Source of the DNA: an uncultured bacterium
GTDB lineage: Bacteria > Fidelibacterota > Marinisomatia > Marinisomatales > UBA1611
Direction of reading: 5' to 3'
DNA: 64,000 nt
Assembly (NCBI GenBank): GCA_965660855.1
Contig: CBFIBM010000001.1
Location: 128,001-192,000, forward strand
In this document: positions 1-64,000 of the stretch, piece by piece
How positions within the stretch are numbered: the first letter of the stretch is position 1
Layout of the letters: every line of letters starts with the position of its first letter
Position numbers and translations under genes: made by a program
Notes under the pieces: model-generated
What the model saw: the letters and a program-made list of their open reading frames with translations, nothing else
Databases searched by the model: none
What the model was told of the DNA's origin: nothing

Positions 1-528
1 AAGTAGACTAATTTCTGTACTAGACATGATTTTATCACTCAAGAAATAAATCGCTCCAACTGAAGGTGCAATTGCAGTTCCTAAAGAGTTAAAAGCCTGG
101 GATAAAATTAACCTGCTAGATGAAGTTTCTTCACTTCCCAGAGCTGCGACATATGGATTAGCTGCAACTTGTAGTATCGTCATTCCACCTGCAAGAATGA
201 AATAACCAAGCATAAATATACCAAACATTCGAAAAGATGCAGCAGGATAAAATATGAAACAGCCCATGGCCATCGTTACAAGGCCAAGAATTATACCTTT
301 TTGATACCCAATTCTAGTTAAGATATAACCTGCTGGAATAGACAGCAAAAAATACGCTCCAAAAAATGCGAATTGAACTAGACCTGACTCAAAATACGAA
401 AGGGTAAATATTTCTCTGAACCTAGAAATAGGAGAATCAACAAGAACCGTTAAAAACCCCCAAGTAAAAAAAAGTGTAGTAACTAAAATAAATGCGTTTC
501 GATATGCTTTATTATTATTTTTATTCAT
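1..528 (-). CDS. FucP-family (fucose / glucose-galactose) MFS sugar permease, 5' part; runs off the window start
   Basis: Not in the ORF track. Read manually from ATG at 528 with AAGGA upstream: MNKNNNKAYRNAFILVTTLFFTWGF...GLVQFAFFGAYFLLSIPAG...GGMTILQVAANPYV...RLILSQAFNSLGTAIAP, typical FucP motifs. Confidence 0.88.
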   Translation of the reverse strand, partial: MNKNNNKAYRNAFILVTTLFFTWGFLTVLVDSPISRFREIFTLSYFESGLVQFAFFGAYFLLSIPAGYILTRIGYQKGIILGLVTMAMGCFIFYPAASFRMFGIFMLGYFILAGGMTILQVAANPYVAALGSEETSSSRLILSQAFNSLGTAIAPSVGAIYFLSDKIMSSTEISLL

Positions 529-838
529 GCCGTCCTTTATATTTTGTAAAATAATTTTTATATGCTTATTTATTTTTAAACTTAAGAACTATCTAGTTAA
601 TATGAAACTTTAGTCTTTCTATTGAATTACAAAATCTAAATCTATGAAAAATTGGCATATTGATTTGGAATTTTAAAACAGATGAACATTTTTTTCATCA
701 CCTAAAAAATTCATTAAAATCTTCTATCCATTTTCCTAATGCAGATATATGTTGATGATCAGTGAGGAAGTAAAATAAATTCCTAATTGAAGAGTATAAT
801 TTTTATTGTAGTAATTTGATCTCCAAATTTTATATTTA

Positions 839-2647
839 TTATTTGTTTATGTTATTAATATAAATCGCAAGCTTAATATAATTTTTATTACTGGGATACC
901 AGAATATTGCTTGTTCAATACTCTTTGATGCTTCATTTATTTTTCCCATTTTTGCATAGACATAAGCAATCCAGTAATGGTATGAGCTACGATGAGGAGT
1001 TCTCTTAATACTCTCTTTTAAATGTTTTACTGCAAGTTCATACTGTTCCAACTGGATAGAAAGTAAAGCAATCTTTGATGGTGGATATGGTGAATTTAAT
1101 AGCCCCTCAATAGATCTGTCACCAGTGTTGTAAATTTGTTCTTTTGGAGCACCTTTTTTTATAAGTTGTTCTAAAATTTTATAATTTTTTTCTCCAGGAA
1201 TACGAAAAATAGGAGATAAACAAAACCCAATTAAAATTATACCGAAAATTCCAATTGGAAGAATCTCTCTTGTCAATAGAATTCCATCATCTTTTTGAAA
1301 TTTTAATCCAAGGGAAGGAAGAATGAGAAACGTCGCTACGGTCGCCGGAACTTGAATATTAAAGTTAAACAGCGAATGTAATGACCAAGCTAAGCTTCCA
1401 GCTATGGATGCTATAAATATCAAATTTGATTGAATTATTAGTTTTCCTTTTTTTACAAGATAAAATATAAAAATAGGATGGAATAGCATTATTAATGCAG
1501 CGATACCACCAAAAAAACCACATTGACTTAAAAGATTAAGGAATAAATTATGTGCAAACCTTGTTACCTCGCCTGTTGAATCTATATTTTGGATATGATA
1601 ATTATAGAATTCGCCCATTCCTACACCTAATATTGGAAATTCCTTAAACATTTGAATCGCACTATTCCAAACATTAAATCGATATTGAAGACTTAATAAC
1701 TTTTGTTCTGAAAATATATTTTCCTTGAAAATAAAAACTAAAAAAACTGACAATAATATAAATGAAAACAAATATCTTGATTTAGTAAAAAAAAATATTT
1801 CTTTCCAATAATCATTTTTTTGTATCCAAAACCAAAATAAACCAAAAATTGTTAATAATAAAATTAATGCGGATGCAAGGCTCCCACTAAGCCATAGTGT
1901 TTTAAAGGTAAATACAAATGTTAAAGTAGTAATTAGAATCTTGCTTGGTTTATTTGGTTTAATATAGTTACCTGATTTCCATGCTAAAAGAACACATAAA
2001 GGAAATACTAAAATTAAATGTGCTCCCAAATGATTAGAATAAGGAAAAGAGCCTCCATATCTTTCTGTAGCTTTTAATATTCTGAGTTCTTTTGAATTAA
2101 TTTGTTCACGTTGATCCAGTTTTTTTTCAAGTTGTTTTTGCACCATTGGAAATAAAAAATACTTTTGATTCCATGCATAGGCTGAGGATAATAAAAAACC
2201 TGAACAGATGGAAATTAAAATAAAATGGCGAGTTTTAGGATAAGCTTGCATAAATATAATAGTAGATGAAACCAAAACTATAACTGAAAAAATTTGTACT
2301 GAAAATAAATATGCCACATCTTTTTCTGTTGTATTTATCATGCCTATTAAAGAAGCAATTAAAACCATCAATCCAGGAATAATGTTGAGAAAAGTAAAAA
2401 TAAGAGATTTTTTTGATAGCCCCCGCCGGTTTAAAATTACTATCGTAAGACTGATAGCACCTAAGAAAGGAAATGTGAAAACTGGCCAACCTCCAATAAT
2501 CCAAGATATAAAATCCACGTTCCAAGTAGATTGATCACTGGGGTTGATATTCCCTCCGTATTTAAGCGGAAGTAAGAACCAAATTATAATTATAATGAAT
2601 AATATAACCTTTTGAAAAATTGTATTAAGTTGTATTCTATTTAACAA
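839..2647 (-). CDS. O-antigen ligase / O-oligosaccharyltransferase family membrane protein with C-terminal TPR
   Basis: Multi-TM protein with Wzy_C-like RFNVW..AI.MF...PILGVG.G and AHNLFL motifs; TPR-like C-terminus. Confidence 0.8.
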   Translation of the reverse strand: MLNRIQLNTIFQKVILFIIIIIWFLLPLKYGGNINPSDQSTWNVDFISWIIGGWPVFTFPFLGAISLTIVILNRRGLSKKSLIFTFLNIIPGLMVLIASLIGMINTTEKDVAYLFSVQIFSVIVLVSSTIIFMQAYPKTRHFILISICSGFLLSSAYAWNQKYFLFPMVQKQLEKKLDQREQINSKELRILKATERYGGSFPYSNHLGAHLILVFPLCVLLAWKSGNYIKPNKPSKILITTLTFVFTFKTLWLSGSLASALILLLTIFGLFWFWIQKNDYWKEIFFFTKSRYLFSFILLSVFLVFIFKENIFSEQKLLSLQYRFNVWNSAIQMFKEFPILGVGMGEFYNYHIQNIDSTGEVTRFAHNLFLNLLSQCGFFGGIAALIMLFHPIFIFYLVKKGKLIIQSNLIFIASIAGSLAWSLHSLFNFNIQVPATVATFLILPSLGLKFQKDDGILLTREILPIGIFGIILIGFCLSPIFRIPGEKNYKILEQLIKKGAPKEQIYNTGDRSIEGLLNSPYPPSKIALLSIQLEQYELAVKHLKESIKRTPHRSSYHYWIAYVYAKMGKINEASKSIEQAIFWYPSNKNYIKLAIYINNINK

Positions 2648-2874
2648 AGTGCTTTAATTTTTTTCTATTTGGTAAATGAAATTCATTTTTAGTACTCGTT
2701 TTTGAAAGTAGATATTCAAGCTAATAGATACTTTAAAAGCTTTAGATCAAATATACAAAATTATACGACTGCCCCATGGATAAAAAATTATGTAACAAAA
2801 CCATAAAATTGTATTTTATACTTTTATTTTTTGAAAATTATAAATTATGCATGTATTTTGCATTAAATTATATA

Positions 2875-3057
2875 ATGATTAAGAAACTTATTACTCTTCT
2901 GGTTGTCGCATTTTGCATGGTGGCCATTATTTTTGCTCAGGATCCGCCTGCGCTACCGACACCTCCTAATCAAGGTCCTATAGATGGCATGATATGGTTG
3001 GTATTTGGTGGGTTTCTTTTAGCTCTGGAAAAGTATTCTGGAACCAATAAAAAATAA
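2875..3057 (+). CDS. Small (60 aa) PID-CTERM-like exosortase substrate
   Basis: Likely start at ATG 2875. Signal peptide, then QDPPALPTPPNQG, PIDG, a hydrophobic helix and a basic tail. Lies directly upstream of an exosortase. Confidence 0.7.
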   Translation: MIKKLITLLVVAFCMVAIIFAQDPPALPTPPNQGPIDGMIWLVFGGFLLALEKYSGTNKK

Positions 3058-3085
3058 TATTAATCAAAATCCTTTTATTGGATTT

Positions 3086-3562
3086 TTGATAAAAGCAGTA
3101 CTTTTCTACGTTTTCTGGCAGATATTGTATGATTTGTTTATATACAACGATGGCCGATTAGATCAATTTCTTGCTGTTTCTGTTGCATTTATTGCAAAAT
3201 TTTTTCTTAGCTTTTTTGGTTGGGATATTAGTGTTTTAGGAAGGTTAATTGTTATAGATGGATATCGTGGAGTTGAAGTATTAAATGAGTGTAATGCCTT
3301 AACCCTCATGGCACTTTATTCTGGGTTCATTATTTCTTTTCAAGGTCCCAATAAGGATAGAGCATTATTTATTCTTGGCGGGATAGGAATTATTTATATC
3401 TTAAATATCTTTCGTATTATTGCATTTTCCCTTGCAACGGTTTATTTTCAGAAATATTGGAACCATTTTCATGAATTTAGTGCGTTTATATTTTTCTATC
3501 CTTTCATTTTAACTTTATGGTATCAATGGACATTATTAAGCGAAAAAAATATCAAATCGTAA
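3086..3562 (+). CDS. Exosortase-family protein (XrtF/XrtX-like)
   Basis: Multi-TM with Cys (ECNAL), Arg (LNIFRI) and His (FHEF) catalytic triad. Start uncertain: TTG 3086, but the frame is open further upstream. Confidence 0.82.
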   Translation: MIKAVLFYVFWQILYDLFIYNDGRLDQFLAVSVAFIAKFFLSFFGWDISVLGRLIVIDGYRGVEVLNECNALTLMALYSGFIISFQGPNKDRALFILGGIGIIYILNIFRIIAFSLATVYFQKYWNHFHEFSAFIFFYPFILTLWYQWTLLSEKNIKS

Positions 3563-4026
3563 ATAGAACTATCTGCAGCATAGTATTTTTTTTAACTTGC
3601 TATTTTGTATTTATTAGACCTCTGAGGGTTTATGTAAATAAAAATTACATTGCACCGTTTTATCTGTCATTTGACCAAGATCAAAATACTTCTGTTAGCT
3701 CAACAGATAGGCGAATAAATATTCTGTTAGAAGGATATAGCTCGCCAAGAGGATTTGGTATACCATTTGGAGGATATTTTTGGTTACCTTTATCTTTATT
3801 TATTGCAACGCGACAAAAAATGGCTAGCAAAATTTTAATACTTTATCATTTACTACTTGGAATAATTCCTCCATATCTTGCATTTCTATTTATAAATAAT
3901 ATAAATTGGGCTGGAATAGGACTTAAAGTAAATGAAACTCTTTTTCAAGGTGTGTTTCTCATATCATTATTTGTAAGCCTGAAAACTATTTTTGAGATTT
4001 TTAAAAAGGATAACAAATACAGTTAA
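3517..4026 (+). CDS. Putative exosortase-associated membrane protein
   Basis: Several TM helices; overlaps the exosortase 3' end. Confidence 0.55.
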   Translation: MVSMDIIKRKKYQIVNRTICSIVFFLTCYFVFIRPLRVYVNKNYIAPFYLSFDQDQNTSVSSTDRRINILLEGYSSPRGFGIPFGGYFWLPLSLFIATRQKMASKILILYHLLLGIIPPYLAFLFINNINWAGIGLKVNETLFQGVFLISLFVSLKTIFEIFKKDNKYS

Positions 4027-4027
4027 A

Positions 4028-4426
4028 ATGATAATTATGAATAAATTTATTTTCTTCATTTTCTTATTAAATCTTTTGTTTCCGCAAACTGGAGATGATT
4101 ATCTAAAACAATACCCATTCAATAAGTCATATGAAAAAATGAATTCAGATGAAATTGGATATAAAAATTTTTATGAAGGTTACATCAATGGATTTCTAAG
4201 GGGTAATGAAATGACAAGAAATATATCCTATTCATTTCTTTCAAAATTTTTTGAATCTAAAGATTATAATTTAAAAGTAGATGTAAGTAGTAGAATATTA
4301 GGGTTGGAAATGAATGATCGTACGAAAATAATTAAAGAATGGTGTATAGCAAACCCAAATAAAATTCATCTCCCATTTGACCAGATTTTATTTCTATCCT
4401 TTGCCGTTTTACCATTCAGAGAATGA
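4028..4426 (+). CDS. Secreted hypothetical protein
   Basis: Signal peptide MNKFIFFIFLLNLLFP. Start likely ATG 4028 or 4037 rather than 3992. Confidence 0.6.
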   Translation: MIIMNKFIFFIFLLNLLFPQTGDDYLKQYPFNKSYEKMNSDEIGYKNFYEGYINGFLRGNEMTRNISYSFLSKFFESKDYNLKVDVSSRILGLEMNDRTKIIKEWCIANPNKIHLPFDQILFLSFAVLPFRE

Positions 4427-4433
4427 GTCTTTT

Positions 4434-4877
4434 TTAATCATCTTTTAGGATATACTTCATAATAGTTTTAAATCCATAAAATTCATCTGTCTCTTTATCA
4501 ATTGTTATGATTGATAAAGTATTATTTAATATCTTATAAGAAGCATTAATAGTATCCTCTTTAGAAATTATGCTCAAGCTATCATCTTTGACTAACCAAT
4601 TACCTTTCCCAGTATTTTTATTCCCATCAAAATCTGAAAAGTATATTATTTCACCAGATTTTTTAAATGTTAGTGTTTCTTGATTTGTATCATTCCTAAA
4701 TATGGTTTCACTTTCTTCTCTTTCTCCATAAGTGATTGTTTCCATTGATTGGAAGATCCATTCATTTAATAATTTAAGATTTGATGAATTGTATTTAGGT
4801 TTAATTTTAAAAAGATTTTGAGCGTTAAGAGAGAATGAAAATACAATTAAAAAAAAATATGATTTCATGAGGTACAA
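4434..4877 (-). CDS. Secreted lipocalin-like protein
   Basis: Signal peptide plus beta-strand pattern (EWIF, TLTFKKSG, GKGNW). Confidence 0.5.
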   Translation of the reverse strand: MYLMKSYFFLIVFSFSLNAQNLFKIKPKYNSSNLKLLNEWIFQSMETITYGEREESETIFRNDTNQETLTFKKSGEIIYFSDFDGNKNTGKGNWLVKDDSLSIISKEDTINASYKILNNTLSIITIDKETDEFYGFKTIMKYILKDD

Positions 4878-5081
4878 CCTAGTTACGTTTAAATAAATAT
4901 TATTTTCTTAAAATATTATTTGTCAGCTTAAGATGTATTTAATATACGAAAAATAATATAATATGATAATATATATTAAATAAGTCCAATTTAATTGGTT
5001 ATTTTTATATTGAAAAATATTGGTTCTAATTTTAAAATAAGATGAAGTATTAATTTAAATTTTATAAATAGGGTTTAAGAT

Positions 5082-5558
5082 ATGAGTACTATGATTTTGC
5101 GCGAAACACATCAGGCTTTGATTGAAGAGATGGAACGCCTTGATAAAAAGAAAAAAGAAACATCAATTAAAATAAGAGAGGCAGCAAGTCATGGTGATCT
5201 GAAAGAGAACGCAGAATACCATGCTGCAAGGGAAGAGCAAAGTATGATAATTTATAAAAAGCAGTTAATGCAATCTCATTCACCTTTTCAAATTATTGAG
5301 CATAATGAAATCGGAACTGATGCAGTTAGTTTTGGTAATAAAGTAGGAATTCTGGAGGAAGGAAAAGATAAAGAAGAAGATTATTATTTACTTGGACCAA
5401 TTGAATTTGAATTAGATCTTTATCCATTAGTAGTAACCAATCATTCCCCCTTTGGGCAAGAAATGCTTGGAAAAAAAATAGGAGAAAGTTTTATTCTTGA
5501 TATTCGAGGAGTAGACACAAAATTTACAATCATGTCAATTGAAAAAATTTTAGATTAA
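5082..5558 (+). CDS. greA: Transcription elongation factor, GreA/GreB family
   Basis: HGDLKENAEYHAARE acidic tip; SPFG..MLG C-terminal motif. Confidence 0.85.
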   Translation: MSTMILRETHQALIEEMERLDKKKKETSIKIREAASHGDLKENAEYHAAREEQSMIIYKKQLMQSHSPFQIIEHNEIGTDAVSFGNKVGILEEGKDKEEDYYLLGPIEFELDLYPLVVTNHSPFGQEMLGKKIGESFILDIRGVDTKFTIMSIEKILD

Positions 5559-5610
5559 AATTAAATACAGTTTTTAAAGATAGTAATGAATAATTATATA
5601 ACTTACCATA

Positions 5611-6564
5611 ATGTTTAAGAAATTAATTTTTCAAATATTTTTTTTGTTTTCATTTACTTTTGCGCAAGATCCAGTTTCAATAGGATTTTGGAATGTAGAA
5701 AATTTATTTGATCTGAAAAATGATCCAGCTACTAATGATGATGAATTTGCAATTGGCGGTAAAAAGAAAGTAACCAAGAAAATTTACGATTTAAAAATAA
5801 AAAATTTAGCAGAAGTGCTTTATGATTTAAATGTGGATATTCTTGGTTTATGCGAAGTTGAGAATGTTGATGTCTTAAAGGACCTGAATAATGCATATTT
5901 TGATCGAATGTATAAAATCATACATTTTGATTCACCGGATAGTAGGGGCATTGATAATGCACTACTTTATGATCATACTAAATTCAAAGTTATAAATTCA
6001 GAAGCTATTCCTAATACATTGGAAAATGGTTACAAAACTAGAGATATACTTTATGTTACTGGTTTGATTTTTGATAAAATGATTCATATATTTATTAATC
6101 ATTGGCCATCTAATTATGGAGGAAGAGAAAAAGCTATTCCAAAAAGAAAAACCACAGTAGATCTTATATCAAAAAAAATTGAAGAAATTCAACGTAAAGA
6201 TGCTAGTGCTGAAATAATACTGTTGGGTGACTTTAATGAAAACCCGGATGAGGAAAATATTCAATCCATGAAAAAGTATGGATTAGTAAGTTTAATGGAA
6301 CCATTTATTAATGAACCAAAAGTTGGTACAAATGTATATCGAGGTAAAGATTATCTTTACGATCAAATAATCGTTAATCAAGAGCTTCTTAATAAAAATA
6401 ATCTTTATGTTCCAATTGAAACACTCTATATCTTAGACCTACCTAAGTATCGTCAGCAAGAAGGGAATTATAAACATTACCCATTCCGATTTTGGGCAGG
6501 GAATAGACTTCTGGGAGGTTATTCTGATCATTTGGCAATAAAAATTAATATTAAAGTAAACTAA
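5611..6564 (+). CDS. Secreted endonuclease/exonuclease/phosphatase family protein
   Basis: WNVENLFD, LCEVEN, NHWPS, GDFNE and GYSDH motifs; signal peptide. Confidence 0.88.
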   Translation: MFKKLIFQIFFLFSFTFAQDPVSIGFWNVENLFDLKNDPATNDDEFAIGGKKKVTKKIYDLKIKNLAEVLYDLNVDILGLCEVENVDVLKDLNNAYFDRMYKIIHFDSPDSRGIDNALLYDHTKFKVINSEAIPNTLENGYKTRDILYVTGLIFDKMIHIFINHWPSNYGGREKAIPKRKTTVDLISKKIEEIQRKDASAEIILLGDFNENPDEENIQSMKKYGLVSLMEPFINEPKVGTNVYRGKDYLYDQIIVNQELLNKNNLYVPIETLYILDLPKYRQQEGNYKHYPFRFWAGNRLLGGYSDHLAIKINIKVN

Positions 6565-6571
6565 TAATTCA

Positions 6572-6853
6572 ATGGAGGCTAATATGAATATAGATATTAC
6601 AGGAAGAGGTTTTACTCCATCAGAGAACCTTAAAACGTTTATTAATGAAAAATCATCATCTTTATTAAAATATGATCCAAATATTTTAAATGCTAAAGTT
6701 GTATTGATCAAAGAAGGAAGAGCTGAAAAAGTTGAATTGATAATTTCAGGAAAAAAAAATAATTATATAGCTAAATGTTATAGTTCTGTTTTTGAAAAAA
6801 CAGTTGTTCATGCTATCAGTAAAATAAAATCACAAATAGAAAAAGTTCATTAA
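6572..6853 (+). CDS. hpf: Ribosome hibernation factor HPF/RaiA (short form)
   Basis: MNIDITGR...SENLK.FI.EK N-terminal pattern and matching size. Confidence 0.7.
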   Translation: MEANMNIDITGRGFTPSENLKTFINEKSSSLLKYDPNILNAKVVLIKEGRAEKVELIISGKKNNYIAKCYSSVFEKTVVHAISKIKSQIEKVH

Positions 6854-6945
6854 TCTAGTAAGTCAATTGTATTAGAAATCTAATCATAATTAATCGTTAA
6901 ATAGTAAGCGGGTAGTATATAAACAATTTACAAAAAATATTTATA

Positions 6946-7302
6946 ATGCTGATTGTGGGGTCCTTTGTAATATTAATTATTAGTGCCTCTGCTTTGGGTT
7001 TTAACCCGTTTGGGACATGGATTGACTCTTCAAATGTAGATATTTCTACGGATAAATATGAAAAAGACACACAAATTAAAGTAAAGGATTGGGGTTTCCA
7101 ATTAGATGATTATCGTGGATGGGTTGATAGACAAAAAAGGAAAAATGGTGTCTACAAAACTGATTTTGAAGCTGCTAGATTGTTTAGAAATTATGAAAAA
7201 GTAGGAAACATGCTTCATACCAATATCAATTACCTCGGTATAATTGCTCTTGCAAATATATTTATTTCTTTCACAGGATATTTTCTTTTTAGATCAAATT
7301 AA
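6946..7302 (+). CDS. Hypothetical membrane protein
   Basis: 118-aa ORF with N- and C-terminal hydrophobic helices. Confidence 0.55.
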   Translation: MLIVGSFVILIISASALGFNPFGTWIDSSNVDISTDKYEKDTQIKVKDWGFQLDDYRGWVDRQKRKNGVYKTDFEAARLFRNYEKVGNMLHTNINYLGIIALANIFISFTGYFLFRSN

Positions 7303-7317
7303 ATATATAAAATTATA

Positions 7318-7482
7318 ATGGATAAAAAAGAGATTATGGAAAGAAAAGAGAAAAAAAAATATCCTATATTAATTGATGAAGATGGGCAATCAAAAAAGTT
7401 AGAAGAAAAAAAATATTATAAAAAACAAAACAAGTTATTTGATAAAGATGTAAATGACCCAATAGAGAGGGGATGGGATTAG
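7318..7482 (+). CDS. Small charged hypothetical protein (54 aa)
   Basis: Read manually: MDKKEIMERKEKKKYPILIDEDGQSKK...NDPIERGWD. Lies between the upstream gene and a terminator. Confidence 0.45.
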   Translation: MDKKEIMERKEKKKYPILIDEDGQSKKLEEKKYYKKQNKLFDKDVNDPIERGWD

Positions 7483-7522
7483 TTAGTTTTGATTTATTAA
7501 TTAAGTTAAATAGCCCATTTTT

Positions 7523-7553
7523 AAGGTCATATAATAGCATGACCTTTTTTTTT
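7523..7553 (+). terminator. Intrinsic terminator
   Basis: AAGGTCAT/ATGACCTT stem followed by a T-run. Confidence 0.75.
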
Positions 7554-7677
7554 GAGAAATAAAATTATTCACAATAAAGTATTTGCATTCAATATTTTAT
7601 TTTATTTACATTTATACCAGTTATTCTTAATATATTAAAGATTTTTACATATATAAATTAATAAAATAAATAAAACA

Positions 7678-8052
7678 ATGAATAAACGAAGTATTGAACT
7701 TATTATAATCTCATTCACATTTCTTTCATTTATTTTTTCAAATGATATGAATAGTATTATAAATAAAACAGGGAATTATATCCCTCCAACTTTCAATAAG
7801 CCAATCAACAAAAGTTTTTCTTCTCCTGATGTAATTGACAAGTTTGGAATAACTGCAAAGAGTGTTGTCGAATTTCAAATTTCAAACAAAGGAAAAATTT
7901 CAGATATCACTATAATTTCATCAGATTTAGGAAATGTGTTTGATGATATGATTTTAAGAGGAGTTAGAAACCTTGATATCACTCCTGCTAAAATTGGGAA
8001 CAAAGCTGTGAGCGTTAGGTATAGATTACCTATAGTATTTAGGCCTCGTTAA
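7678..8052 (+). CDS. TonB C-terminal domain protein
   Basis: VVEFQISNKGKISDI...FD...PAK.GNK.V.VRYRLPIVF pattern. Confidence 0.7.
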   Translation: MNKRSIELIIISFTFLSFIFSNDMNSIINKTGNYIPPTFNKPINKSFSSPDVIDKFGITAKSVVEFQISNKGKISDITIISSDLGNVFDDMILRGVRNLDITPAKIGNKAVSVRYRLPIVFRPR

Positions 8053-8109
8053 GATTTTCATATAAATCTTCAATTCAAATAATTGCTCCATTTGGTATTG
8101 AGGATCAGA

Positions 8110-8139
8110 AAGGAACCCTGTGCTCCTGCAGGGTTCCTT
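8110..8139. other. Perfect 11-bp GC-rich inverted repeat of unknown function
   Basis: AAGGAACCCTG-tgctcctg-CAGGGTTCCTT with no clear U-tract. Confidence 0.6.
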
Positions 8140-8266
8140 GGTTCGTTTGAGAGCCAACTTAATTATAAAAAAAATTTAATAATAAATTTTTCTTCTATTC
8201 GGAACGATTATATGTGACATTCCACGTCTTATTTAGAACAGTATTTAATTATTTTGGTATTAACCT

Positions 8267-10090
8267 ATGAGAAAAGAAAATTTTAGAAATATAGCAATCA
8301 TTGCCCATGTCGATCATGGTAAAACTACGCTGGTTGACGCAATGTTGAAACAGAGTGGGACATTCAAAGCTCACCAGGATATTGAAGATAGAGTTATGGA
8401 TTCTATGGATTTGGAGAAAGAAAGAGGAATTACAATTACTGCTAAAAATACGGCGGTTCATTACAATAATATAAAAATAAATATTATGGATACTCCTGGG
8501 CACGCTGATTTTGGTGGAGAGGTTGAAAGAAGTCTCAATTTAGTTGATGGTGCATTACTTTTGGTGGATTCAAGTGAGGGACCATTACCTCAAACACGAT
8601 TCGTACTCAAAAAAGCACTAGAAAGGAACTTTCCAATCATACTTGTCATTAATAAGATTGACAGATCAGATGCTAGAATATCTGAGGTGTTAGATGAAGT
8701 TTATGACTTATTCATCGATTTGGATGCAAATGATGAACAAATAGACTTTCCTGTTTTATATACTAATGCAAAAGAAGGTATTTCTCATAAAGAGTTGAAT
8801 AGCAATTCTACTAATCTAGAACCATTGTTTGATACAATTTTATCAAGAATTAAAGGTCCTATTGCTGATGATAATGAGGTCCCACAATTTCTTGTGACAA
8901 ATCTTGATTATGACCATTATGTTGGGCAAATAGCTATAGGGAGATTAAATAATGGTATTTTAAAGATGAATGTTTCTTATGCTGTATGTAGCGAAAAAGG
9001 TACCGTTCATAATCAAAAATTTTCTGCATTATATACATTTAAGGGCTTAAAAAAAGTTCAAGTAGATTATCTTGAAGCTGGAGATATTATTGCTTTTGCA
9101 GGAATTGAAAATATTTCTATCGGTGATACAATTTCTAGTAATGAGGATCCGAAACCATTACCAAGAATAGAAGTAGATGAACCTACGGTATCTATGCTGT
9201 TTTATATAAATAACAGCCCATTTGCAGGTAAAGAAGGAAAATATCTTACAACACGGCATATAAGTGAGCGCTTACAAAAAGAAATTCTAAGTAATGTTTC
9301 CCTTCAAGTTCATGATACTGATAGAACAGATGTTTTTGAAGTAAGAGGTCGAGGGGAACTTCAAATGGCTATTCTAATTGAAACAATGAGAAGGGAAGGT
9401 TATGAATTCATGGTCTCAAAACCACAGGTAATTACCTATGAAAAAGATGGCAAAGTAATGGAACCAATGGAAAAAGTATTTTTGGATATCCCAGAGGATA
9501 AGGTTGGTGTAATTACTGAAAAATTATCAGCTCGAAAAGGGAGAATGACAAACCTACAAAATCATGGCAGTGGGAGAGTGAACCTTGAATTTTCAATTCC
9601 ATCTAGAGGGTTAATTGGATTTAGATCTCAGTTTATGACAGATACTCAAGGTGCTGGGATCATGAATAAATTATTTGATGGTCATGAAAAATGGTTTGGT
9701 GCAATACCACAGAGAAATACAGGTGCCTTAGTTTCAGACCGAAATGGTAAAGTTACTACATATGCATGCATAGGAATGGTTGATAGAGGTGAGATGTTTG
9801 TTAATATAGGGACTGAGGTTTATGATGGAATGATTATTGGTGAACGAAACAGAACAGAAGATTTAAATGTTAATATTACACGGGAAAAGAAACTGACTAA
9901 CATGAGAGCATCTGGATCAGATAATACAATTACACTTAGACCTCCAAAACAGCTTTCACTTGATCAATCTTTAGAGTTTATTGCTGAAGATGAATTGGTT
10001 GAAGTTACCCCATTATCAATTAGACTCAGAAAAATGGAGTTGAATCAGTCTAAAAGAGCATCCCTAAGAAAAAAAGAGAAATATAGTTAG
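8267..10090 (+). CDS. typA: Translational GTPase TypA/BipA
   Basis: [33 protein letters not shown]-terminal [14 protein letters not shown]. Confidence 0.97.
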
Positions 10091-10215
10091 AATTGATATT
10101 TAATATTCTTCTTTAATTTTTAAAAAAATAAAAAGCATAACAATCGCAATTATATTGCTTAATATGCAAGTATAAATCCCACCATTTCTTAATTACTACT
10201 TAAAGTCGAAAAAAT

Positions 10216-11739
10216 ATGACATCAGATCAAATTAAAAATGAAAAAAACACTTTTTCAAACTTTTCTTTAAAAAAAGAAATACTAAAAGCTATCAAGGATT
10301 TAAATTTTATTAACCCTACACCAATTCAAGAAAAAGTCATTCCTTTTTTAGTAAAATCAAAACAAGATCTAATTGGGACTGCGCAAACTGGAACTGGAAA
10401 AACTGCTGCTTTTGGGCTTCCATCTCTTTCTATGACAAATATAGAAAATTCAAAAACACAAACTCTAATACTTTGTCCTACTCGTGAGCTATGCATTCAG
10501 ATATCAAAAGATTTAAAAAATTATTCGAAATATATCAAAGGTCTTAACGTTGTTCCTATTTACGGAGGTGCTAAAATTGATGTCCAAATGCGAGCCTTAA
10601 AGAAGGGGGCACAAATGGTAGTTGGAACACCAGGTAGAACAAAAGACCTTATTAAAAGGAAGAAGCTTTCTATTGAATTTATTGATAGAGTTATTCTTGA
10701 TGAGGCAGATGAGATGCTTTCAATGGGATTTAAAGAAGATTTAGAATTTATCTTATCAAAAACACCAAAAGATAAGCAAACATTACTTTTTTCAGCTACA
10801 ATGACTAAAAAAGTTAAAGAGGTCACTAAAAATTACATGCATGATACTAAAGAAGTATCTGTTGCAAGAAAAAATATTGCTTCAGAGAATGTAAATCATG
10901 TGAATTATATTGTACAAGCTCGAGATAGATATGAAGTTATAAAGAGAGTTTCTGACATGAACCCGAATATATATGGAATTGTTTTTTGTCGAACTCGCAG
11001 AGAGACGAAAGATGTAGCAAATAAATTAATGAATGATAATTATAATGCCGATACATTACATGGAGATCTATCTCAAGCCCAAAGAGACGATGTGATGAAT
11101 AGGTTTAGAAAAAGACAAATACAAATTTTAGTAGCTACTGATGTTGCGGCAAGAGGTCTAGATGTAAATGACCTAACCCATGTAATAAACTTTAATTTAC
11201 CTGATGATTACGAAACATATATTCATAGAAGCGGAAGAACAGGAAGAGCAGGTAAAATAGGTGTTTCTATTGCTATAATACATGGAAGGGAAACACGAAA
11301 ACTAAAAGAAATAGAAAAAAAGCATGGTATAAAGTTTAAAAAAGAGTTGGTCCCAAATGGCCAAGATATTTGTAAAAAAAGACTCTATGCATTAATTGAT
11401 AAAATTGAGAAAGTAGATGTCGATGAAAAACAAATTGAACCCTTCTTACCATATATATTAAAAAAATTAAACTGGTTAGATCGTGAAAAATTAATCAAAC
11501 ACTTTGTATCTACTGAATTTAACAGATATCTATCTTACTACAAGAATTCAAAAGATATAAATTTTGAAGGATATTCAGAAGGTGGGTCAAGATTTTCAGA
11601 AAAGCGAAGAAATAGAAGTAATAACAGAAGTAGAAAAAGAAATAGAAATCAGAGGTTCTTTCAAGGAAAAAACAAAGGTAAGAATGAAAATCGTAGTAAA
11701 AGGCGTAGAAAAAGCAGAAATAAAAAAAATAATTTTTAG
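10216..11739 (+). CDS. DEAD-box RNA helicase with basic C-terminal tail
   Basis: AQTGTGKT, PTREL, DEAD, SAT and HRSGRTGRAG motifs. Confidence 0.95.
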   Translation: MTSDQIKNEKNTFSNFSLKKEILKAIKDLNFINPTPIQEKVIPFLVKSKQDLIGTAQTGTGKTAAFGLPSLSMTNIENSKTQTLILCPTRELCIQISKDLKNYSKYIKGLNVVPIYGGAKIDVQMRALKKGAQMVVGTPGRTKDLIKRKKLSIEFIDRVILDEADEMLSMGFKEDLEFILSKTPKDKQTLLFSATMTKKVKEVTKNYMHDTKEVSVARKNIASENVNHVNYIVQARDRYEVIKRVSDMNPNIYGIVFCRTRRETKDVANKLMNDNYNADTLHGDLSQAQRDDVMNRFRKRQIQILVATDVAARGLDVNDLTHVINFNLPDDYETYIHRSGRTGRAGKIGVSIAIIHGRETRKLKEIEKKHGIKFKKELVPNGQDICKKRLYALIDKIEKVDVDEKQIEPFLPYILKKLNWLDREKLIKHFVSTEFNRYLSYYKNSKDINFEGYSEGGSRFSEKRRNRSNNRSRKRNRNQRFFQGKNKGKNENRSKRRRKSRNKKNNF

Positions 11740-11751
11740 TTTTTTAAATTA

Positions 11752-12468
11752 TTAAGCTTTTAAAAAATCTTCTTTTTTTAAACCTGTTTCTTTTTCAATG
11801 CCCACTATCAGATCAAAATAACCTTTTCCAACAATAATTATTGTTGGTACTAGAACTGCGAAATAACTAACCCATGTCATCGTTGATACTTGTTCATTAA
11901 ATCCACTATCTCCAGGATTAGATGTAACGATTGTAGAGGCTAAAATAAATTGAATAATAGAACTGATAAAAAATCCAGCTATGAAGTAATAACCCGCTTT
12001 TTCGGTAAGAGAGTCAAGTTTATCAGTATTATTATTTTTTATTAAGTATATTTTAATTTTCTCTGTATCAAATAAAGCCTGATTCAATACAATGGAATTA
12101 AATGAAGATTTTTTGTATTTACTGTAGAAAAATAGAAAAGATCCAATTAGGATTGGCATCAATCCTTCTTTTAAAATGAAAGCACTTCTGGTTAGCCCAT
12201 ATCTTGAACCAAAAATTCCAATCCCTCCAGTGAGTAAAACATTAACAAAACCTAAAATAGAAATAAAATTAATATGTTTTCTGTTTAAAAGATCATAAAT
12301 AAAATATATCAGAGGAAATAGTAAAGCAACTAGAAACGAGAATGGTTGTAAGTCTAAATTAAAATAATGATTGTACCCATCAAACCAAAGTTCACCTTTT
12401 TTTAAGATCATTACTGGTATAAAAATATTGCATAAAATACTTAAAATAGGGTTTTCTTTTTTATTCAT
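11752..12468 (-). CDS. VC0807-family membrane protein
   Basis: NIFIPV.IL, ISILGFVNVLLTGGIG and KEGLMP motifs. Confidence 0.65.
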   Translation of the reverse strand: MNKKENPILSILCNIFIPVMILKKGELWFDGYNHYFNLDLQPFSFLVALLFPLIYFIYDLLNRKHINFISILGFVNVLLTGGIGIFGSRYGLTRSAFILKEGLMPILIGSFLFFYSKYKKSSFNSIVLNQALFDTEKIKIYLIKNNNTDKLDSLTEKAGYYFIAGFFISSIIQFILASTIVTSNPGDSGFNEQVSTMTWVSYFAVLVPTIIIVGKGYFDLIVGIEKETGLKKEDFLKA

Positions 12469-12879
12469 GTGTTAAATTTAATTTAATAATTTGTCTATAA
12501 TAACTCTATAAATAAAATTTTTTTAATTACTAAATAGTTGTTGTATCAAAAACAAATTATAAAAATAAGGTATTGATATATAGAGATTTATATAATTTAT
12601 GTTAATGTAAAGATTTAATATAATATTCTATCATCTTAATATGGTTTTTATCCAATAGATAAAGCCTCATAGCCCATCAGGAAGTTTTATAAAAATAATA
12701 AAGATTAAATAAAAATTTTACATTTAATTAGATAATTTTATCACTTAAATAGGTGGTGAAAATAAATATCTAATGAAAATAATTGGTTCTCAAATCTTTC
12801 AAACTTGTATTAGTTATAATGGAATTATTCTAATAATTAAATTGGTGAGCAAAAATTTAAATTTATCGGTAAATACTTT

Positions 12880-14139
12880 TTAGATTGTACGATTCTTAGA
12901 TCCTAAATAATAAGCCCAAATCAATAATCTAATTATTGATGAAAAAATAAACACTAAAAGAATTGGAGTTAAATATTCGAAGTTTTTATGTAAAATGTAT
13001 AGCTCATTCTTTGTTAAATATCCTCCTAGTAAACCACCAAAAAAAATAGACATACCTCTATAAAATATCCTTTTTGAAGTTAGTTTTATCATATTCTGCC
13101 CTAGCATGTGTTCATATAGTCGATTATCCATCGCCAATGCACGACCACTAAACATAAGCGATGCTAATGAAGCAATAATTAAAGATATTGGTAATTTTAA
13201 TTCTTCAGGTAAAAAATAAGTACATACCCAAAACATTGGAAAAATTCCTATACAGAAGCTTGTTCCTCTTATTGTAGTAAAAGTCCCTAATTGATCAATC
13301 TTTTTACCCCAATAGCGGAGGCTAAATAATCCAAGAAACTGACTCACATTTATTAGAATTGCTAATTCTATATAGTCAAAATTTTGCTCTCGTAACCAAA
13401 AAACCATCATTAAAGGCCCTGATATATGAAAAGCAAATTCAGATAAGCTATCATACGTAATAAATTTTTTTATACTTTTAAACTTTTTATCATTAAGATT
13501 TATTTGACCTTCTTTCTCATCTATTGTTTGATATGGTGGCTCATATTGCTGATTTAAGTAGACTATTGAACCAATACTAGCTAAAAATCCAATACCAAAT
13601 AAAATGCCAAAGCCTAAAATAGGATTTGTATCGTTGTATGCATTTAAAATCGTTCCAGCTACTAAGGAAGAAATAAGCATAAAGATACGTACAATCTGTG
13701 ATCTATGCCCAAAATACCGACCCCTTACCCTACTCGGAACTAAATATCCCATCCATGAAGTCCATGGAGACATTTGAGAAATTGCAATAATAAAATAGAA
13801 GCAGAGAAATAAAAGGAATATATAAAAATTATCAGTTTTAACACCTATATAGAAAATACCAGGAATTAGAATCGTTTGAACAAGTTTCAATATAATTAAT
13901 AGAAGTTTTCTTGATCTAAGTAAATGAAAGAAAATATTAGTATAATTCTGAAATATTGATCCTATAAATATTGGAAGTGTTGAAAGAATAGATATTTCAT
14001 AGCTGGAATATTTTAAGAACTCAAAAAACGCACCAAAATATGTTTCAACAGAACCATACATTACAGCCCACCAGGAGCCTTCAATTGTAGAGGTTTTTAA
14101 TGAAGACCTAATGTTTTGAGTTTTTCTTTTTGTTTGCAT
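12880..14139 (-). CDS. MFS transporter
   Basis: About 12 TM helices; W.SWMG.LVP...RGRYFG.R motif. Confidence 0.75.
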   Translation of the reverse strand: MQTKRKTQNIRSSLKTSTIEGSWWAVMYGSVETYFGAFFEFLKYSSYEISILSTLPIFIGSIFQNYTNIFFHLLRSRKLLLIILKLVQTILIPGIFYIGVKTDNFYIFLLFLCFYFIIAISQMSPWTSWMGYLVPSRVRGRYFGHRSQIVRIFMLISSLVAGTILNAYNDTNPILGFGILFGIGFLASIGSIVYLNQQYEPPYQTIDEKEGQINLNDKKFKSIKKFITYDSLSEFAFHISGPLMMVFWLREQNFDYIELAILINVSQFLGLFSLRYWGKKIDQLGTFTTIRGTSFCIGIFPMFWVCTYFLPEELKLPISLIIASLASLMFSGRALAMDNRLYEHMLGQNMIKLTSKRIFYRGMSIFFGGLLGGYLTKNELYILHKNFEYLTPILLVFIFSSIIRLLIWAYYLGSKNRTI

Positions 14140-14213
14140 TATGTAACGAAAAATTTTAAAAAAGAGAGGTTCCCGTTATGAGTGTATATTCAAACTATAT
14201 TATTATAAATATA

Positions 14214-15095
14214 TTATTTTTTGATTTTCGGTTTGAATAAGTTTTTTCCTTCAAACATTTTTGTTTTATTTATGTAACTATAGTATTTACGACATTCACA
14301 TGATAAATATTCAATATCTATGGGATTCAATTTTCTTTTTGCTTCAGGCCAATATTTTTGCTGCAATATTATCATCTCGTCACATGCTTGATTATGATTT
14401 TTTAATTTTAGGTGCTTTTGAAGTATATCTAGATATGCAATGGCTCCAATTCCAGTAGGTACATGACTTTCAGGGTTTATTATATCTGGTCTAAACCATG
14501 AAATATCAATCACTGCCATAAAAATTGGGAAATCATTTTTCATTTTGAATAAGTTGTTTATTTCATTTGTAGCAATGATAACATTGCCTTTGGATTCAAC
14601 TACAATTTTTTTTATCAAGCTTTTTGTTTCATCAAATAAAAACGTTGCTGCGTCTAATCTATTATAAAGCTTATCTGAGTATTGAATAGGCTCTACTGGA
14701 TATGCAGTTAGATTGCACCATTGCTTTTTATTTAAAAGTTTATTGTTTAAAGATTTAACATTTAATAAATCTTTCGCTGAAATTTTATCAATAGTTTCTT
14801 GCCGATTACACCAACGAGCAAAAAAAAGGGCTTGTATTAGGTTTGATAAATTATTTTCTAAGCCATAACAAAATTTAATAATTGATTTACTTCCTCTATC
14901 ATCTTCTCTGAAAACGTTTAAAAATCGACCTCTTTGAAAAATTGGATCGTCTGACCATGGTGGTGAAAGGTCTTGTTCTCGTTTTAATCTAATTTTTTCC
15001 CTTTCTTTACAAAAATCAAAAAATGCTAAAACAGGATCCTTAATTACAAGGCCACTTAAGGCTTCGGCGTATGGGTTTTCAATTATGGAATTCAT
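14214..15095 (-). CDS. Putative DNA base hypermodification protein (aGPT-Pplase1 / amino acid:DNA transferase-like)
   Basis: N-terminal FFDFCKERE.IR..R....PPWS.DPIF....F.NVFREDDRGS and C-terminal DIEY..CE.RKY motifs. Confidence 0.7.
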   Translation of the reverse strand: MNSIIENPYAEALSGLVIKDPVLAFFDFCKEREKIRLKREQDLSPPWSDDPIFQRGRFLNVFREDDRGSKSIIKFCYGLENNLSNLIQALFFARWCNRQETIDKISAKDLLNVKSLNNKLLNKKQWCNLTAYPVEPIQYSDKLYNRLDAATFLFDETKSLIKKIVVESKGNVIIATNEINNLFKMKNDFPIFMAVIDISWFRPDIINPESHVPTGIGAIAYLDILQKHLKLKNHNQACDEMIILQQKYWPEAKRKLNPIDIEYLSCECRKYYSYINKTKMFEGKNLFKPKIKK

Positions 15096-15249
15096 TTATG
15101 TCTTACATTAAAATTTCATATAGTAATTTAGAGTTTATTACTTTTGAAAAGTAAATAACATTCATCCTAATAACAAAAAGTATAAATCAAAATTTTTTAA
15201 AAATTAAAGTAGATTTTAGCCATATTTTATAGGAATTAAAATCGTAATC

Positions 15250-15753
15250 ATGACAAACTATAGTTTAATCGATGACGCTACTAAAGAAGTGTTGAAAAAA
15301 GAAATTAATAATCTTGCAAGCTCAATTGGCGGGAAAAATCATTTTTTACAATTAATTGAGGAAATAAGGATGGAAAGGCCGCACGCTCTGATGTCCAAGC
15401 AAGCTTCGTTCAAGTATAAATATGGTAAAGTAAAATGGGAGAAAGTTCTTTATCGAGATAAGGTTAGACTACTTTTAGAAATATTAAAAAAGAATAACGG
15501 CAATAATCAAAATCTAATGTTAGAAAAAGGCAAAAAGAGGTATAAGACCACTCTAAATTTGTTAAGAGCGCTTGGGCCAATGAGATTTAAAGTTGAGCCT
15601 AAAAATAATAATGATGGCCCAGGTTTTGTAATTGCACCTCTTGAAATAATTGATTCTAAAACAACCATAATTAATTTTATGTTTGAAGTAATATTTTTTT
15701 TACCAGCCTACACAGTAAAACAAGTATTTAACGGATCAAAAAAGAAAAACTAG
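15250..15753 (+). CDS. Hypothetical protein
   Basis: 167-aa basic soluble ORF with AGGAA upstream; no recognised motif. Confidence 0.65.
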   Translation: MTNYSLIDDATKEVLKKEINNLASSIGGKNHFLQLIEEIRMERPHALMSKQASFKYKYGKVKWEKVLYRDKVRLLLEILKKNNGNNQNLMLEKGKKRYKTTLNLLRALGPMRFKVEPKNNNDGPGFVIAPLEIIDSKTTIINFMFEVIFFLPAYTVKQVFNGSKKKN

Positions 15754-15820
15754 GTTTTTAAATTTTATTTAATTTATAGATATATATTTAAATACGTTTA
15801 TTTAAACTAATACTTTAATA

Positions 15821-16489
15821 ATGAAAGAAAAAGAAAACCTTATAAATGCTGAAAAAAAAGCCAAAAATCTTTTTCTTTCGATTAAGCAGGAAAACTTAAT
15901 AAGACCGGGTATTTCTGAAATTCAATTAGGAGATGAGATTTATAAGCTTGCTTTTGAAATGTTCGGAATAAAAAGTTTTTGGCATAAGCGCATTATTCGA
16001 GCTGGTATAAATACAATTTACCCTTACAGCGAAAATCCTAAAAATTTGGTTATAAAAGAAGATGATATTCTTTTTTTAGATTTTGGGCCAATTTTCAATA
16101 ATTGGGAAGCTGATATAGGGAGAACATATGTTTTGGGTGATGACCCATATAAATTGAAATTACAAAGCGATGTTGAAGAATGTTGGAAAATTTCAAAAAA
16201 TTACTTTTTAAACAAACAAAATGTTACTGCCTCAGATATGTACAAATTCGTTAGCAAATTAGCAACTGAGCGCTCTTGGAGTTTTGGTAATGAGCATTGT
16301 GGTCATCTAATTGGTGAATTTCCTCACAAAAGAATAACAGGTGAAAAAGTTAATAGTTATCTACATTCAGAAAACCATTTAGCACTAAAAGATAATAAGC
16401 AGAATAATTTATTTTGGATCTTAGAAATCCATTTCGTTGATTATAAAAGGAAAATTGGTGGGTTTTATGAACAATTATTATTGACATAA
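15821..16489 (+). CDS. M24 family metallopeptidase
   Basis: LDFGP...EADIGRTY, GHLIG and EIH metal-ligand motifs. Confidence 0.85.
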   Translation: MKEKENLINAEKKAKNLFLSIKQENLIRPGISEIQLGDEIYKLAFEMFGIKSFWHKRIIRAGINTIYPYSENPKNLVIKEDDILFLDFGPIFNNWEADIGRTYVLGDDPYKLKLQSDVEECWKISKNYFLNKQNVTASDMYKFVSKLATERSWSFGNEHCGHLIGEFPHKRITGEKVNSYLHSENHLALKDNKQNNLFWILEIHFVDYKRKIGGFYEQLLLT

Positions 16490-16531
16490 AAATATATCTA
16501 TAAGGTAACAATAGAGTTTTTGATTTTTTAT

Positions 16532-17188
16532 TTAGATTTTATTTCCTGTTTTTTTTTCATTTAAAATTCTATTTTTAGAGGAAGCCCAAGAACATATTTT
16601 GCAATCAGACAAGTTATGATTTCTTGCAGGACAATATTCACGACCAAAAAATATAATTTGTAAATGTCTTTTATTCCAATTTTCTTTTTTCCAAAGTTTT
16701 TTAAGATCTCTTTCAGTCATATCAACATTTTTAGCTTTTGAAAGTCCCCATCTGGAAGCTAGGCGATGAATGTGAGTATCAACTGGAAATGCGGGAATTC
16801 CATACCATTGAGCCATCACGACACTTGCAGTTTTGTGCCCTACTCCTGCTAAGCTTTCTAAGTATTCCCAATCTGGACGAACACCTCCACCATCAATTAA
16901 TTGTTGCGCCATTTTCTTCAAGTTTCTAGCTTTAGTAGGAGCTAAACCAATCTCTTTAATATGATTTTGGATAGTCTCTATTTTTAGTTTTCTCATTTTT
17001 TCAGGTGTATCTGCTACTTTAAAAAGAGATGGCGTAACTTGATTTACTTTTTTATCTGTTGTTTGTGCAGATAACATAACAGCAACGATTAATGTATAAG
17101 CGCTAGAATGATATAAGGGAACAGGGGTCTTAGGATAAAGTTCATCTAGCAGGTTTCCAATTTTTTTTGCTTTTTCTTTACGGTTCAT
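16532..17188 (-). CDS. nth: Endonuclease III
   Basis: LSAQTTD, helix-hairpin-helix GVGHKTA, VDTH, and Cys-rich Fe-S region CPAR...C..C. Confidence 0.93.
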   Translation of the reverse strand: MNRKEKAKKIGNLLDELYPKTPVPLYHSSAYTLIVAVMLSAQTTDKKVNQVTPSLFKVADTPEKMRKLKIETIQNHIKEIGLAPTKARNLKKMAQQLIDGGGVRPDWEYLESLAGVGHKTASVVMAQWYGIPAFPVDTHIHRLASRWGLSKAKNVDMTERDLKKLWKKENWNKRHLQIIFFGREYCPARNHNLSDCKICSWASSKNRILNEKKTGNKI

Positions 17189-17320
17189 AAACTAAATTTA
17201 TGTATATCAATATCTTTATTATCAACGAAAATTACTTTAATAGAATTGAAAGCTTCTATAATTTTATTGATTAATTATTTATATGTTGATTAAAAATGAA
17301 AGTAAAAAGGTCTTTATCTT

Positions 17321-18763
17321 ATGAACAAATTCTTAAATTCAATCATTTTCTCATTTATAGTATTTTTTATCAGTTGCGAAAAAAGTATCATAGATCCAGA
17401 CGGTTTGTCTGATGCTGAAATCATCGAAATGATCATAGAATCAAAAAAAATTGAAATCACGATTGAAGAGATGCCTGATAATTCTCAAAATCTTTTAAAT
17501 CAAGAATATACGGATTACATGAAGATGTCTTCAAAGAAAGCTAGTGATTTAGGATACGAAGTTGATTTAGCAGGGTTGGGACATCGATCTGGGCAGCGAA
17601 ATGAGGTATATTTTAATCTCCAAGGTAGAAAACTAGATCCAAATAATTGGGGTAAGAAAAGACGTTGGGGAAATGATGGAACTTACAATAATGATAAAGA
17701 TGATTGGGAGTGTTTTGAGCTTGTTTTTCCAATAACATACGAAATGCCAGATGGTACAACCATAGTGGTATTAAATGATGATGAAAGTGGATGGTCATTG
17801 ATAAAAAGTTGGTATGATTCTAATCCAGAATCTGAACAAAAACCTGAAATGCAGTTCCCTATAATTATATTTTTGGAGGAAGAGCCAATTACATTAGAAA
17901 ACAATCAGGATCTTCGATCTGCCTATTTTGAGTGTAACAATAATCGTCCTAATAAAGGCAAAAAAAATAGAGGCACCTGTTTTGAATTAGTATTTCCAAT
18001 AAGTTATACAATGCCTAATGGTGCAAGTATTACTATAAACAATAATGATGAAGATGGTTGGATGGAATTAAAAAATTGGTATGAAAATAATCCTGATTAC
18101 GAAGATCAAATGCCAGAATTACAATACCCAGTTGATATATTATACGAAAATGAGGAGTCAACAATCACTATTTATAATGAAGAAGAAATGTATGAAGTAA
18201 AAGTTAGTTGTCGTAATGAATGGGAAGAGGGATATAAAGAAGAATGTTTTGATCTAGTTTTTCCATTGACATTTACAATGCCAGATGAAACAACAATATT
18301 GATAGAAAATGATGAAGATTATATGAATATTAGAAACTGGTATCTTGAAAATCCCGATGTTGAAGAAAAACCATTAATGATATACCCTGTAAGCATTTCT
18401 TATTATACTGATGAAGAAAATTCTATTGTAATTGTTGAATCTGAAGAAGATATGTTCCATAGAAAATCACAGTGTTGGGATAGTGATTATGAACATGAAG
18501 AAGATGGAATTGAGGACTGTTATACCTTTGTTTATCCCATTTCTTTTCTAATGCCTGACGGATCTAATATTTCCGTGGATAACGATGAGGAACAAGGTTG
18601 GGATGAATTAAGTATTTGGTACGAATCAAACCCTGAAAATCAAGGAGAACCTATTTTAACCTACCCTATCGATATTGTTATTCAAAATCAAGATGGAATA
18701 AATCAATTAACTATATATAATGATGATGAGTTAGAATCTGCTGAAGAAAATTGTCAAGAATAA
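17321..18763 (+). CDS. Acidic lipoprotein with four ~89-aa Cys-bounded repeats
   Basis: Lipobox-like FFISC. Repeats C(F/Y)xxV(F/Y)PxxxxMP(D/N) start at 17711, 17978, 18245 and 18518. Confidence 0.8.
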   Translation: MNKFLNSIIFSFIVFFISCEKSIIDPDGLSDAEIIEMIIESKKIEITIEEMPDNSQNLLNQEYTDYMKMSSKKASDLGYEVDLAGLGHRSGQRNEVYFNLQGRKLDPNNWGKKRRWGNDGTYNNDKDDWECFELVFPITYEMPDGTTIVVLNDDESGWSLIKSWYDSNPESEQKPEMQFPIIIFLEEEPITLENNQDLRSAYFECNNNRPNKGKKNRGTCFELVFPISYTMPNGASITINNNDEDGWMELKNWYENNPDYEDQMPELQYPVDILYENEESTITIYNEEEMYEVKVSCRNEWEEGYKEECFDLVFPLTFTMPDETTILIENDEDYMNIRNWYLENPDVEEKPLMIYPVSISYYTDEENSIVIVESEEDMFHRKSQCWDSDYEHEEDGIEDCYTFVYPISFLMPDGSNISVDNDEEQGWDELSIWYESNPENQGEPILTYPIDIVIQNQDGINQLTIYNDDELESAEENCQE

Positions 18764-18789
18764 ACATAGTTAAAATTATTAATTATTAA

Positions 18790-18819
18790 GAACTCTACAA
18801 TTGTGGGGTTCAGTTTTTT
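18790..18819 (+). terminator. Probable intrinsic terminator
   Basis: GAACTCTAC/GTGGGGTTC stem (with G-U pairs) followed by a T-run. Confidence 0.55.
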
Positions 18820-18865
18820 AAATTGTAATACAAGAATTGAATAAATTCTTTAATTAAATTAAAAG

Positions 18866-20206
18866 TTGTTTTTGAAAATAAATCTTATTATCACTTCAAT
18901 AGTTCTTTTCCATAGCTCAGTATTTTCACAAAGGGTAGTAGGTTATTATCCTCATTGGGTTCTAAGTCAATTCCAACCGGAAGAAATCGAACTTGATATT
19001 GTTACTCATGTCATTCATTCTTTTGCATGGGCAAATGAAGATGGAAGTATTTCATCTTACGATGGTATGTTTGGTAATAATATGGCTGATATAGTTCACT
19101 CTGGTGATTCTAAATTTCTTTTAAGTATCGGTGGTTGGGGAAATCATGAGGGATTTGAAACCATTATTAATCATGAGGATTTGCGAGAGCTCTTCATTTA
19201 CAACCTCACTTCAATATTACTTCTAAATGATTATGACGGTGTAGATTTGGATTGGGAATTTCCTAATTCTAACGATGATAAAAATAATTTAAATTTACTT
19301 GTTTCTGAAATGGATTCTATATTTAATAGTATCAATCCAGATTGGTTGATCACAATGGCTATCCCAGTATCAAATTGGTGGGGACAATGGCATGATTTTA
19401 ACTTTTTAAATAACCATATTGATTTTTACAATGCTATGACATATGGTACTCATGGAAATTGGTCAAGCCATGTTGGTCACCTATCACCGCTCTATTCTTC
19501 TCCGCCAAATGATCCAGATGGCTCGTGTCATTTAAATATGAATTATTTGACAAATCAAAGAGGTATTCCTAGGGAGATGATAAATATGGGTATCCCATTT
19601 TGGGGGGCGATTTGGAATGCCTCAAATATAAATGAATCTTTTGCTGGTGAAATTTCAGATATTTTGTATTTCGACATACCAGATCTAATCAATAATGGTT
19701 GGAATTACAATTGGGATACCAATGCAATGTGTCCCTATTTAATTAAGGAGGATTCGACCCAAGTAATTACTTATGAAAATCAACAATCAGTAGCAATGAA
19801 ATGCGAATATGTTTTAAATAATGAAATTGGTGGAGTTATGATATGGGCATTATCATATGATAATACAGAATCTGGACAAGAGTTATTATCTTCAATTAAT
19901 GAAAACTACTTATCAAGCATTAATGGAAAAAAAAATCTTAACCCAGCTGAGATTTCAATAAATACTCATCCAAATCCATTTAACCCAGTTTGCCATATTA
20001 ATTTTTATTTAAATGCTAGTACTTTTCTAGAAATAGTAGTATTTGATATAGCGGGACGAAAAATTACATTGCTTAATAATAAGCTTTTTGAAGCAGGTTC
20101 ACATGTCATGGAATGGGATGCAAGAGAGTTTTCGAGTGGTATATATTTTATTTCATTTAAGAGTAGCAACAGAATACTAAATAAAAAAATAATGCTACTT
20201 AAATAA
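18866..20206 (+). CDS. GH18 chitinase-like glycoside hydrolase with C-terminal sorting domain
   Basis: SIGGW, intact DGVDLDWEFP (DxDxE), GGVMIWAL; C-terminal HPNPFNP. Confidence 0.9.
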   Translation: MFLKINLIITSIVLFHSSVFSQRVVGYYPHWVLSQFQPEEIELDIVTHVIHSFAWANEDGSISSYDGMFGNNMADIVHSGDSKFLLSIGGWGNHEGFETIINHEDLRELFIYNLTSILLLNDYDGVDLDWEFPNSNDDKNNLNLLVSEMDSIFNSINPDWLITMAIPVSNWWGQWHDFNFLNNHIDFYNAMTYGTHGNWSSHVGHLSPLYSSPPNDPDGSCHLNMNYLTNQRGIPREMINMGIPFWGAIWNASNINESFAGEISDILYFDIPDLINNGWNYNWDTNAMCPYLIKEDSTQVITYENQQSVAMKCEYVLNNEIGGVMIWALSYDNTESGQELLSSINENYLSSINGKKNLNPAEISINTHPNPFNPVCHINFYLNASTFLEIVVFDIAGRKITLLNNKLFEAGSHVMEWDAREFSSGIYFISFKSSNRILNKKIMLLK

Positions 20207-20247
20207 AATAATAATCTAAAGATCTAAACAAAATAAGAAGGGAAAAA

Positions 20248-20799
20248 ATGATTGAAAAAATTATAAATAGAGTTTCACACAAAAATTTAAGTGGTCCAAT
20301 ACCATCAAAGGAAGAGATGGACAAAATTTATCAAGCAGCCTTGAGAGCTCCTGATCATGCTTTATTGAAACCTTCAAAGTTTATCGAGGTATCTGGGAAG
20401 GGTTTGGATAAATTATCAAATATATTTAAAAAATATGTACTCGAAAATGGTACCGAAAGTGAAAAAAGAAAAATTGAAAAATACGCAAATGCTCCTTTCA
20501 GAGCACCATTGGTAATTATTTTAGTCTCAGAGGTTAAGTTCCATCCTAAGGTTCCAGAAATAGAACAATTTTTATCTACAGCAGCAGCAGCACAAAATAT
20601 ATTGCTTGCAATTGATAGTTTTGGTTATGGTGCGATATGGCGTACAGGAATCTTTGCATTAAATGAAAAATTAAATAAATATTTTAGCTTAAAATCAAAT
20701 CAGAAGATCCTTGGATATATTTATGCTGGTACGGTTGTTGGAGAAAAAAAAGATATACCAGTTCTTGATCACAATGAATTTTTAACAAGATGGTATTAG
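20248..20799 (+). CDS. Nitroreductase (YdjA-like)
   Basis: AALRAPDH, RAP and GYGAIWRTG motifs. Confidence 0.88.
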   Translation: MIEKIINRVSHKNLSGPIPSKEEMDKIYQAALRAPDHALLKPSKFIEVSGKGLDKLSNIFKKYVLENGTESEKRKIEKYANAPFRAPLVIILVSEVKFHPKVPEIEQFLSTAAAAQNILLAIDSFGYGAIWRTGIFALNEKLNKYFSLKSNQKILGYIYAGTVVGEKKDIPVLDHNEFLTRWY

Positions 20800-20919
20800 A
20801 ATATCACGAATTTTTGAATTCAAAATATTGAGCCCGTTAATTAACTTTTGTTAATGCAATAATGTTTGAATATAGTTTATTTTTCTATGTATTATTAGTA
20901 ATAACTACATGGATAATCT

Positions 20920-22428
20920 ATGAAATACTATCTTTTATTCTTTATTATAATTTTTAACTGTTCGTTTTCAGATACTTGTTCAGATGCTTATACTGCATTT
21001 TATACATATGGTGAATTCGACCTTGAAGAATATATTTTTGGTGAAGACAATTGCTGTGATCAACATCCAATACCGCTTTGCGGTGATGATCGTATTTACT
21101 TTGAAAAACCTGATTATGCGGACTTTACGAATTCCATGTATTGGGATGTAATATCTGATTCTGTGGCAATAACCAGAGGTGATGTAAGACCCTTATACAA
21201 TCCTCTGTTGCAGCAGGAGTATCAATATGGGGTTTCAGGAGCACCAGAGAATATAATCTGGCATTACGGTCCAACTTATGGAGCCGCTGGATCTACAGCT
21301 ATCGACGTGGAGATACCATATGCTTCATCATCAATGGCTCTGGGTGGTATTTATAGTTATACAACAATTTCGATTCAATCTTTGACAGATGGGAAATCTT
21401 ATGATTTGTATGTAACAAATTGGACACAAGGTAATAATCCTGGAACTTGGCCTGGGAACGGCGGTGGAAATGGAACTGGTAATGGGGGTGGTGTTTCATA
21501 TTTTCGATCTGGAGCTGTAGATGCGTCTCCTGTTATTCAGAGTATTACGGATGTTCCAAATGATCAGGGGAACAGAGTTTATTTAAATTTTAGAAGATCA
21601 ATGATAGATAATATATATCACCCCATTGGAATTGACAGTTATACCATACAACGTTTCGATTCACCTAACTGGGTGAACTTAGGGTCTATTAATGCAAATG
21701 GTAATTCCAGTTATATTTTTGAAGCAACAACGCTTGCTGATTCTACATCTGAGAATAACGCATTGAGTGCATTTAGGGTGTATGCAACAAATTACGTCAC
21801 AAATTATAATTTAGAATCGATAACAGAATATGGATATTCAATTGATAATTTGGCACCCAGCTCTCCAACTAATTTTTATGCGGTTGTAAATAATAGTCAA
21901 ATTGAACTTAGTTGGAATCATATTCAAAGTAACGATTTAGATCATTACATTATTGAAAGAAGTATGGAGGAATCTTTTGTTAGTTTTGAAGAATTTGAGA
22001 CAACTCAAAACTTTTATAATGATAATGAACTAAATACTCTTCAAACTTATTTTTATCGAGTATTAGCTGTGGACCATGCGGGGAATCTTAGTGATTATAC
22101 CGAAACTATAGAGGTCACAAGTCTTCTTAATGATTTTGACCAAATCCCTTCAAAAGTTACTTTACATAATAATTTTCCAAACCCATTCAACCCAAAAACT
22201 TCTTTCACTTATGATCTGCCACAATCAGGTCTGGTAAAAATTAATATCTCCAACCTATCTGGTAGTCATGTAAAAACTTTAATTAATGGAAATAAAGATG
22301 TTGGTAAACATACAATTGAATGGGATAGTAAAGATGACCATGGGAATACAGTTCCAGCTGGTATTTATTTTTATACATTAACTACTAATAATTATACAAA
22401 AACTAATAAAATGATATTACTTAAGTAA
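20920..22428 (+). CDS. Secreted protein: uncharacterised N-terminal domain + FN3 + C-terminal sorting domain
   Basis: Signal peptide; FN3 (PSSPTNF...LSW...YFYRVLAVD.AGN.S); NFPNPFNP. Confidence 0.8.
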   Translation: MKYYLLFFIIIFNCSFSDTCSDAYTAFYTYGEFDLEEYIFGEDNCCDQHPIPLCGDDRIYFEKPDYADFTNSMYWDVISDSVAITRGDVRPLYNPLLQQEYQYGVSGAPENIIWHYGPTYGAAGSTAIDVEIPYASSSMALGGIYSYTTISIQSLTDGKSYDLYVTNWTQGNNPGTWPGNGGGNGTGNGGGVSYFRSGAVDASPVIQSITDVPNDQGNRVYLNFRRSMIDNIYHPIGIDSYTIQRFDSPNWVNLGSINANGNSSYIFEATTLADSTSENNALSAFRVYATNYVTNYNLESITEYGYSIDNLAPSSPTNFYAVVNNSQIELSWNHIQSNDLDHYIIERSMEESFVSFEEFETTQNFYNDNELNTLQTYFYRVLAVDHAGNLSDYTETIEVTSLLNDFDQIPSKVTLHNNFPNPFNPKTSFTYDLPQSGLVKINISNLSGSHVKTLINGNKDVGKHTIEWDSKDDHGNTVPAGIYFYTLTTNNYTKTNKMILLK

Positions 22429-22445
22429 TATTGACGTAATTATTC

Positions 22446-23189
22446 ATGAATTTTTTTTTATCATTTTTTTTATTTTTTATTTCAAATTTTAATAAATGTT
22501 TTGCGGATCCTATTACCTTTACGAAAGAAGCATATGCAGACTGGACGCTACCTGAAAATCAAGATAGAATAACTGAAGGTGTCTGGATCACGAGAAAGGA
22601 TAATCAGGGCCTTTTTAATATCTTTGTTGAGGAGAACTACTCAGGTCAGTCTCCTTTAAATACACTTTGGGCCCCGATGAAGACAATGGATGCTTCTCAA
22701 GAAGATTTTACATCATGGGTAGTAATGCATAATTCTGATCCTCAATCTACAATCGATGATACTGTTTCCTTACATATCCCTGAAGTAGGATTATATTTTG
22801 ATTTAGTACTAATCTCTTTTTCAGGCGGAAATAGTGGAGGTGGTTTTTCATATGCAAGAGAACAGATTTATCCTCAACACCTAACGAATGATGACAATTT
22901 TGATATACAACAATCATTTAGTTTAAAACAAAATTATCCTAACCCCTTTAATCCCTCTACAACATTAAATTATAATATAGAAAAGGACAGTTTTGTTAAA
23001 GTTGTCATTCATGATTTAAATGGAATTAAAGTTAGAACCCTTGTAAATGAATTTCAAACCTCTGGAAATAAAAATATTGTTTGGGATGGAACAGATATAG
23101 ATGGTAATGCTGTTTCTACTGGCATTTATTTTTACTCTTTAACTAATGGTGCTAGAGTTAAAACAAAAAAAATGTCTTTTGTTAAGTAA
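22446..23189 (+). CDS. Secreted protein: same uncharacterised domain + C-terminal sorting domain
   Basis: FTKEAYADW...QDRIT..VWITR...GGGFSY.R; NYPNPFNP. Confidence 0.8.
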   Translation: MNFFLSFFLFFISNFNKCFADPITFTKEAYADWTLPENQDRITEGVWITRKDNQGLFNIFVEENYSGQSPLNTLWAPMKTMDASQEDFTSWVVMHNSDPQSTIDDTVSLHIPEVGLYFDLVLISFSGGNSGGGFSYAREQIYPQHLTNDDNFDIQQSFSLKQNYPNPFNPSTTLNYNIEKDSFVKVVIHDLNGIKVRTLVNEFQTSGNKNIVWDGTDIDGNAVSTGIYFYSLTNGARVKTKKMSFVK

Positions 23190-24057
23190 TCGATTTTTAA
23201 CATTCCTTAAATTTAAATTAAACAAACAATATTTATTTTATACTGCTTTTTTAATATTACTTTTAAATCAGTCTATATTATCAGCAAATATTAATGATGA
23301 TTATAAACTGGTATGGAGTGATGAATTTAATTATGAAGGAATTATCAATCCTCAAAAGTGGTTCCATCAAACCATCATACCAAATGGTAAAAGTTGGTTT
23401 AATAATGAAATCCAACATTATACAAATAGAATTGATAATTCATATGTAAGCAATGGTTCTTTAAAAATTATCGTAAAGAAAGAAGCGTTCTATGACCAAA
23501 ATCAGCTAAAGTATTTTACATCAGCTAGAATTAATTCAAAATTTTCTTTTACCTATGGTAGAATCGAAATAAGAGCTAAATTACCAGTAGGAGTTGGAAT
23601 ATGGCCTGCAATCTGGATGCTGGGCCAAAATATTGATGAGAAAGGTGCTTATTGGGAAACAAAAGGATATGCTGAAAAATCATGGCCAGATTGTGGTGAA
23701 ATAGATATATTAGAACATTGGGGACATAATGAGAATTATGTTCAAAGTGCATTGCATACACCCTCGAGCTTTGGAGATACAAAAAATTTAGGTGGAAGAT
23801 ATCTATCAGATGTTCAAAATAAGTATAATACATATAGTCTTGATTGGTCAGTTGATTTCATGACTTTCAGTGTAAATGACACAATACACTATAAATATGC
23901 TCCTAAACAAAAAAATGATAAAACCTGGCCTTTCAATGAAAACCAATACCTAATATTAAATGTTGCTGTTGAACCTACAGTATCTTTGGATTTTATTAGT
24001 GATGAAATGGAAATTGATTACGTGAGAATATATCAATTCGAAAAAAATAAAGAGTAA
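23146..24057 (+). CDS. GH16 laminarinase-like glycoside hydrolase
   Basis: LVWSDEF, WPAIWMLG and catalytic EIDILE. True start probably somewhat downstream. Confidence 0.9.
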   Translation: MVLELKQKKCLLLSNRFLTFLKFKLNKQYLFYTAFLILLLNQSILSANINDDYKLVWSDEFNYEGIINPQKWFHQTIIPNGKSWFNNEIQHYTNRIDNSYVSNGSLKIIVKKEAFYDQNQLKYFTSARINSKFSFTYGRIEIRAKLPVGVGIWPAIWMLGQNIDEKGAYWETKGYAEKSWPDCGEIDILEHWGHNENYVQSALHTPSSFGDTKNLGGRYLSDVQNKYNTYSLDWSVDFMTFSVNDTIHYKYAPKQKNDKTWPFNENQYLILNVAVEPTVSLDFISDEMEIDYVRIYQFEKNKE

Positions 24058-24557
24058 TGGAAAATGAAAAAAGTATATTAATTGTCGCGACATCAAAAGA
24101 AAATAATTATCGATTAGCTGTTAAAATTGGATTCTTATTAAATGAAAATTATAATTTGATATCTTTGGAAGATTATAAGTTACCCTTATATACATCTAAA
24201 GAGAAAAATATTGATAATGTCATTGTTCAAAGCCTTATTCATAAGTTTGCAAAGGCAAAAGGAATCATCTTTTGTGTACCCGAATATAATTATAACATTC
24301 CGCCAATTTTATCCAATGCTATTACTTGGATATCAGTTGAAGCTGAAAACTTTAGGGATGCATTTAATGAAAAGATAATTTTATTAGCAACGCATAGTGG
24401 TGGTACCGCAAGTAGCTTATTAACCATATTAAGAAATCAGCTTTCTCATTTAGGGGCATTTGTCCATCCTCGAACTATTACAGTTCATCGTAATTTGCCA
24501 TTCGACCCAGAAAAAGCAAAAAAGATCTTGGTGAGTTTTCAATTATTTTTAAAGTAA
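24057..24557 (+). CDS. NADPH-dependent FMN reductase
   Basis: PEYN..IPP.L.NAI.W.S and THSGG motifs. Confidence 0.85.
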   Translation: MENEKSILIVATSKENNYRLAVKIGFLLNENYNLISLEDYKLPLYTSKEKNIDNVIVQSLIHKFAKAKGIIFCVPEYNYNIPPILSNAITWISVEAENFRDAFNEKIILLATHSGGTASSLLTILRNQLSHLGAFVHPRTITVHRNLPFDPEKAKKILVSFQLFLK

Positions 24558-24593
24558 TACTTTATATCATTAACTATAAATCATATTATAATT

Positions 24594-25109
24594 ATGTTTA
24601 AAAATAAACTAATTATCGTTATGGGTTTATTTTATTTTTCATGCGAAGATAATAACCTTAAAAAAGGTTGTACTGATTGCTCAGCTATAAATTATGATAG
24701 TACAGCAATTCTAAATGATGATAATTGTATTTTTTCAAATAATAATATTATTTCAAATTATACTGTAAAAGACTCTATAATGGGTCCTTTTTTAGAATGG
24801 TATTTTGATGACTATGCAATTGAAATAATAAGAGATTCTTGTTCCTCAAATGGAATTTTAATTAAGAATTATGGTAACATTAACAATTCTGATGGAGCAT
24901 TAGTAATCCAAGGTATTGTATCTGAAGACTCTATCTATATTGCACCTCAAATTATCGATACAGGTAAAGATATTTATTCAACTGACTATATAGAAATCTT
25001 TGAGAATACTGGGGAATTTAGAAATGATTCAATTTTTATTAACTTAGGTTATATGAATCGATACGATCCTTATATTGGAAAATTATACGGAATTAAAATT
25101 AATAATTAA
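24594..25109 (+). CDS. Hypothetical lipoprotein
   Basis: Lipobox-like FYFSC; GCTD..A.NY...A...D..C motif. Confidence 0.7.
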   Translation: MFKNKLIIVMGLFYFSCEDNNLKKGCTDCSAINYDSTAILNDDNCIFSNNNIISNYTVKDSIMGPFLEWYFDDYAIEIIRDSCSSNGILIKNYGNINNSDGALVIQGIVSEDSIYIAPQIIDTGKDIYSTDYIEIFENTGEFRNDSIFINLGYMNRYDPYIGKLYGIKINN

Positions 25110-25188
25110 ATTTAGCCTGGTATTTTGCTTGAAAAGTCAATGCAAGGCTTATGCATTTACTTTAATAATTATGTAAATTTATTATAAC

Positions 25189-27498
25189 ATGTCAGAACCT
25201 ATACACAAACTTGCAGTAATAGTTTTTACCGATATTGTTGGATTTACTAAACTCACTGCAGAGGATCAACAGAAAGCAAGTGACTTACTAGATACCCAAA
25301 GAAATGAATTTGGCCCTTTAGTAAAGTCTTATCAAGGCAAGTGGGTAAAAGAAATGGGTGATGGTCTTATCCTCACTTTTGATACTGTTCAAAAAGCGGT
25401 GCATTGTTGTATCAAAATACAAGAGAAAGCAAAAGAAATTGATGATTTAAACCTTAGAATTGGCATACATCTTGGTGAAATACTTGAGAAAGAAAATGAT
25501 ATTATTGGTGATGATGTTAATATTACTGCAAGAATAGAACCTTTCTCGGCAACTGGTGGAATCGCAATATCCAATAAAATTAATGATGCCTTAATTAGAG
25601 AATCTAAATACAAGACAAAATACTTAGGTAAACCAAAACTTAAAGGTGTAGGTCAAACAGTTGAAGTATATTGCATTATTTCACATGGTTTACCAGAAAC
25701 AAATCTTTCCCAAGTCTCTGCAAAATTAGAGAAAGAAAATAAATTTCTGGTTCCTGCGGTATCATCATTATTGGTCCTCATAATTGGGGTTTATTATCTC
25801 TTTTTTATGAAGCCAGATATTGCATCTATTGCTGTTCTGTATATGAAGGTTTCAGGTGGAGAAGATCTTAACTATATTGAAGCGATAACAGAAGATTTAA
25901 TTTTCGATTTATCCAGCTCAACAAACGGTATGCTAAAAGTATCTGAACCTGCATCTGTTAAAAAATATAAAAATAATGAATTAGAATTTAAAGAACTTGG
26001 TCAAAAGCTTGATGTTAAATTCATTTTCCAAAGTAGCATACAACCTGATGGTGATGGCTTCAATCTACGTTGCAGATTAGTTGAAGCAAAGACTGGCGAG
26101 GATAGATTTATCAATAAGTGGTTCATTGAAAGTCAAAATTTACAATCTATTGTTGGCGTTCTTGCTGAAAATATAATAGATGAGTTAGAAGTAGATAAAA
26201 AGTCAGATATGGTTGCCCAACAATATGATCCAGAAGCCTATGAATTGTATTTGAAGTCTAAAACGTTATTTGCAACAAGTAAAAATACTGAAGATACCGA
26301 AAATTCTATTAATATGATGTTAGAGGCAACTCGTATTGATAATAATCTTATTGGAGCAAAATTATTTCTTGGTCTGATGTATGAAGAAACAAGAGATTAT
26401 GACAATGCAAATAAACTTTACAGCAGAGCTTTATCTCAGAGTAAAACGGTGGGAGACAATGCTATTATTGCAGAAGCATTAAGAAAACAAGGGAAACTTT
26501 TTAGAAAAGAGAAAGATTTTGATGGAGCAATCAAAAAGTTCAATGAATCATTATCAATAGCTAAAGTGATGAATGATAAAAATGCTATGGCTAAAACTTT
26601 AAATAGTATTGCAATTCTTTATTATAGGACAGACAGAAAAGAAGAAGCTCTACAGAATTGGCTAGAGGCCTTTCGTATCGCTGAAGAATTTGATGATAAA
26701 TTAAAAACCTCTAAATATTTAAATAATTTAGGTATTTGGTATGAAGCGGATGCTAGTTTTAGTAGATCTATTGAATATTATAATAAAAGTCTTGTTATTA
26801 AAGAAGAATTAGCTGATAATCGAAATATTGGTAAAACATTGCATAATCTCGGAAAAGTTTATTTTGAAATGGGAGATTATGAAAATGCAATTGACCACTA
26901 TAACAGAAGCATTAATATAAAAAATAAATTGAATGATTTAGTAGGACTAAATAAATCAATTGTTAGTAAAGCAAAATCTTACTTTTTCACTAGTGATTAC
27001 GAAAGTGCTTATAAAGAAATTAAAGAAGCAATAAAATTATCCAAAGATTTGAAGCGTGATAAATTAAAAGTAGAAAAAGAAAGATATCTTGGTATGACAT
27101 ACTTTTTTCAGGCAGAATATGATAGTTCAATATACTATTTGGATAAAGTTGAACAAGTATATGGAAAGATACCAGTTAAAGCTGCAACAGTAATGCCATT
27201 TATTGCTTCAGCATACTTTCAAAAAGGTGAAACTGAAAAAGCAAAATTAGAGCTCAATGAATTTTATTCAATTATCAAAGAAAATGATTTAAAAAATAGT
27301 GATATAGTGTTAGTTAATTGGCATGCATATAAAATATTTGATCAGATTGGTGAAAATAAAAAAGCAAAGCAATGTCTAGAAGATGCTTATTTTGAAATAA
27401 AATCAAAATCAAAAGAAATTAAAGATAAAGATGATAGAAAGCTTTTTATGAACACAGCTATGAATAAGAGCATTTTGGATAAATGGGAAAATTCTTAG
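25189..27498 (+). CDS. Class III adenylate cyclase with TM helix, TolB-N-like domain and TPR repeats
   Basis: FTDIVGFT, KEMGDG, GDDVNITARIE; one TM helix; TPR array. Confidence 0.85.
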   Translation: MSEPIHKLAVIVFTDIVGFTKLTAEDQQKASDLLDTQRNEFGPLVKSYQGKWVKEMGDGLILTFDTVQKAVHCCIKIQEKAKEIDDLNLRIGIHLGEILEKENDIIGDDVNITARIEPFSATGGIAISNKINDALIRESKYKTKYLGKPKLKGVGQTVEVYCIISHGLPETNLSQVSAKLEKENKFLVPAVSSLLVLIIGVYYLFFMKPDIASIAVLYMKVSGGEDLNYIEAITEDLIFDLSSSTNGMLKVSEPASVKKYKNNELEFKELGQKLDVKFIFQSSIQPDGDGFNLRCRLVEAKTGEDRFINKWFIESQNLQSIVGVLAENIIDELEVDKKSDMVAQQYDPEAYELYLKSKTLFATSKNTEDTENSINMMLEATRIDNNLIGAKLFLGLMYEETRDYDNANKLYSRALSQSKTVGDNAIIAEALRKQGKLFRKEKDFDGAIKKFNESLSIAKVMNDKNAMAKTLNSIAILYYRTDRKEEALQNWLEAFRIAEEFDDKLKTSKYLNNLGIWYEADASFSRSIEYYNKSLVIKEELADNRNIGKTLHNLGKVYFEMGDYENAIDHYNRSINIKNKLNDLVGLNKSIVSKAKSYFFTSDYESAYKEIKEAIKLSKDLKRDKLKVEKERYLGMTYFFQAEYDSSIYYLDKVEQVYGKIPVKAATVMPFIASAYFQKGETEKAKLELNEFYSIIKENDLKNSDIVLVNWHAYKIFDQIGENKKAKQCLEDAYFEIKSKSKEIKDKDDRKLFMNTAMNKSILDKWENS

Positions 27499-27658
27499 AA
27501 ATATCTTTTATTTGTAAATTAATTTTTTTATATGAAATATAATTTTAACCATTTATTATTGAATAGTTTAAAATCGTAAATATTAATTAACTTAATGTTA
27601 AATAATGTAATATTTTTATTAGTGATTTTTAAAATAATCCAAGATTGAGGAAAAAAAA

Positions 27659-30328
27659 ATGAAACATTTACTTAAATCAGTTTTGTTCTTTTCTGCCATT
27701 ATGTACGCAACATTAATAAATGTTCCCCAAGATTATAGTACTATCCAAGATGGTATAAATGCTGCTCAAGAGGGAGATACAGTTTTAATTGCTCAAGGGG
27801 TATACAATGAGAACTTAATTCTTGAAAAAGAAATTGTCTTAGCAAGTAATGCATTATTTGACAATCTTAACTCAGCTTGGATTTCAAATGATAACATTTC
27901 GCAAACCATCATTAGCGCTCCAGATATTCCAATAAACTCAAAGTATGGAAGTTGTTTAGTCGTACGTAATAATAATATCGAGCCAACCATTTATGGTTTA
28001 ACATTTTCAAATGGTCTAGGTACATCCATGAGATCAGTAGATTGTGTAAACACACCTGATAATAGTAGCAAAATGAAAGCTGGTGGCGCTATTTTAATTT
28101 TTCAGGCCTATCCTAAGATTCATTATAATAGATTTGTTGATAATGGTTTTAATGGGCCTCAAATAGGGGGTAACACAAATACAAATGCAATAAATGATGG
28201 TGGAGCAATTGCATTATATGATGATGAGGATATTGAATTTGATGAAGACAGATCTTCAGTAAACAATCATTCCAATAATTATAATAGAAATAGGCCAACA
28301 GTTGTTAGTCTACAAAATAACTATTTCTCAGGAAATAGTAGCTCTAATGGAGAAAATATATATACTGTAGGATACAATGGTACTATTGATGTAAGTAACA
28401 GTCATTTTGACAATATAGATTGTACAACAAATGAGGTTAGCGAATTTATTTTGACATCCTATAATGAAGATGCAGATTATGTCCAGGATAATATTTTTGG
28501 TTTATGCATTGAAGATAATACATTTTATGTTTCAGTTGATGGTAATGATTCCAATACTGGAAGTGAGTCAGATCCATTTTTAACAATTAATAAAGCCCTT
28601 GGTCGTGTAAAAACAACCGGTGAAACTACTATTGTTCGCGTACTTGAGGGGTATTACTCACCATCAACAACTGGAGAAAAATTTCCAGTAACATTACCTG
28701 ATAATGTACATTTAGTTGGAGATAATTCAGAAAATACTATTCTTGATGCTGAAGGAACTTTTGTTGATCAGAGAGGAGTTATTAGAATAGAGCATTCTCA
28801 AAATGTTTTGGTTGCAAATTTTACGATAACTGGAGGATTCGATGAAGAATCTGGTTGTCATGGAGGTGGTGGAATATCTCTTATCGTTCCGGATAATGAT
28901 CCAATGGGAGACATTGAAACAACGGATGCTATTTTTGAAAATCTAATTATTGAAGATAATTATGGTTATGTTGGTGGTGGTATAAATATATACAAGGTTC
29001 AAGGTGCTACATTTCAGGAGATAGAGGTAAGAAACAATAAATCTGCTTACCAGGGTGGAGGCGTTTTCCTTCAAAAAGGAATTGCTACATTTAAGAAAAT
29101 GGTGATTAATCAGAATGAAAATGGAGTGTCTGCTGCGCCAGGTAGGCAAGGTGGTGGAATGATGTTCGCTTTTTCTGGAGGTGTTCTTGAAGATATAATC
29201 ATAGATGAGAATAGAACTGGGGATAGTGGTGGTGGTCTATGGGTGAATAATGGTATTGGACTATCTCTAAACAGAGTAACCATCTCCGATAATATTAGTA
29301 CTTATAATGGTGCCGGTATGGTTTTAATGCAATGCGATGCACCTACTCAAATAATTAATACCACTATTGCTAATAATTTTCTAGCTGGTGACGCTAATGG
29401 TAATTTCGGTCAAGGCGATGGTTTGTGGGCAATGTTTTCTAGTGCTAATATTACAAATTCAATTTTTAATGGTAATTCTGGTACAGGAAATGAAGTAGTA
29501 AGGATGGGGGGAGATTATTTTAATCTTCAATATAGTTTAACTCAATCTGAAGTGGACTATAGTGATAATTCTATAGGAAATTTAGTCGGGGATCCACTTT
29601 TTATAGATGCCGAAAATGGTAATTACTCTCTGCAAGAGTCTTCATTGTGTATTGATAGTGGAATTGCCGATATTGACAGTGACGGAAATCAAGATATAGA
29701 TGATTTTTTTGGATTAGCTCCAGATATGGGGTCTCATGAATGGCTGCTCCAATCTGTAAGCAATGTGGCAATTTATGTTTCATCATCTAGCATTACACTT
29801 ACATGGGATCCACACCCAAACCCTGCTCTACAATATTATTCTGTGGAGTATTCAACTGATCCTGAATTTGAGAATGATGTTTTATCACAATATGGTACAG
29901 ATACTTATATTGTATTTGATGAGAATTTATTACAATATGATATTGAGTATTTCTTCAGAATCACAGCCTTTACTAATGTATGGAGTCTTTATTCTGATGT
30001 TTACTCTGGGTCTATAGAGTTTCTAGATTTGGATAAAGAACAATTACCTTTAATATTCTCATTAAAACAAAACTATCCAAACCCATTTAATCCCACTACT
30101 AACATTACGTATAGCATTCCTTCAGATAATCATGTCGAGGTTAATATCTATAACCTAATGGGAGAAAAAGTGAAAACATTAGCTAACGGTTTTCAAACTT
30201 CTGGAACTAAAACTGTAAAATGGGATGCTACTAACGAATATGGTGAACCAGTTAGTGCAGGGCTATACGCTTATACAATTCAAGCGGGTAGTTTTAATCA
30301 GACAAAGAAAATGCTATTACTAAAATAA
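27659..30328 (+). CDS. Secreted parallel beta-helix (DUF1565-like) protein with FN3 and C-terminal sorting domain
   Basis: VPQDYSTIQDGI, FYVS.DG.DSN.G....PF.TI.KAL, repeated GGG + N-ladder motifs; NYPNPFNP. Confidence 0.8.
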   Translation: MKHLLKSVLFFSAIMYATLINVPQDYSTIQDGINAAQEGDTVLIAQGVYNENLILEKEIVLASNALFDNLNSAWISNDNISQTIISAPDIPINSKYGSCLVVRNNNIEPTIYGLTFSNGLGTSMRSVDCVNTPDNSSKMKAGGAILIFQAYPKIHYNRFVDNGFNGPQIGGNTNTNAINDGGAIALYDDEDIEFDEDRSSVNNHSNNYNRNRPTVVSLQNNYFSGNSSSNGENIYTVGYNGTIDVSNSHFDNIDCTTNEVSEFILTSYNEDADYVQDNIFGLCIEDNTFYVSVDGNDSNTGSESDPFLTINKALGRVKTTGETTIVRVLEGYYSPSTTGEKFPVTLPDNVHLVGDNSENTILDAEGTFVDQRGVIRIEHSQNVLVANFTITGGFDEESGCHGGGGISLIVPDNDPMGDIETTDAIFENLIIEDNYGYVGGGINIYKVQGATFQEIEVRNNKSAYQGGGVFLQKGIATFKKMVINQNENGVSAAPGRQGGGMMFAFSGGVLEDIIIDENRTGDSGGGLWVNNGIGLSLNRVTISDNISTYNGAGMVLMQCDAPTQIINTTIANNFLAGDANGNFGQGDGLWAMFSSANITNSIFNGNSGTGNEVVRMGGDYFNLQYSLTQSEVDYSDNSIGNLVGDPLFIDAENGNYSLQESSLCIDSGIADIDSDGNQDIDDFFGLAPDMGSHEWLLQSVSNVAIYVSSSSITLTWDPHPNPALQYYSVEYSTDPEFENDVLSQYGTDTYIVFDENLLQYDIEYFFRITAFTNVWSLYSDVYSGSIEFLDLDKEQLPLIFSLKQNYPNPFNPTTNITYSIPSDNHVEVNIYNLMGEKVKTLANGFQTSGTKTVKWDATNEYGEPVSAGLYAYTIQAGSFNQTKKMLLLK

Positions 30329-30348
30329 TTAAGAATAAAATTCCCATG

Positions 30349-30382
30349 AAAACCCCTTGTATATTATAAGGGGTTTTTTTTT
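30349..30382 (+). terminator. Intrinsic terminator
   Basis: AAAACCCCTT/AAGGGGTTTT stem followed by a T-run. Confidence 0.85.
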
Positions 30383-30413
30383 ATACTTTTAGATACTGAA
30401 AGGAAATATATTA

Positions 30414-31301
30414 ATGAAATTACTTATCGAAAATATATCTAAAACATATTCAAATGGTGTTCAAGCACTTAAGAATGTAAATCTTGAAATTAGCAATGGT
30501 ATGTTTGGTCTTCTTGGTCCAAATGGAGCAGGTAAATCAACATTAATGAGGACGATTGCATCTCTTCAAGATGCAGATGAGGGAATAATTAAAATTGGTA
30601 ATATTAATGTTTCAGAGGATAAACAGCAATTAAGAGAAGTTCTAGGTTATTTACCTCAAGAGTTTGGAGTATACCCCAAAGTTTCTTGCTATGAACTTTT
30701 AGATCACATGGCAGTTATGAAAGGGATTACTGATTCAAAAAGTCGTAAATCCATAGTAGAAAATCTTCTTATTCAGACCAATCTATGGGAATCAAAGGAT
30801 AGAAACTTAGGGACTTATAGTGGTGGAATGAAGCAACGTTTTGGGATTGCTCAAGCTCTTATTGGAGACCCCAAACTTATAATTGTTGATGAACCAACAG
30901 CTGGTTTAGATCCGATGGAACGAAATAGGTTTCATAACCTTTTAAGCGAAATTGGTGAAAATGTAATTGTAATTCTTTCTACTCATATTGTCGATGATGT
31001 AAGAGACTTATGTAATGATATGGCCATCATTCTAAATGGTGAGGTTCAGATAATGGGGGAGCCAATAGAGTTAATAAAAGAATTGAGTGGTAAGGTATGG
31101 AAAGGCTTAGTTGATAAAAAAGATTTAATAAAAATAGAGAAAGACAATCAAGTAATCTCTTCAAGGTTACATATGGGAAAAGTACAGGTTCGAATTTTTA
31201 GTGACAAACCATTAGATCATAGTTTTGAGAAGACTGATGCTGAGATTGAAGATCTCTACTTCTCAACAATTCATGGATTAGACATCAATGGAAGTAAATA
31301 A
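30414..31301 (+). CDS. ABC transporter ATP-binding protein
   Basis: GPNGAGKST, YSGGMKQR and IVDEPT motifs. Confidence 0.95.
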   Translation: MKLLIENISKTYSNGVQALKNVNLEISNGMFGLLGPNGAGKSTLMRTIASLQDADEGIIKIGNINVSEDKQQLREVLGYLPQEFGVYPKVSCYELLDHMAVMKGITDSKSRKSIVENLLIQTNLWESKDRNLGTYSGGMKQRFGIAQALIGDPKLIIVDEPTAGLDPMERNRFHNLLSEIGENVIVILSTHIVDDVRDLCNDMAIILNGEVQIMGEPIELIKELSGKVWKGLVDKKDLIKIEKDNQVISSRLHMGKVQVRIFSDKPLDHSFEKTDAEIEDLYFSTIHGLDINGSK

Positions 31302-34300
31302 TATGTGGAGACATATTTTAAATTTCGAATTACGAATTGGTTTTAAAAAGACATCAATTATTGTCTATTTTTTAATCTTTTTTAGTCTAGCTTTTCTTAT
31401 TGTAAATGTTCTCGGTGGGGCATTTACAGGAGCTCGTATTGTAATAGGAAATGCGAATAATCATCTGAATGCACCATTAGTAATCGCTGAATTACAAACA
31501 GTGATAAGTATGATTGGAGTATTGATTTGTGCTGCAATATTTGGGAATTCAGGATATCGAGATTTTCAGTACAATACTCACTCCTTATTTTTTACAAAGC
31601 CCATAAAACCATCTGATTATTTTATTGCTCGATTTACGAGTTCTTTCATCATAAGCCTAATTATCCAAGCAGGATTTAGCCTTGGTTTATTATTTGGCTT
31701 TTTGATGCCATATCTGGATAATGAAACTTTTGGTCCATTTAATTTTTTCGCTTATTTGCATCCCTTCATGATTATGGTAATACCAAATATATTCATGGTA
31801 GGATCGCTCCTATTTACAATCGCAATACTAACACGAAGAATGTTACCTACCTACATGGCCTCTGTTGTATTGTTGTTTGGATATTTGAGTACTGGAACTT
31901 TTACAAGTGAAATTGAGACAAGGTGGATTGCTACTCTAATTGATCCTTTTGGTGGTGAAGCTATCGGTGATGCTGTTCGGTATTGGACTCAATTTGAACA
32001 AAATAATAATTTTATTCCAATAACTAAATGGCTGTTACTAAATAGAATTTTATGGATAAGTATCGGATTTGTTTTTATAATAATAGGATTATGGAAATTT
32101 GATTTTAAGCACCCAAATCCTGGGAAAGTGAAAAAAGAGAAAATCAATAAAAGTGTCCAAAAAGAACAAGCCAAATTAAAAACAATCTCCATTGCTTTTA
32201 GTCCAGTATTTGACGGGAAAACTTTATGGATTCAGTTTATAACTCAAATCCGCATTGAGATTAAACGTGCTTTTCGTGATCCCTATTTTATAGCTATTGC
32301 AGGTACTGCAGTAGGATTTTTAATCTTGAATGGTCAATCTATTGGACGTTGGAATGGCGTGAATACACTTCCTTTAACTAATGTAGTTGCAGGTTCATTA
32401 AGTGCAGCATTTTCTTTATTTATGATTATTTTAATTACATTTTATGCAGGACAAATTATTTGGAGGGAACGTGAAATAAAGGCAAACCAAATTATGGATT
32501 CTCTCCCTATACCGAACTGGATTCCAATGTTATCCAAACTAGTTGCTTTAATATTAATTCCTGGAATAATGCTATTTTTACTGATGCTTATCGGAATTGG
32601 AATACAAACATGGAAAGGTTTTTATGATTATGAATTACATCTCTATATAAAAAAGTTATTTCTTCTCGATTGGACAAACTATGCTTTATTGTGCGTTTTA
32701 GCATTTGCAATTCAGGTAATTGTAAATCATAAGTATTTAGGACATTTTGTGATGATACTTTATTTTTTATTTGGAATGTTTTCTGGCCAAATGGGACTTG
32801 ATCATACTTTATATGATTATGGTTCTGGATCTGGAGCTCCTTATTCGGATATGAATGGATTCGAGCCTTATGTTTGGAAACTTTTATGGTACAAAGCATA
32901 CTGGTTCTCTTTTGCAATATTACTAATTATAATAAGTAATCTATTTTGGAGTAGGGGCCTAACTGAAAGTTATAATACCCGTTGGAATCATAGTAAAAAA
33001 CGAGTTAATGGTTTGTTAAAAAATGGATTAATATTTTTTAGTTTTTTATTTTTAAGTATTGGAAGTTTTATTTTTTACAATACTAATATTTTAAATCAAT
33101 ATCATCAACCAAAATATTGGGATAATTTTTCTGCTGAATATGAAAAAAAGTACAAAAAATTTAATAATGTGTCTCAACCAAAAATAACAGGAGTAAGTGG
33201 AGAGGTTAACTTATTTCCCAAGGAGTCTAGATTAGAATTTTCTGGAAAATATCAGTTGAAAAATAAAACAGGAGATATTATTGATACCGTCCATTCTAAT
33301 TTTAATAGAAAGTTTCCATATGCAGTTTATTCCTGGTCAAGGAAAAATGAATTAGTAATTACTGATAGTTCCTACGGGTGGAACATGTTTGTTTTTGATC
33401 CCCCTATATTGCCAGGAGAAGAATTTTCTCTTGAATTCTCTGGATTTCAAAAACGTACTGGCTTTTCTAATAGTGGCGTCGACAGAACAGTTATTGAAAA
33501 TGGAACTATGATTTGGAGTAATCAATTATTTCCTTCGTTTGGATATAATCCTGATCGTGAATTAAGAAGTAAGCGAGTGAGAAAAAAATATGGTCTTTCA
33601 GAAAATCAGGATCCAATGTTAAAATTTGATGACATTAATGGTAATAAGGATGGTATACTGGGTAATGATGCGGACTGGGTAAATTTTGAGATGATTATTA
33701 GTACTGATTTAGATCAAATTGCTATGACCCCCGGCTATATTCAAAGAGAATGGGTCGAAAATGATAGACGTTATTTCCATTATAAAATGGATCAAAAAAT
33801 TCATAACCTTTTCGCATTTGTTTCTGCGAGGTATGAAATACTTCAAGAAACATGGAATGGTATCAGTTTAGAAGTGTATTACCATTATAAACATGATTAT
33901 AATATTGATAAAATGATGGAAGGTATGAAAAAATCATTAGAATACTATTCTGAGCTATATGGTCCATATCCTTACAAGCAATGTCGAATTCTGGAAATAC
34001 CTAGATATGCAAGTTATGCGGCCTCGTTCCCCAATACAATTCCATTTTCTGAATCAGTAGGTTTTGTTATGGACGTTGATCCTGAGGATCCAGAAGACTT
34101 AGATATGCCATTTTGGGTAACTGCACATGAAATGGGACATCAGTGGTGGCCTCATCAAGTTTCAGGAGGAAATGTGCAAGGTTCTGCTTTTTTAAGTGAA
34201 GGCTTATCTGAGTACTCTGCTGTTGCACTCTTAGCAAAAGAAAAAGGTGAAAAACAACTTAGAAAGTTTCTCAAATATGAACTGGATCAGTATTTAGAGG

Positions 34301-34953
34301 GACGGGCTTTTGAACAAAAGTATGAACCTTCAATTATCCAAGCGGAGGGACAGTCTTATATACATTATAACAAAGCAGGTTTAACTATGTATACATTGTC
34401 AGATTTTATTGGTAAAGATATTTTTAATAAAGCGCTGGGTAATTTTATTGAAAAATATAGATATAAATCAGATCCTTATCCGAATATTGGACAATTTATA
34501 AATAGTATTAGACGTGAGTCACCTGAGGATCTTCAGTATTTGATTACGGATACATTTGAAAAAATCACACTTTATGAAAATAAAGCGATAAGTGCTTCTG
34601 CTATTTTGAATAGTGACAGTACATATACCGTAGATGTTGAAGTGGAAGCAAAAAAAGTATATTCTGATAGTTTAGGAATTCAAACTAATGCAGGACTTAA
34701 TGATTGGCTAGAAATTGGTATTCTAGGAGAATTCTTAATAAATGGCAAAATAGAAGAACTCCCTATATACTTAGAAAAAGTTTTTATTACTGATTCTATC
34801 ACAGCATTTCAGGTAAATGTAAAAGAAAAGCCTGTTAAAGCAGGAATTGACCCAATGAATAAATTTGTGGATCGAGATTCAGATGATAACCTAATAAGGG
34901 TTAGTATTAATAAAACTGATTTTAATGAAAAAGAGGAAATTTTCGAAAATTAA
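31288..34953 (+). CDS. ABC-2-type double permease fused to an M1 (gluzincin) peptidase domain
   Basis: Two multi-TM halves, then a soluble domain with HEMGH..W + EGLSEY and HYNKAG. Confidence 0.87.
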   Translation: MEVNNMWRHILNFELRIGFKKTSIIVYFLIFFSLAFLIVNVLGGAFTGARIVIGNANNHLNAPLVIAELQTVISMIGVLICAAIFGNSGYRDFQYNTHSLFFTKPIKPSDYFIARFTSSFIISLIIQAGFSLGLLFGFLMPYLDNETFGPFNFFAYLHPFMIMVIPNIFMVGSLLFTIAILTRRMLPTYMASVVLLFGYLSTGTFTSEIETRWIATLIDPFGGEAIGDAVRYWTQFEQNNNFIPITKWLLLNRILWISIGFVFIIIGLWKFDFKHPNPGKVKKEKINKSVQKEQAKLKTISIAFSPVFDGKTLWIQFITQIRIEIKRAFRDPYFIAIAGTAVGFLILNGQSIGRWNGVNTLPLTNVVAGSLSAAFSLFMIILITFYAGQIIWREREIKANQIMDSLPIPNWIPMLSKLVALILIPGIMLFLLMLIGIGIQTWKGFYDYELHLYIKKLFLLDWTNYALLCVLAFAIQVIVNHKYLGHFVMILYFLFGMFSGQMGLDHTLYDYGSGSGAPYSDMNGFEPYVWKLLWYKAYWFSFAILLIIISNLFWSRGLTESYNTRWNHSKKRVNGLLKNGLIFFSFLFLSIGSFIFYNTNILNQYHQPKYWDNFSAEYEKKYKKFNNVSQPKITGVSGEVNLFPKESRLEFSGKYQLKNKTGDIIDTVHSNFNRKFPYAVYSWSRKNELVITDSSYGWNMFVFDPPILPGEEFSLEFSGFQKRTGFSNSGVDRTVIENGTMIWSNQLFPSFGYNPDRELRSKRVRKKYGLSENQDPMLKFDDINGNKDGILGNDADWVNFEMIISTDLDQIAMTPGYIQREWVENDRRYFHYKMDQKIHNLFAFVSARYEILQETWNGISLEVYYHYKHDYNIDKMMEGMKKSLEYYSELYGPYPYKQCRILEIPRYASYAASFPNTIPFSESVGFVMDVDPEDPEDLDMPFWVTAHEMGHQWWPHQVSGGNVQGSAFLSEGLSEYSAVALLAKEKGEKQLRKFLKYELDQYLEGRAFEQKYEPSIIQAEGQSYIHYNKAGLTMYTLSDFIGKDIFNKALGNFIEKYRYKSDPYPNIGQFINSIRRESPEDLQYLITDTFEKITLYENKAISASAILNSDSTYTVDVEVEAKKVYSDSLGIQTNAGLNDWLEIGILGEFLINGKIEELPIYLEKVFITDSITAFQVNVKEKPVKAGIDPMNKFVDRDSDDNLIRVSINKTDFNEKEEIFEN

Positions 34954-35196
34954 TTCGCCAAAGTCTTGAAAATGATGATATGATGTTAAATGTTCTAGAT
35001 GATACTGACCAAGGTCGAGGTCAGACAATTATAAAAAAAGAAATTGCAAAGAAATTTGGTGGTGATGTCCAAGAAAAAAACCATGAATATTGTCAATGGT
35101 GAATTTAAAAGAGAATGGCGCGGATGATAATTTTATGTTTGTAATAACTAAAAAAGATAAAACTAAAAATTTCATAAACTATATTCGTTTTTAATC

Positions 35197-36054
35197 TTGA
35201 ATCTTCTTTTCATTTTTTTTCAATATATAGTACCTCAACACCTTCTGTCTCGTTTAGTTGGCAGAATTGCTAAGAGTAATAATGTAAAAATAAAGAATGC
35301 TTTGATATCATATTTTTTAAAAAATTATGATATCAATATGCAAGAAGCTGAAGTTGAGAACGCTTTTGAATTCAAGACTTTTAATCAATTTTTTACTAGA
35401 AAATTAAAAAAAGAAGTGCGTCCAATTTCTTCAGGAAACAGTGTGGTCGTTTCACCTGCAGATGGTGTAGTTAGTCAAATTGGATTTATTAAAAACGGTG
35501 AAGTCTTCCAGGCAAAAGGGAGACGTTTTAGCTTACATGATTTTCTTGGAGGAGATAAAAAAATATCTGAAATGTTCATAAATGGCTCCTTTTCAACAAT
35601 TTATTTATCACCAAAGGACTATCATCGTATTCATATGCCATTTCCAGGAACTCTTCGGAGTATGGATTATATACCTGGAAATTTATTTTCTGTTAACCCT
35701 GTTACTGTTGAAAGTGTCGATAATCTCTTTGCTCGTAATGAGCGATTATCCTGTGTTTTTGTAACAAAGGACGGTCCTATGGCAGTAGTATTAGTGGGAG
35801 CTATGATTGTTGCTGGTATTCGAGTGATTTGGGAGAAGAATCCTTTCATAAAAAATAAAAAAATACAGCATTTTAAATACCCATTAAAAGGTCAAGGGTC
35901 TGTTCACCTTAAAAAAGGTGATGAGCTAGGACGATTTATGTTAGGCTCAACCGTAGTAATTTGTTTCCCAAAAAATAAAGTTAATTGGATTGAAGACATA
36001 CATTCAAATTCTTCTTTAAAAATGGGAGAGCCAATTGCAAAATTTGAACATTAA
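35197..36054 (+). CDS. psd: Phosphatidylserine decarboxylase proenzyme
   Basis: FNQFFTR, SPADG, YLSPKDYHRIH and the LGST self-cleavage motif. Confidence 0.95.
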   Translation: MNLLFIFFQYIVPQHLLSRLVGRIAKSNNVKIKNALISYFLKNYDINMQEAEVENAFEFKTFNQFFTRKLKKEVRPISSGNSVVVSPADGVVSQIGFIKNGEVFQAKGRRFSLHDFLGGDKKISEMFINGSFSTIYLSPKDYHRIHMPFPGTLRSMDYIPGNLFSVNPVTVESVDNLFARNERLSCVFVTKDGPMAVVLVGAMIVAGIRVIWEKNPFIKNKKIQHFKYPLKGQGSVHLKKGDELGRFMLGSTVVICFPKNKVNWIEDIHSNSSLKMGEPIAKFEH

Positions 36055-36058
36055 CCTA

Positions 36059-36886
36059 TTAGCTTAGTTTTCCATTCTTATAGTCTTCGAAAGCTTGTAG
36101 AATTTCTGTTTTTGTGTTCATAACAAATGGGCCACCTCTTGCTACTGGCTCATTCAATGGTTCTCCTCCAACTAGAATAAATTTACTATCTTCGTTCGCT
36201 TTACAATAAAAGTCTCCAGTTGATCCAAGCACTGCAAGATACCCTTTTTTTATAGATCCATTACAATAAATTTCTCCATCATAAACATAAAAAAAACTAT
36301 TCCAATTTTTGTCAATAGAAAGTCTTAACGATGAATCTTTTTCTAAGAAAATATCATAAAAAAACATTGGTGAATGCGGTTTTCCAGGACCGACTTTTCC
36401 ATCAAATGCTCCAGCTATAATTTTAACAATTCCTCCTGATATTTTCTTTTTTGGTATATTAATTGCAGGTATGTCATGATATGCTGGGTTCATCATTTTA
36501 TTCTTTTTTGGGAGATTTAACCATAATTGGAACCCGTGGATAAGACCTTCAGTTTGTTCTGGCATTTCACTGTGGATTACACCTTTACCGGCTGTCATCC
36601 ATTGTACTGAACCATCTGTTAAAAAACCTTCATTTCCTGCTGTATCTTTATGCTTAAATTTTCCATTAATCATATAAGTAATCGTTTCAAAACCTCTATG
36701 TGGATGAGGGGGAAACCCTCCAATATAATCATCTGGATTTTCACTTCCAAACTCATCAAGAAGTAGAAATGGATCCAACATATCTAACTCAGGAGATGCG
36801 ATAATACGTTTAAGGTTTACTCCAGCACCATCGCTGGTTTCTACTCCTTTTACTAGCTTTTCTACTTTTCGCAAACCGAATTTCAT
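36059..36886 (-). CDS. Pirin family protein
   Basis: DPFLLLD, HPHRGFETITY, WMTAG.GV.HSE and GPFVMN motifs. Confidence 0.95.
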   Translation of the reverse strand: MKFGLRKVEKLVKGVETSDGAGVNLKRIIASPELDMLDPFLLLDEFGSENPDDYIGGFPPHPHRGFETITYMINGKFKHKDTAGNEGFLTDGSVQWMTAGKGVIHSEMPEQTEGLIHGFQLWLNLPKKNKMMNPAYHDIPAINIPKKKISGGIVKIIAGAFDGKVGPGKPHSPMFFYDIFLEKDSSLRLSIDKNWNSFFYVYDGEIYCNGSIKKGYLAVLGSTGDFYCKANEDSKFILVGGEPLNEPVARGGPFVMNTKTEILQAFEDYKNGKLS

Positions 36887-37001
36887 TATCTAAAATAAAC
36901 AATATTTATGGTTTTTTATAAATTGATTTTTATTAACTGTTGTTAATTTTTTTGAGGTGTAATTTCAACAGTACATATAAATTAAATATAAATCACTAAA
37001 T

Positions 37002-40000
37002 ATGAGAAAAACCTTAACTATAACTCTTGCTTCCCTTATCTCAATTTGTTTTTCACAAATTATTAATGTAGGTAGTGGAAGTTACACATTAAATTTTCCA
37101 GGAACTGATGAAGCGGGGAGAAATGGTTATCCATCTGGAGAACCACAAATAACTGGTCCAGCATCATCAAAGCATCCTCCGACTAATGACTGGTGGTCAG
37201 CTCTTATAAAAAATGATCATGTAAGTAACCTTTTCAATTACCCGATGGCATTAAAGACTACAAATCAAGGATTGGTAACAAGTTACATACCATGGGGTGT
37301 GTATGATGATCAAGAGCCCATTATAGTTGGTGTTTCTGGGTTGAATTCCAGCAGGTCTAATATTTATGATTTTACAGATTGGACGGTAACCATGCAATGG
37401 AGTAATAACGGTCATAATTTTAGAGCTACTTCAGGGATTGGTATGCCATTTGTATATTATACTAAAGGGAATAGTGATGTAGCTGAGATAACTATTAATC
37501 TAGGTGATATTGTGGTTGATGATGAAAAAATTCTGGTATCTAATGCAAGAAATGATGCAGATTTTATAATTTTTGCTCCTATCGGAAGTAGTTGGGATCA
37601 GAATGGAACAAAATTTACATCAGATTTAAATGGAGAAAATTATTGGTCGCTTGTTATGATTCCTCAATCAGAAGATAATTTAAATTATTTTGCTCAAGAA
37701 TATCAAAAATATGCTTATGTATTTCCAACCAATACGATTACAAATTGGTCTTACAATCAAAGTACGTCAGAATTAATAACAGAATATTCAATTGAAGTCG
37801 ATATAAAAGAAGGATCTTTTAATCATGTTCTTCAAGGATTACTACCACATCAATGGAATAATTTAGACTCTGATTCACCAACTCCTAATGAAATAAGTTA
37901 TTCATCAGTGAGGGGAGAGTTGAAAATGCTTGATGGTAATTTTTTTAAAACAAAAAATATTTTCAAAGGAATACTACCAACTTTACCTTATTTAGCTAAT
38001 TACAGTTCTGGATTTAATCCTGCAGAGTTAGATAATAAAATTTCACAAATTCAGAATGATCAATTAGCAACTTGGACGGATTCCTATAATGAAGGACAGG
38101 TGATGAATAGATTAGTTCAAACTGCTAGGATTGCTGATCAATCTGGTGATTTTGAAGCTCGCGATATAATGGTAGAGACCATAAAAGATAGGCTAGAAGA
38201 TTGGCTTACTGCTAGTAATTCAGAGGTCGCATTCTTATTCTATTACAACTCAACATGGTCAACTTTGATTGGATATCCTGCTGGACACGGACAAGATAAC
38301 AATATAAATGATCATCATTTTCACTGGGGATATTTTATTCATGCCGCCTCTTTCATAGAGCAAATGCAACCAGGTTGGGCCCTTGAATGGGGTGATATGG
38401 TAAATGAATTGGTCTGGGATGCTGCATCTCCTTTTAGAGAGGATCCAAAATATCCCTATCTTAGAAGTTTTAGTCCATATTCTGGTCATTGTTGGGCCAA
38501 TGGGTTTGCAACATTTCCTCAAGGTAATGATCAAGAATCTACCTCTGAAAGCATGCAATTTAATTCCGCTTTAATACATTGGGGGTCATTAACTGAAAAT
38601 AATATAATTCGAGATTTAGGAATATATCTTTACGTAACTGAACAGACTGCAGTTGAGGAATATTGGTTTGATATGTATGAAAGAAATCTAAGTCCATCAC
38701 ATCCATACAGCTTAGTATCCAGAGTTTGGGGAAACTCATACGATAATGGTACATTTTGGACTAATGATATTGCAGCTTCGTACGGCATCGAATTATATCC
38801 CATTCATGGCGGTTCTCTCTATTTAGCTCACAACAGCTCATATGTAGAAACTTTGTGGGAAGAAATTTCAACCAATACTGGTATTTTAAACAATGAAGTA
38901 AATCCTAATTTATGGCATGATGTATACTGGAAGTATCTATCATTTATTGATCCAGAGACTGCAATAGAATTATACAACTCAAACCCTGATAGAGAATTGA
39001 AATTTGGTATATCAGATGCGCAGACGTATTACTGGTTACATGGGATGAATGCAGTTGGAGCATTGAGACCTGAAATTTATTCTAACTATCCAATTTCGGC
39101 TTCTTTTGATAAAGAAGGTGTATTCACCTATGTTGCTCATAATTATTCTGATGAAGAGATAACGGTTACTTTTTCTGATGGATTTCAATTAGATGTTCCA
39201 CCAAACCAAATGTCTACAAATCGTGGATCTGATATTTCTGGAATTATATCATCAGATTTCTCCCAAGCTTATGTAAATGGATCAATTAATGTAACTATTG
39301 TGTCTGATTATGAAAATATTTCAAGAGTTGAAATTTATGATGGTGAAAACCTAGCTGGAGAAACTGGAAGTTATCCATTTGAATACCGTGTTTCAAACCT
39401 ATCTCCGGGTCTACATAATATCTATGCAAAAATATTTAGTGGAAATGATTTTGGACTTACGAACATTATTAATATTCAGGTTGGTGAACAAAGTTCTTAC
39501 ACAAATGATTTTAATATAATACCAGGAATCATTGAAGCAGGGAAATATGATACTTTTGAGGGTAGTGTTGGGCAGGGTGTTACATATTTAGATATGTCTC
39601 AAGAAAATTATGGAGGATTTAGACCTCAAGAATATATAGATAGTGAGTATCGTAATAATGAAGGTGCTACTCTAGGATGGATTGATGGTGGAGAGTGGTC
39701 AGAATATAGCATTAAAGTAGAAAATGCTGGATTTTATGATATTGCATTCAGACTAGCCTCTGGAAATCCCAATGGTGGTGGTCCTTTTCATTTAGAAGTT
39801 AATAGTGAAAGATTACATGACGATATCTACATAGAATCAACTGGTGATTGGTATAACTGGATAACATACAATATAGGAGATATTCCTCTAAACCAAGGGG
39901 AGCATACACTAAGATTGGTTATGTCAAATGGTGAATTTAATATTGGTAAAATGCAATTCAGTTTTAGCGATTCTTTAAATTTTTCACCACCTGTAGCTAA

Positions 40001-41147
40001 TGCAGGTGAAGACATTGTTGTTATACTTCCAAATCAAAATGCATTTTTAGACGGATCACTTTCTTTTGATAATGATAATGATAATCTTATTTATAACTGG
40101 GCTCAAATTTACGGACCTTCGTTGGTAGCTTTTTCTAATAATTCATCAATGGATACAGATATTTCTAATTTGGAAGAGGGAGTGTATAAAATTAAGTTGA
40201 CAGTAACAGATGGCTCTTATGATTCAAGTGATTTTTTATTAGTTTTTGTTTCTGCGACATCTAATCTTGCTCCAACTGTGGTACTCGAATCTCCAAGTTC
40301 AAATTCATCATTTTATTTCGGATCAACAATATCCTTAATCGCATCAGCTTCAGATATTGATGGTGAAATTACATTGGTCGAATTTTTTAATTTTGAAAAT
40401 AAAATAGGTGAAGATTATACTCCTCCTTATCAATATGATTGGCTAGATGCAAATATTGGTGTTCAAAATATTACTGCTCATGCAACTGATGATGGTGGTC
40501 TTACTTCAATATCATCTACTATAAATATAGAAGTTTTAGAAGCACCTTTATGTACTGGTGGCCCTGATAACGGGCATTATACATATGAATTTTCGGATGA
40601 TTCTGATAATCCGACAATTACATTTATTCCTAGTGCACCGCATGTTGGTAATCCAACATGTATATTATATTATTCAACTGGTGGTACCCCACCAGGATAC
40701 AATGTTACGCCAAATGTCCCCTATCAAATTAATGCAGCAGAAGGAGATCAAATCCAATTTTATTATACATATTCTTATAATGGTTTAGATCAAAATACTT
40801 CACAAAATATGCATTCCTACATTGTCGGAAGTTGTAACACTCTTGAAAATGAACATGAAAATAATATCCCAGATCAATTTTCAATAAAAGCTTATCCAAA
40901 TCCCTTCAATCCTTCTATTAACATTGATTATTCATTAAATGAATTAACCTTTATTGACATATCCATTTATGATATAAAAGGACAATTAATTAAAAATTTA
41001 GTAAATGAAACTAAATCACCCGGTTTTTATCATTGTTCTTGGGATTCAAAAAATAATATTGGCAATAGAGTTTCGGCAGGGCTTTATCTAATAAATACTA
41101 GGACTAAACACACCTTGGAAACAAAAAAGATAATTTTAGTAAAATAA
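37002..41147 (+). CDS. GH81 endo-1,3-beta-glucanase with Ig-like, CBM6, PKD, probable CBM56-like and C-terminal sorting domains
   Basis: PTNDWWS, NDHHFHWGY, GNDQESTSE; CBM6-like GWIDGGEW.EY; PVANAG.D (PKD); AYPNPFNP. Confidence 0.9.
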   Translation: MRKTLTITLASLISICFSQIINVGSGSYTLNFPGTDEAGRNGYPSGEPQITGPASSKHPPTNDWWSALIKNDHVSNLFNYPMALKTTNQGLVTSYIPWGVYDDQEPIIVGVSGLNSSRSNIYDFTDWTVTMQWSNNGHNFRATSGIGMPFVYYTKGNSDVAEITINLGDIVVDDEKILVSNARNDADFIIFAPIGSSWDQNGTKFTSDLNGENYWSLVMIPQSEDNLNYFAQEYQKYAYVFPTNTITNWSYNQSTSELITEYSIEVDIKEGSFNHVLQGLLPHQWNNLDSDSPTPNEISYSSVRGELKMLDGNFFKTKNIFKGILPTLPYLANYSSGFNPAELDNKISQIQNDQLATWTDSYNEGQVMNRLVQTARIADQSGDFEARDIMVETIKDRLEDWLTASNSEVAFLFYYNSTWSTLIGYPAGHGQDNNINDHHFHWGYFIHAASFIEQMQPGWALEWGDMVNELVWDAASPFREDPKYPYLRSFSPYSGHCWANGFATFPQGNDQESTSESMQFNSALIHWGSLTENNIIRDLGIYLYVTEQTAVEEYWFDMYERNLSPSHPYSLVSRVWGNSYDNGTFWTNDIAASYGIELYPIHGGSLYLAHNSSYVETLWEEISTNTGILNNEVNPNLWHDVYWKYLSFIDPETAIELYNSNPDRELKFGISDAQTYYWLHGMNAVGALRPEIYSNYPISASFDKEGVFTYVAHNYSDEEITVTFSDGFQLDVPPNQMSTNRGSDISGIISSDFSQAYVNGSINVTIVSDYENISRVEIYDGENLAGETGSYPFEYRVSNLSPGLHNIYAKIFSGNDFGLTNIINIQVGEQSSYTNDFNIIPGIIEAGKYDTFEGSVGQGVTYLDMSQENYGGFRPQEYIDSEYRNNEGATLGWIDGGEWSEYSIKVENAGFYDIAFRLASGNPNGGGPFHLEVNSERLHDDIYIESTGDWYNWITYNIGDIPLNQGEHTLRLVMSNGEFNIGKMQFSFSDSLNFSPPVANAGEDIVVILPNQNAFLDGSLSFDNDNDNLIYNWAQIYGPSLVAFSNNSSMDTDISNLEEGVYKIKLTVTDGSYDSSDFLLVFVSATSNLAPTVVLESPSSNSSFYFGSTISLIASASDIDGEITLVEFFNFENKIGEDYTPPYQYDWLDANIGVQNITAHATDDGGLTSISSTINIEVLEAPLCTGGPDNGHYTYEFSDDSDNPTITFIPSAPHVGNPTCILYYSTGGTPPGYNVTPNVPYQINAAEGDQIQFYYTYSYNGLDQNTSQNMHSYIVGSCNTLENEHENNIPDQFSIKAYPNPFNPSINIDYSLNELTFIDISIYDIKGQLIKNLVNETKSPGFYHCSWDSKNNIGNRVSAGLYLINTRTKHTLETKKIILVK

Positions 41148-41157
41148 TATATAACTT

Positions 41158-41931
41158 ATTATCAATTTTTTCGAATTTCATCAATCCTTAAGTTTAGATA
41201 CTTTTCAATGGGCTCAGGTTGCTTTTTGCGCAATCGGTATTGGTATGGCAAAAACAGGGCTAGGAGGAATTGGACTTTTAGTTGTACCTATTATGGCTTC
41301 AATTTTTGGAGCTAAGTCTTCCACTGGAATTTTACTTATTATTTTAATAATTGCTGATTTTTTTGGAGTAACATATTATCATCAACATGCTGATCTTAAA
41401 AAATTAATAAAACTAATTCCAAGTACCATATTAGGTATCATATTTGCTGTTTTTATGGGTAATTATATAAATGAAAATCAATTTAAAATATTTTTAGCAT
41501 TAATTGTTTTGTTGGGAATAATTTTAATGTTTTTTAATAGTGAAAATGAAAAAAAAAATCCAAAAGAAAAGAATATATTCATAACAAGTTTTTTTGGAAT
41601 ATTAGGTGGTTTATCTACCATGATAGGGAATGCCGCTGGACCAGTAATGACAATTTATTTTTTATCAATGGGTTTTCAAAAAAATAAATTTATAGGCACA
41701 GCAGCATGGTTTTTTTTAATAGTAAATTTATTTAAAGTGCCTTTTCATTTTATATTCTGGAATACGATAAACTTTCAAATATTATTTTTTGGAATTTCGT
41801 GTCTACCTCTAATAGTGATTGGTGCTTACTCTGGAATATTTATTGTAAAGAGAATACCTGAAAACCCATACAGGTTATTTTTAATAGTATCAGTTGTATT
41901 ATCTGCTTTGAAATTAATATTTATATTTTAA
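41158..41931 (+). CDS. TauE/SafE (TSUP) family transporter
   Basis: GMAKTGLGG and TMIGNAAGP motifs. Frame is open upstream of ATG 41245 to 41155, so the start is uncertain. Confidence 0.82.
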   Translation: MINFFEFHQSLSLDTFQWAQVAFCAIGIGMAKTGLGGIGLLVVPIMASIFGAKSSTGILLIILIIADFFGVTYYHQHADLKKLIKLIPSTILGIIFAVFMGNYINENQFKIFLALIVLLGIILMFFNSENEKKNPKEKNIFITSFFGILGGLSTMIGNAAGPVMTIYFLSMGFQKNKFIGTAAWFFLIVNLFKVPFHFIFWNTINFQILFFGISCLPLIVIGAYSGIFIVKRIPENPYRLFLIVSVVLSALKLIFIF

Positions 41932-41992
41932 TTATTACTTTATTCAAAATGTGAAGTGAAATATTTAATTATATTTAAAAAATGAAAGAACA

Positions 41993-42226
41993 ATGAAAAT
42001 TAAACTAGGATATATTTGTATAGGAATTAGCGCATTATTATATATAGTATTATTTGCAGTACCATTTATAGGTTTATTTTCAAACTTTAAAATTATAGCT
42101 GGAACAATATTTTATGTGATGAGTTATATTTTCATGTTTTTAGGCTTTTGGTTATTAGGAAAAGATTTAGCTCGTAAAATCAAAGATAAATTTTTGAATA
42201 TTTTTAGGAAAAAGAAGGAAGAGTGA
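41993..42226 (+). CDS. Small two-TM membrane protein
   Basis: Two hydrophobic helices, LLGKD and a basic tail. Confidence 0.6.
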   Translation: MKIKLGYICIGISALLYIVLFAVPFIGLFSNFKIIAGTIFYVMSYIFMFLGFWLLGKDLARKIKDKFLNIFRKKKEE

Positions 42227-42287
42227 GTTTTAGTTATCTTATTCAAAAACTAGAGAATTTCATTCAAAATATTAAGATATTATTTAA

Positions 42288-43397
42288 ATGGCAAAAAAAA
42301 TTATAATATCAATTATAGGTTTATTAAGTACCTTAATAGTTCTTATTATTGTATTTATTAGTTGTGCTCCTCAATTTGGATCAAATCCAGATAAAATGCA
42401 AAAAGAGTACTTTTCTTTATTTAGCAATTATATGAATGGTGAATTTGTAAACTTAGAAGAAACAGAAATGATGACAGGTGATATGCCTATGTCAGAATTT
42501 TTTAAAAAGGATAGTCTGAGATCACCTTTGTTTGAGTTGCAGACTCAAGAAATAGATCTAAATTCTTTTAAAAGTAAATCTGAAAAATCCATTTCCAAAA
42601 TAGCATGGTTAGGTCATTCTGCATTTATTTTGAACTTGGAGGGTAAAATAATATTATTAGACCCCATGCTTGGGGAATATGCGGCTCCTTTTCCAATACC
42701 ATCCTTAAAAAGATATAGCGAAAAAACACCATTTAAAATAGATGATTTAGGTTCTGTCGATGCTGTTTTAATATCACACGATCATTATGATCACTTAGAC
42801 TATACCACGGTAAAAAATATCAAAAATAATGTTGGTATGTTTTATGTCCCTTTAGGAATTGGTAATCATCTTCAAAAGTGGGGAGTCTCAAAAGAAAAAA
42901 TTATTGAAATGAATTGGGGTGAATCCACGTTATTAAATGATATTGAATTAATTTGTTTACCGGCCAGACATTTTTCTGGAAGAGGACCTTTAAATAGAAA
43001 TTCCACATTATGGTGTTCTTGGGCAATTAAATCTAATACCAGTAAAATTTATTTTAGTGGAGATTCGGGTTTTGGATTTCATCTTTATGAAATTGGTAAA
43101 AAGCATGGTCCATTTGATTTAGCCTTGATTGATTGTGGTCAGTATAATGACGCGTGGAAGTTCTCACACATGTTCCCCGAACAAGGTGTCGAAGCCGCTC
43201 GAGTTTTAAATTCAAAATATTTAATGCCCATTCATTGGGGTGCCTTTACATTAGCGACACACCCATGGAATGAACCAGTTGAGAGGGCACTTATAGAATC
43301 AAATAAGAAAAAACAAAAAATAATTACACCTCAAATTGGACAGGTAATTCATTTAAACAACTTAGATTTAAAATATGAAAATTGGTGGAATTATTAG
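42288..43397 (+). CDS. MBL-fold metallohydrolase (RomA/NAPE-PLD-like)
   Basis: WLGHS, SHDHYDHLD, PARHFSGR and PIHWG motifs. Confidence 0.9.
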   Translation: MAKKIIISIIGLLSTLIVLIIVFISCAPQFGSNPDKMQKEYFSLFSNYMNGEFVNLEETEMMTGDMPMSEFFKKDSLRSPLFELQTQEIDLNSFKSKSEKSISKIAWLGHSAFILNLEGKIILLDPMLGEYAAPFPIPSLKRYSEKTPFKIDDLGSVDAVLISHDHYDHLDYTTVKNIKNNVGMFYVPLGIGNHLQKWGVSKEKIIEMNWGESTLLNDIELICLPARHFSGRGPLNRNSTLWCSWAIKSNTSKIYFSGDSGFGFHLYEIGKKHGPFDLALIDCGQYNDAWKFSHMFPEQGVEAARVLNSKYLMPIHWGAFTLATHPWNEPVERALIESNKKKQKIITPQIGQVIHLNNLDLKYENWWNY

Positions 43398-43484
43398 TAT
43401 CTTTAATTAAATTGCCTATTATTACAGAGCAGATCCTAAATAGACTGCTACTAACGAGAAAAAAGAAAGTTGAGGACTTGATTC

Positions 43485-44183
43485 ATGGAACAGGTACCTA
43501 CAAAGAAAAAACCTTATCTAATTATTGGAGGTGGGAGGCTAGCAAAACACCTAGCTTACTATTTGCAATTATTAGACATTCCATTTAATCAATGGAAGCG
43601 TAAAGATAGATCTAAACTAGAAAAGTTATCTAGCAATTCTAATAAGATCTTACTAGCCATATCTGATGATTCTATCATTCCAGTTGCAAAAAAATTCCCT
43701 GATAAATTGGTTATTCATTTTTCTGGTGTATTAACAACAAAATTTGCAGAAAGCGCTCATCCTCTTTTTACCTTTTCAAATAATTTATACCAGTTAAAAG
43801 AATATCAAAATATTCCATTCATTACTGAAAGAAAAAGAATGAACTTTAAAGAATTATTTCCTGAGTTAATAAATTTATCATATGTGATAGAACAAAGAGA
43901 AAAAGAGCATTATCATGCTTGGGCATCTATGGTCGGAAATTTTTCTTCTTTTCTTATCTCAGAATATAAAAAAGTAATCGCAGGTCTTGACCTTCCTAAA
44001 GAGATACTTGAACCATATCTTTATCAAATTGTTAAAAATTCAATTAATGAAACAGATGCATTAACTGGACCTATTATAAGGGGTGATCAAGAAACTATTG
44101 ATAAGCATTTACAAATTATTGAGATGGATTTTATTCCGATATATAATTCTTTTTTAAAATGTATAAATAATAGAAGAAAATGA
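43485..44183 (+). CDS. Rossmann-like/DUF2520 protein, probable PanG-type ketopantoate reductase
   Basis: IIGGGRLA, IHFSG, HPL.TF, YHA and LTGPI.RGD..TI..H motifs; ATGA-coupled to panB. Confidence 0.7.
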   Translation: MEQVPTKKKPYLIIGGGRLAKHLAYYLQLLDIPFNQWKRKDRSKLEKLSSNSNKILLAISDDSIIPVAKKFPDKLVIHFSGVLTTKFAESAHPLFTFSNNLYQLKEYQNIPFITERKRMNFKELFPELINLSYVIEQREKEHYHAWASMVGNFSSFLISEYKKVIAGLDLPKEILEPYLYQIVKNSINETDALTGPIIRGDQETIDKHLQIIEMDFIPIYNSFLKCINNRRK

Positions 44184-44971
44184 AAAGTATTCAAAGTTTT
44201 AAAAAAATAAAATTAAAAGATTCTAAGCTGACTATGATAACTTGTTATGATTACAGCTTTGCAAAAATTATTGCCGACTCCAATATAGATATGGTTTTGG
44301 TAGGAGATAGTGCAGCTATGGTAATGGCTGGATTTAAGAATACAATTCCTGCTACAATCGAAATGATGGAATACCATATTAGCTCTGTTGCTCGTGCTTT
44401 AAAAGGAAAATTTTTAGTTGGTGATATGCCATTTTTAGAGCATCGTAAAAATAAAAAACAAACAATGAATTCAATTGATATTTTGATGAAAGCAGGTGCG
44501 AACGCAATTAAAATTGAGGGAGGTCAAAATCATACCAAAATTATAAAATATATTGTGGATTCTGGCGTCCCCATAATGGGGCACCTTGGTCTGACTCCTC
44601 AATCAGTTAATGCTCTAGGTGGATGGAAATTACAAGGAAATTCAAAAATAGAAGCTGAAAAAATATATGAAGACGCTTTGCAATTAGAAAGATCAGGAGT
44701 CTTTGCAATTGTTTTAGAAATGATTCCTGAAAAACTTGCGAAAAAGATAACAGATGATCTTCAAATCCCAACAATTGGTATCGGTGCAGGTGCATATACT
44801 TCTGGACAAGTGTTAGTTCTTCAAGATTTATTAGGAATGAGTAATAAATTTAATCCATCATTTGTTAGAAAATACTTTAATGGATATGATGTGATAAGAA
44901 AAGCTCTTAATAGCTTTGATGATGATGTGAAAAAAGGTTCTTTTCCAGGAAATGAGGAAATTATCAAATGA
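44180..44971 (+). CDS. panB: 3-methyl-2-oxobutanoate hydroxymethyltransferase
   Basis: LVGDS, GDMPF, KIEGG, GHLGLTPQS and PTIGIGAG motifs. Confidence 0.96.
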   Translation: MKSIQSFKKIKLKDSKLTMITCYDYSFAKIIADSNIDMVLVGDSAAMVMAGFKNTIPATIEMMEYHISSVARALKGKFLVGDMPFLEHRKNKKQTMNSIDILMKAGANAIKIEGGQNHTKIIKYIVDSGVPIMGHLGLTPQSVNALGGWKLQGNSKIEAEKIYEDALQLERSGVFAIVLEMIPEKLAKKITDDLQIPTIGIGAGAYTSGQVLVLQDLLGMSNKFNPSFVRKYFNGYDVIRKALNSFDDDVKKGSFPGNEEIIK

Positions 44972-45726
44972 GATTATTCAAAAATCTCAAAGATTGGGTA
45001 GACTTTAGAAGTCAAATTAATGGTTCTTTATATATTGGTTTTGTTCCAACAATGGGTTCCCTACATAAAGGACATATTTCTTTAATTAAAAGATCTACAA
45101 AGGAGAATAGGTATACAGTTGTTAGTATATTTATTAATCCCACTCAGTTTGATAATAAGAATGATTTAAAAAAATATCCAAGTAATATCAAAAATGATCT
45201 TAAAATTTTAGAATCAATTGGTGTTGAATATGTAATCCTTCCAACAGAAAAAGAAATGTATAAAAATGGTTATAATTATCGTATTTCTGAACATAGTTAC
45301 AGTTTACAAATGGAAGGACTATCAAGAGAGGGCCATTTTGAAGGGGTTTTGACTGTTGTGATGAAACTATTGAATATTGTTCAACCTCATAGAACTTATT
45401 TTGGAGAAAAAGATTATCAGCAATTCGAACTTATTGAAAGCATGTGTAAGTCTTTTTTTATGAATATTAATATAATTTCCTGTAAAACTATCAGAGAAAA
45501 GGATGGTCTTGCATTTTCTTCAAGAAACTTATTATTGAATGATAATGAAAGAGATATTGCACCAAATTTTTATAAAACATTAGTTTCAAAAAAGAGCGTT
45601 GAAGAAATGACACAAGATTTAGAAAATTTTGGGTTCATTGTAGAATATATTGAGAAAAAAAATAATAGAATTTTTGGTGCAGTAAAACTAGGAAAAGTAA
45701 GATTGATTGATAATGAAACACTCTAA
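44968..45726 (+). CDS. panC: Pantoate-beta-alanine ligase
   Basis: FVPTMGSLHKGH, FINPTQF, FGEKDYQQ, GLA.SSRN and RLIDN motifs. Confidence 0.95.
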   Translation: MRLFKNLKDWVDFRSQINGSLYIGFVPTMGSLHKGHISLIKRSTKENRYTVVSIFINPTQFDNKNDLKKYPSNIKNDLKILESIGVEYVILPTEKEMYKNGYNYRISEHSYSLQMEGLSREGHFEGVLTVVMKLLNIVQPHRTYFGEKDYQQFELIESMCKSFFMNINIISCKTIREKDGLAFSSRNLLLNDNERDIAPNFYKTLVSKKSVEEMTQDLENFGFIVEYIEKKNNRIFGAVKLGKVRLIDNETL

Positions 45727-46903
45727 ATTATTATTTTCTATCAGTGGATCAATTGCTTCTTATAAAGCAGCAGATACAATTTCTAAGTTAGTTCAAAAAG
45801 GGTATGAAATTCAGGTTGTTGCAACAAAATCTGCTTTGAAATTTATTGGTTCAGCTACTTTAGAAGGACTAACTGGTAAAAAAGTGATGACAGATATTTT
45901 TAAAAATGGTAAAATGATGTCACACATTGATTTAGTTAAATGGGCTGATATTATGATATTAGCTCCTGCAACAGCATCAACAATTAATTCCATGCGTAGC
46001 GGTTTAGGAGATAACTTAGTATTATCGCTGTTCCTAGCACATGACTGGGGAAAACCGTATATAATTGCTCCTGCAATGAATACAAAAATGTGGATGCATC
46101 CTGCAACACAAAGTTCATTAAGAAAATTAATTGAATGGGGTGTGAATGTCTTAGAACCAAATACTGGCGATCTTGCTTGTGGTGATTATGGTCCTGGTAG
46201 AATGGTTGAACCAGTACAAATTATTCATTTTCTAGAAAACAATGTTAAAATGAAAAATAAGATCTCAGTACTTGTAACATCTGGAGGAACAAAAGAACCT
46301 ATTGATGGCGTTCGTTATATATCAAATATTAGTACGGGTAATACTGCATCATCTATAGCTAACTACTTTATAAGCTCCGGGCACAATCTTACATATTTGG
46401 CATCAGATGATGCCAAAGTTCCTAAAGGAAAATTTAAAAAAGTAATTTTTAATTCGTATTATGATTTGGAAGAAAAATTATTTTCATCAGTTGTTGAACA
46501 GAAATTTGATATTTTAATTCATGCAGCAGCAGTGAGTGATTATATTCCAAAAAATATAGACAAGAGTATAAAGATAGACTCACAAAAACAAAACATTTCG
46601 ATTGATTTTAAGAAAACACCTAAAATGGTTAATAGTATAAAAGCGAAAAGCAAAAATAAAAATATCAAATTAGTAGCATTTAAACTGACAGCAGATCAAG
46701 ATGAAGAAAAAAGGATAAAAAAAATAAAAAACTTGTTTCAACAATCAAATGCTGATTTAATCGTACAAAATGACATATCAAAGAGAATTGGAAATGTTCA
46801 AACTGGTTATAATATTTACAATTTAAAATCTAAAGTCTTCAGCACCTCAAATTCTAAAGAATTAGGTGAGAAAATATTAAATGAAATAAAAAGTGTTTTG
46901 TAA
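45707..46903 (+). CDS. coaBC: Bifunctional phosphopantothenoylcysteine decarboxylase/ligase
   Basis: GSIASYK, APAMN..MW, LACGDYG.GRM, GGTKEPIDGVR and AAVSDY motifs. Confidence 0.93.
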   Translation: MIMKHSKLLFSISGSIASYKAADTISKLVQKGYEIQVVATKSALKFIGSATLEGLTGKKVMTDIFKNGKMMSHIDLVKWADIMILAPATASTINSMRSGLGDNLVLSLFLAHDWGKPYIIAPAMNTKMWMHPATQSSLRKLIEWGVNVLEPNTGDLACGDYGPGRMVEPVQIIHFLENNVKMKNKISVLVTSGGTKEPIDGVRYISNISTGNTASSIANYFISSGHNLTYLASDDAKVPKGKFKKVIFNSYYDLEEKLFSSVVEQKFDILIHAAAVSDYIPKNIDKSIKIDSQKQNISIDFKKTPKMVNSIKAKSKNKNIKLVAFKLTADQDEEKRIKKIKNLFQQSNADLIVQNDISKRIGNVQTGYNIYNLKSKVFSTSNSKELGEKILNEIKSVL

Positions 46904-47670
46904 TGATATTGTGTATTGACATTGGTAATACATCTATTCATGGAGGTGTTTTTCATGATGGAAAACTGATTTTACAATTTAGAAAAACATCAGCTTTTAG
47001 AGGCTCTTCAGATGAAATAGGAATATTTTTAAGGTCAGTTTTAAAAGAAAATAAAATTGAACATAAAAATATCAGACAGGTCAGTCTATGCTCTGTTGTA
47101 CCCGATGCAATTCATTCACTACGAAATGCTTGTTTAAAATATTTCAATACAGCTCCTTTCGAATTAGGACCAGGTTCAAAAACAGGGTTACAAATCAATT
47201 ATAGAAACCCATCTGAAGTTGGGGCTGATCGAATTGCAAATGCCCTAGCCGCAATGAAACGATTTCCAGGTAAAAATTTAATAATAATTGATTTTGGAAC
47301 CGCTACAACTTTTGATGTGGTGTCAAAAAACAAGGTCTATAAAGGTGGTACTATTTTCCCAGGTATACAAATATCTATGGAAGCACTAGAACAAAAAGCA
47401 GCTAAGCTACAACCAGTTGAAATCATTAAAAGGCATAAGGCTGTTGGGAGATCAACAATCGGTAGTATTCAATCTGGTTTGTATTACGGACAAATGGGAA
47501 TGGTAAAAGAATTGATTAAGCATATAACTAAAGAAGAATTTTTAAATATTAGGCCTACTGTTGTTGCAACTGGAGGATTCTCAAATCTTTACAGGGATGA
47601 TAACCTTTTTGATATAATTGTTCCAGAACTTGTTTTGGAGGGAATTCACATTGCAATAAATATGAATTAA
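46903..47670 (+). CDS. coaX: Type III pantothenate kinase
   Basis: IDIGNT, GADRI, DFGTATT and ATGG motifs. Confidence 0.95.
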   Translation: MILCIDIGNTSIHGGVFHDGKLILQFRKTSAFRGSSDEIGIFLRSVLKENKIEHKNIRQVSLCSVVPDAIHSLRNACLKYFNTAPFELGPGSKTGLQINYRNPSEVGADRIANALAAMKRFPGKNLIIIDFGTATTFDVVSKNKVYKGGTIFPGIQISMEALEQKAAKLQPVEIIKRHKAVGRSTIGSIQSGLYYGQMGMVKELIKHITKEEFLNIRPTVVATGGFSNLYRDDNLFDIIVPELVLEGIHIAINMN

Positions 47671-47788
47671 AAATAAAAATAATTGTTTTTCAATATGGAT
47701 TTATAATACTGTTTTTTTTATTTTCCCAGGCTGTATTTATTTACATATCAATAAACTAAGATTAAAACTATTATACTAGGAGTAAAAA

Positions 47789-49654
47789 TTGTCTCAACAG
47801 CCATTTCAAACTGAAGTTAGTCAGCTTTTAAAGTTAATAATCCATTCCCTATATTCTCATAAAGAGATTTATTTGAGAGAATTAATCTCAAACTCATCAG
47901 ATGCTATAGATAAACTTCGTTACTTAACCTTAACAAAAGATGATTACAAACAGATTTCATTTGAGCCAAAAATTAGTATTGAATTCGTAGAAGGCGATGA
48001 ACCAACTATGACAATCACAGATACTGGAATTGGTATGTCAAAAAAAGATTTAGAGGATAATCTAGGAACAATAGCTAAATCAGGAACAAAAAATTTCTTA
48101 TCAAAACTTTCCGGTGATGCTAAAAAAGATTCTCAATTAATTGGTCAATTTGGAGTTGGTTTTTACTCAAGTTTCATGGTTGCAAAAAAAGTCGATGTAA
48201 CTAGTTTAAAGGCAGGAAATAAAGAAGCGTGGATGTGGACAAGTGATGGTGAAACTGGGTTTGAAATTAAAAAGGCAGTTAAAAAAGATTTTGGAACTTC
48301 GATTAAATTGTATTTAAATGATGAAGGAAAAGAGTTTGCTAGTAGATGGAGATTAGAAGGTCTAGTTAAAAAATATTCAGATCATATTGATGCCCCAATT
48401 ATGCTTACCTATGAGGATACTGAATATGATGATGAGGGCAAAGAAAAAAGCAAAGAAACAAAGACAACACAAATAAATGATGCCAAAGCTTTCTGGACTC
48501 GATCTAAAAATGAATTAAAGAAAAAAGATTACAATGAATTTTACAAATCGTTATCAAATGATGTTTCAGATCCGCTTGACTATGTACACTTTAGAGCGGA
48601 AGGTAATTTGGAGTTTACTATTTTATTTTTCATTCCTAAAAATGCATCTCCTGACATTTATAGGGCAGATTATAAATCTGGGGTGAAATTATATGTAAAT
48701 AGAGTTTTTATAACTGAAGATGATAAAGAACTCTTACCTAGTTGGTTGCGTTTTGTGAAAGGTATTATCGACTCTTCTGACTTGCCATTAAATGTAAGCA
48801 GGGAAATCCTTCAACAAAATCGAGTAATGGCAAAAATTCGATCTAATTCTGTAAAAAAGATTCTTGATAAACTAAAAACAGTTTCTACAAAAAAAGAAAA
48901 ATACGCCGAGTTTTTTGAACAGTATGGAAGATTGATTAAAGAGGGTGTTTATCAAGATTTTGAACATAAGGACGCACTTACTGAATTATTGAGATTTAAA
49001 TCGACGAAAGAAGATGGTCTTACCTCATTACGTGAATATGTAGGAAGAATGAGAGAGGATCAGAAATCAATCTATTATATAACTGGACAAAATGAGATTT
49101 CGCTTAAAAACTCTCCATTACTAGAAATTTATAAACAGAAAGATATAGAAGTCCTAATTCTAGATGATGAAATCGATGAAATTATTATAACATCTGTTCC
49201 AAAATATGATGAAAAAGATTTGAAGTCTGTTAAAAGAAGTGGTGCAGCTGAAGACTTTTCTGAAAATAAGGATGCTGATAATGGAAAAGAATTATCATCA
49301 GTAGTTAAAAAATTAAAGAAAGTTTTAGGAGATAATGTTAAAGATGTTAAAATATCAAACAGATTAAGCGATTCTCCATCTTGCGTTGTTGCAGATGAGA
49401 ACGATCCTACGGCACAAATGCAAGAGATAATGCGATCTATGGGGCAAGCCGATATGCCACAGGTTAAACCAATTCTTGAAATCAACCCTGAGCACATAAT
49501 TGTTAAAAAATTAAAAGATATGACAAAAAAGAAAGCTTTTGATGATATCGCTTTTCTGCTTTTTGAACAAGCTTTGATACAAGAAGGTGTTAAATTAGAA
49601 GATCCTTCTGGCTTTGTGGAAAGGTTAAATAAGGCAATTTCAGGTAAGCTATAA
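47789..49654 (+). CDS. htpG: Chaperone HtpG (Hsp90)
   Basis: LRELISN.SDA, DTGIGM, IGQFGVGFYS and DLPLNVSRE motifs; GGAG RBS, TTG start. Confidence 0.97.
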   Translation: MSQQPFQTEVSQLLKLIIHSLYSHKEIYLRELISNSSDAIDKLRYLTLTKDDYKQISFEPKISIEFVEGDEPTMTITDTGIGMSKKDLEDNLGTIAKSGTKNFLSKLSGDAKKDSQLIGQFGVGFYSSFMVAKKVDVTSLKAGNKEAWMWTSDGETGFEIKKAVKKDFGTSIKLYLNDEGKEFASRWRLEGLVKKYSDHIDAPIMLTYEDTEYDDEGKEKSKETKTTQINDAKAFWTRSKNELKKKDYNEFYKSLSNDVSDPLDYVHFRAEGNLEFTILFFIPKNASPDIYRADYKSGVKLYVNRVFITEDDKELLPSWLRFVKGIIDSSDLPLNVSREILQQNRVMAKIRSNSVKKILDKLKTVSTKKEKYAEFFEQYGRLIKEGVYQDFEHKDALTELLRFKSTKEDGLTSLREYVGRMREDQKSIYYITGQNEISLKNSPLLEIYKQKDIEVLILDDEIDEIIITSVPKYDEKDLKSVKRSGAAEDFSENKDADNGKELSSVVKKLKKVLGDNVKDVKISNRLSDSPSCVVADENDPTAQMQEIMRSMGQADMPQVKPILEINPEHIIVKKLKDMTKKKAFDDIAFLLFEQALIQEGVKLEDPSGFVERLNKAISGKL

Positions 49655-49681
49655 ATTATTGATCTAACTTAGGTACATATT

Positions 49682-50455
49682 ATGATAACAATTTTATCTC
49701 CAGCAAAAAAAATATCTAAAGATTGCTCTGCAGTTACCAAAAGTTATCATGTACCTGAGTTTTTAGATAATTCTAAGGTTTTAGTAGATAGTCTAAAAAC
49801 CTTAGATCCGTTAGATTATATGTCATTGATGAGTATTAGTGAGCCATTAGCAAAATTAAACTGGGAACGTATGCAGCAATGGACTTCCAATTTTAATTCA
49901 CATAATTCAAGAGAAGCAATCTACTCATTTAACGGAGACACATATTCTGGATTTGATGTTGATTCATTAAGTAATAAAGATATACAATTTGCAGATTCAA
50001 ATGTTAGAATATTATCTGGGCTTTATGGTCTTTTAAAGCCTCTAGATCTGATAATGCCATATAGATTAGAGATGGGAACAAAATTTGAAAATATTAAAGG
50101 TGAAAATTTATATGAATATTGGGGAAGTTTATTAGGAGAAAAAATTTGTAAAGAGTTAGAATCTCATAAATCTCAAATTATAATAAACTGTGCTTCTATT
50201 GAATATTTTAAATCTGTGAAATTAGAAGCAGATAGAATAAAAGTAATTACTCCTCAATTTAAAGATTGGAAAAATGGTAAATTAAAAATAATATCTTTTT
50301 ATGCAAAAAAAGCAAGAGGGATGATGGCAAGATTTATCGTTAAAAATAAAATTGAAAATAAAAATGATATTTTAAAATTCAATTTAGGAGGTTACAAATA
50401 TCAACCTTCTTTGTCATCACCATTAGACCCTGTTTTTACCAGAAACCAAGCCTAA
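49682..50455 (+). CDS. yaaA: Peroxide stress protein YaaA
   Basis: LSPAK, ILSGLYGLL.PLD...PYRLEMG and AKKARG.MAR motifs. Confidence 0.93.
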   Translation: MITILSPAKKISKDCSAVTKSYHVPEFLDNSKVLVDSLKTLDPLDYMSLMSISEPLAKLNWERMQQWTSNFNSHNSREAIYSFNGDTYSGFDVDSLSNKDIQFADSNVRILSGLYGLLKPLDLIMPYRLEMGTKFENIKGENLYEYWGSLLGEKICKELESHKSQIIINCASIEYFKSVKLEADRIKVITPQFKDWKNGKLKIISFYAKKARGMMARFIVKNKIENKNDILKFNLGGYKYQPSLSSPLDPVFTRNQA

Positions 50456-50465
50456 AATTATAGTA

Positions 50466-50984
50466 TTGAAAAACATACTTTTAATTTTTTTCATATTTTT
50501 ATCACTGATAAATGCAGAATCGACATTCGATAAATTTAAGCATGAGGAAATTATTAAAGTAATTTTAACTGATTATTTTAAGAATGTGGATGAAAAGAAT
50601 ATTGAAGGTATACTAGATCATTTAACGTCTGAGCTTATCATGAATTTTGGTTCAGATGGAGTTACTCGTATTAAATCGAAAACAGAATTTTACCCTATTT
50701 TTGAATCCTGGAGCAAATCTAGTAAGGGTCAATTTAGTTTTACAAGGATTGATTCTATTAACATTCAAGAAACTCATATTGTAAAAAATTATACTGCTGT
50801 AGCAGATGTTACATATACTAGAATGGATAAAAATGGAAATCCTATCCGAACAGAAAGGTCTTTATATCACTTTGTGCGTGGTACAGGCTATTACGGTAAG
50901 CCATTGAAATTCATTTGGGAAGTGATGATAAAATGGCTAAGGCCTTGGAAGATTTATATGATTTCCAATATAGCATTAGATTGA
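50466..50984 (+). CDS. Secreted NTF2/SnoaL-like protein, copy 1
   Basis: Signal peptide; DYF..VDEKN.E...; DVTY.R...RSLY.FV...WKIYM. Clear paralog of 51644..52114. Confidence 0.65.
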   Translation: MKNILLIFFIFLSLINAESTFDKFKHEEIIKVILTDYFKNVDEKNIEGILDHLTSELIMNFGSDGVTRIKSKTEFYPIFESWSKSSKGQFSFTRIDSINIQETHIVKNYTAVADVTYTRMDKNGNPIRTERSLYHFVRGTGYYGKPLKFIWEVMIKWLRPWKIYMISNIALD

Positions 50985-50991
50985 AAACATT

Positions 50992-51567
50992 TTAAAAATC
51001 TATTTTAAGAGCCCTATCTTCATTATTAATGTTATCTTTTTTAATATATGAAAAAGATTTATGCTTGATTTGTTCCTTATCAAAATATTCTGTTAATTTT
51101 CTTAAATATAAGTCCTCCATTCCTTCTTCGTATCCAGATTCTTTGTGAATTATTTTACCTTGTTTATCTATTAATAAAAAAGTTGGGTAACCTATAACTT
51201 TAAACTGTTTTGCAATTTTTGAAGAAGGGTCAACAGCAACATCAAACTTATATTTTCTCTTTTTTATATATGGCCTGACTTGATTAATGATATTAGGTTT
51301 ATTAACATTTACAGCAAGAACTGTTAATCCTGCATCTTTAAATTCTTTATTTAGCTGATTTAAATAGCCTAACTGGCGTTCACAATATGTTCACCATGTA
51401 GTCCAAAAATTAATAATCATCGGACCATCTGAATGAAAATCAGAAAGCTTTGCGTACTCTCCATCTACCATTCGAATTCTGGAGTTTCCAATCTTTTTTC
51501 CTTGAAGGATTATTGGTGAGAGGAGGTAGGATAGAAGTAGTATGGGTATAAATAACTTATTTTTCAT
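50992..51567 (-). CDS. Exported TlpA/thioredoxin-fold selenoprotein, copy 1 (UxxC; Sec at codon 59)
   Basis: Not in the ORF track. ATG 51567, signal/anchor, GPMIINFWTTW-TGA(51391-51393)-TYCERQLGYL...VLAVNV...GYPTFLLIDKQGKI, TAA at 50992; 191 aa with readthrough. Confidence 0.88.
51361..51390 (-). promoter_or_regulatory. Candidate bacterial SECIS hairpin, copy 1
   Basis: UGAA-C-GCC-[AGUUA]-GGC-UA-UUUA; the loop starts 16 nt after the UGA and has G at loop position 2. Confidence 0.7.
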
Positions 51568-51643
51568 GTACCTAATTTTATGATAATCAAATGTAAATAT
51601 TAAATAAAATTTTCCAAATTTTTTTCTTAAATTGGATTAAAAA

Positions 51644-52114
51644 TTGAACCTTATGAAAACTCATATTATATTATTTTTAACTTTTTGCATTAATCATAAT
51701 TTTATTTTTGGAATTGATAAACCGAAGGATGATAAAAAAATTATCAGTTCATCCCTTATAGATTATTTTTCTAAAGTTGACGAAAAAAATCTTGAAAGCA
51801 TGTTAAATTATATTGAATTACCTTTTATTTTAAACTTTGAATCAAAAGAACCACTCCATCTAAAAAATGAAGACGAATTCTTTGAGGTATTTGAACTTTG
51901 GAGCAAGTCTGAGAAAGCAAATTTCTTAAAAACTGTATTAGATTCTGTATCTTACACTGAAATTCATAAGGATTTTATGTGGGTTGGGGATGTTACCTAC
52001 TCTAGAGTAAATATAAAAAGTGGGATTAAAGAGACAAATAGATCACTTTATTATTTTGTGAAGAAGAAACATGACTGGAAGATTTATATGGTAAGCAGTG
52101 TTGATTTTGATTAA
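51644..52114 (+). CDS. Secreted NTF2/SnoaL-like protein, copy 2
   Basis: DYFSKVDEKNLE...FELWSKS.K..F...DS...DVTYSR...RSLYYFV...WKIYM. Start may be ATG 51653. Confidence 0.65.
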   Translation: MNLMKTHIILFLTFCINHNFIFGIDKPKDDKKIISSSLIDYFSKVDEKNLESMLNYIELPFILNFESKEPLHLKNEDEFFEVFELWSKSEKANFLKTVLDSVSYTEIHKDFMWVGDVTYSRVNIKSGIKETNRSLYYFVKKKHDWKIYMVSSVDFD

Positions 52115-52133
52115 AAAATAATTAGTAGTGTTT

Positions 52134-52700
52134 TTAAAAGTCTATATTAATTGCTTCTTTTTTGTTATCATTCTTTCTCTCATATTCAAAAGCTTCATAT
52201 TCGATATTCTCATTGGTAAAGTAAGATTTGAGAGCTTCTAAATATTCTTCTTCCGTACCATCTCCATAACCTGCACTTTTATGTATTACTTCGCCATTTT
52301 TGTCTATAAGATAAAATGTAGGGTAACCTTTTACATCAAATTGTTTGGCTAATTTAGAAGTTGGATCCAAGGATACATCAAATTTATACTTTCTTTTATT
52401 TATGTATGGCCTTACTTGATTTACTATTTGAGGTTTATTTGAATTGATGGTAAGAACTTTTAAACCAGTCTTACTAAATTTTGAATTAATTTGATCTAAA
52501 TAGCCTAACTGGCGTTCACAATTTGGTCACCACGTTGTCCAGAAATTAATGATCATTGGCCCATCTTGGTTAAAGTCAGACAACTTTGCATATTCTCCGT
52601 TTAACATTTTGATCCTTGCAGTGGGAATTTTATTGTCCTTAAGTGCAAGGCCAACAAAAAAAGACAGGAATACTAATGAAGAAAGAATATGTTTTTTCAT
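52134..52700 (-). CDS. Exported TlpA/thioredoxin-fold selenoprotein, copy 2 (UxxC; Sec at codon 58)
   Basis: The track shows only the 78-aa tail. Full frame from ATG 52700: MKKHILSS...GPMIINFWTTW-TGA(52527-52529)-PNCERQLGYL...GYPTFYLIDKNG; 188 aa. Confidence 0.88.
52497..52526 (-). promoter_or_regulatory. Candidate bacterial SECIS hairpin, copy 2
   Basis: 24 nt identical to copy 1 (TGTGAACGCCAGTTAGGCTATTTA) at the same distance from the UGA. Confidence 0.7.
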
Positions 52701-52820
52701 AATTAATGTTAAAATTATAATTTTAATCTTTAAAAATTACTATAAAATCATTTTAAATATAACTTTATTTCTTGTAAATAAATAATGGAAGAGAATACTT
52801 TTTAATCATTAATATTATAG

Positions 52821-54029
52821 ATGGATTTGTGTATCAGTCTAATCAGAAATATTGTAAAGCATAATATACTAGCTTTACTGTTTATTATAATGCACGATCA
52901 AACCTTTGGATGTCGTTTATGGTCAATTTGTACTAAAAATAATAAAAGTATTTCTCAATTGCCATATGAAGAAAAAGACTTGGTTTATAATCAATTAAAC
53001 TCATTTTTTTTACAATCAAATATGATGAATAATGGATGGTCGTTATTAGACTATCCTGATAGTACATCTAATTTTATAACACCGATAATTAGATCTGAAA
53101 CCAAAGCTTATATTGATTCAGTACGATATTGGGCAGTAGTAGACTCTTTATTACTCAATGGTTCTGGTAAAATTGGAATGGGGCATTTACGACTTGCCTC
53201 TTCTGGAATTAATAGTATCCCAAATCCACATCCTTGGATGTTTTATAGAAACCAAAAATCTTACGCAATGATGCATAATGGAACTATTGATAAAAACGTA
53301 TTATACAATCTTATTACAAACAATGGCTCCGATATCACTTGGTTGCAAAATCACGAGCCGGAAACTTTTGATGGTTCTGATTGGCAGAGTGATGGTTGGG
53401 TTCAGGTGGTTGATTCAGAATTACTAATGCTTTTTATCATGCAGCAAGTTGAAAATGAAAATGATATATATTTAGGACTACAATTAGCACTTTCAAATTT
53501 GATGTCTCAAGGGGTTGTGGCTCATCAATTAAATTTAATTCTTTCCGATGGGAGCTTTCTTTACTGTTTTGGTGGTAGCAATGGTCTCTCTTATGCGGAA
53601 TCTTCTGATCATTATGCTGTTATGACGCAGCCTGAAAACAGTGGTCTATTAACTTGGACTGGATTAAATAATGGTGAGTTAGTAGTTATCAGTGATAATG
53701 GTTTAGAAAAATATCCAGATTTTATACAATTAGCCAATCAAGATGGTGTCCTCATACCTCGAAATCCTATTATTATGACACCAGCATTTCCTAATCCATT
53801 TAATAGTTCTTTACAGTTCTCATTTGAAAATATTCAAGATACCCCAATTATAAATATATCTATATACAATATACTTGGAAATCTTGTTGATACCATATCT
53901 AAAGAAAATATTAGAGAAAATGATTTCATTAGATGGAGTCCGCCCTTGGGAACAGCATCTGGAACCTATTATATACATGCAAAAATTAAGAATTCTAAAT
54001 TAAATCAGAAGATTTTGTTTATAAAATGA
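52821..54029 (+). CDS. Secreted class II glutamine amidotransferase (Ntn hydrolase, EgtC/YafJ-like) with C-terminal sorting domain
   Basis: Signal-like N-terminus, then CRLW (Cys at 52911), GHLRLASSG..NPHP, MHNGTI, VDSE; AFPNPFN. Confidence 0.8.
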   Translation: MDLCISLIRNIVKHNILALLFIIMHDQTFGCRLWSICTKNNKSISQLPYEEKDLVYNQLNSFFLQSNMMNNGWSLLDYPDSTSNFITPIIRSETKAYIDSVRYWAVVDSLLLNGSGKIGMGHLRLASSGINSIPNPHPWMFYRNQKSYAMMHNGTIDKNVLYNLITNNGSDITWLQNHEPETFDGSDWQSDGWVQVVDSELLMLFIMQQVENENDIYLGLQLALSNLMSQGVVAHQLNLILSDGSFLYCFGGSNGLSYAESSDHYAVMTQPENSGLLTWTGLNNGELVVISDNGLEKYPDFIQLANQDGVLIPRNPIIMTPAFPNPFNSSLQFSFENIQDTPIINISIYNILGNLVDTISKENIRENDFIRWSPPLGTASGTYYIHAKIKNSKLNQKILFIK

Positions 54030-54103
54030 TTTATTTTTCTTAAATTTGTAGGCTTTACCCTAAAAAATAAATTCAATAACACCGAATATTGGAGACCATT
54101 AAA

Positions 54104-55063
54104 TTGGCAAAAAAAGATACAGAAACGAAAGATATAGAGAAGAAAAAAATAGAAGCAGCTGAAAATGCAGCAGCTGAAAAAGCTGCTCTTGAACTTGAAG
54201 CCGCCCAGAAAAAGAAAAAGGGAAAACCGAGTAAAGTATCAAGTGGTAGTATAAGTATGTACCTTGCTGAAATTGGAAAGTTTAATCCACTTCCTCCTGA
54301 AAGAGAAGTCGAACTTGCTATTCGTATACAAAATAATGATGAAAAAGCAATGAAAGAACTTGTGGAAGCAAATTTGAGGTTTGTAGTCTCCGTTGCAAAA
54401 AAGTACCAAGGAAATGGACTTTCTCTTGCGGATATTATTAATGAAGGGAATATGGGGTTGATTAAGGCTGCTAAACGATTTGACCATACGAGAGGTTTTA
54501 AGTTTATCTCCTATGCTGTGTGGTGGATCAGACAATCAATTCTACAGGCATTAGCAGAACAATCACGTCTCATCAGATTGCCACTTAATAGAGTCGGTAC
54601 TATTACTAAAATTACAAGAGCCGCGGAAAAATTAGAAGCAGAAGTCGAACGCCAACCCAAAGGTGATGAGATTGGTGCTCAATTAGAAATGAGTGGAGAT
54701 GAAGTACTAATGGCTATGCAATATTCACGTAGACATAGTTCTTTGAATTCTCCATTTCAAGAAGGCGAAAATAGTAGCTTGCTAGATATTATTGAAGATT
54801 CAGAAGCTGAAGAACCTGAAGCAAAGATAATGATGGAGTCCATGAGTGAGGAGGTCACTGGAGCACTGGATACCCTATCTGAAAGAGAACGAATTGTTCT
54901 TGAGATGTATTTTGGCATCAATAGAGATAGTGCTATGACTTTAAATGAAATTGGTGAAGAATTTGATCTTACCAGGGAAAGGGTTAGGCAAATTAAAGAA
55001 AAAGCAATTCAAAGATTACGCCATAGATCTAGAAGTAAAAATCTTCGAAGATATTTAGGCTAG
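54104..55063 (+). CDS. rpoD: RNA polymerase sigma-70 factor, RpoD/SigA family (no region 1.1)
   Basis: ANLRFVVSVAKKY, KFISYAVWWIRQ and LTRERVRQI motifs. GGAG at 54091 favours TTG 54104 over 54089. Confidence 0.85.
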   Translation: MAKKDTETKDIEKKKIEAAENAAAEKAALELEAAQKKKKGKPSKVSSGSISMYLAEIGKFNPLPPEREVELAIRIQNNDEKAMKELVEANLRFVVSVAKKYQGNGLSLADIINEGNMGLIKAAKRFDHTRGFKFISYAVWWIRQSILQALAEQSRLIRLPLNRVGTITKITRAAEKLEAEVERQPKGDEIGAQLEMSGDEVLMAMQYSRRHSSLNSPFQEGENSSLLDIIEDSEAEEPEAKIMMESMSEEVTGALDTLSERERIVLEMYFGINRDSAMTLNEIGEEFDLTRERVRQIKEKAIQRLRHRSRSKNLRRYLG

Positions 55064-55068
55064 ATTAG

Positions 55069-55098
55069 AAAAAAGGGCTTTTAAGCCCTTTTTTTTTT
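55069..55098 (+). terminator. Intrinsic terminator (could act bidirectionally)
   Basis: A-run, GGGCTT/AAGCCC stem, T-run. Confidence 0.88.
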
Positions 55099-55129
55099 AT
55101 AAAAACTACAAAGTTAAGGTTCCCATATA

Positions 55130-56572
55130 ATGAGCATGCGAAAAAAAATAGGATTGATACTTGGGCCTGTTATTTTTATTTTTTTTCTCTTAATCCCTGC
55201 TCCTGAAGGAATGAACCCACTTGGAATGAGGGCTGTTGCCGTTGCTTTCTTAATGGCAATTTTTTGGGTTACCGAAGCCATCTCGATTTTTGCAACATCG
55301 TTTTTACCTCTAGCATTATACCCATTACTTGGGATACTTGATTCCAAGCAATTAGCCGCTAGTTACGGACACCATATTGTAATCTTAATTCTTGGTGCAT
55401 TTTTCGTAGCAAAGGCTATCGAATCAAATAATTTGCATAAGCGAATAGCCCTTTTTACAATTAAACTAATTGGCACCAGTCGATCTAGTATAATTTTTAG
55501 TTTTATGATTGCTACAGGGTTTTTATCCATGTGGACATCCAATAATTCAACAACATTAATGATGTTACCTATCGGGCTTGCAATCATATATAGAGAAAGA
55601 GACCTTGGAGCTGATATATCTGGTTTTGCACCAGCATTAATGCTAGGAATTGCCTATTCGGCTAGTATTGGTGGCACCGGTACCCTAGTTGGAACACCAC
55701 CAAATTTAATTTTTGTTAGCACCGTCCAAGAAATTTTTCCTGAGTCACCGCCAATTTTATTTACTGACTGGTTAAAAATTGGTATTCCATTTGTGATTGT
55801 ATTCTTACCTATTGCTTGCTTATATCTGGTGAAAATATTTAAGGTGAGTGGGAGTCTATATGGTGATTCTAATGTGATTGATATGGAATACAATAAGCTG
55901 GGGCTCATGTCCTCTGCAGAAAAAAAAGTTACGGTAATTGTGCTTTTCTATGCTTTAGGTTTTATCTTCAGAAATCAATGGTCTGAATTTATTGGAGTTG
56001 GTAATTATGTTAAAGATTCCACCGTTGCTATTTTAGCAGCTGTAATTCTGTTTTCTTTTCCCAGTGGTAAGCAAAATGAAATTGGAAAAAAATTACGCCT
56101 TTTAGAATGGGAAGATGCAAAAACAATACCTTGGGGTATCGGAATGTTAATTGGAGGAGGATTGGCAATTGCGTCCTCATTTAAAGCCTCCGGGTTAATT
56201 TTTTGGATTGGAAATAATCTTAATTTAGAGGGTATTCCTTCCCTTATAATTTTATTTTTAATTGTCACCTTCATGGTTTTTCTAACAGAAATAAATTCAA
56301 ATGCTGCTTCAACTGCAATTTTTTTACCTATTTTAGCTGGAATATCAAAAGCAGGTGGATATCATCCCTTCCTTTTAATGGTACCAGCTACGATTGCTGC
56401 ATCTTGCGCATTTATGCTCCCTTCTGGTACAGGACCAAATGCAAGTATCTTAGCAAGTGGTCAATTGAAGATACCTCAAATGGCAAAAGCTGGATTCGGG
56501 TTAAACCTAATAGCAATTCTTCTGATAATAATTTTGACCTATACGGTTATAATGCCTTCCCTTGATATTTAA
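55130..56572 (+). CDS. SLC13/DASS family sodium:di/tricarboxylate symporter
   Basis: FWVTEAI, LSMW.SN, GTLVGTPPN, LTE..SN.A and AFMLP.GT.PN motifs. Confidence 0.93.
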   Translation: MSMRKKIGLILGPVIFIFFLLIPAPEGMNPLGMRAVAVAFLMAIFWVTEAISIFATSFLPLALYPLLGILDSKQLAASYGHHIVILILGAFFVAKAIESNNLHKRIALFTIKLIGTSRSSIIFSFMIATGFLSMWTSNNSTTLMMLPIGLAIIYRERDLGADISGFAPALMLGIAYSASIGGTGTLVGTPPNLIFVSTVQEIFPESPPILFTDWLKIGIPFVIVFLPIACLYLVKIFKVSGSLYGDSNVIDMEYNKLGLMSSAEKKVTVIVLFYALGFIFRNQWSEFIGVGNYVKDSTVAILAAVILFSFPSGKQNEIGKKLRLLEWEDAKTIPWGIGMLIGGGLAIASSFKASGLIFWIGNNLNLEGIPSLIILFLIVTFMVFLTEINSNAASTAIFLPILAGISKAGGYHPFLLMVPATIAASCAFMLPSGTGPNASILASGQLKIPQMAKAGFGLNLIAILLIIILTYTVIMPSLDI

Positions 56573-56754
56573 ATGATGATTTAATGTGTTTTTTATCACG
56601 TTGTAACATTATTACTTGTTCTGCATAATTTTGCTCTTTATATTGAGGGGCATCCATTACAAAGCTTTTTTTTTTATTTTGTAACAGTGCATCCACATAC
56701 CTACCGCAGTAAAATAAAAGTAGTACAAAAAATAAACTAAACTTGGAGGTTTAG

Positions 56755-59700
56755 ATGCAAAGAGCGATAATAACATTGCTCATGTTGTCTTTTGGCGTAA
56801 GTTTGTATGCAAATGATACAGCACCTCGTCAAAAGGGCGATTCTTTTCAGTATGGATTACCTACTTACAAAAGTCCTGAGAATAGAACGGAAGAATATGA
56901 GCTATACATGGTTGATACCTATGGTGATGGTTGGGACGGTTCCACCTTAGATCTTAACATGAATGGAGTGTCAGTTGCGACTGGATTGACTGTTGATGGA
57001 GAATCTAACAGTTTTTACTTTAATGCTGACGATTATGATTATTTAACCACTGGATTTACCATCAGTACTAGCTGGGCTAGTGAGTTATACTATGGTATCT
57101 ACGATTCAGAAGGCTACCTTCTTTATGATGGTTATGGAAATAGTGCTGAAGTTGATATCAGCTCTCATCCAGACATGACCACGCAATGGACAATAGATTC
57201 CAGTGAAGAAAATGTATTTCATAATCCTAGTTTTGAAGCAGGCATTGCAACCTGGGATAGACATCCTGACTATGATTGGGCAATTGCAACTACAGGAGAG
57301 GGAATTTATAACTCTGATGCAACATTTACTGCGTACAGTGGGGATAATTCTTTTAAAATGTGGGCTTCATGGACCGGGCTTGAAAATAATGTTTTCAAAG
57401 TTTTTGAAGGAGATATTGCAGCTCAATTAGCGGGTGAAACTTTCACTATTTCAGCTCACATGATGAGTCATGCTGATGATTTGTTAGGTGAAGGAACTCA
57501 CGCTAAATTAGTTGCAAAATATTTTGGACCTGGACCAAATGGCGATGGATCGAACTGGTGGGAGACATTTATGTTCATGGATGAGTCCGAATATTTAGTG
57601 GGTTCATTAGCTACAGCAACAGAGTGGACAGAATACTCTCTAACAACCACTATACCTGAAGGGGCATATCACATTGAAATTGGCTTTACTCTTAAAAAAG
57701 ATGCTGATGGAGGTGGCTCTGTGTATGTGGATAACCTCATTGGAGATTGGGTAGAACCAGTTGAGGTTATTGAAAATGTTTATTTTTCAGAATATGCTGA
57801 AGGTTCAAGTAATAATAAATATTTAGAAATTTTTAACGGTACCGGAGCGGCGATTGATTTAGCAGATTTCGTTGTTTTAGGTAACTACAATGGTAACGGA
57901 TGGTCAGAAACAATTCCATTTGCAGTTGGTACAATCGTAGAAGCAGGTGATGTTTATGTTATCGCAAATAGCTCAGCAGATGAAGCTATTTTAGCGGAAG
58001 CAGACGTCGCATTTGGTTATGGAGCCTACGATCCAGAAGCTGGCACGGCATATGTCACCTCATTTAATGGTGATGATGTAAGAGCACTAGCGATGGCAGG
58101 AGATCCTTCTCTTATTGTGGATCAAATTGGTACTCTAGATTTTGATGGAGATGGTATTGAAGGTGAAGGAAATGAAGATGATCCAGGCAGTGGTTTTGAT
58201 GCTGCAGGTGTTTCTGATGCAACAAAAGATCATACATTAACTAGAAAGCCAGGTATGCTTGGTGGAAATATGGGCAACTGGAGTCAGTCTGCCGGAACCG
58301 ATGCTGAAACCAGTGAATATGTCGTCCTAGATCAAAATGATTGGACTAGCTTAGGTTCTCACAGCAATGAGGTTGTAGAAGTTTGTGATTTCACGGAAGT
58401 AACACTTAATATCGCAGATTCTTACGGTGATGGTTGGAATGGAAACATCCTCACTGTTGGTGATCTTAACTTTACATTGGATGGAGTTGCCGATGATGGT
58501 TCTTCTGCCAGTTTTGATTTGTGTCTAGAAGATGGTGCTTACGCAGTAACCTGTGGAGGTGGAAGCTATCTATCAGAAGTAAGCTGGGAAATGTTAGCCG
58601 CAGATGGCACGGTTCTTCTTGCTGGTGGTGCGCCATATGAAGGATTCCTTCAAATTGGTGAAGTAGTAGATGTGCTAGGTTGTACAGATCCAGAAGCATT
58701 AAATTATGATGAAACAGCAACACTCGACGATGGTACTTGTGTTTATGCAGGTGAGGATTGTGCAACGGCATTAGTCGCTGCAGCCGGTTCAAATGAAGCA
58801 CCAAGTGCTCCATTCTGGTATACTTATACTGCAACGTTAACTGGAACTGCAACAATTTCTTCTGTTGGTGGTGGAGTTGATACTCAAGTTTACGGTTATA
58901 CTGGGGCATGTGATGCACTTGTAGAAGTTGGATTTGGTGATGATGAGGGTGGGGGACCTGAGTGGTCATCCATCATGGTCCTTGATGTAGTAGAGGGTGA
59001 ATCTTACTATATAAATTGGACTGATTATTGGTCACCATCTGGTTTTGTATGGACCTTAGAGGAAGCACTTTATCCTGTAACTCCACAAAACCTTACAGCT
59101 GAAGCTGGAATGGATAACGTATATCTAGCCTGGGATGCTGCTGAACCTGTTGGACGATCATTCGTTGAGATACAAAATGATAGACAAGCAAGAGCTGAAT
59201 ATCAAGCTGAGAAAAAAGCGAGTCTTTATCCAAATAGATCAACAGAAGTACATCTTAATAGATATAGCATTAATCCAGATTATGATCCTGAATTCAATAA
59301 CACCAGAACTAATAATGTAGTGATTAATTTAGGTGGTGGAACTTGGGATTCAGAGATTTCATGGAATATCACCAATTCAGAGGGAACTGTGGTTGCCGAA
59401 GGTGGTGCCCCAATAGAGAACTTAGAATTGGTCCTTGAAGATGGTACATATAACTTTAATGGTTTTGATTCCTATGGTGATGGATGGAATGGAAGTGCTG
59501 TGACTGCGACAAATGCAACACAAGTATTTCTTTTCTGGTGGTTAGATACCGGCTCAGAGGGCACTGCAGAGTTTGCAGTTAACGATGGTGCTGCAAATTT
59601 ATATCTTTCCAATATAAATTATGATCAAGATACTCAAATGATGAGTGTTGATGTGAACAACGATGGTACACTATGGGCCTATGGTGGCGACGTAGCTCCG

Positions 59701-62700
59701 TTTATTGGATCTGTTCCAAATGGAGATTGTCAAGAACCTGGTTCAATTGGACAATCTGTTCCACAGCCACTTGCGCCTGGGTCGTCTTATAATTTTGCAT
59801 TTGATATCGATTTAGTAGATATTCTTGGATATGGTGTGCATCCAGTAGGTGCTATGGTTGATTGGTCTTGTGCAGTCCCAGAACTGGATGAGAATGATAA
59901 CACTATTGGGGGAGAGATAACTCTTGTTGATCCATTAGATGGTATTACCTTCTCAGTTTACAGAGAGGATGCTGCTTCCGGTACATATGCTTTAGTTGTA
60001 TCAGGTCTTGAATCTGAAATGTTTTTGGATGAATCAGTAGTCGGCGGTACGGGTTATTGTTATTATGTGACTCAAACAGCTGCAGAAGTTGAATCTGGTG
60101 CATCTAATATTGCATGTGCAACTCCATATGGTTCAGATGCTTTTCCAGCTCCTACAGCATTAGCAGGTGAAGCGGATGGATATGATGTGATGCTTTCTTG
60201 GACAGCTCCTGATTTAACAGGCTGGGAGCCTCCTAGGCACAATTCACGATTTGCTCCTTCCATGAACAAACCGATGACTCATACCCCTTCCAATACAGAA
60301 CATACAACACCTCCAGCTACAAGACAGGGTGGAGATACTTTTGAAACTGCTACAGTAATAGATGCACTACCTTACGTAGATAATGGATCTACAGTAGGAC
60401 TTGCTGCAGACTATGGACCATATGCAGACTTAACCACTTTAGTTTGTGAGTTTGGAGATACTTACTATAGTGCAACCTCGACTGCAGCAGGTCCGGATGC
60501 AGTGTATTCTATAGACCTCGCGGAAGATGCATTCGTAAATATTTCCCTGTGTGGGTCAGGTTACGACACTGGTCTTGGAGTGTTTAGCTCCGATGGAGTT
60601 CTTGTTGCAGCAAATGATGATTTCTGTTCATTTCAATCAGAGGTTACATGTTCTATGCCTGCTGGAATGTATTATATTGTTGTCAGTGGTTGGGGAACGG
60701 ATGCAGGAGATTATGTGCTTAACGTAGGTACTGTTGACCCTCCATCACCAGTTGCTGGATATAATGTATACAGAGATGGAGAGATGGTTGGTTATGTGGA
60801 AGGTGTAGATGAAACATCTTTTTCAGAATTTGTATACAGCCCTGAGATGCCTGAAGGTGGAACATATACATACGCAGTTTCTGCTTATTATGATGTTCAA
60901 GATGCTTCTTCAGTGCTTTCTGACCCTGTGGATGTAACAACTACTGCTCCACCATTTGAGTGTGTTGCACCAACAAATCTAACAGCTGAAAATCAAGGCA
61001 ACGATGTTATGTTGAGTTGGGATGGACCAGCAGGTGGGCCTACATGGTTTACTCACTTTGATGGAACTGTAAACAGCGGAGTTGGTACAGCGACAGGATT
61101 GTTTAGCTTAGAAGCTGCTGTAAAGTTTGGTCCAGAAACGACCTTAGACTTAATGGGTCTCTCATTAACACAGGTTGCTTTTATGACAAGCGATGTAACA
61201 GCTTTATTTAAAGTCATGATTTATGACCCAGTTTCAATGTTACCGGTTGATTCAACTGATGTTATTGATCCATCAACCTTAATTGTTGGTGATTGGAATA
61301 TTGTTGATTTACCTAATCCAATAGCCTTAGATGGTTCTGAGGTGATGTTTGGTTACAAGGTAACTGTGACTGCAGAGGGAACATATCCTGCTTCAATGGA
61401 TTTACAGTCTGATCATAATGGTATGGATAACTTAATTGCGGGTTTTGGATCACCAATGCAAAGTATGCTTGATGCATACGCTATTGATGGAGGTTGGGCA
61501 ATTGCTGGTTATGCAGATTATGGTCAAGGTCAATCCATTGTTTCATTAGATCCTCCAGTTTTTGACAATGTCATTAACCCTGGAGATTTTGATGTTAGGC
61601 ATCTAGCGAATCCGTTAGAAGTCTCGTTACCTGTTGAACAGATGAATCGTGCTTTATTGGGTTATCATGTTTACAGAAATGATACCACTATTGCAACTGT
61701 ACCACCTTCAGAAACATCATATGATGACTACGATGCTCCATGGGGAACTGTAGAGTATTATGTTACTGCAGAGTATGATGATACGGAAGATTGTGGTGAG
61801 TCTGATCCTTCAAATGTTGTTTCTATCGATCTAGCAAATAACCCACCTTCTGCGGTGAATTTAATTGCGCCACCAAATGGTGCAACCTTCACTATTAATG
61901 AAGGTAATATGGATCAGGGCAATATGTTTGTATGGTCACCTTCTAGTGATGCAGATAATGATCCTATCGAGTATTACCTAGGTGTAGAGACTGAAGTTTT
62001 GGGAGATACCTTGGATGAGTGGTTTCCAGAAAACGCACTGCAAAACGGTGACTTTGAAGATGGAACAGATCATTGGTTCTTCTACCCTCCTGAAGCAACA
62101 AACACCTCATATGATGAGGATATGGAAATGCTCATGATTGGTGGACTGAATAGTGGAGATAATACTGAAAATAATGTGTACCAAGAATGGCCAGGAGATG
62201 CCTTACCTGTAGGTACTCACTTTGAAGTATATGGTGAGGTTATGTCCCCAGCTGATGATTTCATTGCTGGAGATAACCACTTTGTATTGTTTGCTAAGTA
62301 TTTTGATTCTAACTGGGGAATGATTCATATGGATCATTCTGAACCAATGAGCGCACAAAATGCAACAGCAGATATGTATCATGAACTGGAATTTGAATCT
62401 ATAGTTCCAGAAGGTGTTGCTGTAATGCAAGTCGGTGCCATGTTTGTACAAGCTACACCGGATCACGGTGGTATGGTAGGAATAGATGAAATATACATGC
62501 ATGTTCCAATGACTGTTACTGGCTTTGAAATATCAAACAGTATGTTTGGTGAATTGATGCTAGAAACTCAAGTTACTAACTTGACTGTGGAATGGGACGT
62601 ATGGGCATTTGATGGTTATGATCCAACTCCATCAACGGGTTCACGTACATTCACGGTGGATGCTAGTGATCTTCTGTCTGTGAATAACATTGCGTTACCA

Positions 62701-62979
62701 ACATCATACGCATTGCATAACAACTACCCTAACCCATTTAACCCAGTGACAAATATCTTGTATGATATTCCTGAGTTAACTGATGTTAAGTTAGAAATCT
62801 TTAATGTCATGGGACAGCGTGTCAGAACTCTTGCAGAGGGTAAGCACGAAGCCGGACGTTATCAGATTGTTTGGAATGCAACCAATGATATTGGTGAAAG
62901 TCTATCTTCTGGTATGTATATATATCGTATACAAGCCGGAGACTTTGTAAGTGTGAAAAAACTTGTCTTAATGAAGTAA
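56755..62979 (+). CDS. Giant (2074 aa) acidic secreted multidomain protein: CBM-like x2, lamin-tail domain, D(S/T)YGDGW modules x3, CARDB-like, PPC-like, split FN3 x3, C-terminal sorting domain
   Basis: GGAGG RBS; signal peptide; lamin-tail motif FSEYAEGSSNNKYLEI; NYPNPFNP C-terminus; no catalytic motif recognised. Confidence 0.85.
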   Translation: MQRAIITLLMLSFGVSLYANDTAPRQKGDSFQYGLPTYKSPENRTEEYELYMVDTYGDGWDGSTLDLNMNGVSVATGLTVDGESNSFYFNADDYDYLTTGFTISTSWASELYYGIYDSEGYLLYDGYGNSAEVDISSHPDMTTQWTIDSSEENVFHNPSFEAGIATWDRHPDYDWAIATTGEGIYNSDATFTAYSGDNSFKMWASWTGLENNVFKVFEGDIAAQLAGETFTISAHMMSHADDLLGEGTHAKLVAKYFGPGPNGDGSNWWETFMFMDESEYLVGSLATATEWTEYSLTTTIPEGAYHIEIGFTLKKDADGGGSVYVDNLIGDWVEPVEVIENVYFSEYAEGSSNNKYLEIFNGTGAAIDLADFVVLGNYNGNGWSETIPFAVGTIVEAGDVYVIANSSADEAILAEADVAFGYGAYDPEAGTAYVTSFNGDDVRALAMAGDPSLIVDQIGTLDFDGDGIEGEGNEDDPGSGFDAAGVSDATKDHTLTRKPGMLGGNMGNWSQSAGTDAETSEYVVLDQNDWTSLGSHSNEVVEVCDFTEVTLNIADSYGDGWNGNILTVGDLNFTLDGVADDGSSASFDLCLEDGAYAVTCGGGSYLSEVSWEMLAADGTVLLAGGAPYEGFLQIGEVVDVLGCTDPEALNYDETATLDDGTCVYAGEDCATALVAAAGSNEAPSAPFWYTYTATLTGTATISSVGGGVDTQVYGYTGACDALVEVGFGDDEGGGPEWSSIMVLDVVEGESYYINWTDYWSPSGFVWTLEEALYPVTPQNLTAEAGMDNVYLAWDAAEPVGRSFVEIQNDRQARAEYQAEKKASLYPNRSTEVHLNRYSINPDYDPEFNNTRTNNVVINLGGGTWDSEISWNITNSEGTVVAEGGAPIENLELVLEDGTYNFNGFDSYGDGWNGSAVTATNATQVFLFWWLDTGSEGTAEFAVNDGAANLYLSNINYDQDTQMMSVDVNNDGTLWAYGGDVAPFIGSVPNGDCQEPGSIGQSVPQPLAPGSSYNFAFDIDLVDILGYGVHPVGAMVDWSCAVPELDENDNTIGGEITLVDPLDGITFSVYREDAASGTYALVVSGLESEMFLDESVVGGTGYCYYVTQTAAEVESGASNIACATPYGSDAFPAPTALAGEADGYDVMLSWTAPDLTGWEPPRHNSRFAPSMNKPMTHTPSNTEHTTPPATRQGGDTFETATVIDALPYVDNGSTVGLAADYGPYADLTTLVCEFGDTYYSATSTAAGPDAVYSIDLAEDAFVNISLCGSGYDTGLGVFSSDGVLVAANDDFCSFQSEVTCSMPAGMYYIVVSGWGTDAGDYVLNVGTVDPPSPVAGYNVYRDGEMVGYVEGVDETSFSEFVYSPEMPEGGTYTYAVSAYYDVQDASSVLSDPVDVTTTAPPFECVAPTNLTAENQGNDVMLSWDGPAGGPTWFTHFDGTVNSGVGTATGLFSLEAAVKFGPETTLDLMGLSLTQVAFMTSDVTALFKVMIYDPVSMLPVDSTDVIDPSTLIVGDWNIVDLPNPIALDGSEVMFGYKVTVTAEGTYPASMDLQSDHNGMDNLIAGFGSPMQSMLDAYAIDGGWAIAGYADYGQGQSIVSLDPPVFDNVINPGDFDVRHLANPLEVSLPVEQMNRALLGYHVYRNDTTIATVPPSETSYDDYDAPWGTVEYYVTAEYDDTEDCGESDPSNVVSIDLANNPPSAVNLIAPPNGATFTINEGNMDQGNMFVWSPSSDADNDPIEYYLGVETEVLGDTLDEWFPENALQNGDFEDGTDHWFFYPPEATNTSYDEDMEMLMIGGLNSGDNTENNVYQEWPGDALPVGTHFEVYGEVMSPADDFIAGDNHFVLFAKYFDSNWGMIHMDHSEPMSAQNATADMYHELEFESIVPEGVAVMQVGAMFVQATPDHGGMVGIDEIYMHVPMTVTGFEISNSMFGELMLETQVTNLTVEWDVWAFDGYDPTPSTGSRTFTVDASDLLSVNNIALPTSYALHNNYPNPFNPVTNILYDIPELTDVKLEIFNVMGQRVRTLAEGKHEAGRYQIVWNATNDIGESLSSGMYIYRIQAGDFVSVKKLVLMK

Positions 62980-63001
62980 GTTTTCATACGAACAATACTT
63001 G

Positions 63002-63035
63002 AAAAGGGGCTCGGTTTATCGAGCCCCTTTTTTTT
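63002..63035 (+). terminator. Intrinsic terminator
   Basis: AAAAGGGGCTCG/CGAGCCCCTTTT stem followed by a T-run. Confidence 0.9.
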
Positions 63036-63066
63036 CTATTACACCAATGTATAAAGGCTATTTTTA

Positions 63067-64000
63067 ATGAAATATTTACCATTATTCTTTTTTACCGTAT
63101 TATTTGGATTGGAAGATTTACCTCCAGAACAAAGAACAAGAGATCGTGAGATCGATGTGCATCATATTAGAATTAATGCGACTGTTAACCTGTTATCTGA
63201 AACTGTTTACGGAAATGTCATACATACCTTTAGCCCTTTAAGTTCCTCATTAGAAATGTTTGAGCTAGATGCCAGTGATATGAATATTAATAGAGTAAGA
63301 ATAAAAGATAGAGATATCTCATTCAATCATATTGCAGATAAATTGATTATTTCTTTGAAACGGCCCATCTCATGGAATGATACGATAGATGTTAAGATTG
63401 ATTATACCGCTAAACCAAAAAAAGGTGTTTATTTCGTAAAGCCAGATGATGTATACCCAAATAAGCCTTACCAAGCTTGGACTCAAGGAGAAGATCAGGA
63501 TAATCATCACTGGGTACCAATATATGATTACCCAAATGAAAGATCTACATTTGAAACTATCTTAACAGTAGATCAAAAATATAAAGCAGTTTCAAATGGT
63601 GAATTAGTTTCTAAAACTAACAATGATAATGGTACTCATACATGGCATTGGAGAGAAAATTTTCCAATGGTACCATACCTGATCTCTTTTGTTGTGGGAG
63701 AATATGTAAAAGTTGAGGATAAATATAAGGATATTCCCATTAATTATTGGGTCTACCCAAACAATAAAAGAGAAACAAATAGGTCTTTTGGTCTAACAAC
63801 AGATATGATGTCATTTTTTGAACAAGAAACAGCGATGGATTACCCGTATGAGAAATATGATCAAATAATTATTGATGATTTTATGTTTGGTGGAATGGAA
63901 AATATAACTTTAACTCACAATACAGATCGAACTATGTATGACGAATTTGCATCTCCAGATGTTAGTAGTGAAGGTCTTGTCGCACATGAACTTGCACATC
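63067..64000 (+). CDS. M1 family aminopeptidase, 5' part; runs off the window end
   Basis: Not in the ORF track. ATG 63067, signal peptide, WTQGE, GGMEN, and HELAH at the window edge. Confidence 0.9.
   Translation, partial: MKYLPLFFFTVLFGLEDLPPEQRTRDREIDVHHIRINATVNLLSETVYGNVIHTFSPLSSSLEMFELDASDMNINRVRIKDRDISFNHIADKLIISLKRPISWNDTIDVKIDYTAKPKKGVYFVKPDDVYPNKPYQAWTQGEDQDNHHWVPIYDYPNERSTFETILTVDQKYKAVSNGELVSKTNNDNGTHTWHWRENFPMVPYLISFVVGEYVKVEDKYKDIPINYWVYPNNKRETNRSFGLTTDMMSFFEQETAMDYPYEKYDQIIIDDFMFGGMENITLTHNTDRTMYDEFASPDVSSEGLVAHELAH

Follow-up and report, generated by a model that had tools for sequence, protein, structure and literature searches.

Two neighboring FWTTWU genes in a SAR406 genome are likely to encode exported, selenocysteine-containing thioredoxin-fold oxidoreductases of the "Prx-like 1" family

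Two neighboring minus-strand genes in the window, as we call the whole 64-kb stretch of DNA analyzed here, probably encode exported TlpA/ResA/DsbE-type oxidoreductases of the marine selenoprotein family "Prx-like 1", in which selenocysteine (Sec) would serve as the nucleophile of the CxxC motif through SelB- and hairpin-assisted decoding of UGA. We assign this reading a probability of roughly 0.88. The source genome is that of an uncultured marine Candidatus Neomarinimicrobiota (SAR406) bacterium, a MAG whose assembly is 84% complete. Comparison shows that the UGA is a conserved sense codon, that the genome can decode it as Sec and that the part downstream of it is protein sequence under selection, and the Sec interpretation put forward in the initial annotation is supported at the level of sequence. 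In the proposed mechanism, the in-frame UGA would be read by SelB and Sec-tRNA(Sec), aided by a small hairpin that starts 10 nt after the UGA, and the ribosome would translate a further ~130 codons, those of the cis-Pro loop included, before terminating at the genuine TAA. The predicted products would be periplasmic or membrane-anchored thiol-disulfide oxidoreductases of thioredoxin fold, with Sec as the N-terminal nucleophilic residue of CxxC (W-U-x-x-C).

Translated with TGA as U, gene A (52700..52134, minus strand) has 188 codons and carries the motif W-U-P-N-C, and its neighbor gene B (51567..50992, minus strand) has 191 codons and carries W-U-T-Y-C; the two proteins are 57% identical (108/191). 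The putative Sec codon is codon 58 of gene A (52529..52527, minus strand, context NFWTTW-TGA-PNC) and codon 59 of gene B (51393..51391, minus strand, context NFWTTW-TGA-TYC). The initial description of two paralogous minus-strand genes with TGA at the first Cys position of WCxxC and frames open for about 130 codons proved exact, the open frame after the TGA measuring 130 codons in gene A and 132 in gene B. Downstream of the TGA both frames cross the motif KGYPTF or IGYPTF, the Pro of which is invariant in an alignment of 27 sequences. With translation table 11, each gene breaks into an N-terminal ORF of 57/58 aa and a short C-terminal ORF. Both N-termini consist of a basic stretch followed by a hydrophobic one, and that of gene A forms a helix at residues 4-16 in the AF2 model.

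The best Pfam match of both proteins is AhpC-TSA (PF00578; 1.3e-22 for gene A and 2.9e-24 for gene B), and gene A also matches Redoxin (2.6e-20); Thioredoxin_8 is a further Pfam match. The AF2 model of gene A has a thioredoxin fold with a pLDDT of 85.8, the PDB matches are ResA, DsbE and TlpA structures with E-values from 1.7e-18 (4nmu, ResA) to 1.4e-9 (1jfu, TlpA), and W57, C61 and P127 are invariant in the 27-sequence alignment. The proteins score 85.8 and 95.7 bits against the NCBIfam model for ResA (cut-off 170), 55 and 45 bits against that for DsbE (cut-off 123) and 38 and 50 bits against that for TlpA (cut-off 230). By these profile scores both are superfamily relatives, not equivalogs of any named enzyme, and because no equivalog cut-off is reached, their physiological role is left undefined by any equivalog. 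Three curated NCBIfam models of ResA-like or redoxin selenoproteins that share the thioredoxin fold and a Sec in the redox motif with the window proteins were also considered and rejected: NF041054 (WAxxUGC; 30 and 39 bits versus 300) and NF053656 (TUGYCR; 16 and 25 bits versus 100), both of which also differ in motif, and the SelL-related NF040769 (24 and 20 bits versus 120).

ResA of Bacillus, DsbE/CcmG and TlpA of Bradyrhizobium (TlpA-like family cd02966) are exported, Cys-based thiol-disulfide reductases. The window proteins have in common with them a thioredoxin fold with extra N-terminal strands, the W-[C/U]-x-x-C motif, the cis-Pro and a segment for export or anchoring at the N-terminus, whereas they differ in having Sec in place of the first Cys and in carrying an additional C-terminal part of ~40 residues, which in the AF2 model and the alignment comprises a helix (149-163) followed by a tail of low confidence whose last residues, I-D-F, are conserved. 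A further difference is that the window pair has no gene for cytochrome c maturation or for a copper centre beside it. Contig C2 of the genome carries a gene for a DsbD that combines an N-terminal, a TM and a thioredoxin domain. The enzyme might act as a periplasmic reductant whose selenenylsulfide would be re-reduced through this three-domain DsbD, and it might act on oxidized proteins of the periplasm or envelope, or on oxidation products that derive from peroxide. Conceivably it is also connected with the stress genes htpG and yaaA next to the pair and with an NTF2-like neighbor. The suggestion in the initial annotation that the dipeptides PN and TY tune the redox potential is plausible; what the tree shows is that genes A and B belong to subclades that parted long ago and that are each marked by a different dipeptide.

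With regard to function only, the same selenoproteins might instead work as thiol peroxidases or scavenge oxidants that arise from peroxide, which would make them genuinely "Prx-like" enzymes and not protein-disulfide reductases. Sec is favored in peroxide chemistry, AhpC-TSA is the best Pfam match, and the gene pair immediately follows htpG and yaaA, a peroxide-stress gene that was also seen in 10 of 13 further loci searched, a set with one duplicate in it. The filing of the family as "Prx-like 1" in the Global Ocean Sampling (GOS) study (PMC2398784) points in the same direction. The Prx signature quoted in a review is, however, PxxxTxxU (PMC13188914), and the window sequence G-P-M-I-I-N-F-W-T-T-W-U has the Thr at -3 but Ile, not Pro, at -7 from U, with the second redox residue placed as in UxxC. 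The motif is the thioredoxin-like WUxxC accompanied by a cis-Pro, the nearest solved structures are the ResA, DsbE and TlpA reductases, and synteny inside one family is weak evidence. We regard peroxidase function as unlikely, though deserving of some weight, and the reductase reading as the preferable one.

The conservation of the TGA was evaluated across 54 genomes of the same family, 13 of which contain the 15 closest matches (45-99% identity). All 15 contain a single TGA, always in the same codon position, and this recurrence in 13 genomes puts chance far out as a source of the pattern. The next clade (WATWCEPCK, 36-40% identity) has TGT or TGC at that column in 15 of 15 sequences and includes a Cys paralog in the source genome itself (C1:266138-266653). 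It shares length, architecture and the C-terminal ...[IV]DF with the Sec genes, whereas it has no hairpin after the site and forms a separate clade; the split between the Sec and Cys clades received 100/100 support in a tree from which one genome, G058, was omitted owing to ambiguous bases in its locus. For the two closest, unsaturated pairs, omega downstream of the TGA is 0.065 and 0.154, and among the 47 usable of 105 pairs its median is 0.21 downstream and 0.20 upstream. Judged by these ratios, the post-TGA sequence is under purifying selection. The expectations raised earlier, that Cys homologs would align with the TGA and that the region 3' of it would be constrained, are both borne out.

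These data bear on the idea that the genes are pseudogenes arising from nonsense mutation, or that the UGA terminates translation to leave only short peptides or C-terminal fragments. The split ORFs under table 11, the weakness of the SECIS candidates in the window's two genes and a JGI call of a 126-aa C-terminal fragment (P0061) as "thioredoxin-related protein" might be cited in its favor, but the TGA is kept in 15/15 orthologs despite divergence at up to 55% of residues, no further stop or frameshift interrupts the genes, omega lies around 0.07-0.2 on either side of the TGA, and a C-terminal fragment would be devoid of the whole active site. Such inactivation or termination seems very improbable.

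The genome contains all four of the Sec-insertion components searched for. The tRNA-Sec scores 63.3 bits against a gathering score of 47, with anticodon tca according to ARAGORN; selA (494 bits) and selB (303 bits) are mutually adjacent, and both these and selD (389 bits), which itself contains one in-frame TGA, score above their cut-offs. The initial annotation was right that the 64 kb contain no sel genes: selA, selB, selD and the tRNA-Sec gene lie outside the window, on contigs C16, C19 and C25, where the genome-wide search located them. UGA otherwise retains the role of a stop codon, as prfB for RF2 is present (512 bits), 229 of the genome's 1291 frames of at least 200 codons terminate at TGA, and two of the orthologs, G042 and G012, use TGA as their own terminal stop. 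The only tRNA with anticodon tca in the genome is the tRNA-Sec. ARAGORN gave no match for tRNA-Trp in the 84%-complete assembly.

The statement that the genes were missed by ORF calling holds for the public protein sets as well: of 70 public homologs, 58 have W in place of Sec and 8 are truncated. Reassignment of UGA to Trp or Gly, as these W calls imply and as the 31% G+C of the genome and the lack of a tRNA-Trp match in an incomplete assembly might suggest, is the least probable alternative and close to negligible, given the presence of RF2, the closure of long frames by TGA, window genes that are otherwise unbroken under table 11, the tRNA-Sec as the sole bearer of a tca anticodon, the origin of the W-forms from short contigs, the run of two of them (P0022 and P0029) past true TGA stops into unrelated tails, and the alignment of the site with a catalytic Cys, not a Trp. 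The W-forms probably bear the signature of code-4 gene models picked by a metagenome gene caller. Standard gene calling still mishandles the selenoproteins of abundant uncultured marine bacteria, and because the public entries are almost only truncated or carry a false Trp, active-site and function predictions derived from them are wrong.

The candidate SECIS element of gene A (52499..52517, minus strand) starts at the 10th nt after the UGA and has the sequence GAACGCC-AGUUA-GGCUAUU, and the candidate of gene B (51363..51381, minus strand) is identical over these 19 nt. Its loop of 5 nt, A-G-U-U-A, has G as the second base, the distance from the UGA to the apical loop is 16 nt, and A26 and G27 are invariant in 15/15 rows of the alignment. 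At the hairpin columns (19-37 of alignment A1) 88.8% of cells are paired, compared with 20-51% when the structure is slid; three of the six hairpin pairs show compensatory changes among the 15 related sequences, and RNAalifold recovers the same helix. The stem is made of rare codons, CGC (3.2% of Arg) and GGC (8.9% of Gly). In the Cys-clade control, pairing at the hairpin columns is 43%, no better than that of slid versions. The signal came from comparative analysis only, as single-sequence folding of the 70 nt after each TGA gave values no better than shuffles (z -0.84 and +0.72). From these comparisons, the Sec genes have, after the TGA, a small covarying G-loop hairpin that the Cys clade lacks and that is weak in the window's genes.

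The published bSECIS model places a G among the two leading bases of the loop and allows 16-37 nt from the UGA to the apical loop (PMC13188914, Fig. 2 legend), with an upper stem of 4-16 bp and an MFE of <= -7.5 kcal/mol (PMC13188914). The loop G and the spacing of the candidate hairpins agree with this model. Both window hairpins, with three contiguous G-C pairs and -3.9 kcal/mol for a 36-nt segment, fall short of its stem of at least 4 bp and of its energy limit, while 8 of the 15 orthologs reach <= -7.5 kcal/mol for the same segment and the sequences G018, G052 and G054 fold otherwise. According to the same review, some selenoprotein genes lie outside the bSECIS model (PMC13188914).

The initial annotation implied that the proteins were new, an impression that has to be withdrawn, for the FWTTWU subfamily had already been printed in 2008 in the GOS dataset. 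"Prx-like 1" is listed in Table 2 of that work as a GOS/Sargasso selenoprotein family of pfam00578 with UxxC (PMC2398784), and it also goes by the name "Prx-like thiol:disulfide oxidoreductase" (PMC2398784; Zhang et al. 2005, PMC1088965; review table in PMC13188914). The window genes have both the Pfam domain and the UxxC motif (UPNC, UTYC) in common with it. In Dataset S1 (supplement file 3), the section that runs from the heading "#Prx-like 1" to the heading "#Prx-like 2" contains 14 sequences with FWTTWU (Zhang & Gladyshev 2008, PMC2398784), one of which is a full-length read ending in ...INIDF as the window genes do (PMC2398784). The window genes belong to a marine selenoprotein family catalogued in 2008 and are already known. 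The string "WTTWUT", corresponding to the UTYC type of gene B, has 0 occurrences in Dataset S1 (PMC2398784), and the passages of these papers that were consulted do not give the genome, taxon, neighbor genes or tandem arrangement of the subfamily. What the present analysis contributes is to link this metagenomic read family to a genome, to the taxon SAR406/Neomarinimicrobiota and to a gene neighborhood that is conserved; no new kind of system is revealed. Among the genomes searched, there is no evidence of the Sec subfamily outside this SAR406 family: a scan of genome contigs gave one close relative, at 63% identity, whose match coordinates equal those of locus L019 and which on that basis is the same DNA, and all further matches, in many phyla, are at <=37%.

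Each Sec gene of the window faces a plus-strand gene for an exported NTF2/SnoaL-like protein. That of 156 aa (51644..52114, with an ATG at 51653) is convergent to gene A across a 19-nt gap, and its paralog of 172 aa (50466..50984) is convergent to gene B across a 7-nt gap; the genome contains no further copy. Neither ORF could be assigned with confidence to a Pfam or NCBIfam family, and their placement comes from weak SnoaL_3 matches, seen in 8 of 17 members, and from a fold search, in which Foldseek matched NTF2-like folds with E about 1e-6 (pLDDT 86.6 for the AF2 model of the protein at 51644..52114). Of the 15 Sec genes, those of related genomes included, 14 have an exported NTF2-like gene in convergent orientation next to them.

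One might go further and imagine that the Sec-redoxin and the convergent NTF2-like protein compose a two-protein module dedicated to redox work in the envelope of one SAR406 family, in which the NTF2-like cup would bind or present a small oxidized substrate and the conserved, disordered I-D-F tail would dock the redoxin to a partner also used by the Cys paralogs. The presence of the pair beside 14/15 Sec genes, its apparent duplication as a unit and its placement after htpG-yaaA are the grounds for this idea, which we consider speculative and rather improbable.

Contigs of the locus were also found in four libraries labelled freshwater metatranscriptomes, a type of library that may contain DNA; we draw no inference on habitat from this label. 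The intergenic bins 51558-51635 and 52728-52800 had no cover in 4/4 of these RNA runs, which we do not take as marking transcript ends. In contigs that bridge it, the TGA was unchanged in 4/4 RNA libraries for gene A and in 3/4 for gene B.

Genes A and B, which lie on the minus strand at 52700..52134 and 51567..50992, encode 188 and 191 residues, respectively, when the single in-frame TGA of each is read as a residue. The TGA is codon 58 of gene A, in the context NFWTTW-U-PNC, and codon 59 of gene B, in NFWTTW-U-TYC, and under translation table 11 it splits each gene into an N-terminal ORF of 57 or 58 amino acids and a short C-terminal one. When rechecked, the initial annotation's description of this pair, as hidden exported UxxC selenoproteins, proved exact. 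The products are 57% identical over their full length and have in common Pfam matches to AhpC-TSA (E 1.3e-22 and 2.9e-24), Redoxin, and Thioredoxin_8, and the nearest solved structures in a sequence search are those of ResA (4nmu, E 1.7e-18), DsbE/CcmG, and TlpA (1jfu, E 1.4e-9). The AlphaFold2 model of the gene A product, built from 27 input sequences (pLDDT 85.8), has a thioredoxin fold preceded by a hydrophobic N-terminal helix (residues 4-16) and followed by an extra helix (149-163) and a low-confidence tail (164-188); Pro127 of the GYPT loop is invariant among the 27 sequences. The tail (window 52134-52210) is poorly modeled, yet its terminal D-F is kept at 90% or more in alignment A4 and is also present in the WATWCEPCK paralogs (the Cys clade, …KVDF); it may be a short C-terminal docking motif.

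When gene A was searched against 54 genomes of the same family with stops read through, 15 matches of 45-99% identity were obtained from 13 genomes, including G000, the genome under study; each contains exactly one internal stop, which is a TGA, and in all 15 matches cut out it directly follows FWTTW. The next 15 matches (36-40% identity) are free of stops, read WATW-C-EPCK, and have TGT or TGC at the site. In a maximum-likelihood tree with 46 rows, made up of 17 proteins from databases, the 15 Cys genes, and all TGA genes but that of G058 (14 of 15, the omitted one having ambiguous bases), the TGA and Cys groups are split with 100/100 support. Genes A and B fall into separate subclades, UPNC/UPYC and UTYC, and from this placement the tandem pair is judged to be old. 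Nei-Gojobori estimates of omega among the 15 TGA genes, in which dS was computable for 47 of the 105 pairs, gave medians of 0.21 downstream and 0.20 upstream of the TGA, and the two unsaturated pairs gave 0.065 (G041/G004) and 0.154 (G052/G054) on the 3' side. These values indicate that purifying selection acts downstream of the TGA.

The window is C1:128001-192000 of the G000 assembly, which totals 2.09 Mb and is 84% complete; the best outside match is a MAG of Candidatus Neomarinimicrobiota (SAR406). The assembly contains a tRNA-Sec (63.3 bits; gathering score, 47), which ARAGORN identifies as tRNA-SeC (anticodon tca), as well as adjacent selB (303 bits) and selA (494 bits), each above its cut-off, and selD (389 bits). 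A genome lacking Sec machinery and a neutrally evolving sequence after the TGA, the two findings that the initial annotation had named as fatal to its proposal, are thus both contradicted, by these genes and by the low omega. UGA elsewhere in G000 is a stop: TGA terminates 229 of 1291 stop-to-stop frames of at least 200 codons, RF2 (prfB) is encoded (512 bits), the only tca anticodon found by ARAGORN is that of tRNA-Sec, and two orthologs of A and B themselves end with TGA. Taken as a whole, the comparison shows that, in this Sec-competent genome, UGA is kept by selection as a sense codon within a thioredoxin-fold protein that is itself under selection, and A and B are two real selenoprotein genes, correctly caught. 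Because selD (G000:C19:7427-8353) also has one in-frame TGA, SelD is probably a selenoprotein too. The prfB match (G000:C1:80274-81317) includes one TAA in the matched frame, which may mark a site of programmed frameshifting or be an artefact of the alignment, and ARAGORN found neither tRNA-Trp nor tRNA-Ile in the 84%-complete assembly.

Folding of the single genes gave no signal for a SECIS element (z -0.84 and +0.72). In the 15-gene alignment, a hairpin occupies columns 19-37, beginning at the 10th nucleotide past the UGA, with a loop of A-G-U-U-A/G in which the A and the first G are invariant. Its cells are paired at 88.8%, versus 20-51% in versions with a slid 3' side, three of the six pairs have changes on both sides, none of 500 shuffles matched the observed pairing or covariation score, and RNAalifold independently returned the identical helix; in the control with 15 Cys-clade genes, the same columns are paired at 43%, which is not above the slid versions. 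The stem is built from codons that are rare in this 31% G+C genome (CGC, 3.2% of Arg; GGC, 8.9% of Gly). Measured against the bacterial SECIS model in the Fig. 2 legend of PMC13188914, the hairpin agrees in loop size, in a G within the first two loop positions, and in the 16-nt spacing, but the helix of A and B, with three G-C pairs and two more past an internal loop (-3.9 kcal/mol), falls below the limits of 4 bp and -7.5 kcal/mol. The latter is reached by eight of the 15 orthologs, and those of G018, G052, and G054 favor alternative folds. The evidence for this candidate SECIS is therefore moderate overall and weakest for A and B; the same source mentions selenoprotein genes lying outside the model.

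The selenoprotein family of A and B is already known and was catalogued to motif level in 2008. The Sargasso Sea study (PMC1088965) reports a "Prx-like" family whose UXXC motif is thioredoxin-like, along with a UXXC "thiol-disulfide isomerase-like" family, and Table 2 of the GOS study lists "Prx-like 1" (pfam00578, UxxC) with 225 selenoproteins (PMC2398784). Its Dataset S1 has 14 FWTTWU sequences under the heading "#Prx-like 1" and before "#Prx-like 2", among them reads of full length matching the present orthologs; the gene B type, WTTWUT, has no occurrence in the available text of that dataset. A and B score far below the NCBIfam models of ResA-like selenoproteins (WAxxUGC, TUGYCR), and below those of ResA, DsbE, and TlpA as well. 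In a literature search combining Marinimicrobia and selenocysteine, neither term appeared in the titles of the matching papers listed. What the present analysis adds is the placement in a genome and taxon, the pattern of public misannotation, and a conserved NTF2-like neighbor.

As for the misannotation, a search of 5.8 billion proteins gave 70 matches at E ≤ 1e-20, in which the Sec site is rendered as W in 58 (57 by regular expression, plus P0025 with FWPTWW) and as L in a single sequence (P0037); three belong to the Cys clade, and eight are fragments beginning after the TGA, one of them named "thioredoxin-related protein" by JGI. No Cys form above 40% identity was among these matches. The W-forms lie nearly all on short contigs (up to a few kb), and some of them (P0022, P0029) extend past the true TGA stop into unrelated tails; we infer that they arose when a metagenome gene caller picked the code-4 model.

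With regard to function, recoding would depend on SelB acting at the small hairpin, and the hydrophobic N-terminal segment would export or anchor the protein. The product would serve as a periplasmic reductant in which Sec attacks and the Cys at +3 resolves, with re-reduction presumably by the three-domain DsbD that G000 encodes. Because the Prx signature PxxxTxxU is absent from A and B, a reductase (about 60%) is ranked above a peroxidase, which we consider unlikely.

Sampled words of 50466-52800 were matched in numerous marine metagenome runs and in six runs of RNA libraries. Contigs from four metatranscriptome libraries, each from a different study, span the gene A TGA in every run and the gene B TGA in three of the four, with no difference listed at the TGA; because RNA libraries may contain DNA, this is only consistent with transcription of A and B. 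At window position 52113, in the stop codon of a plus-strand 156-aa ORF, one base is missing from the contigs of three of the four libraries, a strain difference.

That ORF (51644-52114) converges on the 3' end of gene A with a 19-nt gap, as does o172 (50466-50984, plus strand), a 172-aa ORF, on that of gene B with a 7-nt gap. The two are NTF2-like paralogs and the sole copies in G000, with a hydrophobic N-terminal segment and no conserved Cys; an NTF2/SnoaL-like cup is predicted (pLDDT 86.6; Foldseek NTF2-like matches at ~1e-6), and SnoaL_3 matches weakly in eight of 17 members. According to match coordinates (loci L019-L024 and L048-L053), such an ORF converges on the 3' end of the Sec gene in 14 of 15 cases, the exception being G061, where yaaA occupies that side and the NTF2-like ORF the opposite one. 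The closest relatives of o172 are the ORFs next to genes of gene B's sister clade, a pattern suggesting that Sec gene and NTF2-like ORF were duplicated as a unit. Directly preceding this module are htpG and the peroxide-stress gene yaaA (47789-50455, plus strand); a search of 13 other loci found yaaA beside the module in 10 (one duplicating another), with htpG before it where the locus extends far enough. The neighborhood of Sec-redoxin, NTF2-like ORF, and yaaA is synteny within one family, and a functional link is not proven by it. Between 38 and 64 kb of the window, all other ORFs of at least 110 aa are on the plus strand, except two that overlap larger plus-strand genes. Among the ORFs on the plus strand are pantothenate/CoA genes, htpG, yaaA, a sigma-70 factor, a Na/sulfate symporter, and T9SS-tailed proteins. 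A T9SS C-terminal sorting domain is found in a 402-aa class-II glutamine-amidotransferase-like protein (52821-54029, plus strand), divergent from gene A, and in a 2074-aa protein that also has a lamin-tail domain (56755-62979, plus strand).

Follow-up and report, generated by a model that had tools for sequence, protein, structure and literature searches.

The window, by which we mean the whole 64,000-nt stretch of DNA analysed, carries two paralogous genes for ResA/TlpA-like proteins, each with one TGA in frame at the position of the first Cys in the ResA CxxC motif (Table 1). The paralogs share 57% protein identity, and paralog A has a hydrophobic leader at its N-terminus. When the TGA is read through, the AhpC-TSA/Redoxin domain runs across it in both proteins, as judged by matches to the Pfam models PF00578 (E 2.9e-24 for A and 1.3e-22 for B, hence a thioredoxin-fold redox domain) and PF08534 (E 8e-21 and 2.6e-20, respectively). 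The residue U of paralog A aligns with the Cys of WGTWCKPC in the ResA structure 4nmu_A (E 1.8e-20). The subfamily signature is FWTTWUxxCERQL in a protein of about 190 aa with a C-terminal extension ending in IDF. By sequence, both paralogs are ResA-like and fall outside the NCBIfam ResA subfamily NF002854, against which they score 95.7 and 85.8 bits, below its curated cut-off of 170.

Each paralog is convergent with a partner gene, so that the locus holds a two-gene module in two copies. The partner of paralog A gave no match in Pfam or NCBIfam; a lead from the Atlas is NTF2/SnoaL-like. The synteny of the module is common to a related locus, L008, and the duplication is older than the split from L008.

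Table 1. Features of the duplicated module in the window
Feature	Coordinates	Strand	Remarks
Leader-bearing 172-aa gene, convergent with paralog A	50466..50984	+	duplicated two-gene module
Paralog A, ResA/TlpA-like (AhpC-TSA/Redoxin) gene	50992..51567	-	191 codons, motif W-U-T-Y-C
Hairpin A, SECIS candidate	51363..51381	-	nt 13-31 from U of UGA; loop AGUUA at 51370-51374
In-frame TGA of paralog A, proposed Sec codon	51391..51393	-	
156-aa paralog of the 172-aa gene, convergent with paralog B	51644..52114	+	second module copy
Paralog B, ResA/TlpA-like gene	52134..52700	-	188 codons, motif W-U-P-N-C
Hairpin B	52499..52517	-	identical to hairpin A in every letter
In-frame TGA of paralog B, proposed Sec codon	52527..52529	-	

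At the DNA level we compared 11 gene copies, namely the two of the window and those from 8 Marinimicrobia/Neomarinimicrobiota MAG loci; roughly 50 further homologs, and the Cys homologs, are known here as proteins only. The TGA is retained in 11/11 DNA copies, down to 54% protein identity. The sequence after it is conserved, in the protein alignment as far as the C-terminus, and carries many synonymous changes at the DNA level. Translation table 11 ends the first ORF of each gene after 57-58 aa and leaves the rest as a separate piece, as would be expected of pseudogenes with a nonsense mutation. Given the retention of the TGA and the conserved sequence downstream, such an origin is extremely unlikely.

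The TGA stands at the catalytic Cys position. It aligns with the Cys of P0057 (FWTTWCPNC), and a Cys occupies the aligned position in 71/71 motif-bearing single-domain representatives. Among the 55 protein hits, 49 have W at this position, one has L, five are fragments starting past the TGA and none has Cys. We note that the W corresponds to gene callers translating TGA as Trp. Its presence in 49 of the 50 motif-bearing database homologs is also what a reassignment of TGA to a sense codon (code 4 or 25) in the source organism would produce. However, 4/41 long ORFs end in TGA, at ends matching Pfam models; PanB and a T9SS-tail protein stop where their Pfam models end, and a sense reading lengthens those ORFs by just 8-36 codons. 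The Trp codons of the motif are all TGG. Moreover, in 117 kb, antisense frames aside, an internal TGA is credible only in Trx-like genes. A search of the window and the 8 loci for TGA codons flanked on either side by 40 or more open codons returned 42 sites, of which the 11 in Trx-like genes alone were credible; none of the 42 pointed to a further hidden selenoprotein, the other conserved ones being antisense to htpG. Reassignment is thus very improbable.

In the nine codons before the TGA (MIINFWTTW), the paralogs differ at exactly 4 synonymous sites (I51, F54, T56 and T57), and the 8 codons after it, CERQLGYL, are identical over 24 nt (51361-51384 and 52497-52520). The first-pass annotation had recorded both, and its coordinates and letters are likewise correct. 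The longest identical run between the paralogs is 26 nt and the next longest 9 nt, with an overall nucleotide identity of 68%. Elsewhere in the paralogs, of 86 degenerate codon pairs for the same residue, 43 are identical, which gives 8/8 a P of about 0.004. The nucleotide identity of CERQLGYL therefore exceeds chance. The GC-rich codons CGC and GGC, remarked upon earlier in view of the AT-rich genome, are rare in the window (31.4% GC), where CGC accounts for 2.9% of Arg codons and GGC for 7.5% of Gly codons; CAG makes up 20.7% of Gln codons.

A consensus fold of the 11 copies (RNAalifold) independently gave a hairpin of 19 nt, ((.((((.....)))).)), which spans nt 13-31 when the U of UGA is nt 1. 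It is present in 11/11 copies and is the same in 60-nt and 200-nt alignments. Covariation in orthologs, suggested as a check by the first-pass annotation, was found: compensatory double changes occur in three of the six pairs. Pair 18:26 is C:G in the two window copies and G:C in the other nine, 17:27 is U:A in L008a and G:C in 10 copies, and 14:30 is G:C in L004 and L005 and A:U in 8. Overall 96.9% of cells are paired, a value reached by 0/500 shuffles, with slid registers at 20-55%; this rests on 11 sequences with about three independent events, and kinship can inflate shuffle statistics. In two of the compensatory changes one partner is a synonymous codon switch and the other replaces an amino acid (CGC/AGG with Gly/Ala, UAU/UAC with Glu/Gly), which selection at the protein level cannot account for. 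The five core pairs are formed in 10/10 sequences evaluated (L007, which contains an N, was left out). Given the protein in question and the family codon usage, the chance that they form in a single sequence is P 0.04-0.06, and 0.39 for L008a.

In the loop, Gln is encoded by CAG in 11/11 copies, which makes A20 and G21 invariant; the loop reads AGUUR in 10 copies and AGGCU in one. As for the nearest Cys homologs, P0057 and P0064 (CPNCPKQMGYL), with 40-42% identity, their protein sequences are such that no codon choice permits pairs 18:26, 14:30 or 13:31. The synonymous sites after the TGA had been described as frozen. This applies to the two window paralogs only; in the wider family, wobble sites outside the pairs are variable and those within pairs change together. 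Taken together, these observations support RNA-level selection on a short hairpin 3' of both UGA codons.

In the window, the pairs of hairpin A are G13:U31, A14:U30, G17:C27, C18:G26 and C19:G25. Position 16:28 is a broken C.U, which leaves an upper stem of only 3 bp in both copies; where residue 67 is Gly, no codon choice allows the fourth upper-stem pair (P of 6 pairs = 0). The window hairpins have -2.8 kcal/mol in the consensus fold and -3.9 kcal/mol for the 3-bp core, and the 19-nt consensus fold spans -2.8 to -6.6 kcal/mol across 11/11 copies. The proposed RNAfold-type check on single sequences made no distinction: the window copies gave -3.9 kcal/mol with z about 0, and single 39-nt and 74-nt stretches gave no signal (z -0.8 to +1.0). 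Rfam returned no match over the whole window at the gathering threshold and, around the genes at E up to 10, only three weak, unrelated ones.

The fold claimed in the first-pass annotation is real in its GCC/GGC core with loop AGUUA, whereas relatives do not preserve its UGAA/UUUA lower stem. Pair 12:33 is formed in 4/11 copies, 14:31 in 5/11 and 15:30 in 8/10, and the conserved register is instead 13:31, 14:30 and 16:28. In the window the claimed register is also no stabler than the core alone (-2.2 versus -3.9 kcal/mol). Two other helices were considered and set aside. An extension of the stem by 8-11:32-35 was dropped since pair 10:33 is broken in 5/11 copies, with no compensatory change. 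A 5-bp UGAUC/GAUCA helix bracketing the UGA in the 200-nt alignment is mostly invariant, with one compensatory change (in paralog A of the window) and three broken cells at pair 9:64. Judging by ribosome footprints, a ribosome decoding the UGA has one strand of this helix on either side of it. The helix was not adopted.

Gene conversion over a short tract could also have produced the 24-26-nt identity of the paralogs, as could chance added to a conserved protein sequence, with no need for an RNA function. Several details fit such an event. The window copies share the minority C:G variant at 18:26 though the duplication predates the L008 split, and they are identical at four unpaired wobble sites (columns 12, 15, 24 and 33) that are variable in the family. 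The Gly variant occurs in two separate well-supported clades of the protein tree, which fits two origins or conversion. Nevertheless, orthologs with other letters keep the pairs through double changes, and the rare codons CGC, GGC and CAG are left unexplained. As the whole account, this is improbable. Gene conversion could have added to the identity; it is no alternative to a selected hairpin.

We consider it probable that the paralogs are Trx-fold UxxC selenoproteins in which UGA is read as Sec and the 19-nt hairpin is the SECIS. Both genes would encode exported ResA/TlpA-type thiol-disulfide oxidoreductases with Sec as the nucleophilic active-site residue. The mRNA hairpin starts nine nucleotides past the UGA. 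It has a lower stem of 2 bp, then a purine.A mismatch, an upper stem of 3-4 bp that is rich in G+C, and a loop of 5 nt beginning AG(U/G). With the UGA in the ribosomal A site it would sit at the mRNA entrance, where we infer that SelB carrying Sec-tRNA(Sec) binds the loop, so that release factor 2 is outcompeted and Sec inserted. Since the hairpin falls in the helix after CxxC, its pairs are fixed in the codons: Arg64 has to be CGC with Gly67 (GGC) and AGG with Ala67 (GCC). These pairing demands account for the use of rare, GC-rich codons and for the majority of the 'frozen' sites.

A selected hairpin might instead act without SelB, as a local pause, in anti-termination that favours near-cognate read-through of the UGA (inserting Trp or Cys), or in tuning translation or mRNA stability. 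The structure is very small and weak, as such a role would allow, and Sec machinery was not seen within the window: the 64 kb hold no selA, selB, selD or tRNA-Sec (and 0 tRNAs), and none of the 47 ORFs scanned has a Sec-machinery Pfam domain. In the literature searched, the one report touching on Sec machinery in Marinimicrobia is a listing of SAR406 single-cell genomes among organisms with 'orphan SelD' (PMC5029168, Table 1). However, the UGA lies exactly at the catalytic Cys of CxxC, where Trp would ruin the active site. Recognition by SelB would suit the invariant AG(U/G) of the loop, the spacing of 16 nt and an interval like that of the E. coli minimal SECIS (as described in PMC8659212), and marine metagenomes are rich in Trx-fold UxxC selenoproteins (PMC2398784, Table 2). 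A role without SelB is thus unlikely, and the hairpin is most likely a selenocysteine insertion signal of the ordinary kind, though an unusually short one.

The motif had also been put forward as a probe for other hidden selenoproteins. As a stand-alone probe it is unspecific. A hairpin descriptor scan of the window gave four matches, the two true ones and two antisense to long genes, with 1.46 expected by chance per window in Markov-simulated windows, that is about 1.5 per 64 kb. A covariance model run on 117 kb found only its own training copies; the best other hit, at 13.8 bits, lies within typA.

If confirmed, the hairpin would give an abundant marine phylum that is still uncultured a natural SECIS not exceeding the engineered minimal element of E. 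coli in size. It would also be a concrete case of an ORF-internal RNA signal limiting codon and amino-acid choice beside an active site. The family is mis-annotated in public data, with Trp at the predicted Sec position in 49 of the 50 motif-bearing homologs and five more truncated, and SECIS searches with an energy threshold would miss it. It is possible, if rather doubtful, that Marinimicrobia (SAR406) have a distinct ultra-compact class of SECIS, with 19 nt, -3 to -7 kcal/mol, an AG(U/G) loop and the minimum distance from the UGA. Were this so, the class would lie below the thresholds of SECIS-first predictors, and pairing would dictate the residues permitted at three positions (Gly/Ala67, Arg/Met64 and Glu/Gly63). 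The selenoproteome of the phylum, for which only 'orphan SelD' is listed so far, would then be under-counted, and SelB there would recognise a smaller signal than any described natural one.

The locus opens no new question: bacterial SECIS hairpins within ORFs are well established, and so are UxxC selenoproteins of the Trx fold. Marine types of the latter include 'Prx-like 1' (pfam00578, UxxC) and 'Thiol-disulfide isomerase-like' (cd02966), as tabulated in PMC2398784 (Table 2) and PMC13188914. The paralogs resemble these marine UxxC selenoproteins in their AhpC-TSA/Redoxin domain, in the predicted Sec for the first Cys of CxxC and in their marine source. Their best sequence matches are ResA, TlpA and StoA (PDB 4nmu, 1st9 and 1jfu; E 1.8e-20 to 3e-10), with which they share the W-C-x-x-C-E active-site context and an N-terminal leader or anchor; they differ in the predicted Sec instead of Cys and in carrying about 45 additional aa at the C-terminus. 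Two NCBIfam families, NF041054 (WAxxUGC_long) and NF053656 (redoxin_TUGYCR), likewise combine a ResA-like fold with Sec in a redox motif, but the motif differs and the scores stay far short of the cut-offs (38.9 versus 300 and 24.7 versus 100, respectively).

With regard to RNA, the bSECIS model as set out in PMC13188914 (Figure 2 legend) has a loop of 3-9 nt, a spacing of 16-37 and an upper stem of 4-16 bp; it also has a G within the first two loop positions and an energy of -7.5 kcal/mol or lower (PMC13188914). A stem-loop within the ORF directly 3' of the in-frame UGA is found in 11/11 copies. The 5-nt loop, with G second and then U or G, agrees with the model, as does the UGA-loop spacing of 16 nt (columns 4-19), at its lower limit. 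The upper stem of the window copies (3 bp) is too short for it, with 4 bp in 9/11 family members. None of the 11 hairpins reaches the energy threshold, which is a search heuristic, and when 45 nt are folded only 6/11 copies get to -7.5 kcal/mol. According to the same review, some putative bSECIS elements fail the model. What stands of the short SECIS first proposed is a selected hairpin that resembles bacterial elements in its position, in the size of its loop and in having a G early in that loop, but not in bSECIS energy nor, in the window, in stem length.

The minimal SECIS of E. coli fdhF, as described in PMC8659212, is a 17-nt upper stem-loop at positions 15-31, 11 nt past the UGA, with a bulged U17 and G23 U24 in the loop. 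Compared with it, the present hairpin is 2 nt nearer the UGA, has a purine opposite A (a 1x1 mismatch) rather than a bulged U, and is without a conserved lower stem back to the UGA. Its loop, the putative SelB site, differs in having 5 nt and an invariant A as first base. In common with the E. coli element, it is ORF-internal and 3' of the UGA, at a closely similar interval (13-31 versus 15-31), and its small apical loop carries G then U (G21 U22). In both, a base on the 5' side of the stem is unpaired, and the loop G follows it by 6 nt (R15/G21 here, U17/G23 in fdhF).

Genes A and B, two minus-strand paralogs, are each interrupted by a single TGA under translation table 11. The proteins obtained on read-through are 57% identical, and in each of them one AhpC-TSA/Redoxin domain bridges the TGA. 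Their closest solved structures are the thiol-disulfide oxidoreductases ResA, StoA and TlpA; in the alignment, the TGA falls at the first Cys of WxxWCxxC, A and B carrying W-U-T-Y-C and W-U-P-N-C active sites. A conserved UGA in place of the nucleophilic Cys of a CxxC redox motif is the usual mark of a selenoprotein, and the TGA was kept in 11/11 copies read as DNA (the window pair and the Trx-like genes of eight related loci, the relatives found being Marinimicrobia/Neomarinimicrobiota MAGs). The marine selenoproteome tabulated in PMC2398784 (Table 2) and PMC13188914 (table) consists mostly of Trx-fold UxxC families. Our verdict is that A and B are ResA/TlpA-like genes that both encode Sec, binding of SelB and incorporation of selenium being inferred. 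No tRNA, selA, selB or selD was found within the 64-kb window, and the literature searched yielded no account of Marinimicrobia decoding Sec; in Table 1 of PMC5029168, SAR406 single-cell genomes figure only in a list of 'orphan SelD' organisms. Since both proteins have a hydrophobic N-terminal leader, as judged by eye, they would be exported. A tail of about 45 residues extends past the thioredoxin fold in A, B and the Cys homolog P0057, and in the family it terminates in a conserved I/V-D-F at the extreme C-terminus (I-E-F in the Cys homolog), a motif that may serve in recognition or sorting.

Coordinates of the features discussed (window numbering, except for L008, one of the related loci)
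Feature	Coordinates	Strand	Remark
Gene A	50992-51567	minus	in-frame TGA 51391-51393; 191 residues on read-through
Gene B	52134-52700	minus	in-frame TGA 52527-52529; 188 residues on read-through
C-terminal tail, gene A	50992-51130	minus	
CERQLGYL codons, A and B	51361-51384, 52497-52520		24 nt
UGAUC/GAUCA, A	51415-51419/51356-51360		
UGAUC/GAUCA, B	52551-52555/52492-52496		
Leader-bearing partner genes, window	50466-50984, 51644-52114	plus	convergent with the Trx-like selenoprotein genes
Leader-bearing partner genes, L008	3302-3817, 4569-5090	minus	convergent with the Trx-like selenoprotein genes
T9SS C-terminal sorting domains, six proteins	18866-20206, 22446-23189, 27659-30328, 37002-41147, 52821-54029, 56755-62979	plus	
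GH16 gene	23146-24057		
Short ORFs in series	2776-4462	plus	93, 158, 169, 144 aa; partly overlapping
293-aa ORF	14214-15095	minus	5-hmdU DNA kinase helical domain (PF18723, E 3.1e-19)

TGA functions as a stop in this genome. It ends 4 of the 41 long window ORFs, which a sense reading lengthens by just 8-36 codons, and two TGA-ended proteins, PanB and one with a T9SS tail, stop where their Pfam models stop. A scan for internal TGAs flanked on either side by 40 or more open codons (window and eight related loci, 117 kb) gave 42 sites, the 11 thioredoxin-like ones alone being credible; the others, off-frame or antisense (e.g. opposite htpG), were rejected as hidden selenoproteins. Among 55 database homologs, public gene calls give Trp at the Sec TGA in 49 of the 50 bearing the motif and Leu in one (P0019); the 5 others are cut down to the part downstream and begin after it, and none has Cys. 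Trp is the output of a gene caller when code 4 is assumed. The Trx-like family is thus systematically mis-annotated in public gene calls.

The first-pass annotation had proposed a minimal SECIS after both UGAs, and covariation in orthologs speaks for this candidate. On an alignment of the 60 nt from the TGA onward (11 copies), RNAalifold gave ((.((((.....)))).)) at columns 13-31, counted from the U of UGA, and the same hairpin was recovered from a 200-nt alignment. Paired cells amount to 96.9% overall; none of 500 shuffles equalled the observed pairing or covariation score, and pairing fell to 20-55% when the 3' strand was shifted by 1-3 columns. Pair 19:25 is C:G in 11/11 copies, 18:26 is G:C in nine and C:G in both window copies, 17:27 is U:A in L008a (a Trx-like copy of L008) and G:C in the other ten, and 16:28 is A:U in nine and a broken C.U in both window copies. 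Further down, 14:30 is G:C in L004 and L005 and A:U in eight, with one N, 13:31 is G:U in three and G:C in eight, and A29 invariably lies opposite column 15 (A or G). Three compensatory changes arose separately: one in the window lineage (Arg CGC with Gly GGC, versus Arg AGG with Ala GCC), one in L004/L005 (Tyr UAC with Gly GGA, versus Tyr UAU with Glu GAA) and one in L008a (Met AUG with Ala GCA). In two of them a synonymous switch goes along with an amino-acid replacement, and a synonymous Arg codon that follows residue 67 cannot be explained by protein-level selection. When chance pairing was computed from each protein sequence and the family codon usage outside the hairpin, the expected probability of the five core pairs was 0.04-0.06 (0.39 for L008a); they were observed in 10/10 sequences evaluated (L007, which contains an N, being omitted). 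The loop is AGUUR (AGGCU in L008a), A20 and G21 being invariant because Gln is CAG in 11/11 copies. Folded singly, the A or B sequence is unremarkable (-3.9 kcal/mol, z ~0). The window hairpin is weaker because of the genetic code: Gly (GGN) at residue 67 demands Arg CGY, which puts C against U28 and makes a fourth upper pair impossible.

Equal conservation in Cys-encoding forms had been named as a finding that would refute a SECIS. Within the family as sampled, no Cys-encoding ortholog was found; in the closest Cys forms, P0057 and P0064 (40-42% identity, FWTTWCPNCPKQMGYL), the second Cys is followed by Pro-Lys-Gln-Met-Gly-Tyr-Leu. Lys (AAR) thereby faces Gly (GGN) and Pro (CCN) faces Tyr/Leu, so that pairs 18:26, 14:30 and 13:31 are impossible with any codon. 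Since the Cys homologs cannot form these three pairs, the hairpin, judged at the protein level, appears to accompany the UGA. A further complementarity links UGAUC, on the upstream side of the UGA, with GAUCA past the hairpin; pair 9:64 (alignment A3) is C:G in seven copies and U:A in gene A, where Ile ATT accompanies Asn AAT, and it does not form in three, the Ile codon being ATC in 8/11. This could be chance arising from GATC palindromes or reflect folding of the free mRNA.

L008 shares the window order of a T9SS protein, Trx, NTF2-like, Trx, NTF2-like, YaaA and HtpG; therefore the duplication of the two-gene module is old and had already occurred in their common ancestor. This tandem module of Trx-like and partner genes adjoins htpG and the peroxide stress gene yaaA. 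The partners encode 156-172 aa and match no Pfam or NCBIfam model; in Atlas, the lead is NTF2/SnoaL-like (DUF6841, score 0.95, 171 shared features). Many window genes bear T9SS sorting tails. The six T9SS-domain proteins, often with FlgD_ig too and including GH18, GH81 and a 2074-aa protein, look, together with the GH16 gene, like a glycan-degrading secretome. In the run of short ORFs, the match of the second to the exosortase EpsH model is confined to the C-terminal half of that model (positions 115-252/254), and the region may represent an exosortase that has been split or frameshifted. The helical domain matched by the 293-aa ORF has been described in phage systems of DNA hypermodification.

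Codon-by-codon comparison of A and B reproduced the 4 synonymous differences reported in MIINFWTTW before the UGA and the absence of any in CERQLGYL after it. Elsewhere, 43/86 same-residue degenerate codon pairs are identical, against 8/8 here (P ~0.004), and the longest identical run is 26 nt, the second longest 9 nt. GC-rich codons were indeed used in an AT-rich setting (31.4% GC), CGC, GGC and CAG accounting for 2.9%, 7.5% and 20.7% of the Arg, Gly and Gln codons, respectively, in the long window ORFs. The description of these sites as frozen holds for the window paralogs; family-wide, however, synonymous diversity of the eight codons is only mildly lower (0.37 versus 0.47). Because unpaired wobble columns 12, 15, 24 and 33 vary freely in the family while paired ones co-vary, the full A/B identity exceeds what the hairpin structure demands. 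The Gly variant falls in two separate well-supported clades of a 58-row protein tree (three chimeric or fragmentary matches and 5 C-terminal fragments excluded). Given also the old module duplication, the C:G variant of pair 18:26 either had two origins or was copied between paralogs by a short gene-conversion tract.

Use of the motif as a probe for hidden selenoproteins did not hold up, the motif alone being too small. A descriptor (TGA, 9 nt, five pairs, loop AG) found 4 sites in the window, 2 true and 2 antisense to long genes, with 1.46 chance matches per simulated window; of 4 extra matches (2 in the window, 2 in the loci), none was at a read-through TGA. A covariance model retrieved its 11 training copies only, the following match scoring 13.8 bits. 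Probe use would need added ORF and homology filters.

With UGA in the A site, a SECIS lies at the mRNA entrance, and by resemblance a hairpin starting 9 nt past the codon would fit this geometry. The bSECIS consensus model outlined in PMC13188914 (Fig. 2 legend) has a 3-9-nt loop, a 4-16-bp upper stem, G within the first two loop positions, mostly then G or U, a UGA-to-loop distance of 16-37 nt and an MFE of at most -7.5 kcal/mol. Here the loop has 5 nt with G in second place, then U or G, and the spacing of 16 nt equals the model minimum; the upper stem has 4 bp in 9/11 copies and is shortened to 3 bp in A and B, and hairpin energies (-2.8 to -6.6 kcal/mol) fall short of -7.5. The candidate thus misses two heuristic thresholds, as do some putative bSECIS elements according to the same review. 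According to review PMC8659212, the minimal SECIS of E. coli spans 17 nt (positions 15-31, 11 nt from the UGA); its U17 is bulged and its loop carries G23 U24. The hairpin here spans 13-31, 9 nt from the UGA, with an unpaired purine 15 and G21 U22. The unpaired base lies 6 nt from the loop G in both, and our covariation-supported SECIS candidate of minimal size closely resembles the E. coli element.

Follow-up and report, generated by a model that had tools for sequence, protein, structure and literature searches.

How can a glutamine amidotransferase-like domain, which belongs to a class of enzymes known from the cytoplasm, operate on a protein that is apparently destined for export, and what would keep it silent until it has left the cytoplasm? 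This question is raised by a single gene in the window, i.e. the stretch of 64,000 nucleotides of bacterial DNA analyzed here. Textbooks describe class II amidotransferase domains as cytoplasmic enzymes, whose glutaminase activity is restrained by a fused synthase domain, and a glutaminase of this fold, if free, would deplete the glutamine pool of the cell. The first-pass annotation had described the gene product as a class II GATase domain whose catalytic Cys (codon at 52911) directly follows a hydrophobic leader ending in T-F-G, with a secretion domain at the opposite end and no synthase domain, and all of these elements can be seen in the open reading frame (Table 1). Its 402 residues are taken up by the leader, the Ntn domain, a linker and the C-terminal sorting domain (CTD), without any synthase domain. 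Since a TAG stop codon (52818-52820) abuts the ATG, a longer N-terminus is impossible. The best reading of this layout is that of a glutaminase or gamma-glutamyl hydrolase located outside the cell or bound to its surface, which would stay an inactive precursor until Sec export. More specifically, we propose, with a probability of about 0.62, that the protein combines a Sec leader, an Ntn GATase-like domain and a T9SS tail, that signal peptidase I activates it by cutting between G30 and C31, and that it hydrolyzes glutamine or gamma-glutamyl compounds outside the cell.

Table 1. Positions of the amidohydrolase gene, its parts and its divergent neighbor within the window.
Feature	Position	Strand	Remarks
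Sec-TlpA copy 2, signal-peptide redoxin	52134..52700	-	Context only; in-frame TGA at 52527-52529 in W-U-P-N-C
Divergent intergenic region	52701..52820	.	120 bp, AT-rich; separates Sec-TlpA copy 2 from the amidohydrolase gene
Amidohydrolase ORF	52821..54029	+	402 aa; leader, GATase fold and sorting domain
Sec-type leader, residues 1-30	52821..52910	+	R9 and K13 in n-region; predicted signal peptidase I cut between G30 and C31
Cys31 codon TGT	52911..52913	+	Predicted N-terminal nucleophile of the mature enzyme (structural alignment)
Class II (Ntn) glutamine amidotransferase-like domain, residues 31-306	52911..53738	+	YafJ/EgtC (GATase_4) type
Arg124 codon	53190..53192	+	Aligned with Arg of PurF and GlmS
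Asn153-Gly154 codons	53277..53282	+	Aligned with Asn-Gly of PurF and GlmS
Asp198 codon	53412..53414	+	V-D-S-E motif, start of helix 198-213; motif likeness to T-D-T-E of GlmS
Linker, residues 307-322	53739..53786	+	Low model confidence
T9SS type A C-terminal sorting domain, residues 323-402, and stop codon	53787..54029	+	Pfam, NCBIfam and structure matches

Sequence profiles bring the central domain close to the GATase families of Pfam but leave it just under both relevant cut-offs, with scores of 26.5 for GATase_6 (cut-off 27) and 19.9 for GATase_4 (cut-off 23). The EgtC equivalog profile TIGR03442 yields 27.6 bits against a cut-off of 218.65, and searches against solved structures returned PurF at an E-value of 0.075 (phmmer) and, when the family profile was compared with solved GATases, 3mdn at an E-value of 0.007, each too weak by itself. 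Among the 120 matches listed, most homologs carry precomputed matches to PF13230 or PF13522. The assignment as a stand-alone class II GATase, weak if judged by sequence alone, is borne out by the structural comparisons. The AlphaFold model (mean pLDDT 84.6, with values below 50 at residues 23-28) retrieved PurF, EgtC and GlmS at the top of a Foldseek search, with E-values of 5e-9 to 1e-7 (4.8e-9 for both PurF and EgtC). In VIA-align, superposition on EgtC, GlmS, PurF and GFAT reached Z-scores of 18-22 across 215-232 residues; the EgtC structures 4zfj, 4zfk and 4zfl gave a Z-score of 22.4 and an rmsd of 2.5 A over 215 of 230 residues, at 21-22% identity. By its predicted fold, the domain is unambiguously a four-layer alpha-beta-beta-alpha Ntn domain of the stand-alone class II GATase type. 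Of the top 38 VIA-align rows, all of which are of the class II GATase type, 36 pair residue 31 of the model with the chain residue numbered 1, 2 or 3, and the two remaining chains are numbered from the precursor (87 and 22). In the model, Cys31 occupies the place that the N-terminal nucleophile Cys1/Cys2 has in EgtC, GlmS and PurF. The domain occurs once in this genome, where the sole other GATase_4 match is GlmS.

The placement of this Cys is no coincidence. An equivalent of Cys31 is found in 31 of 32 aligned homologs, the sole exception being N-terminally truncated. R124 and N153-G154 align with PurF and with the genome's own GlmS, and the conservation of these residues is nearly complete. 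Among close homologs, R124 and G154 are each kept in 121 of 121 and N153 in 119 of 121; among representatives, R124 is found in 134 of 136, N153 in 130 of 138 and G154 in 138 of 138. Similar conservation is seen for D198 (121 of 121 close homologs, 135 of 137 representatives), which heads helix 198-213 of the model and is a putative counterpart of the alpha-amino-binding Asp of GlmS and PurF, although its matching to the genome's own GlmS rests on the likeness of the motifs V-D-S-E and T-D-T-E rather than on alignment. We take the Arg in PurF and GlmS that corresponds to Arg124 to be the residue binding the alpha-carboxylate of glutamine, the counterpart of Asn153-Gly154 to be the oxyanion-hole Asn-Gly, and GlmS Asp123 and PurF Asp127 to be the Asp residues that bind the alpha-amino group. 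Conservation of the residues for both the alpha-carboxylate and the alpha-amino group of glutamine would fit a glutaminase or gamma-glutamyl hydrolase.

An enzyme with the same fold and mode of activation could nevertheless attack another amide or peptide bond, for instance as a peptidase or acylase acting on dissolved organic nitrogen. The protein shares 12-22% identity with characterized class II GATases in structural alignments and has invariant motifs of its own (e.g. W174...P180-x-T-F...W188...G192-W193), which lie near no known function; moreover, a DUF885 gene is its upstream neighbor on the same strand in 8 of 29 related loci. In this genome, which is 84% complete, tblastn returned no match to DUF885. 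We consider a substrate other than glutamine or gamma-glutamyl compounds improbable, given that the Arg and Asp assigned above to glutamine binding are almost invariant and that EgtC, the top structural match, is itself a gamma-glutamyl amidohydrolase.

The other end of the protein points to the type IX secretion system. Residues 323-398 match the Por_Secre_tail profile (PF18962) with 34.3 bits (Pfam cut-off 27), and TIGR04183 reaches 35.7 bits (NCBIfam cut-off 23), so that the two profiles together span residues 323-399 of 402. A CTD profile match to the solved Por CTD 8glj_D and further CTD matches in VIA-align agree with these scores. The genome encodes 80 proteins with CTD matches as well as two copies of PorU (596 and 559 bits against a cut-off of 420) and SprA fragments above cut-off; LepB and LspA are also present. 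With its sorting domain, a Sec leader recognized by our heuristics and the cognate machinery in the genome, the amidohydrolase has the features of a predicted T9SS type A cargo, in line with the secretion that had been proposed for it.

The leader reads MDLCISLIRNIVKHNILALLFIIMHDQTFG and continues directly into C31-R-L-W. Its n-region is followed by a ten-residue hydrophobic core (NILALLFIIM), which ends at residue 24, six residues before Cys31, and by the polar c-region HDQTFG. According to our own simple (-3,-1) rule and hydrophobicity heuristics, which underlie all cleavage calls reported here, the leader offers a single canonical signal peptidase I site, between G30 and C31. Hydrophobic leaders ahead of the Cys are conserved across homologs, and the cleavage position appears to be maintained along with them. 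Among 270 relatives, in 169 of which hmmalign placed the first profile column, the nucleophile was located by motif near its expected position, and it proved to be adjacent to the signal peptide, a few residues past the hydrophobic core, in 174 cases. Position -1 of these 174 proteins is occupied by Ala (149) or Gly (14) in 163 cases and by Asp or Glu in 7, position -3 by Leu in 121 and position -4 by Pro in 81. Comparison with the leaders of 54 T9SS cargo proteins of this genome that have a predicted site, for which the rule itself demands S, A or G at -1, revealed L, F, I or V at -3 in 42 of the 54, and the window protein is the only one among them with Cys at +1.

A Cys located directly behind a signal peptide invites the question of whether it might be lipidated rather than catalytic. 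According to this explanation, the leader would be a type II signal peptide, Cys31 would be diacylglycerylated by Lgt and exposed by LspA, thus serving as an anchor, and the domain would be a binding module or an inactive relative of the enzymes. The frequent Leu at -3 and the Ala or Gly at -1 do look like parts of a lipobox, the pattern [LVI][ASTVI][GAS]C fits 42 of 165 Cys-type relatives, a strict L-x-x-C box is formally perfect (L-T-A-C types) in 33 of 113 close homologs, and the genome provides LspA. The T-F-G-C of the window protein, however, matches neither lipobox pattern, and the PROSITE-style pattern fits only 2 of 113 members of the close family. Moreover, a polar c-region of about six residues that includes an Asp separates the core from the Cys, and Pro at -4 is common in the relatives, whereas the 26 lipobox candidates of the genome, all devoid of a CTD, show a gap of 0-4 residues between core and Cys in 25 cases and in no case a Pro at -7 to -4. 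The leader resembles those of the T9SS cargo proteins of this genome and not those of its lipoprotein candidates. A T9SS CTD is also unexpected on a lipid-anchored protein. In ten relatives, Ser takes the position of the nucleophilic Cys, and all ten keep the R, N, G, D and H residues of the active site; nine follow the same type of leader, and the leader of the tenth (P0152) is short. The exchange for Ser argues against a lipobox in this family, and the near-invariance of R124, N153, G154 and D198 would make sense only if the Cys were catalytic. Together, these observations render lipidation of Cys31 very improbable, and homologs retain Cys, or Ser, in the same place. The conditions that the first-pass annotation had named as refuting its reading have thereby turned out in its favor.

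The catalytic reading of Cys31 could also be reached by a different route, if translation started at the internal Met24 (ATG at 52890) and produced a cytoplasmic enzyme, MHDQTFG-Cys, which would then shed a propeptide of seven residues in the manner of Bacillus subtilis PurF. In four metatranscriptome runs, short contigs cover parts of the gene at identities of at least 95%. Those of two runs start at 52870/52871, 50 nt inside the open reading frame, which hints, if weakly, at a possible mRNA start downstream of M1, and contigs leave 52701-52869 and 53829-53922 uncovered, although gaps of this kind prove nothing. These contigs are short and of low depth, come from libraries in which DNA may be present, and can demonstrate neither transcription nor its level nor the ends of a transcript. 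Met24 is kept in P0002, which is 97% identical to the window protein, but Val, Val and Leu occupy this position in the next-closest homologs P0003, P0004 and P0005, respectively, which still retain the upstream leader. As hydrophobic leaders precede the Cys family-wide and a T9SS tail would be useless in the cytoplasm, a start at Met24 is scarcely credible.

In 50 of the 270 relatives, the nucleophile lies elsewhere, with a stretch of 16 to more than 1000 residues separating the Cys from any hydrophobic leader, and 37 of these 50 have His-Asn or His-Glu right before it. Ten of the 50 carry T9SS CTDs and many have signal peptides; the proteins, which reach up to 3754 aa, match the window's domain with E-values of 1e-10 to 1e-30. 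Because their Cys is located behind a propeptide or deep within the protein, beyond the reach of signal peptidase, this sister clade must process itself. The family thus probably keeps an autoproteolytic capacity, and self-cleavage could yield the same N-terminus in the window protein as well. In this case, Cys31 would cut the Gly30-Cys31 bond itself through an N-to-S acyl shift, and signal peptidase would be idle or cut elsewhere, although the mature enzyme would be the same. Autoproteolytic maturation is presented as the rule for Ntn precursors in an excerpt of PMC5474475, and the seven signal-peptide-adjacent relatives with Asp or Glu at -1 point in the same direction, since signal peptidase alone would not expose their Cys. 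Nevertheless, we regard self-processing of the window protein as unlikely. The His at -2 that is conserved in the self-processing clade is absent here, where T-F-G precedes the Cys, and in the adjacent relatives its place is taken by a c-region of the canonical signal peptidase type, mostly with Ala or Gly at -1. In addition, an uncut Sec leader would anchor a T9SS cargo in the inner membrane.

In a tree built from 111 catalytic domains, the two types also occupy largely separate halves. The window protein falls into a half of 50 rows, 48 of which are signal-peptide-adjacent, while the other two are borderline by our hydrophobicity threshold. Counting well-supported branches, this tree would require at least six switches between the two predicted modes of activation. 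Within the databases covered, the family is abundant. The domain is matched by 318 clusters at 50% identity, one Atlas cluster has 1336 members, 99% of which have a T9SS tail, and 21 of the 24 genomes sampled from the window's own family yielded a member.

The genomic surroundings contribute little to the assignment of a function. As described earlier, a TlpA-like gene lies divergent to the amidohydrolase gene, the minus-strand redoxin Sec-TlpA copy 2, with the two starts 120 bp apart, and the first-pass annotation had suggested that its product could keep the exposed Cys reduced. Synteny speaks against this idea, because tblastn with TlpA copy 2 detected a TlpA homolog upstream in none of 29 related loci, 25 of which offer at least 700 nt of upstream flank. 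We regard the adjacency as lineage-specific and have dropped a Sec-TlpA partnership. Besides the DUF885 genes mentioned above, the varying upstream neighbors in these 29 relatives include an SSF symporter (4) and a PorV-like barrel (3). Downstream, an rpoD-like sigma gene recurs in 18 of the 29 loci. It is the only recurring neighbor and looks like plain conserved gene order, so that a conserved functional neighbor was likewise rejected. No ergothioneine genes were recognized in the 7 kb around the amidohydrolase (50000-57000).

We infer the cleavage position, the cleaving enzyme, the activity, the substrate and the final location of the amidohydrolase, and the unmasking of Cys31 at the signal peptidase site draws its support from the fold, the predicted site and the homologs. 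In the cytoplasm, the precursor would be inert, because Ntn chemistry needs a free alpha-amino group on Cys31 and a peptide bond would still tie this group to the leader. Once the protein has passed through Sec, signal peptidase I would cut between G30 and C31, turning Cys31 into residue 1 and thereby forming the active site, so that the enzyme would probably be activated by the very act of export. The folded enzyme would then cross the outer membrane via the T9SS, lose its CTD to the sortase PorU and be either released or tethered at the cell surface. There, it may attack free L-glutamine or gamma-glutamyl compounds at their gamma-amide and release glutamate along with ammonia or an amine, which could be taken up. 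The first-pass annotation had placed activation after export. Its core, unmasking at the signal peptidase site, holds in this scheme, but the timing has to be refined, since signal peptidase acts at the inner membrane and the enzyme would therefore be competent already in the periplasm, before its passage through the T9SS. As a counterpoint, a catalytic thiol is fragile in oxic seawater.

Several known systems share individual elements of this arrangement. EgtC and YafJ-type proteins (GATase_4, PF13230) likewise consist of a stand-alone Ntn domain with an N-terminal Cys nucleophile and gamma-glutamyl amide chemistry, which for the window protein is a prediction. EgtC is cytoplasmic and unmasked by removal of its Met; the window protein differs from it by the 30-residue Sec leader, the T9SS CTD and about 55 extra residues, including the W/P/T/F/W/G-W segment. 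A search of the open-access literature by title and abstract yielded no paper on the function of YafJ. The glutaminase domains of PurF and GlmS have the same fold, with Cys31 pairing with Cys1 and the Arg and Asn-Gly residues aligned, and PurF of B. subtilis even carries a short propeptide before Cys1. In these enzymes, the glutaminase domain is fused to an ammonia-accepting synthase domain and its activity is coupled to the acceptor, whereas the window protein lacks an acceptor domain and is predicted to be exported. The His-x-Cys sister clade belongs to the same superfamily and shares the motif C-R-[LMF]-W at the start of the mature domain. The clade of the window protein, by contrast, has retained neither the propeptide nor the His, and its predicted signal peptidase site abuts the Cys.

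The principle of an Ntn hydrolase whose nucleophile becomes N-terminal only after Sec export has precedents in the Gram-negative periplasmic penicillin V acylases (PVAs)/choloylglycine hydrolases and in penicillin G acylase. In Gram-negative PVAs, the signal peptide is removed directly before Cys1, although the open-access literature that we searched did not yield a statement to this effect. Both groups represent other Ntn families with other substrates and are not T9SS cargo. Penicillin G acylase matures in the periplasm, according to an excerpt of PMC5474475. Its activation proceeds by internal autoproteolysis and not through signal peptidase. With respect to the proposed activity, the known functional analogue is gamma-glutamyltranspeptidase (GGT), which acts in the periplasm or outside the cell as an Ntn hydrolase of gamma-glutamyl amides. 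It comes from an Ntn family without relation to the one discussed here, and the Thr that serves as its nucleophile becomes exposed when the precursor cleaves itself into two subunits. Our searches of the open-access literature retrieved nothing relevant on secreted or T9SS-dependent class II amidotransferases and nothing related on Marinimicrobia with type IX secretion.

Placing the nucleophile at the signal peptidase site would provide a minimal safety catch, as no active form would arise on the cytoplasmic side. In a broader perspective, the family may constitute a large uncharacterized extracellular radiation of the class II GATase fold, which has switched repeatedly between His-x-Cys autoproteolysis and unmasking by signal peptidase I and has exchanged its nucleophile from Cys to Ser several times, possibly for oxidizing surroundings. 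The Marinimicrobia version would then represent a T9SS-delivered glutaminase or gamma-glutamyl hydrolase that obtains nitrogen from dissolved organic matter, giving the fold its first extracellular enzymatic role. We put forward this wider picture tentatively and rate its chances at somewhat less than even. The paired modes of activation and the Cys and Ser variants form a natural experiment on the maturation of Ntn hydrolases, and the proposed substrate could matter for the nitrogen supply of these uncultured marine heterotrophs.

The amidohydrolase opens with MDLCISLIRNIVKHNILALLFIIMHDQTFG, followed by Cys31-Arg-Leu-Trp, and a longer N-terminus is impossible because a TAG stop lies immediately 5' of its ATG. 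The T9SS type A sorting domain at its other end is recognized not only by Pfam but also by TIGR04183 (35.7 against a cut-off of 23). By sequence, the middle of the protein barely reaches the models of class II amidotransferases, with scores just under the cut-offs of GATase_6 (26.5 against 27) and GATase_4 (19.9 against 23) and a score of 27.6 against 218.65 for EgtC. In an AlphaFold model built from 32 homologs (mean pLDDT 84.6; disordered at residues 23-28 and 306-313), the predicted class II amidotransferase fold is unambiguous. The best Foldseek matches are PurF, EgtC and GlmS (E 5e-9 to 1e-7), and VIA-align superimposes 215 residues of the model on EgtC (Z 22.4, rmsd 2.5 A). The aligned range of the model begins at residue 31 in the 38 class II-type rows of VIA-align, and in 36 of them this residue lies opposite a chain residue numbered 1 to 3; the numbering of the other two chains runs from a precursor. 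These pairings with chain starts make Cys31 the structural counterpart of the N-terminal nucleophile. The architecture proposed in the first-pass annotation, a class II GATase domain with a leader-adjoining Cys, a secretion CTD and no synthase domain, is thus confirmed in full.

Features of the amidohydrolase region (window coordinates)
Feature	Position	Strand	Remarks
Signal-peptide protein, 172 aa	50466-50984		no Pfam match; faces redoxin 50990-51567
TlpA-like redoxin	50990-51567	-	read-through; one in-frame TGA, W-U-T-Y-C; signal peptide
Signal-peptide protein, 156 aa	51644-52114		no Pfam match; faces redoxin 52134-52700
TlpA-like redoxin, copy 2	52134-52700	-	read-through; one in-frame TGA, W-U-P-N-C; signal peptide
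Amidohydrolase ORF	52821-54029	+	translation, 402 residues
Cys31 codon	52911	+	sequence, TGT
T9SS type A sorting domain, C-terminal (Por_Secre_tail)	residues 323-398	+	Pfam 34.3 bits, cut-off 27
rpoD-like sigma factor gene	54089-55063		directly downstream of amidohydrolase
T9SS cargo, 2074 aa	56755-62979		two genes downstream of amidohydrolase; signal peptide

Residue equivalences obtained with phmmer against B. subtilis PurF and with hhalign against GlmS of the same genome place R124 at the Arg of the G-H-x-R motif, which in PurF and GlmS is the ligand of the glutamine alpha-carboxylate, and N153-G154 at the H-N-G motif, whose Asn-Gly forms the oxyanion hole in these enzymes. D198, the first residue of helix 198-213, lies in a V-D-S-E stretch that, judged by motif and not by alignment, resembles the T-D-T-E motif, whose Asp binds the alpha-amino group. 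R124, G154 and D198 are invariant in 121 close homologs, N153 being kept in 119, and the 50%-identity representatives conserve R124 in 134/136, N153 in 130/138, G154 in 138/138 and D198 in 135/137 cases. Conservation of this kind is characteristic of a working enzyme, predicted to bind glutamine or a gamma-glutamyl moiety with free alpha groups; a substrate other than glutamine is improbable. The protein is predicted to work like stand-alone class II domains of the EgtC or YafJ type, without being EgtC itself.

The hydrophobic core of the leader stops at residue 24 and gives way to a polar H-D-Q-T-F-G segment, and the leader conforms to the (-3,-1) rule at a single position, with Gly30 at -1 and Thr28 at -3. 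An exhaustive HMMER search for which only the catalytic domain served as query yielded 318 proteins (E <=0.001); 150 representatives of these and 120 close homologs make up the 270 relatives in which we located the nucleophile. In 174 of them, Cys (165) or Ser (9) stands a few residues past the hydrophobic core; 50 have a Cys far behind any leader, 10 have a leader too short for judgement and probably a wrong start, 30 are truncated at the N-terminus and 6 show no recognizable start motif. Among the 174 adjacent-type relatives, the residue at -1 is mostly Ala (149) or Gly (14) and that at -3 Leu (121), Val (13) or Ala (10), with Pro at -4 in 81. The 29 related loci from other genomes of the phylum (a 30th locus being the window's own) display the same leader-Cys arrangement wherever a complete leader can be read. 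In the most likely reading, to which we assign a probability of roughly 0.6, the blocked alpha-amine of Cys31 would keep the precursor harmless in the cytoplasm until signal peptidase I liberates Cys31 at the periplasmic face; once folded, the enzyme would exit via the T9SS and hydrolyse glutamine or gamma-glutamyl compounds extracellularly.

It is highly improbable that a cytoplasmic form (M-H-D-Q-T-F-G-Cys) is made from Met24. The contigs of two metatranscriptome runs that start at 52870/52871 provide a weak hint of such a start, but in the next-closest homologs this position is Val (P0003, P0004) or Leu (P0005) and the upstream leader is retained, hydrophobic leaders occur throughout the family, and the T9SS tail requires export. 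The start shared by these contigs (runs X15 and X16), 50 nt within the ORF, may be fortuitous, an assembly effect common to both runs, or a genuine RNA end. All contigs on the gene (151-315 nt; four runs from four studies; at least 95% identity) indicate only the presence of its fragments in RNA libraries.

The genome encodes both LepB and LspA, and the residues that precede Cys in this family (-3 Leu, -1 Ala/Gly) are lipobox-like. Lipidation of Cys31 is nevertheless very unlikely. The predicted nucleophile is Ser instead of Cys in 10 relatives (P0148, P0151, P0152, P0156, P0183, P0201, P0212, P0226, P0236 and P0256), all with R, N, G, D and H intact and nine with the same type of leader (such as L-N-A|S-R-L-W or F-A|S-R-F-W); Ser is well established as an Ntn nucleophile but cannot carry a lipid. 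These variants are scattered over several places in the tree of catalytic domains, so the Cys/Ser change seems to have arisen more than once. Moreover, T-F-G-C matches no lipobox pattern, and within the close family a PROSITE-style lipobox fits 2 and the strict [LVI][ASTVI][GAS]C 33 of 113 sequences. Two controls from the same genome point in the same direction. Among 26 ORFs in which a strict lipobox follows a signal-like N-terminus, 25 have a core-to-Cys gap of 0-4 residues, none has Pro at -7 to -4 or a CTD, and one has a charged residue nearby. By comparison, 59 of 75 ORFs with a terminal CTD have a signal-like N-terminus, 54 of them with a (-3,-1) site; 42 of these sites carry L, F, I or V at -3, and every one has S, A or G at -1, as the rule demands. 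By our own crude rules, the amidohydrolase leader thus looks like the T9SS cargo leaders of its organism, and type I cleavage is favoured over lipidation. The +1 residue of the 54 ORFs is mostly Gln, Ser, Asp, Glu or Asn, and Cys in the amidohydrolase only. Gln is the commonest (10/54), as it is in Bacteroidota cargo, in which this Gln is cyclised.

In the 50 non-adjacent relatives, the Cys lies 16-50 residues past a signal peptide or deep in very large proteins, and it is preceded by His-Asn in 23 of them and by His-Glu in 14; from their sequences, these proteins could expose the nucleophile only by self-cutting. The catalytic domain sits inside giant proteins in P0169 (2822 aa), P0182 (1138 aa), P0203 (3754 aa), P0198 and P0242, with the Cys at 701, 802 and 1099 in the first three. 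A conserved L-H-L-x-E-x-x-H-E ahead of it implies an internal self-cleavage that would split them in two. Seven adjacent-type relatives have Asp or Glu at -1 and may combine both activation steps. For the window protein, self-cleavage at the same bond is unlikely, and it would, like a non-glutamine substrate, leave the architecture and activation logic largely unaffected.

We inferred a quick maximum-likelihood tree from 111 catalytic domains (61 adjacent type, 50 propeptide type), aligned without leader and nucleophile; fragments whose match stopped before profile position 200 were omitted, and only 7 of the close family were kept. The tree has two halves, both supported by an SH-aLRT of 95%. 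One has 50 rows, the window protein among them: 48 belong to the adjacent type, and the remaining two (P0125, P0153) were scored non-adjacent only through leaders slightly below the hydrophobicity threshold. The other has 61 rows, 48 of the propeptide type and 13 of the adjacent type. The activation label changes nine times, six of them forced by starred branches, compared with a mean of 36.8 changes in label shuffles (0/500 as low as 9). The tree is unrooted and so gives no direction of change.

The Sec-TlpA neighbour noted in the first-pass annotation is real, with copy 2 matching AhpC/TSA, Redoxin and Thioredoxin-like in Pfam. Both redoxins are probably selenoproteins, because the in-frame TGA falls within W-U-x-x-C. 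The two signal-peptide proteins are 37% identical, and 50466-52700 forms a tandem duplication of a convergent pair. The functional tie to the amidohydrolase that had been proposed is unsupported, because a TlpA homolog is present in none of the upstream flanks of the 29 related loci (at least 700 nt in 25) and the upstream gene varies (DUF885 in 8, SSF symporter in 4, PorV-like barrel in 3); a tie in the window's lineage alone is still conceivable. In eight loci (L006-L010, L012-L014), the DUF885 gene ends 10-40 nt upstream on the same strand, a spacing that suggests the two may form one operon; tblastn found no DUF885 in the window's 84% complete genome. The sole recurrent neighbour is the rpoD-like sigma gene, downstream in 18/29 related loci. 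Across L006-L028, the sigma protein is 78-98% identical, whereas the amidohydrolase is 33-47% identical. The 2074-aa cargo has repeated modules of low complexity that are acidic and rich in Gly, Asp and Trp.

In the genome (2.09 Mb, 81 contigs), the CTD model gives 80 matches and two PorU sortases score above cut-off; SprA is fragmented across short contigs. The amidohydrolase is single-copy there and occurs in 67/301 sampled genomes of the phylum (E <=1e-10) and in 21 of 24 further genomes sampled from the window's own family. Its Atlas cluster comprises 1336 members (Por_Secre_tail 99%, GATase_4 82%), most commonly assigned to Fidelibacterota, and homologs carry public names such as 'T9SS type A sorting domain-containing protein', 'hypothetical protein' and 'predicted glutamine amidotransferase' (Candidatus Marinimicrobia). 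In Gram-negative penicillin V acylases, the signal peptide stops directly ahead of the nucleophile. For penicillin G acylase, activation of the Ntn precursor after export is well established (PMC5474475). Among open-access texts, we found no paper on secreted or T9SS forms of the class II amidotransferase fold. The amidohydrolase would thus join a familiar fold to a familiar principle, in a combination undescribed in the open-access literature searched, and belongs to a family that is both abundant and uncharacterised.
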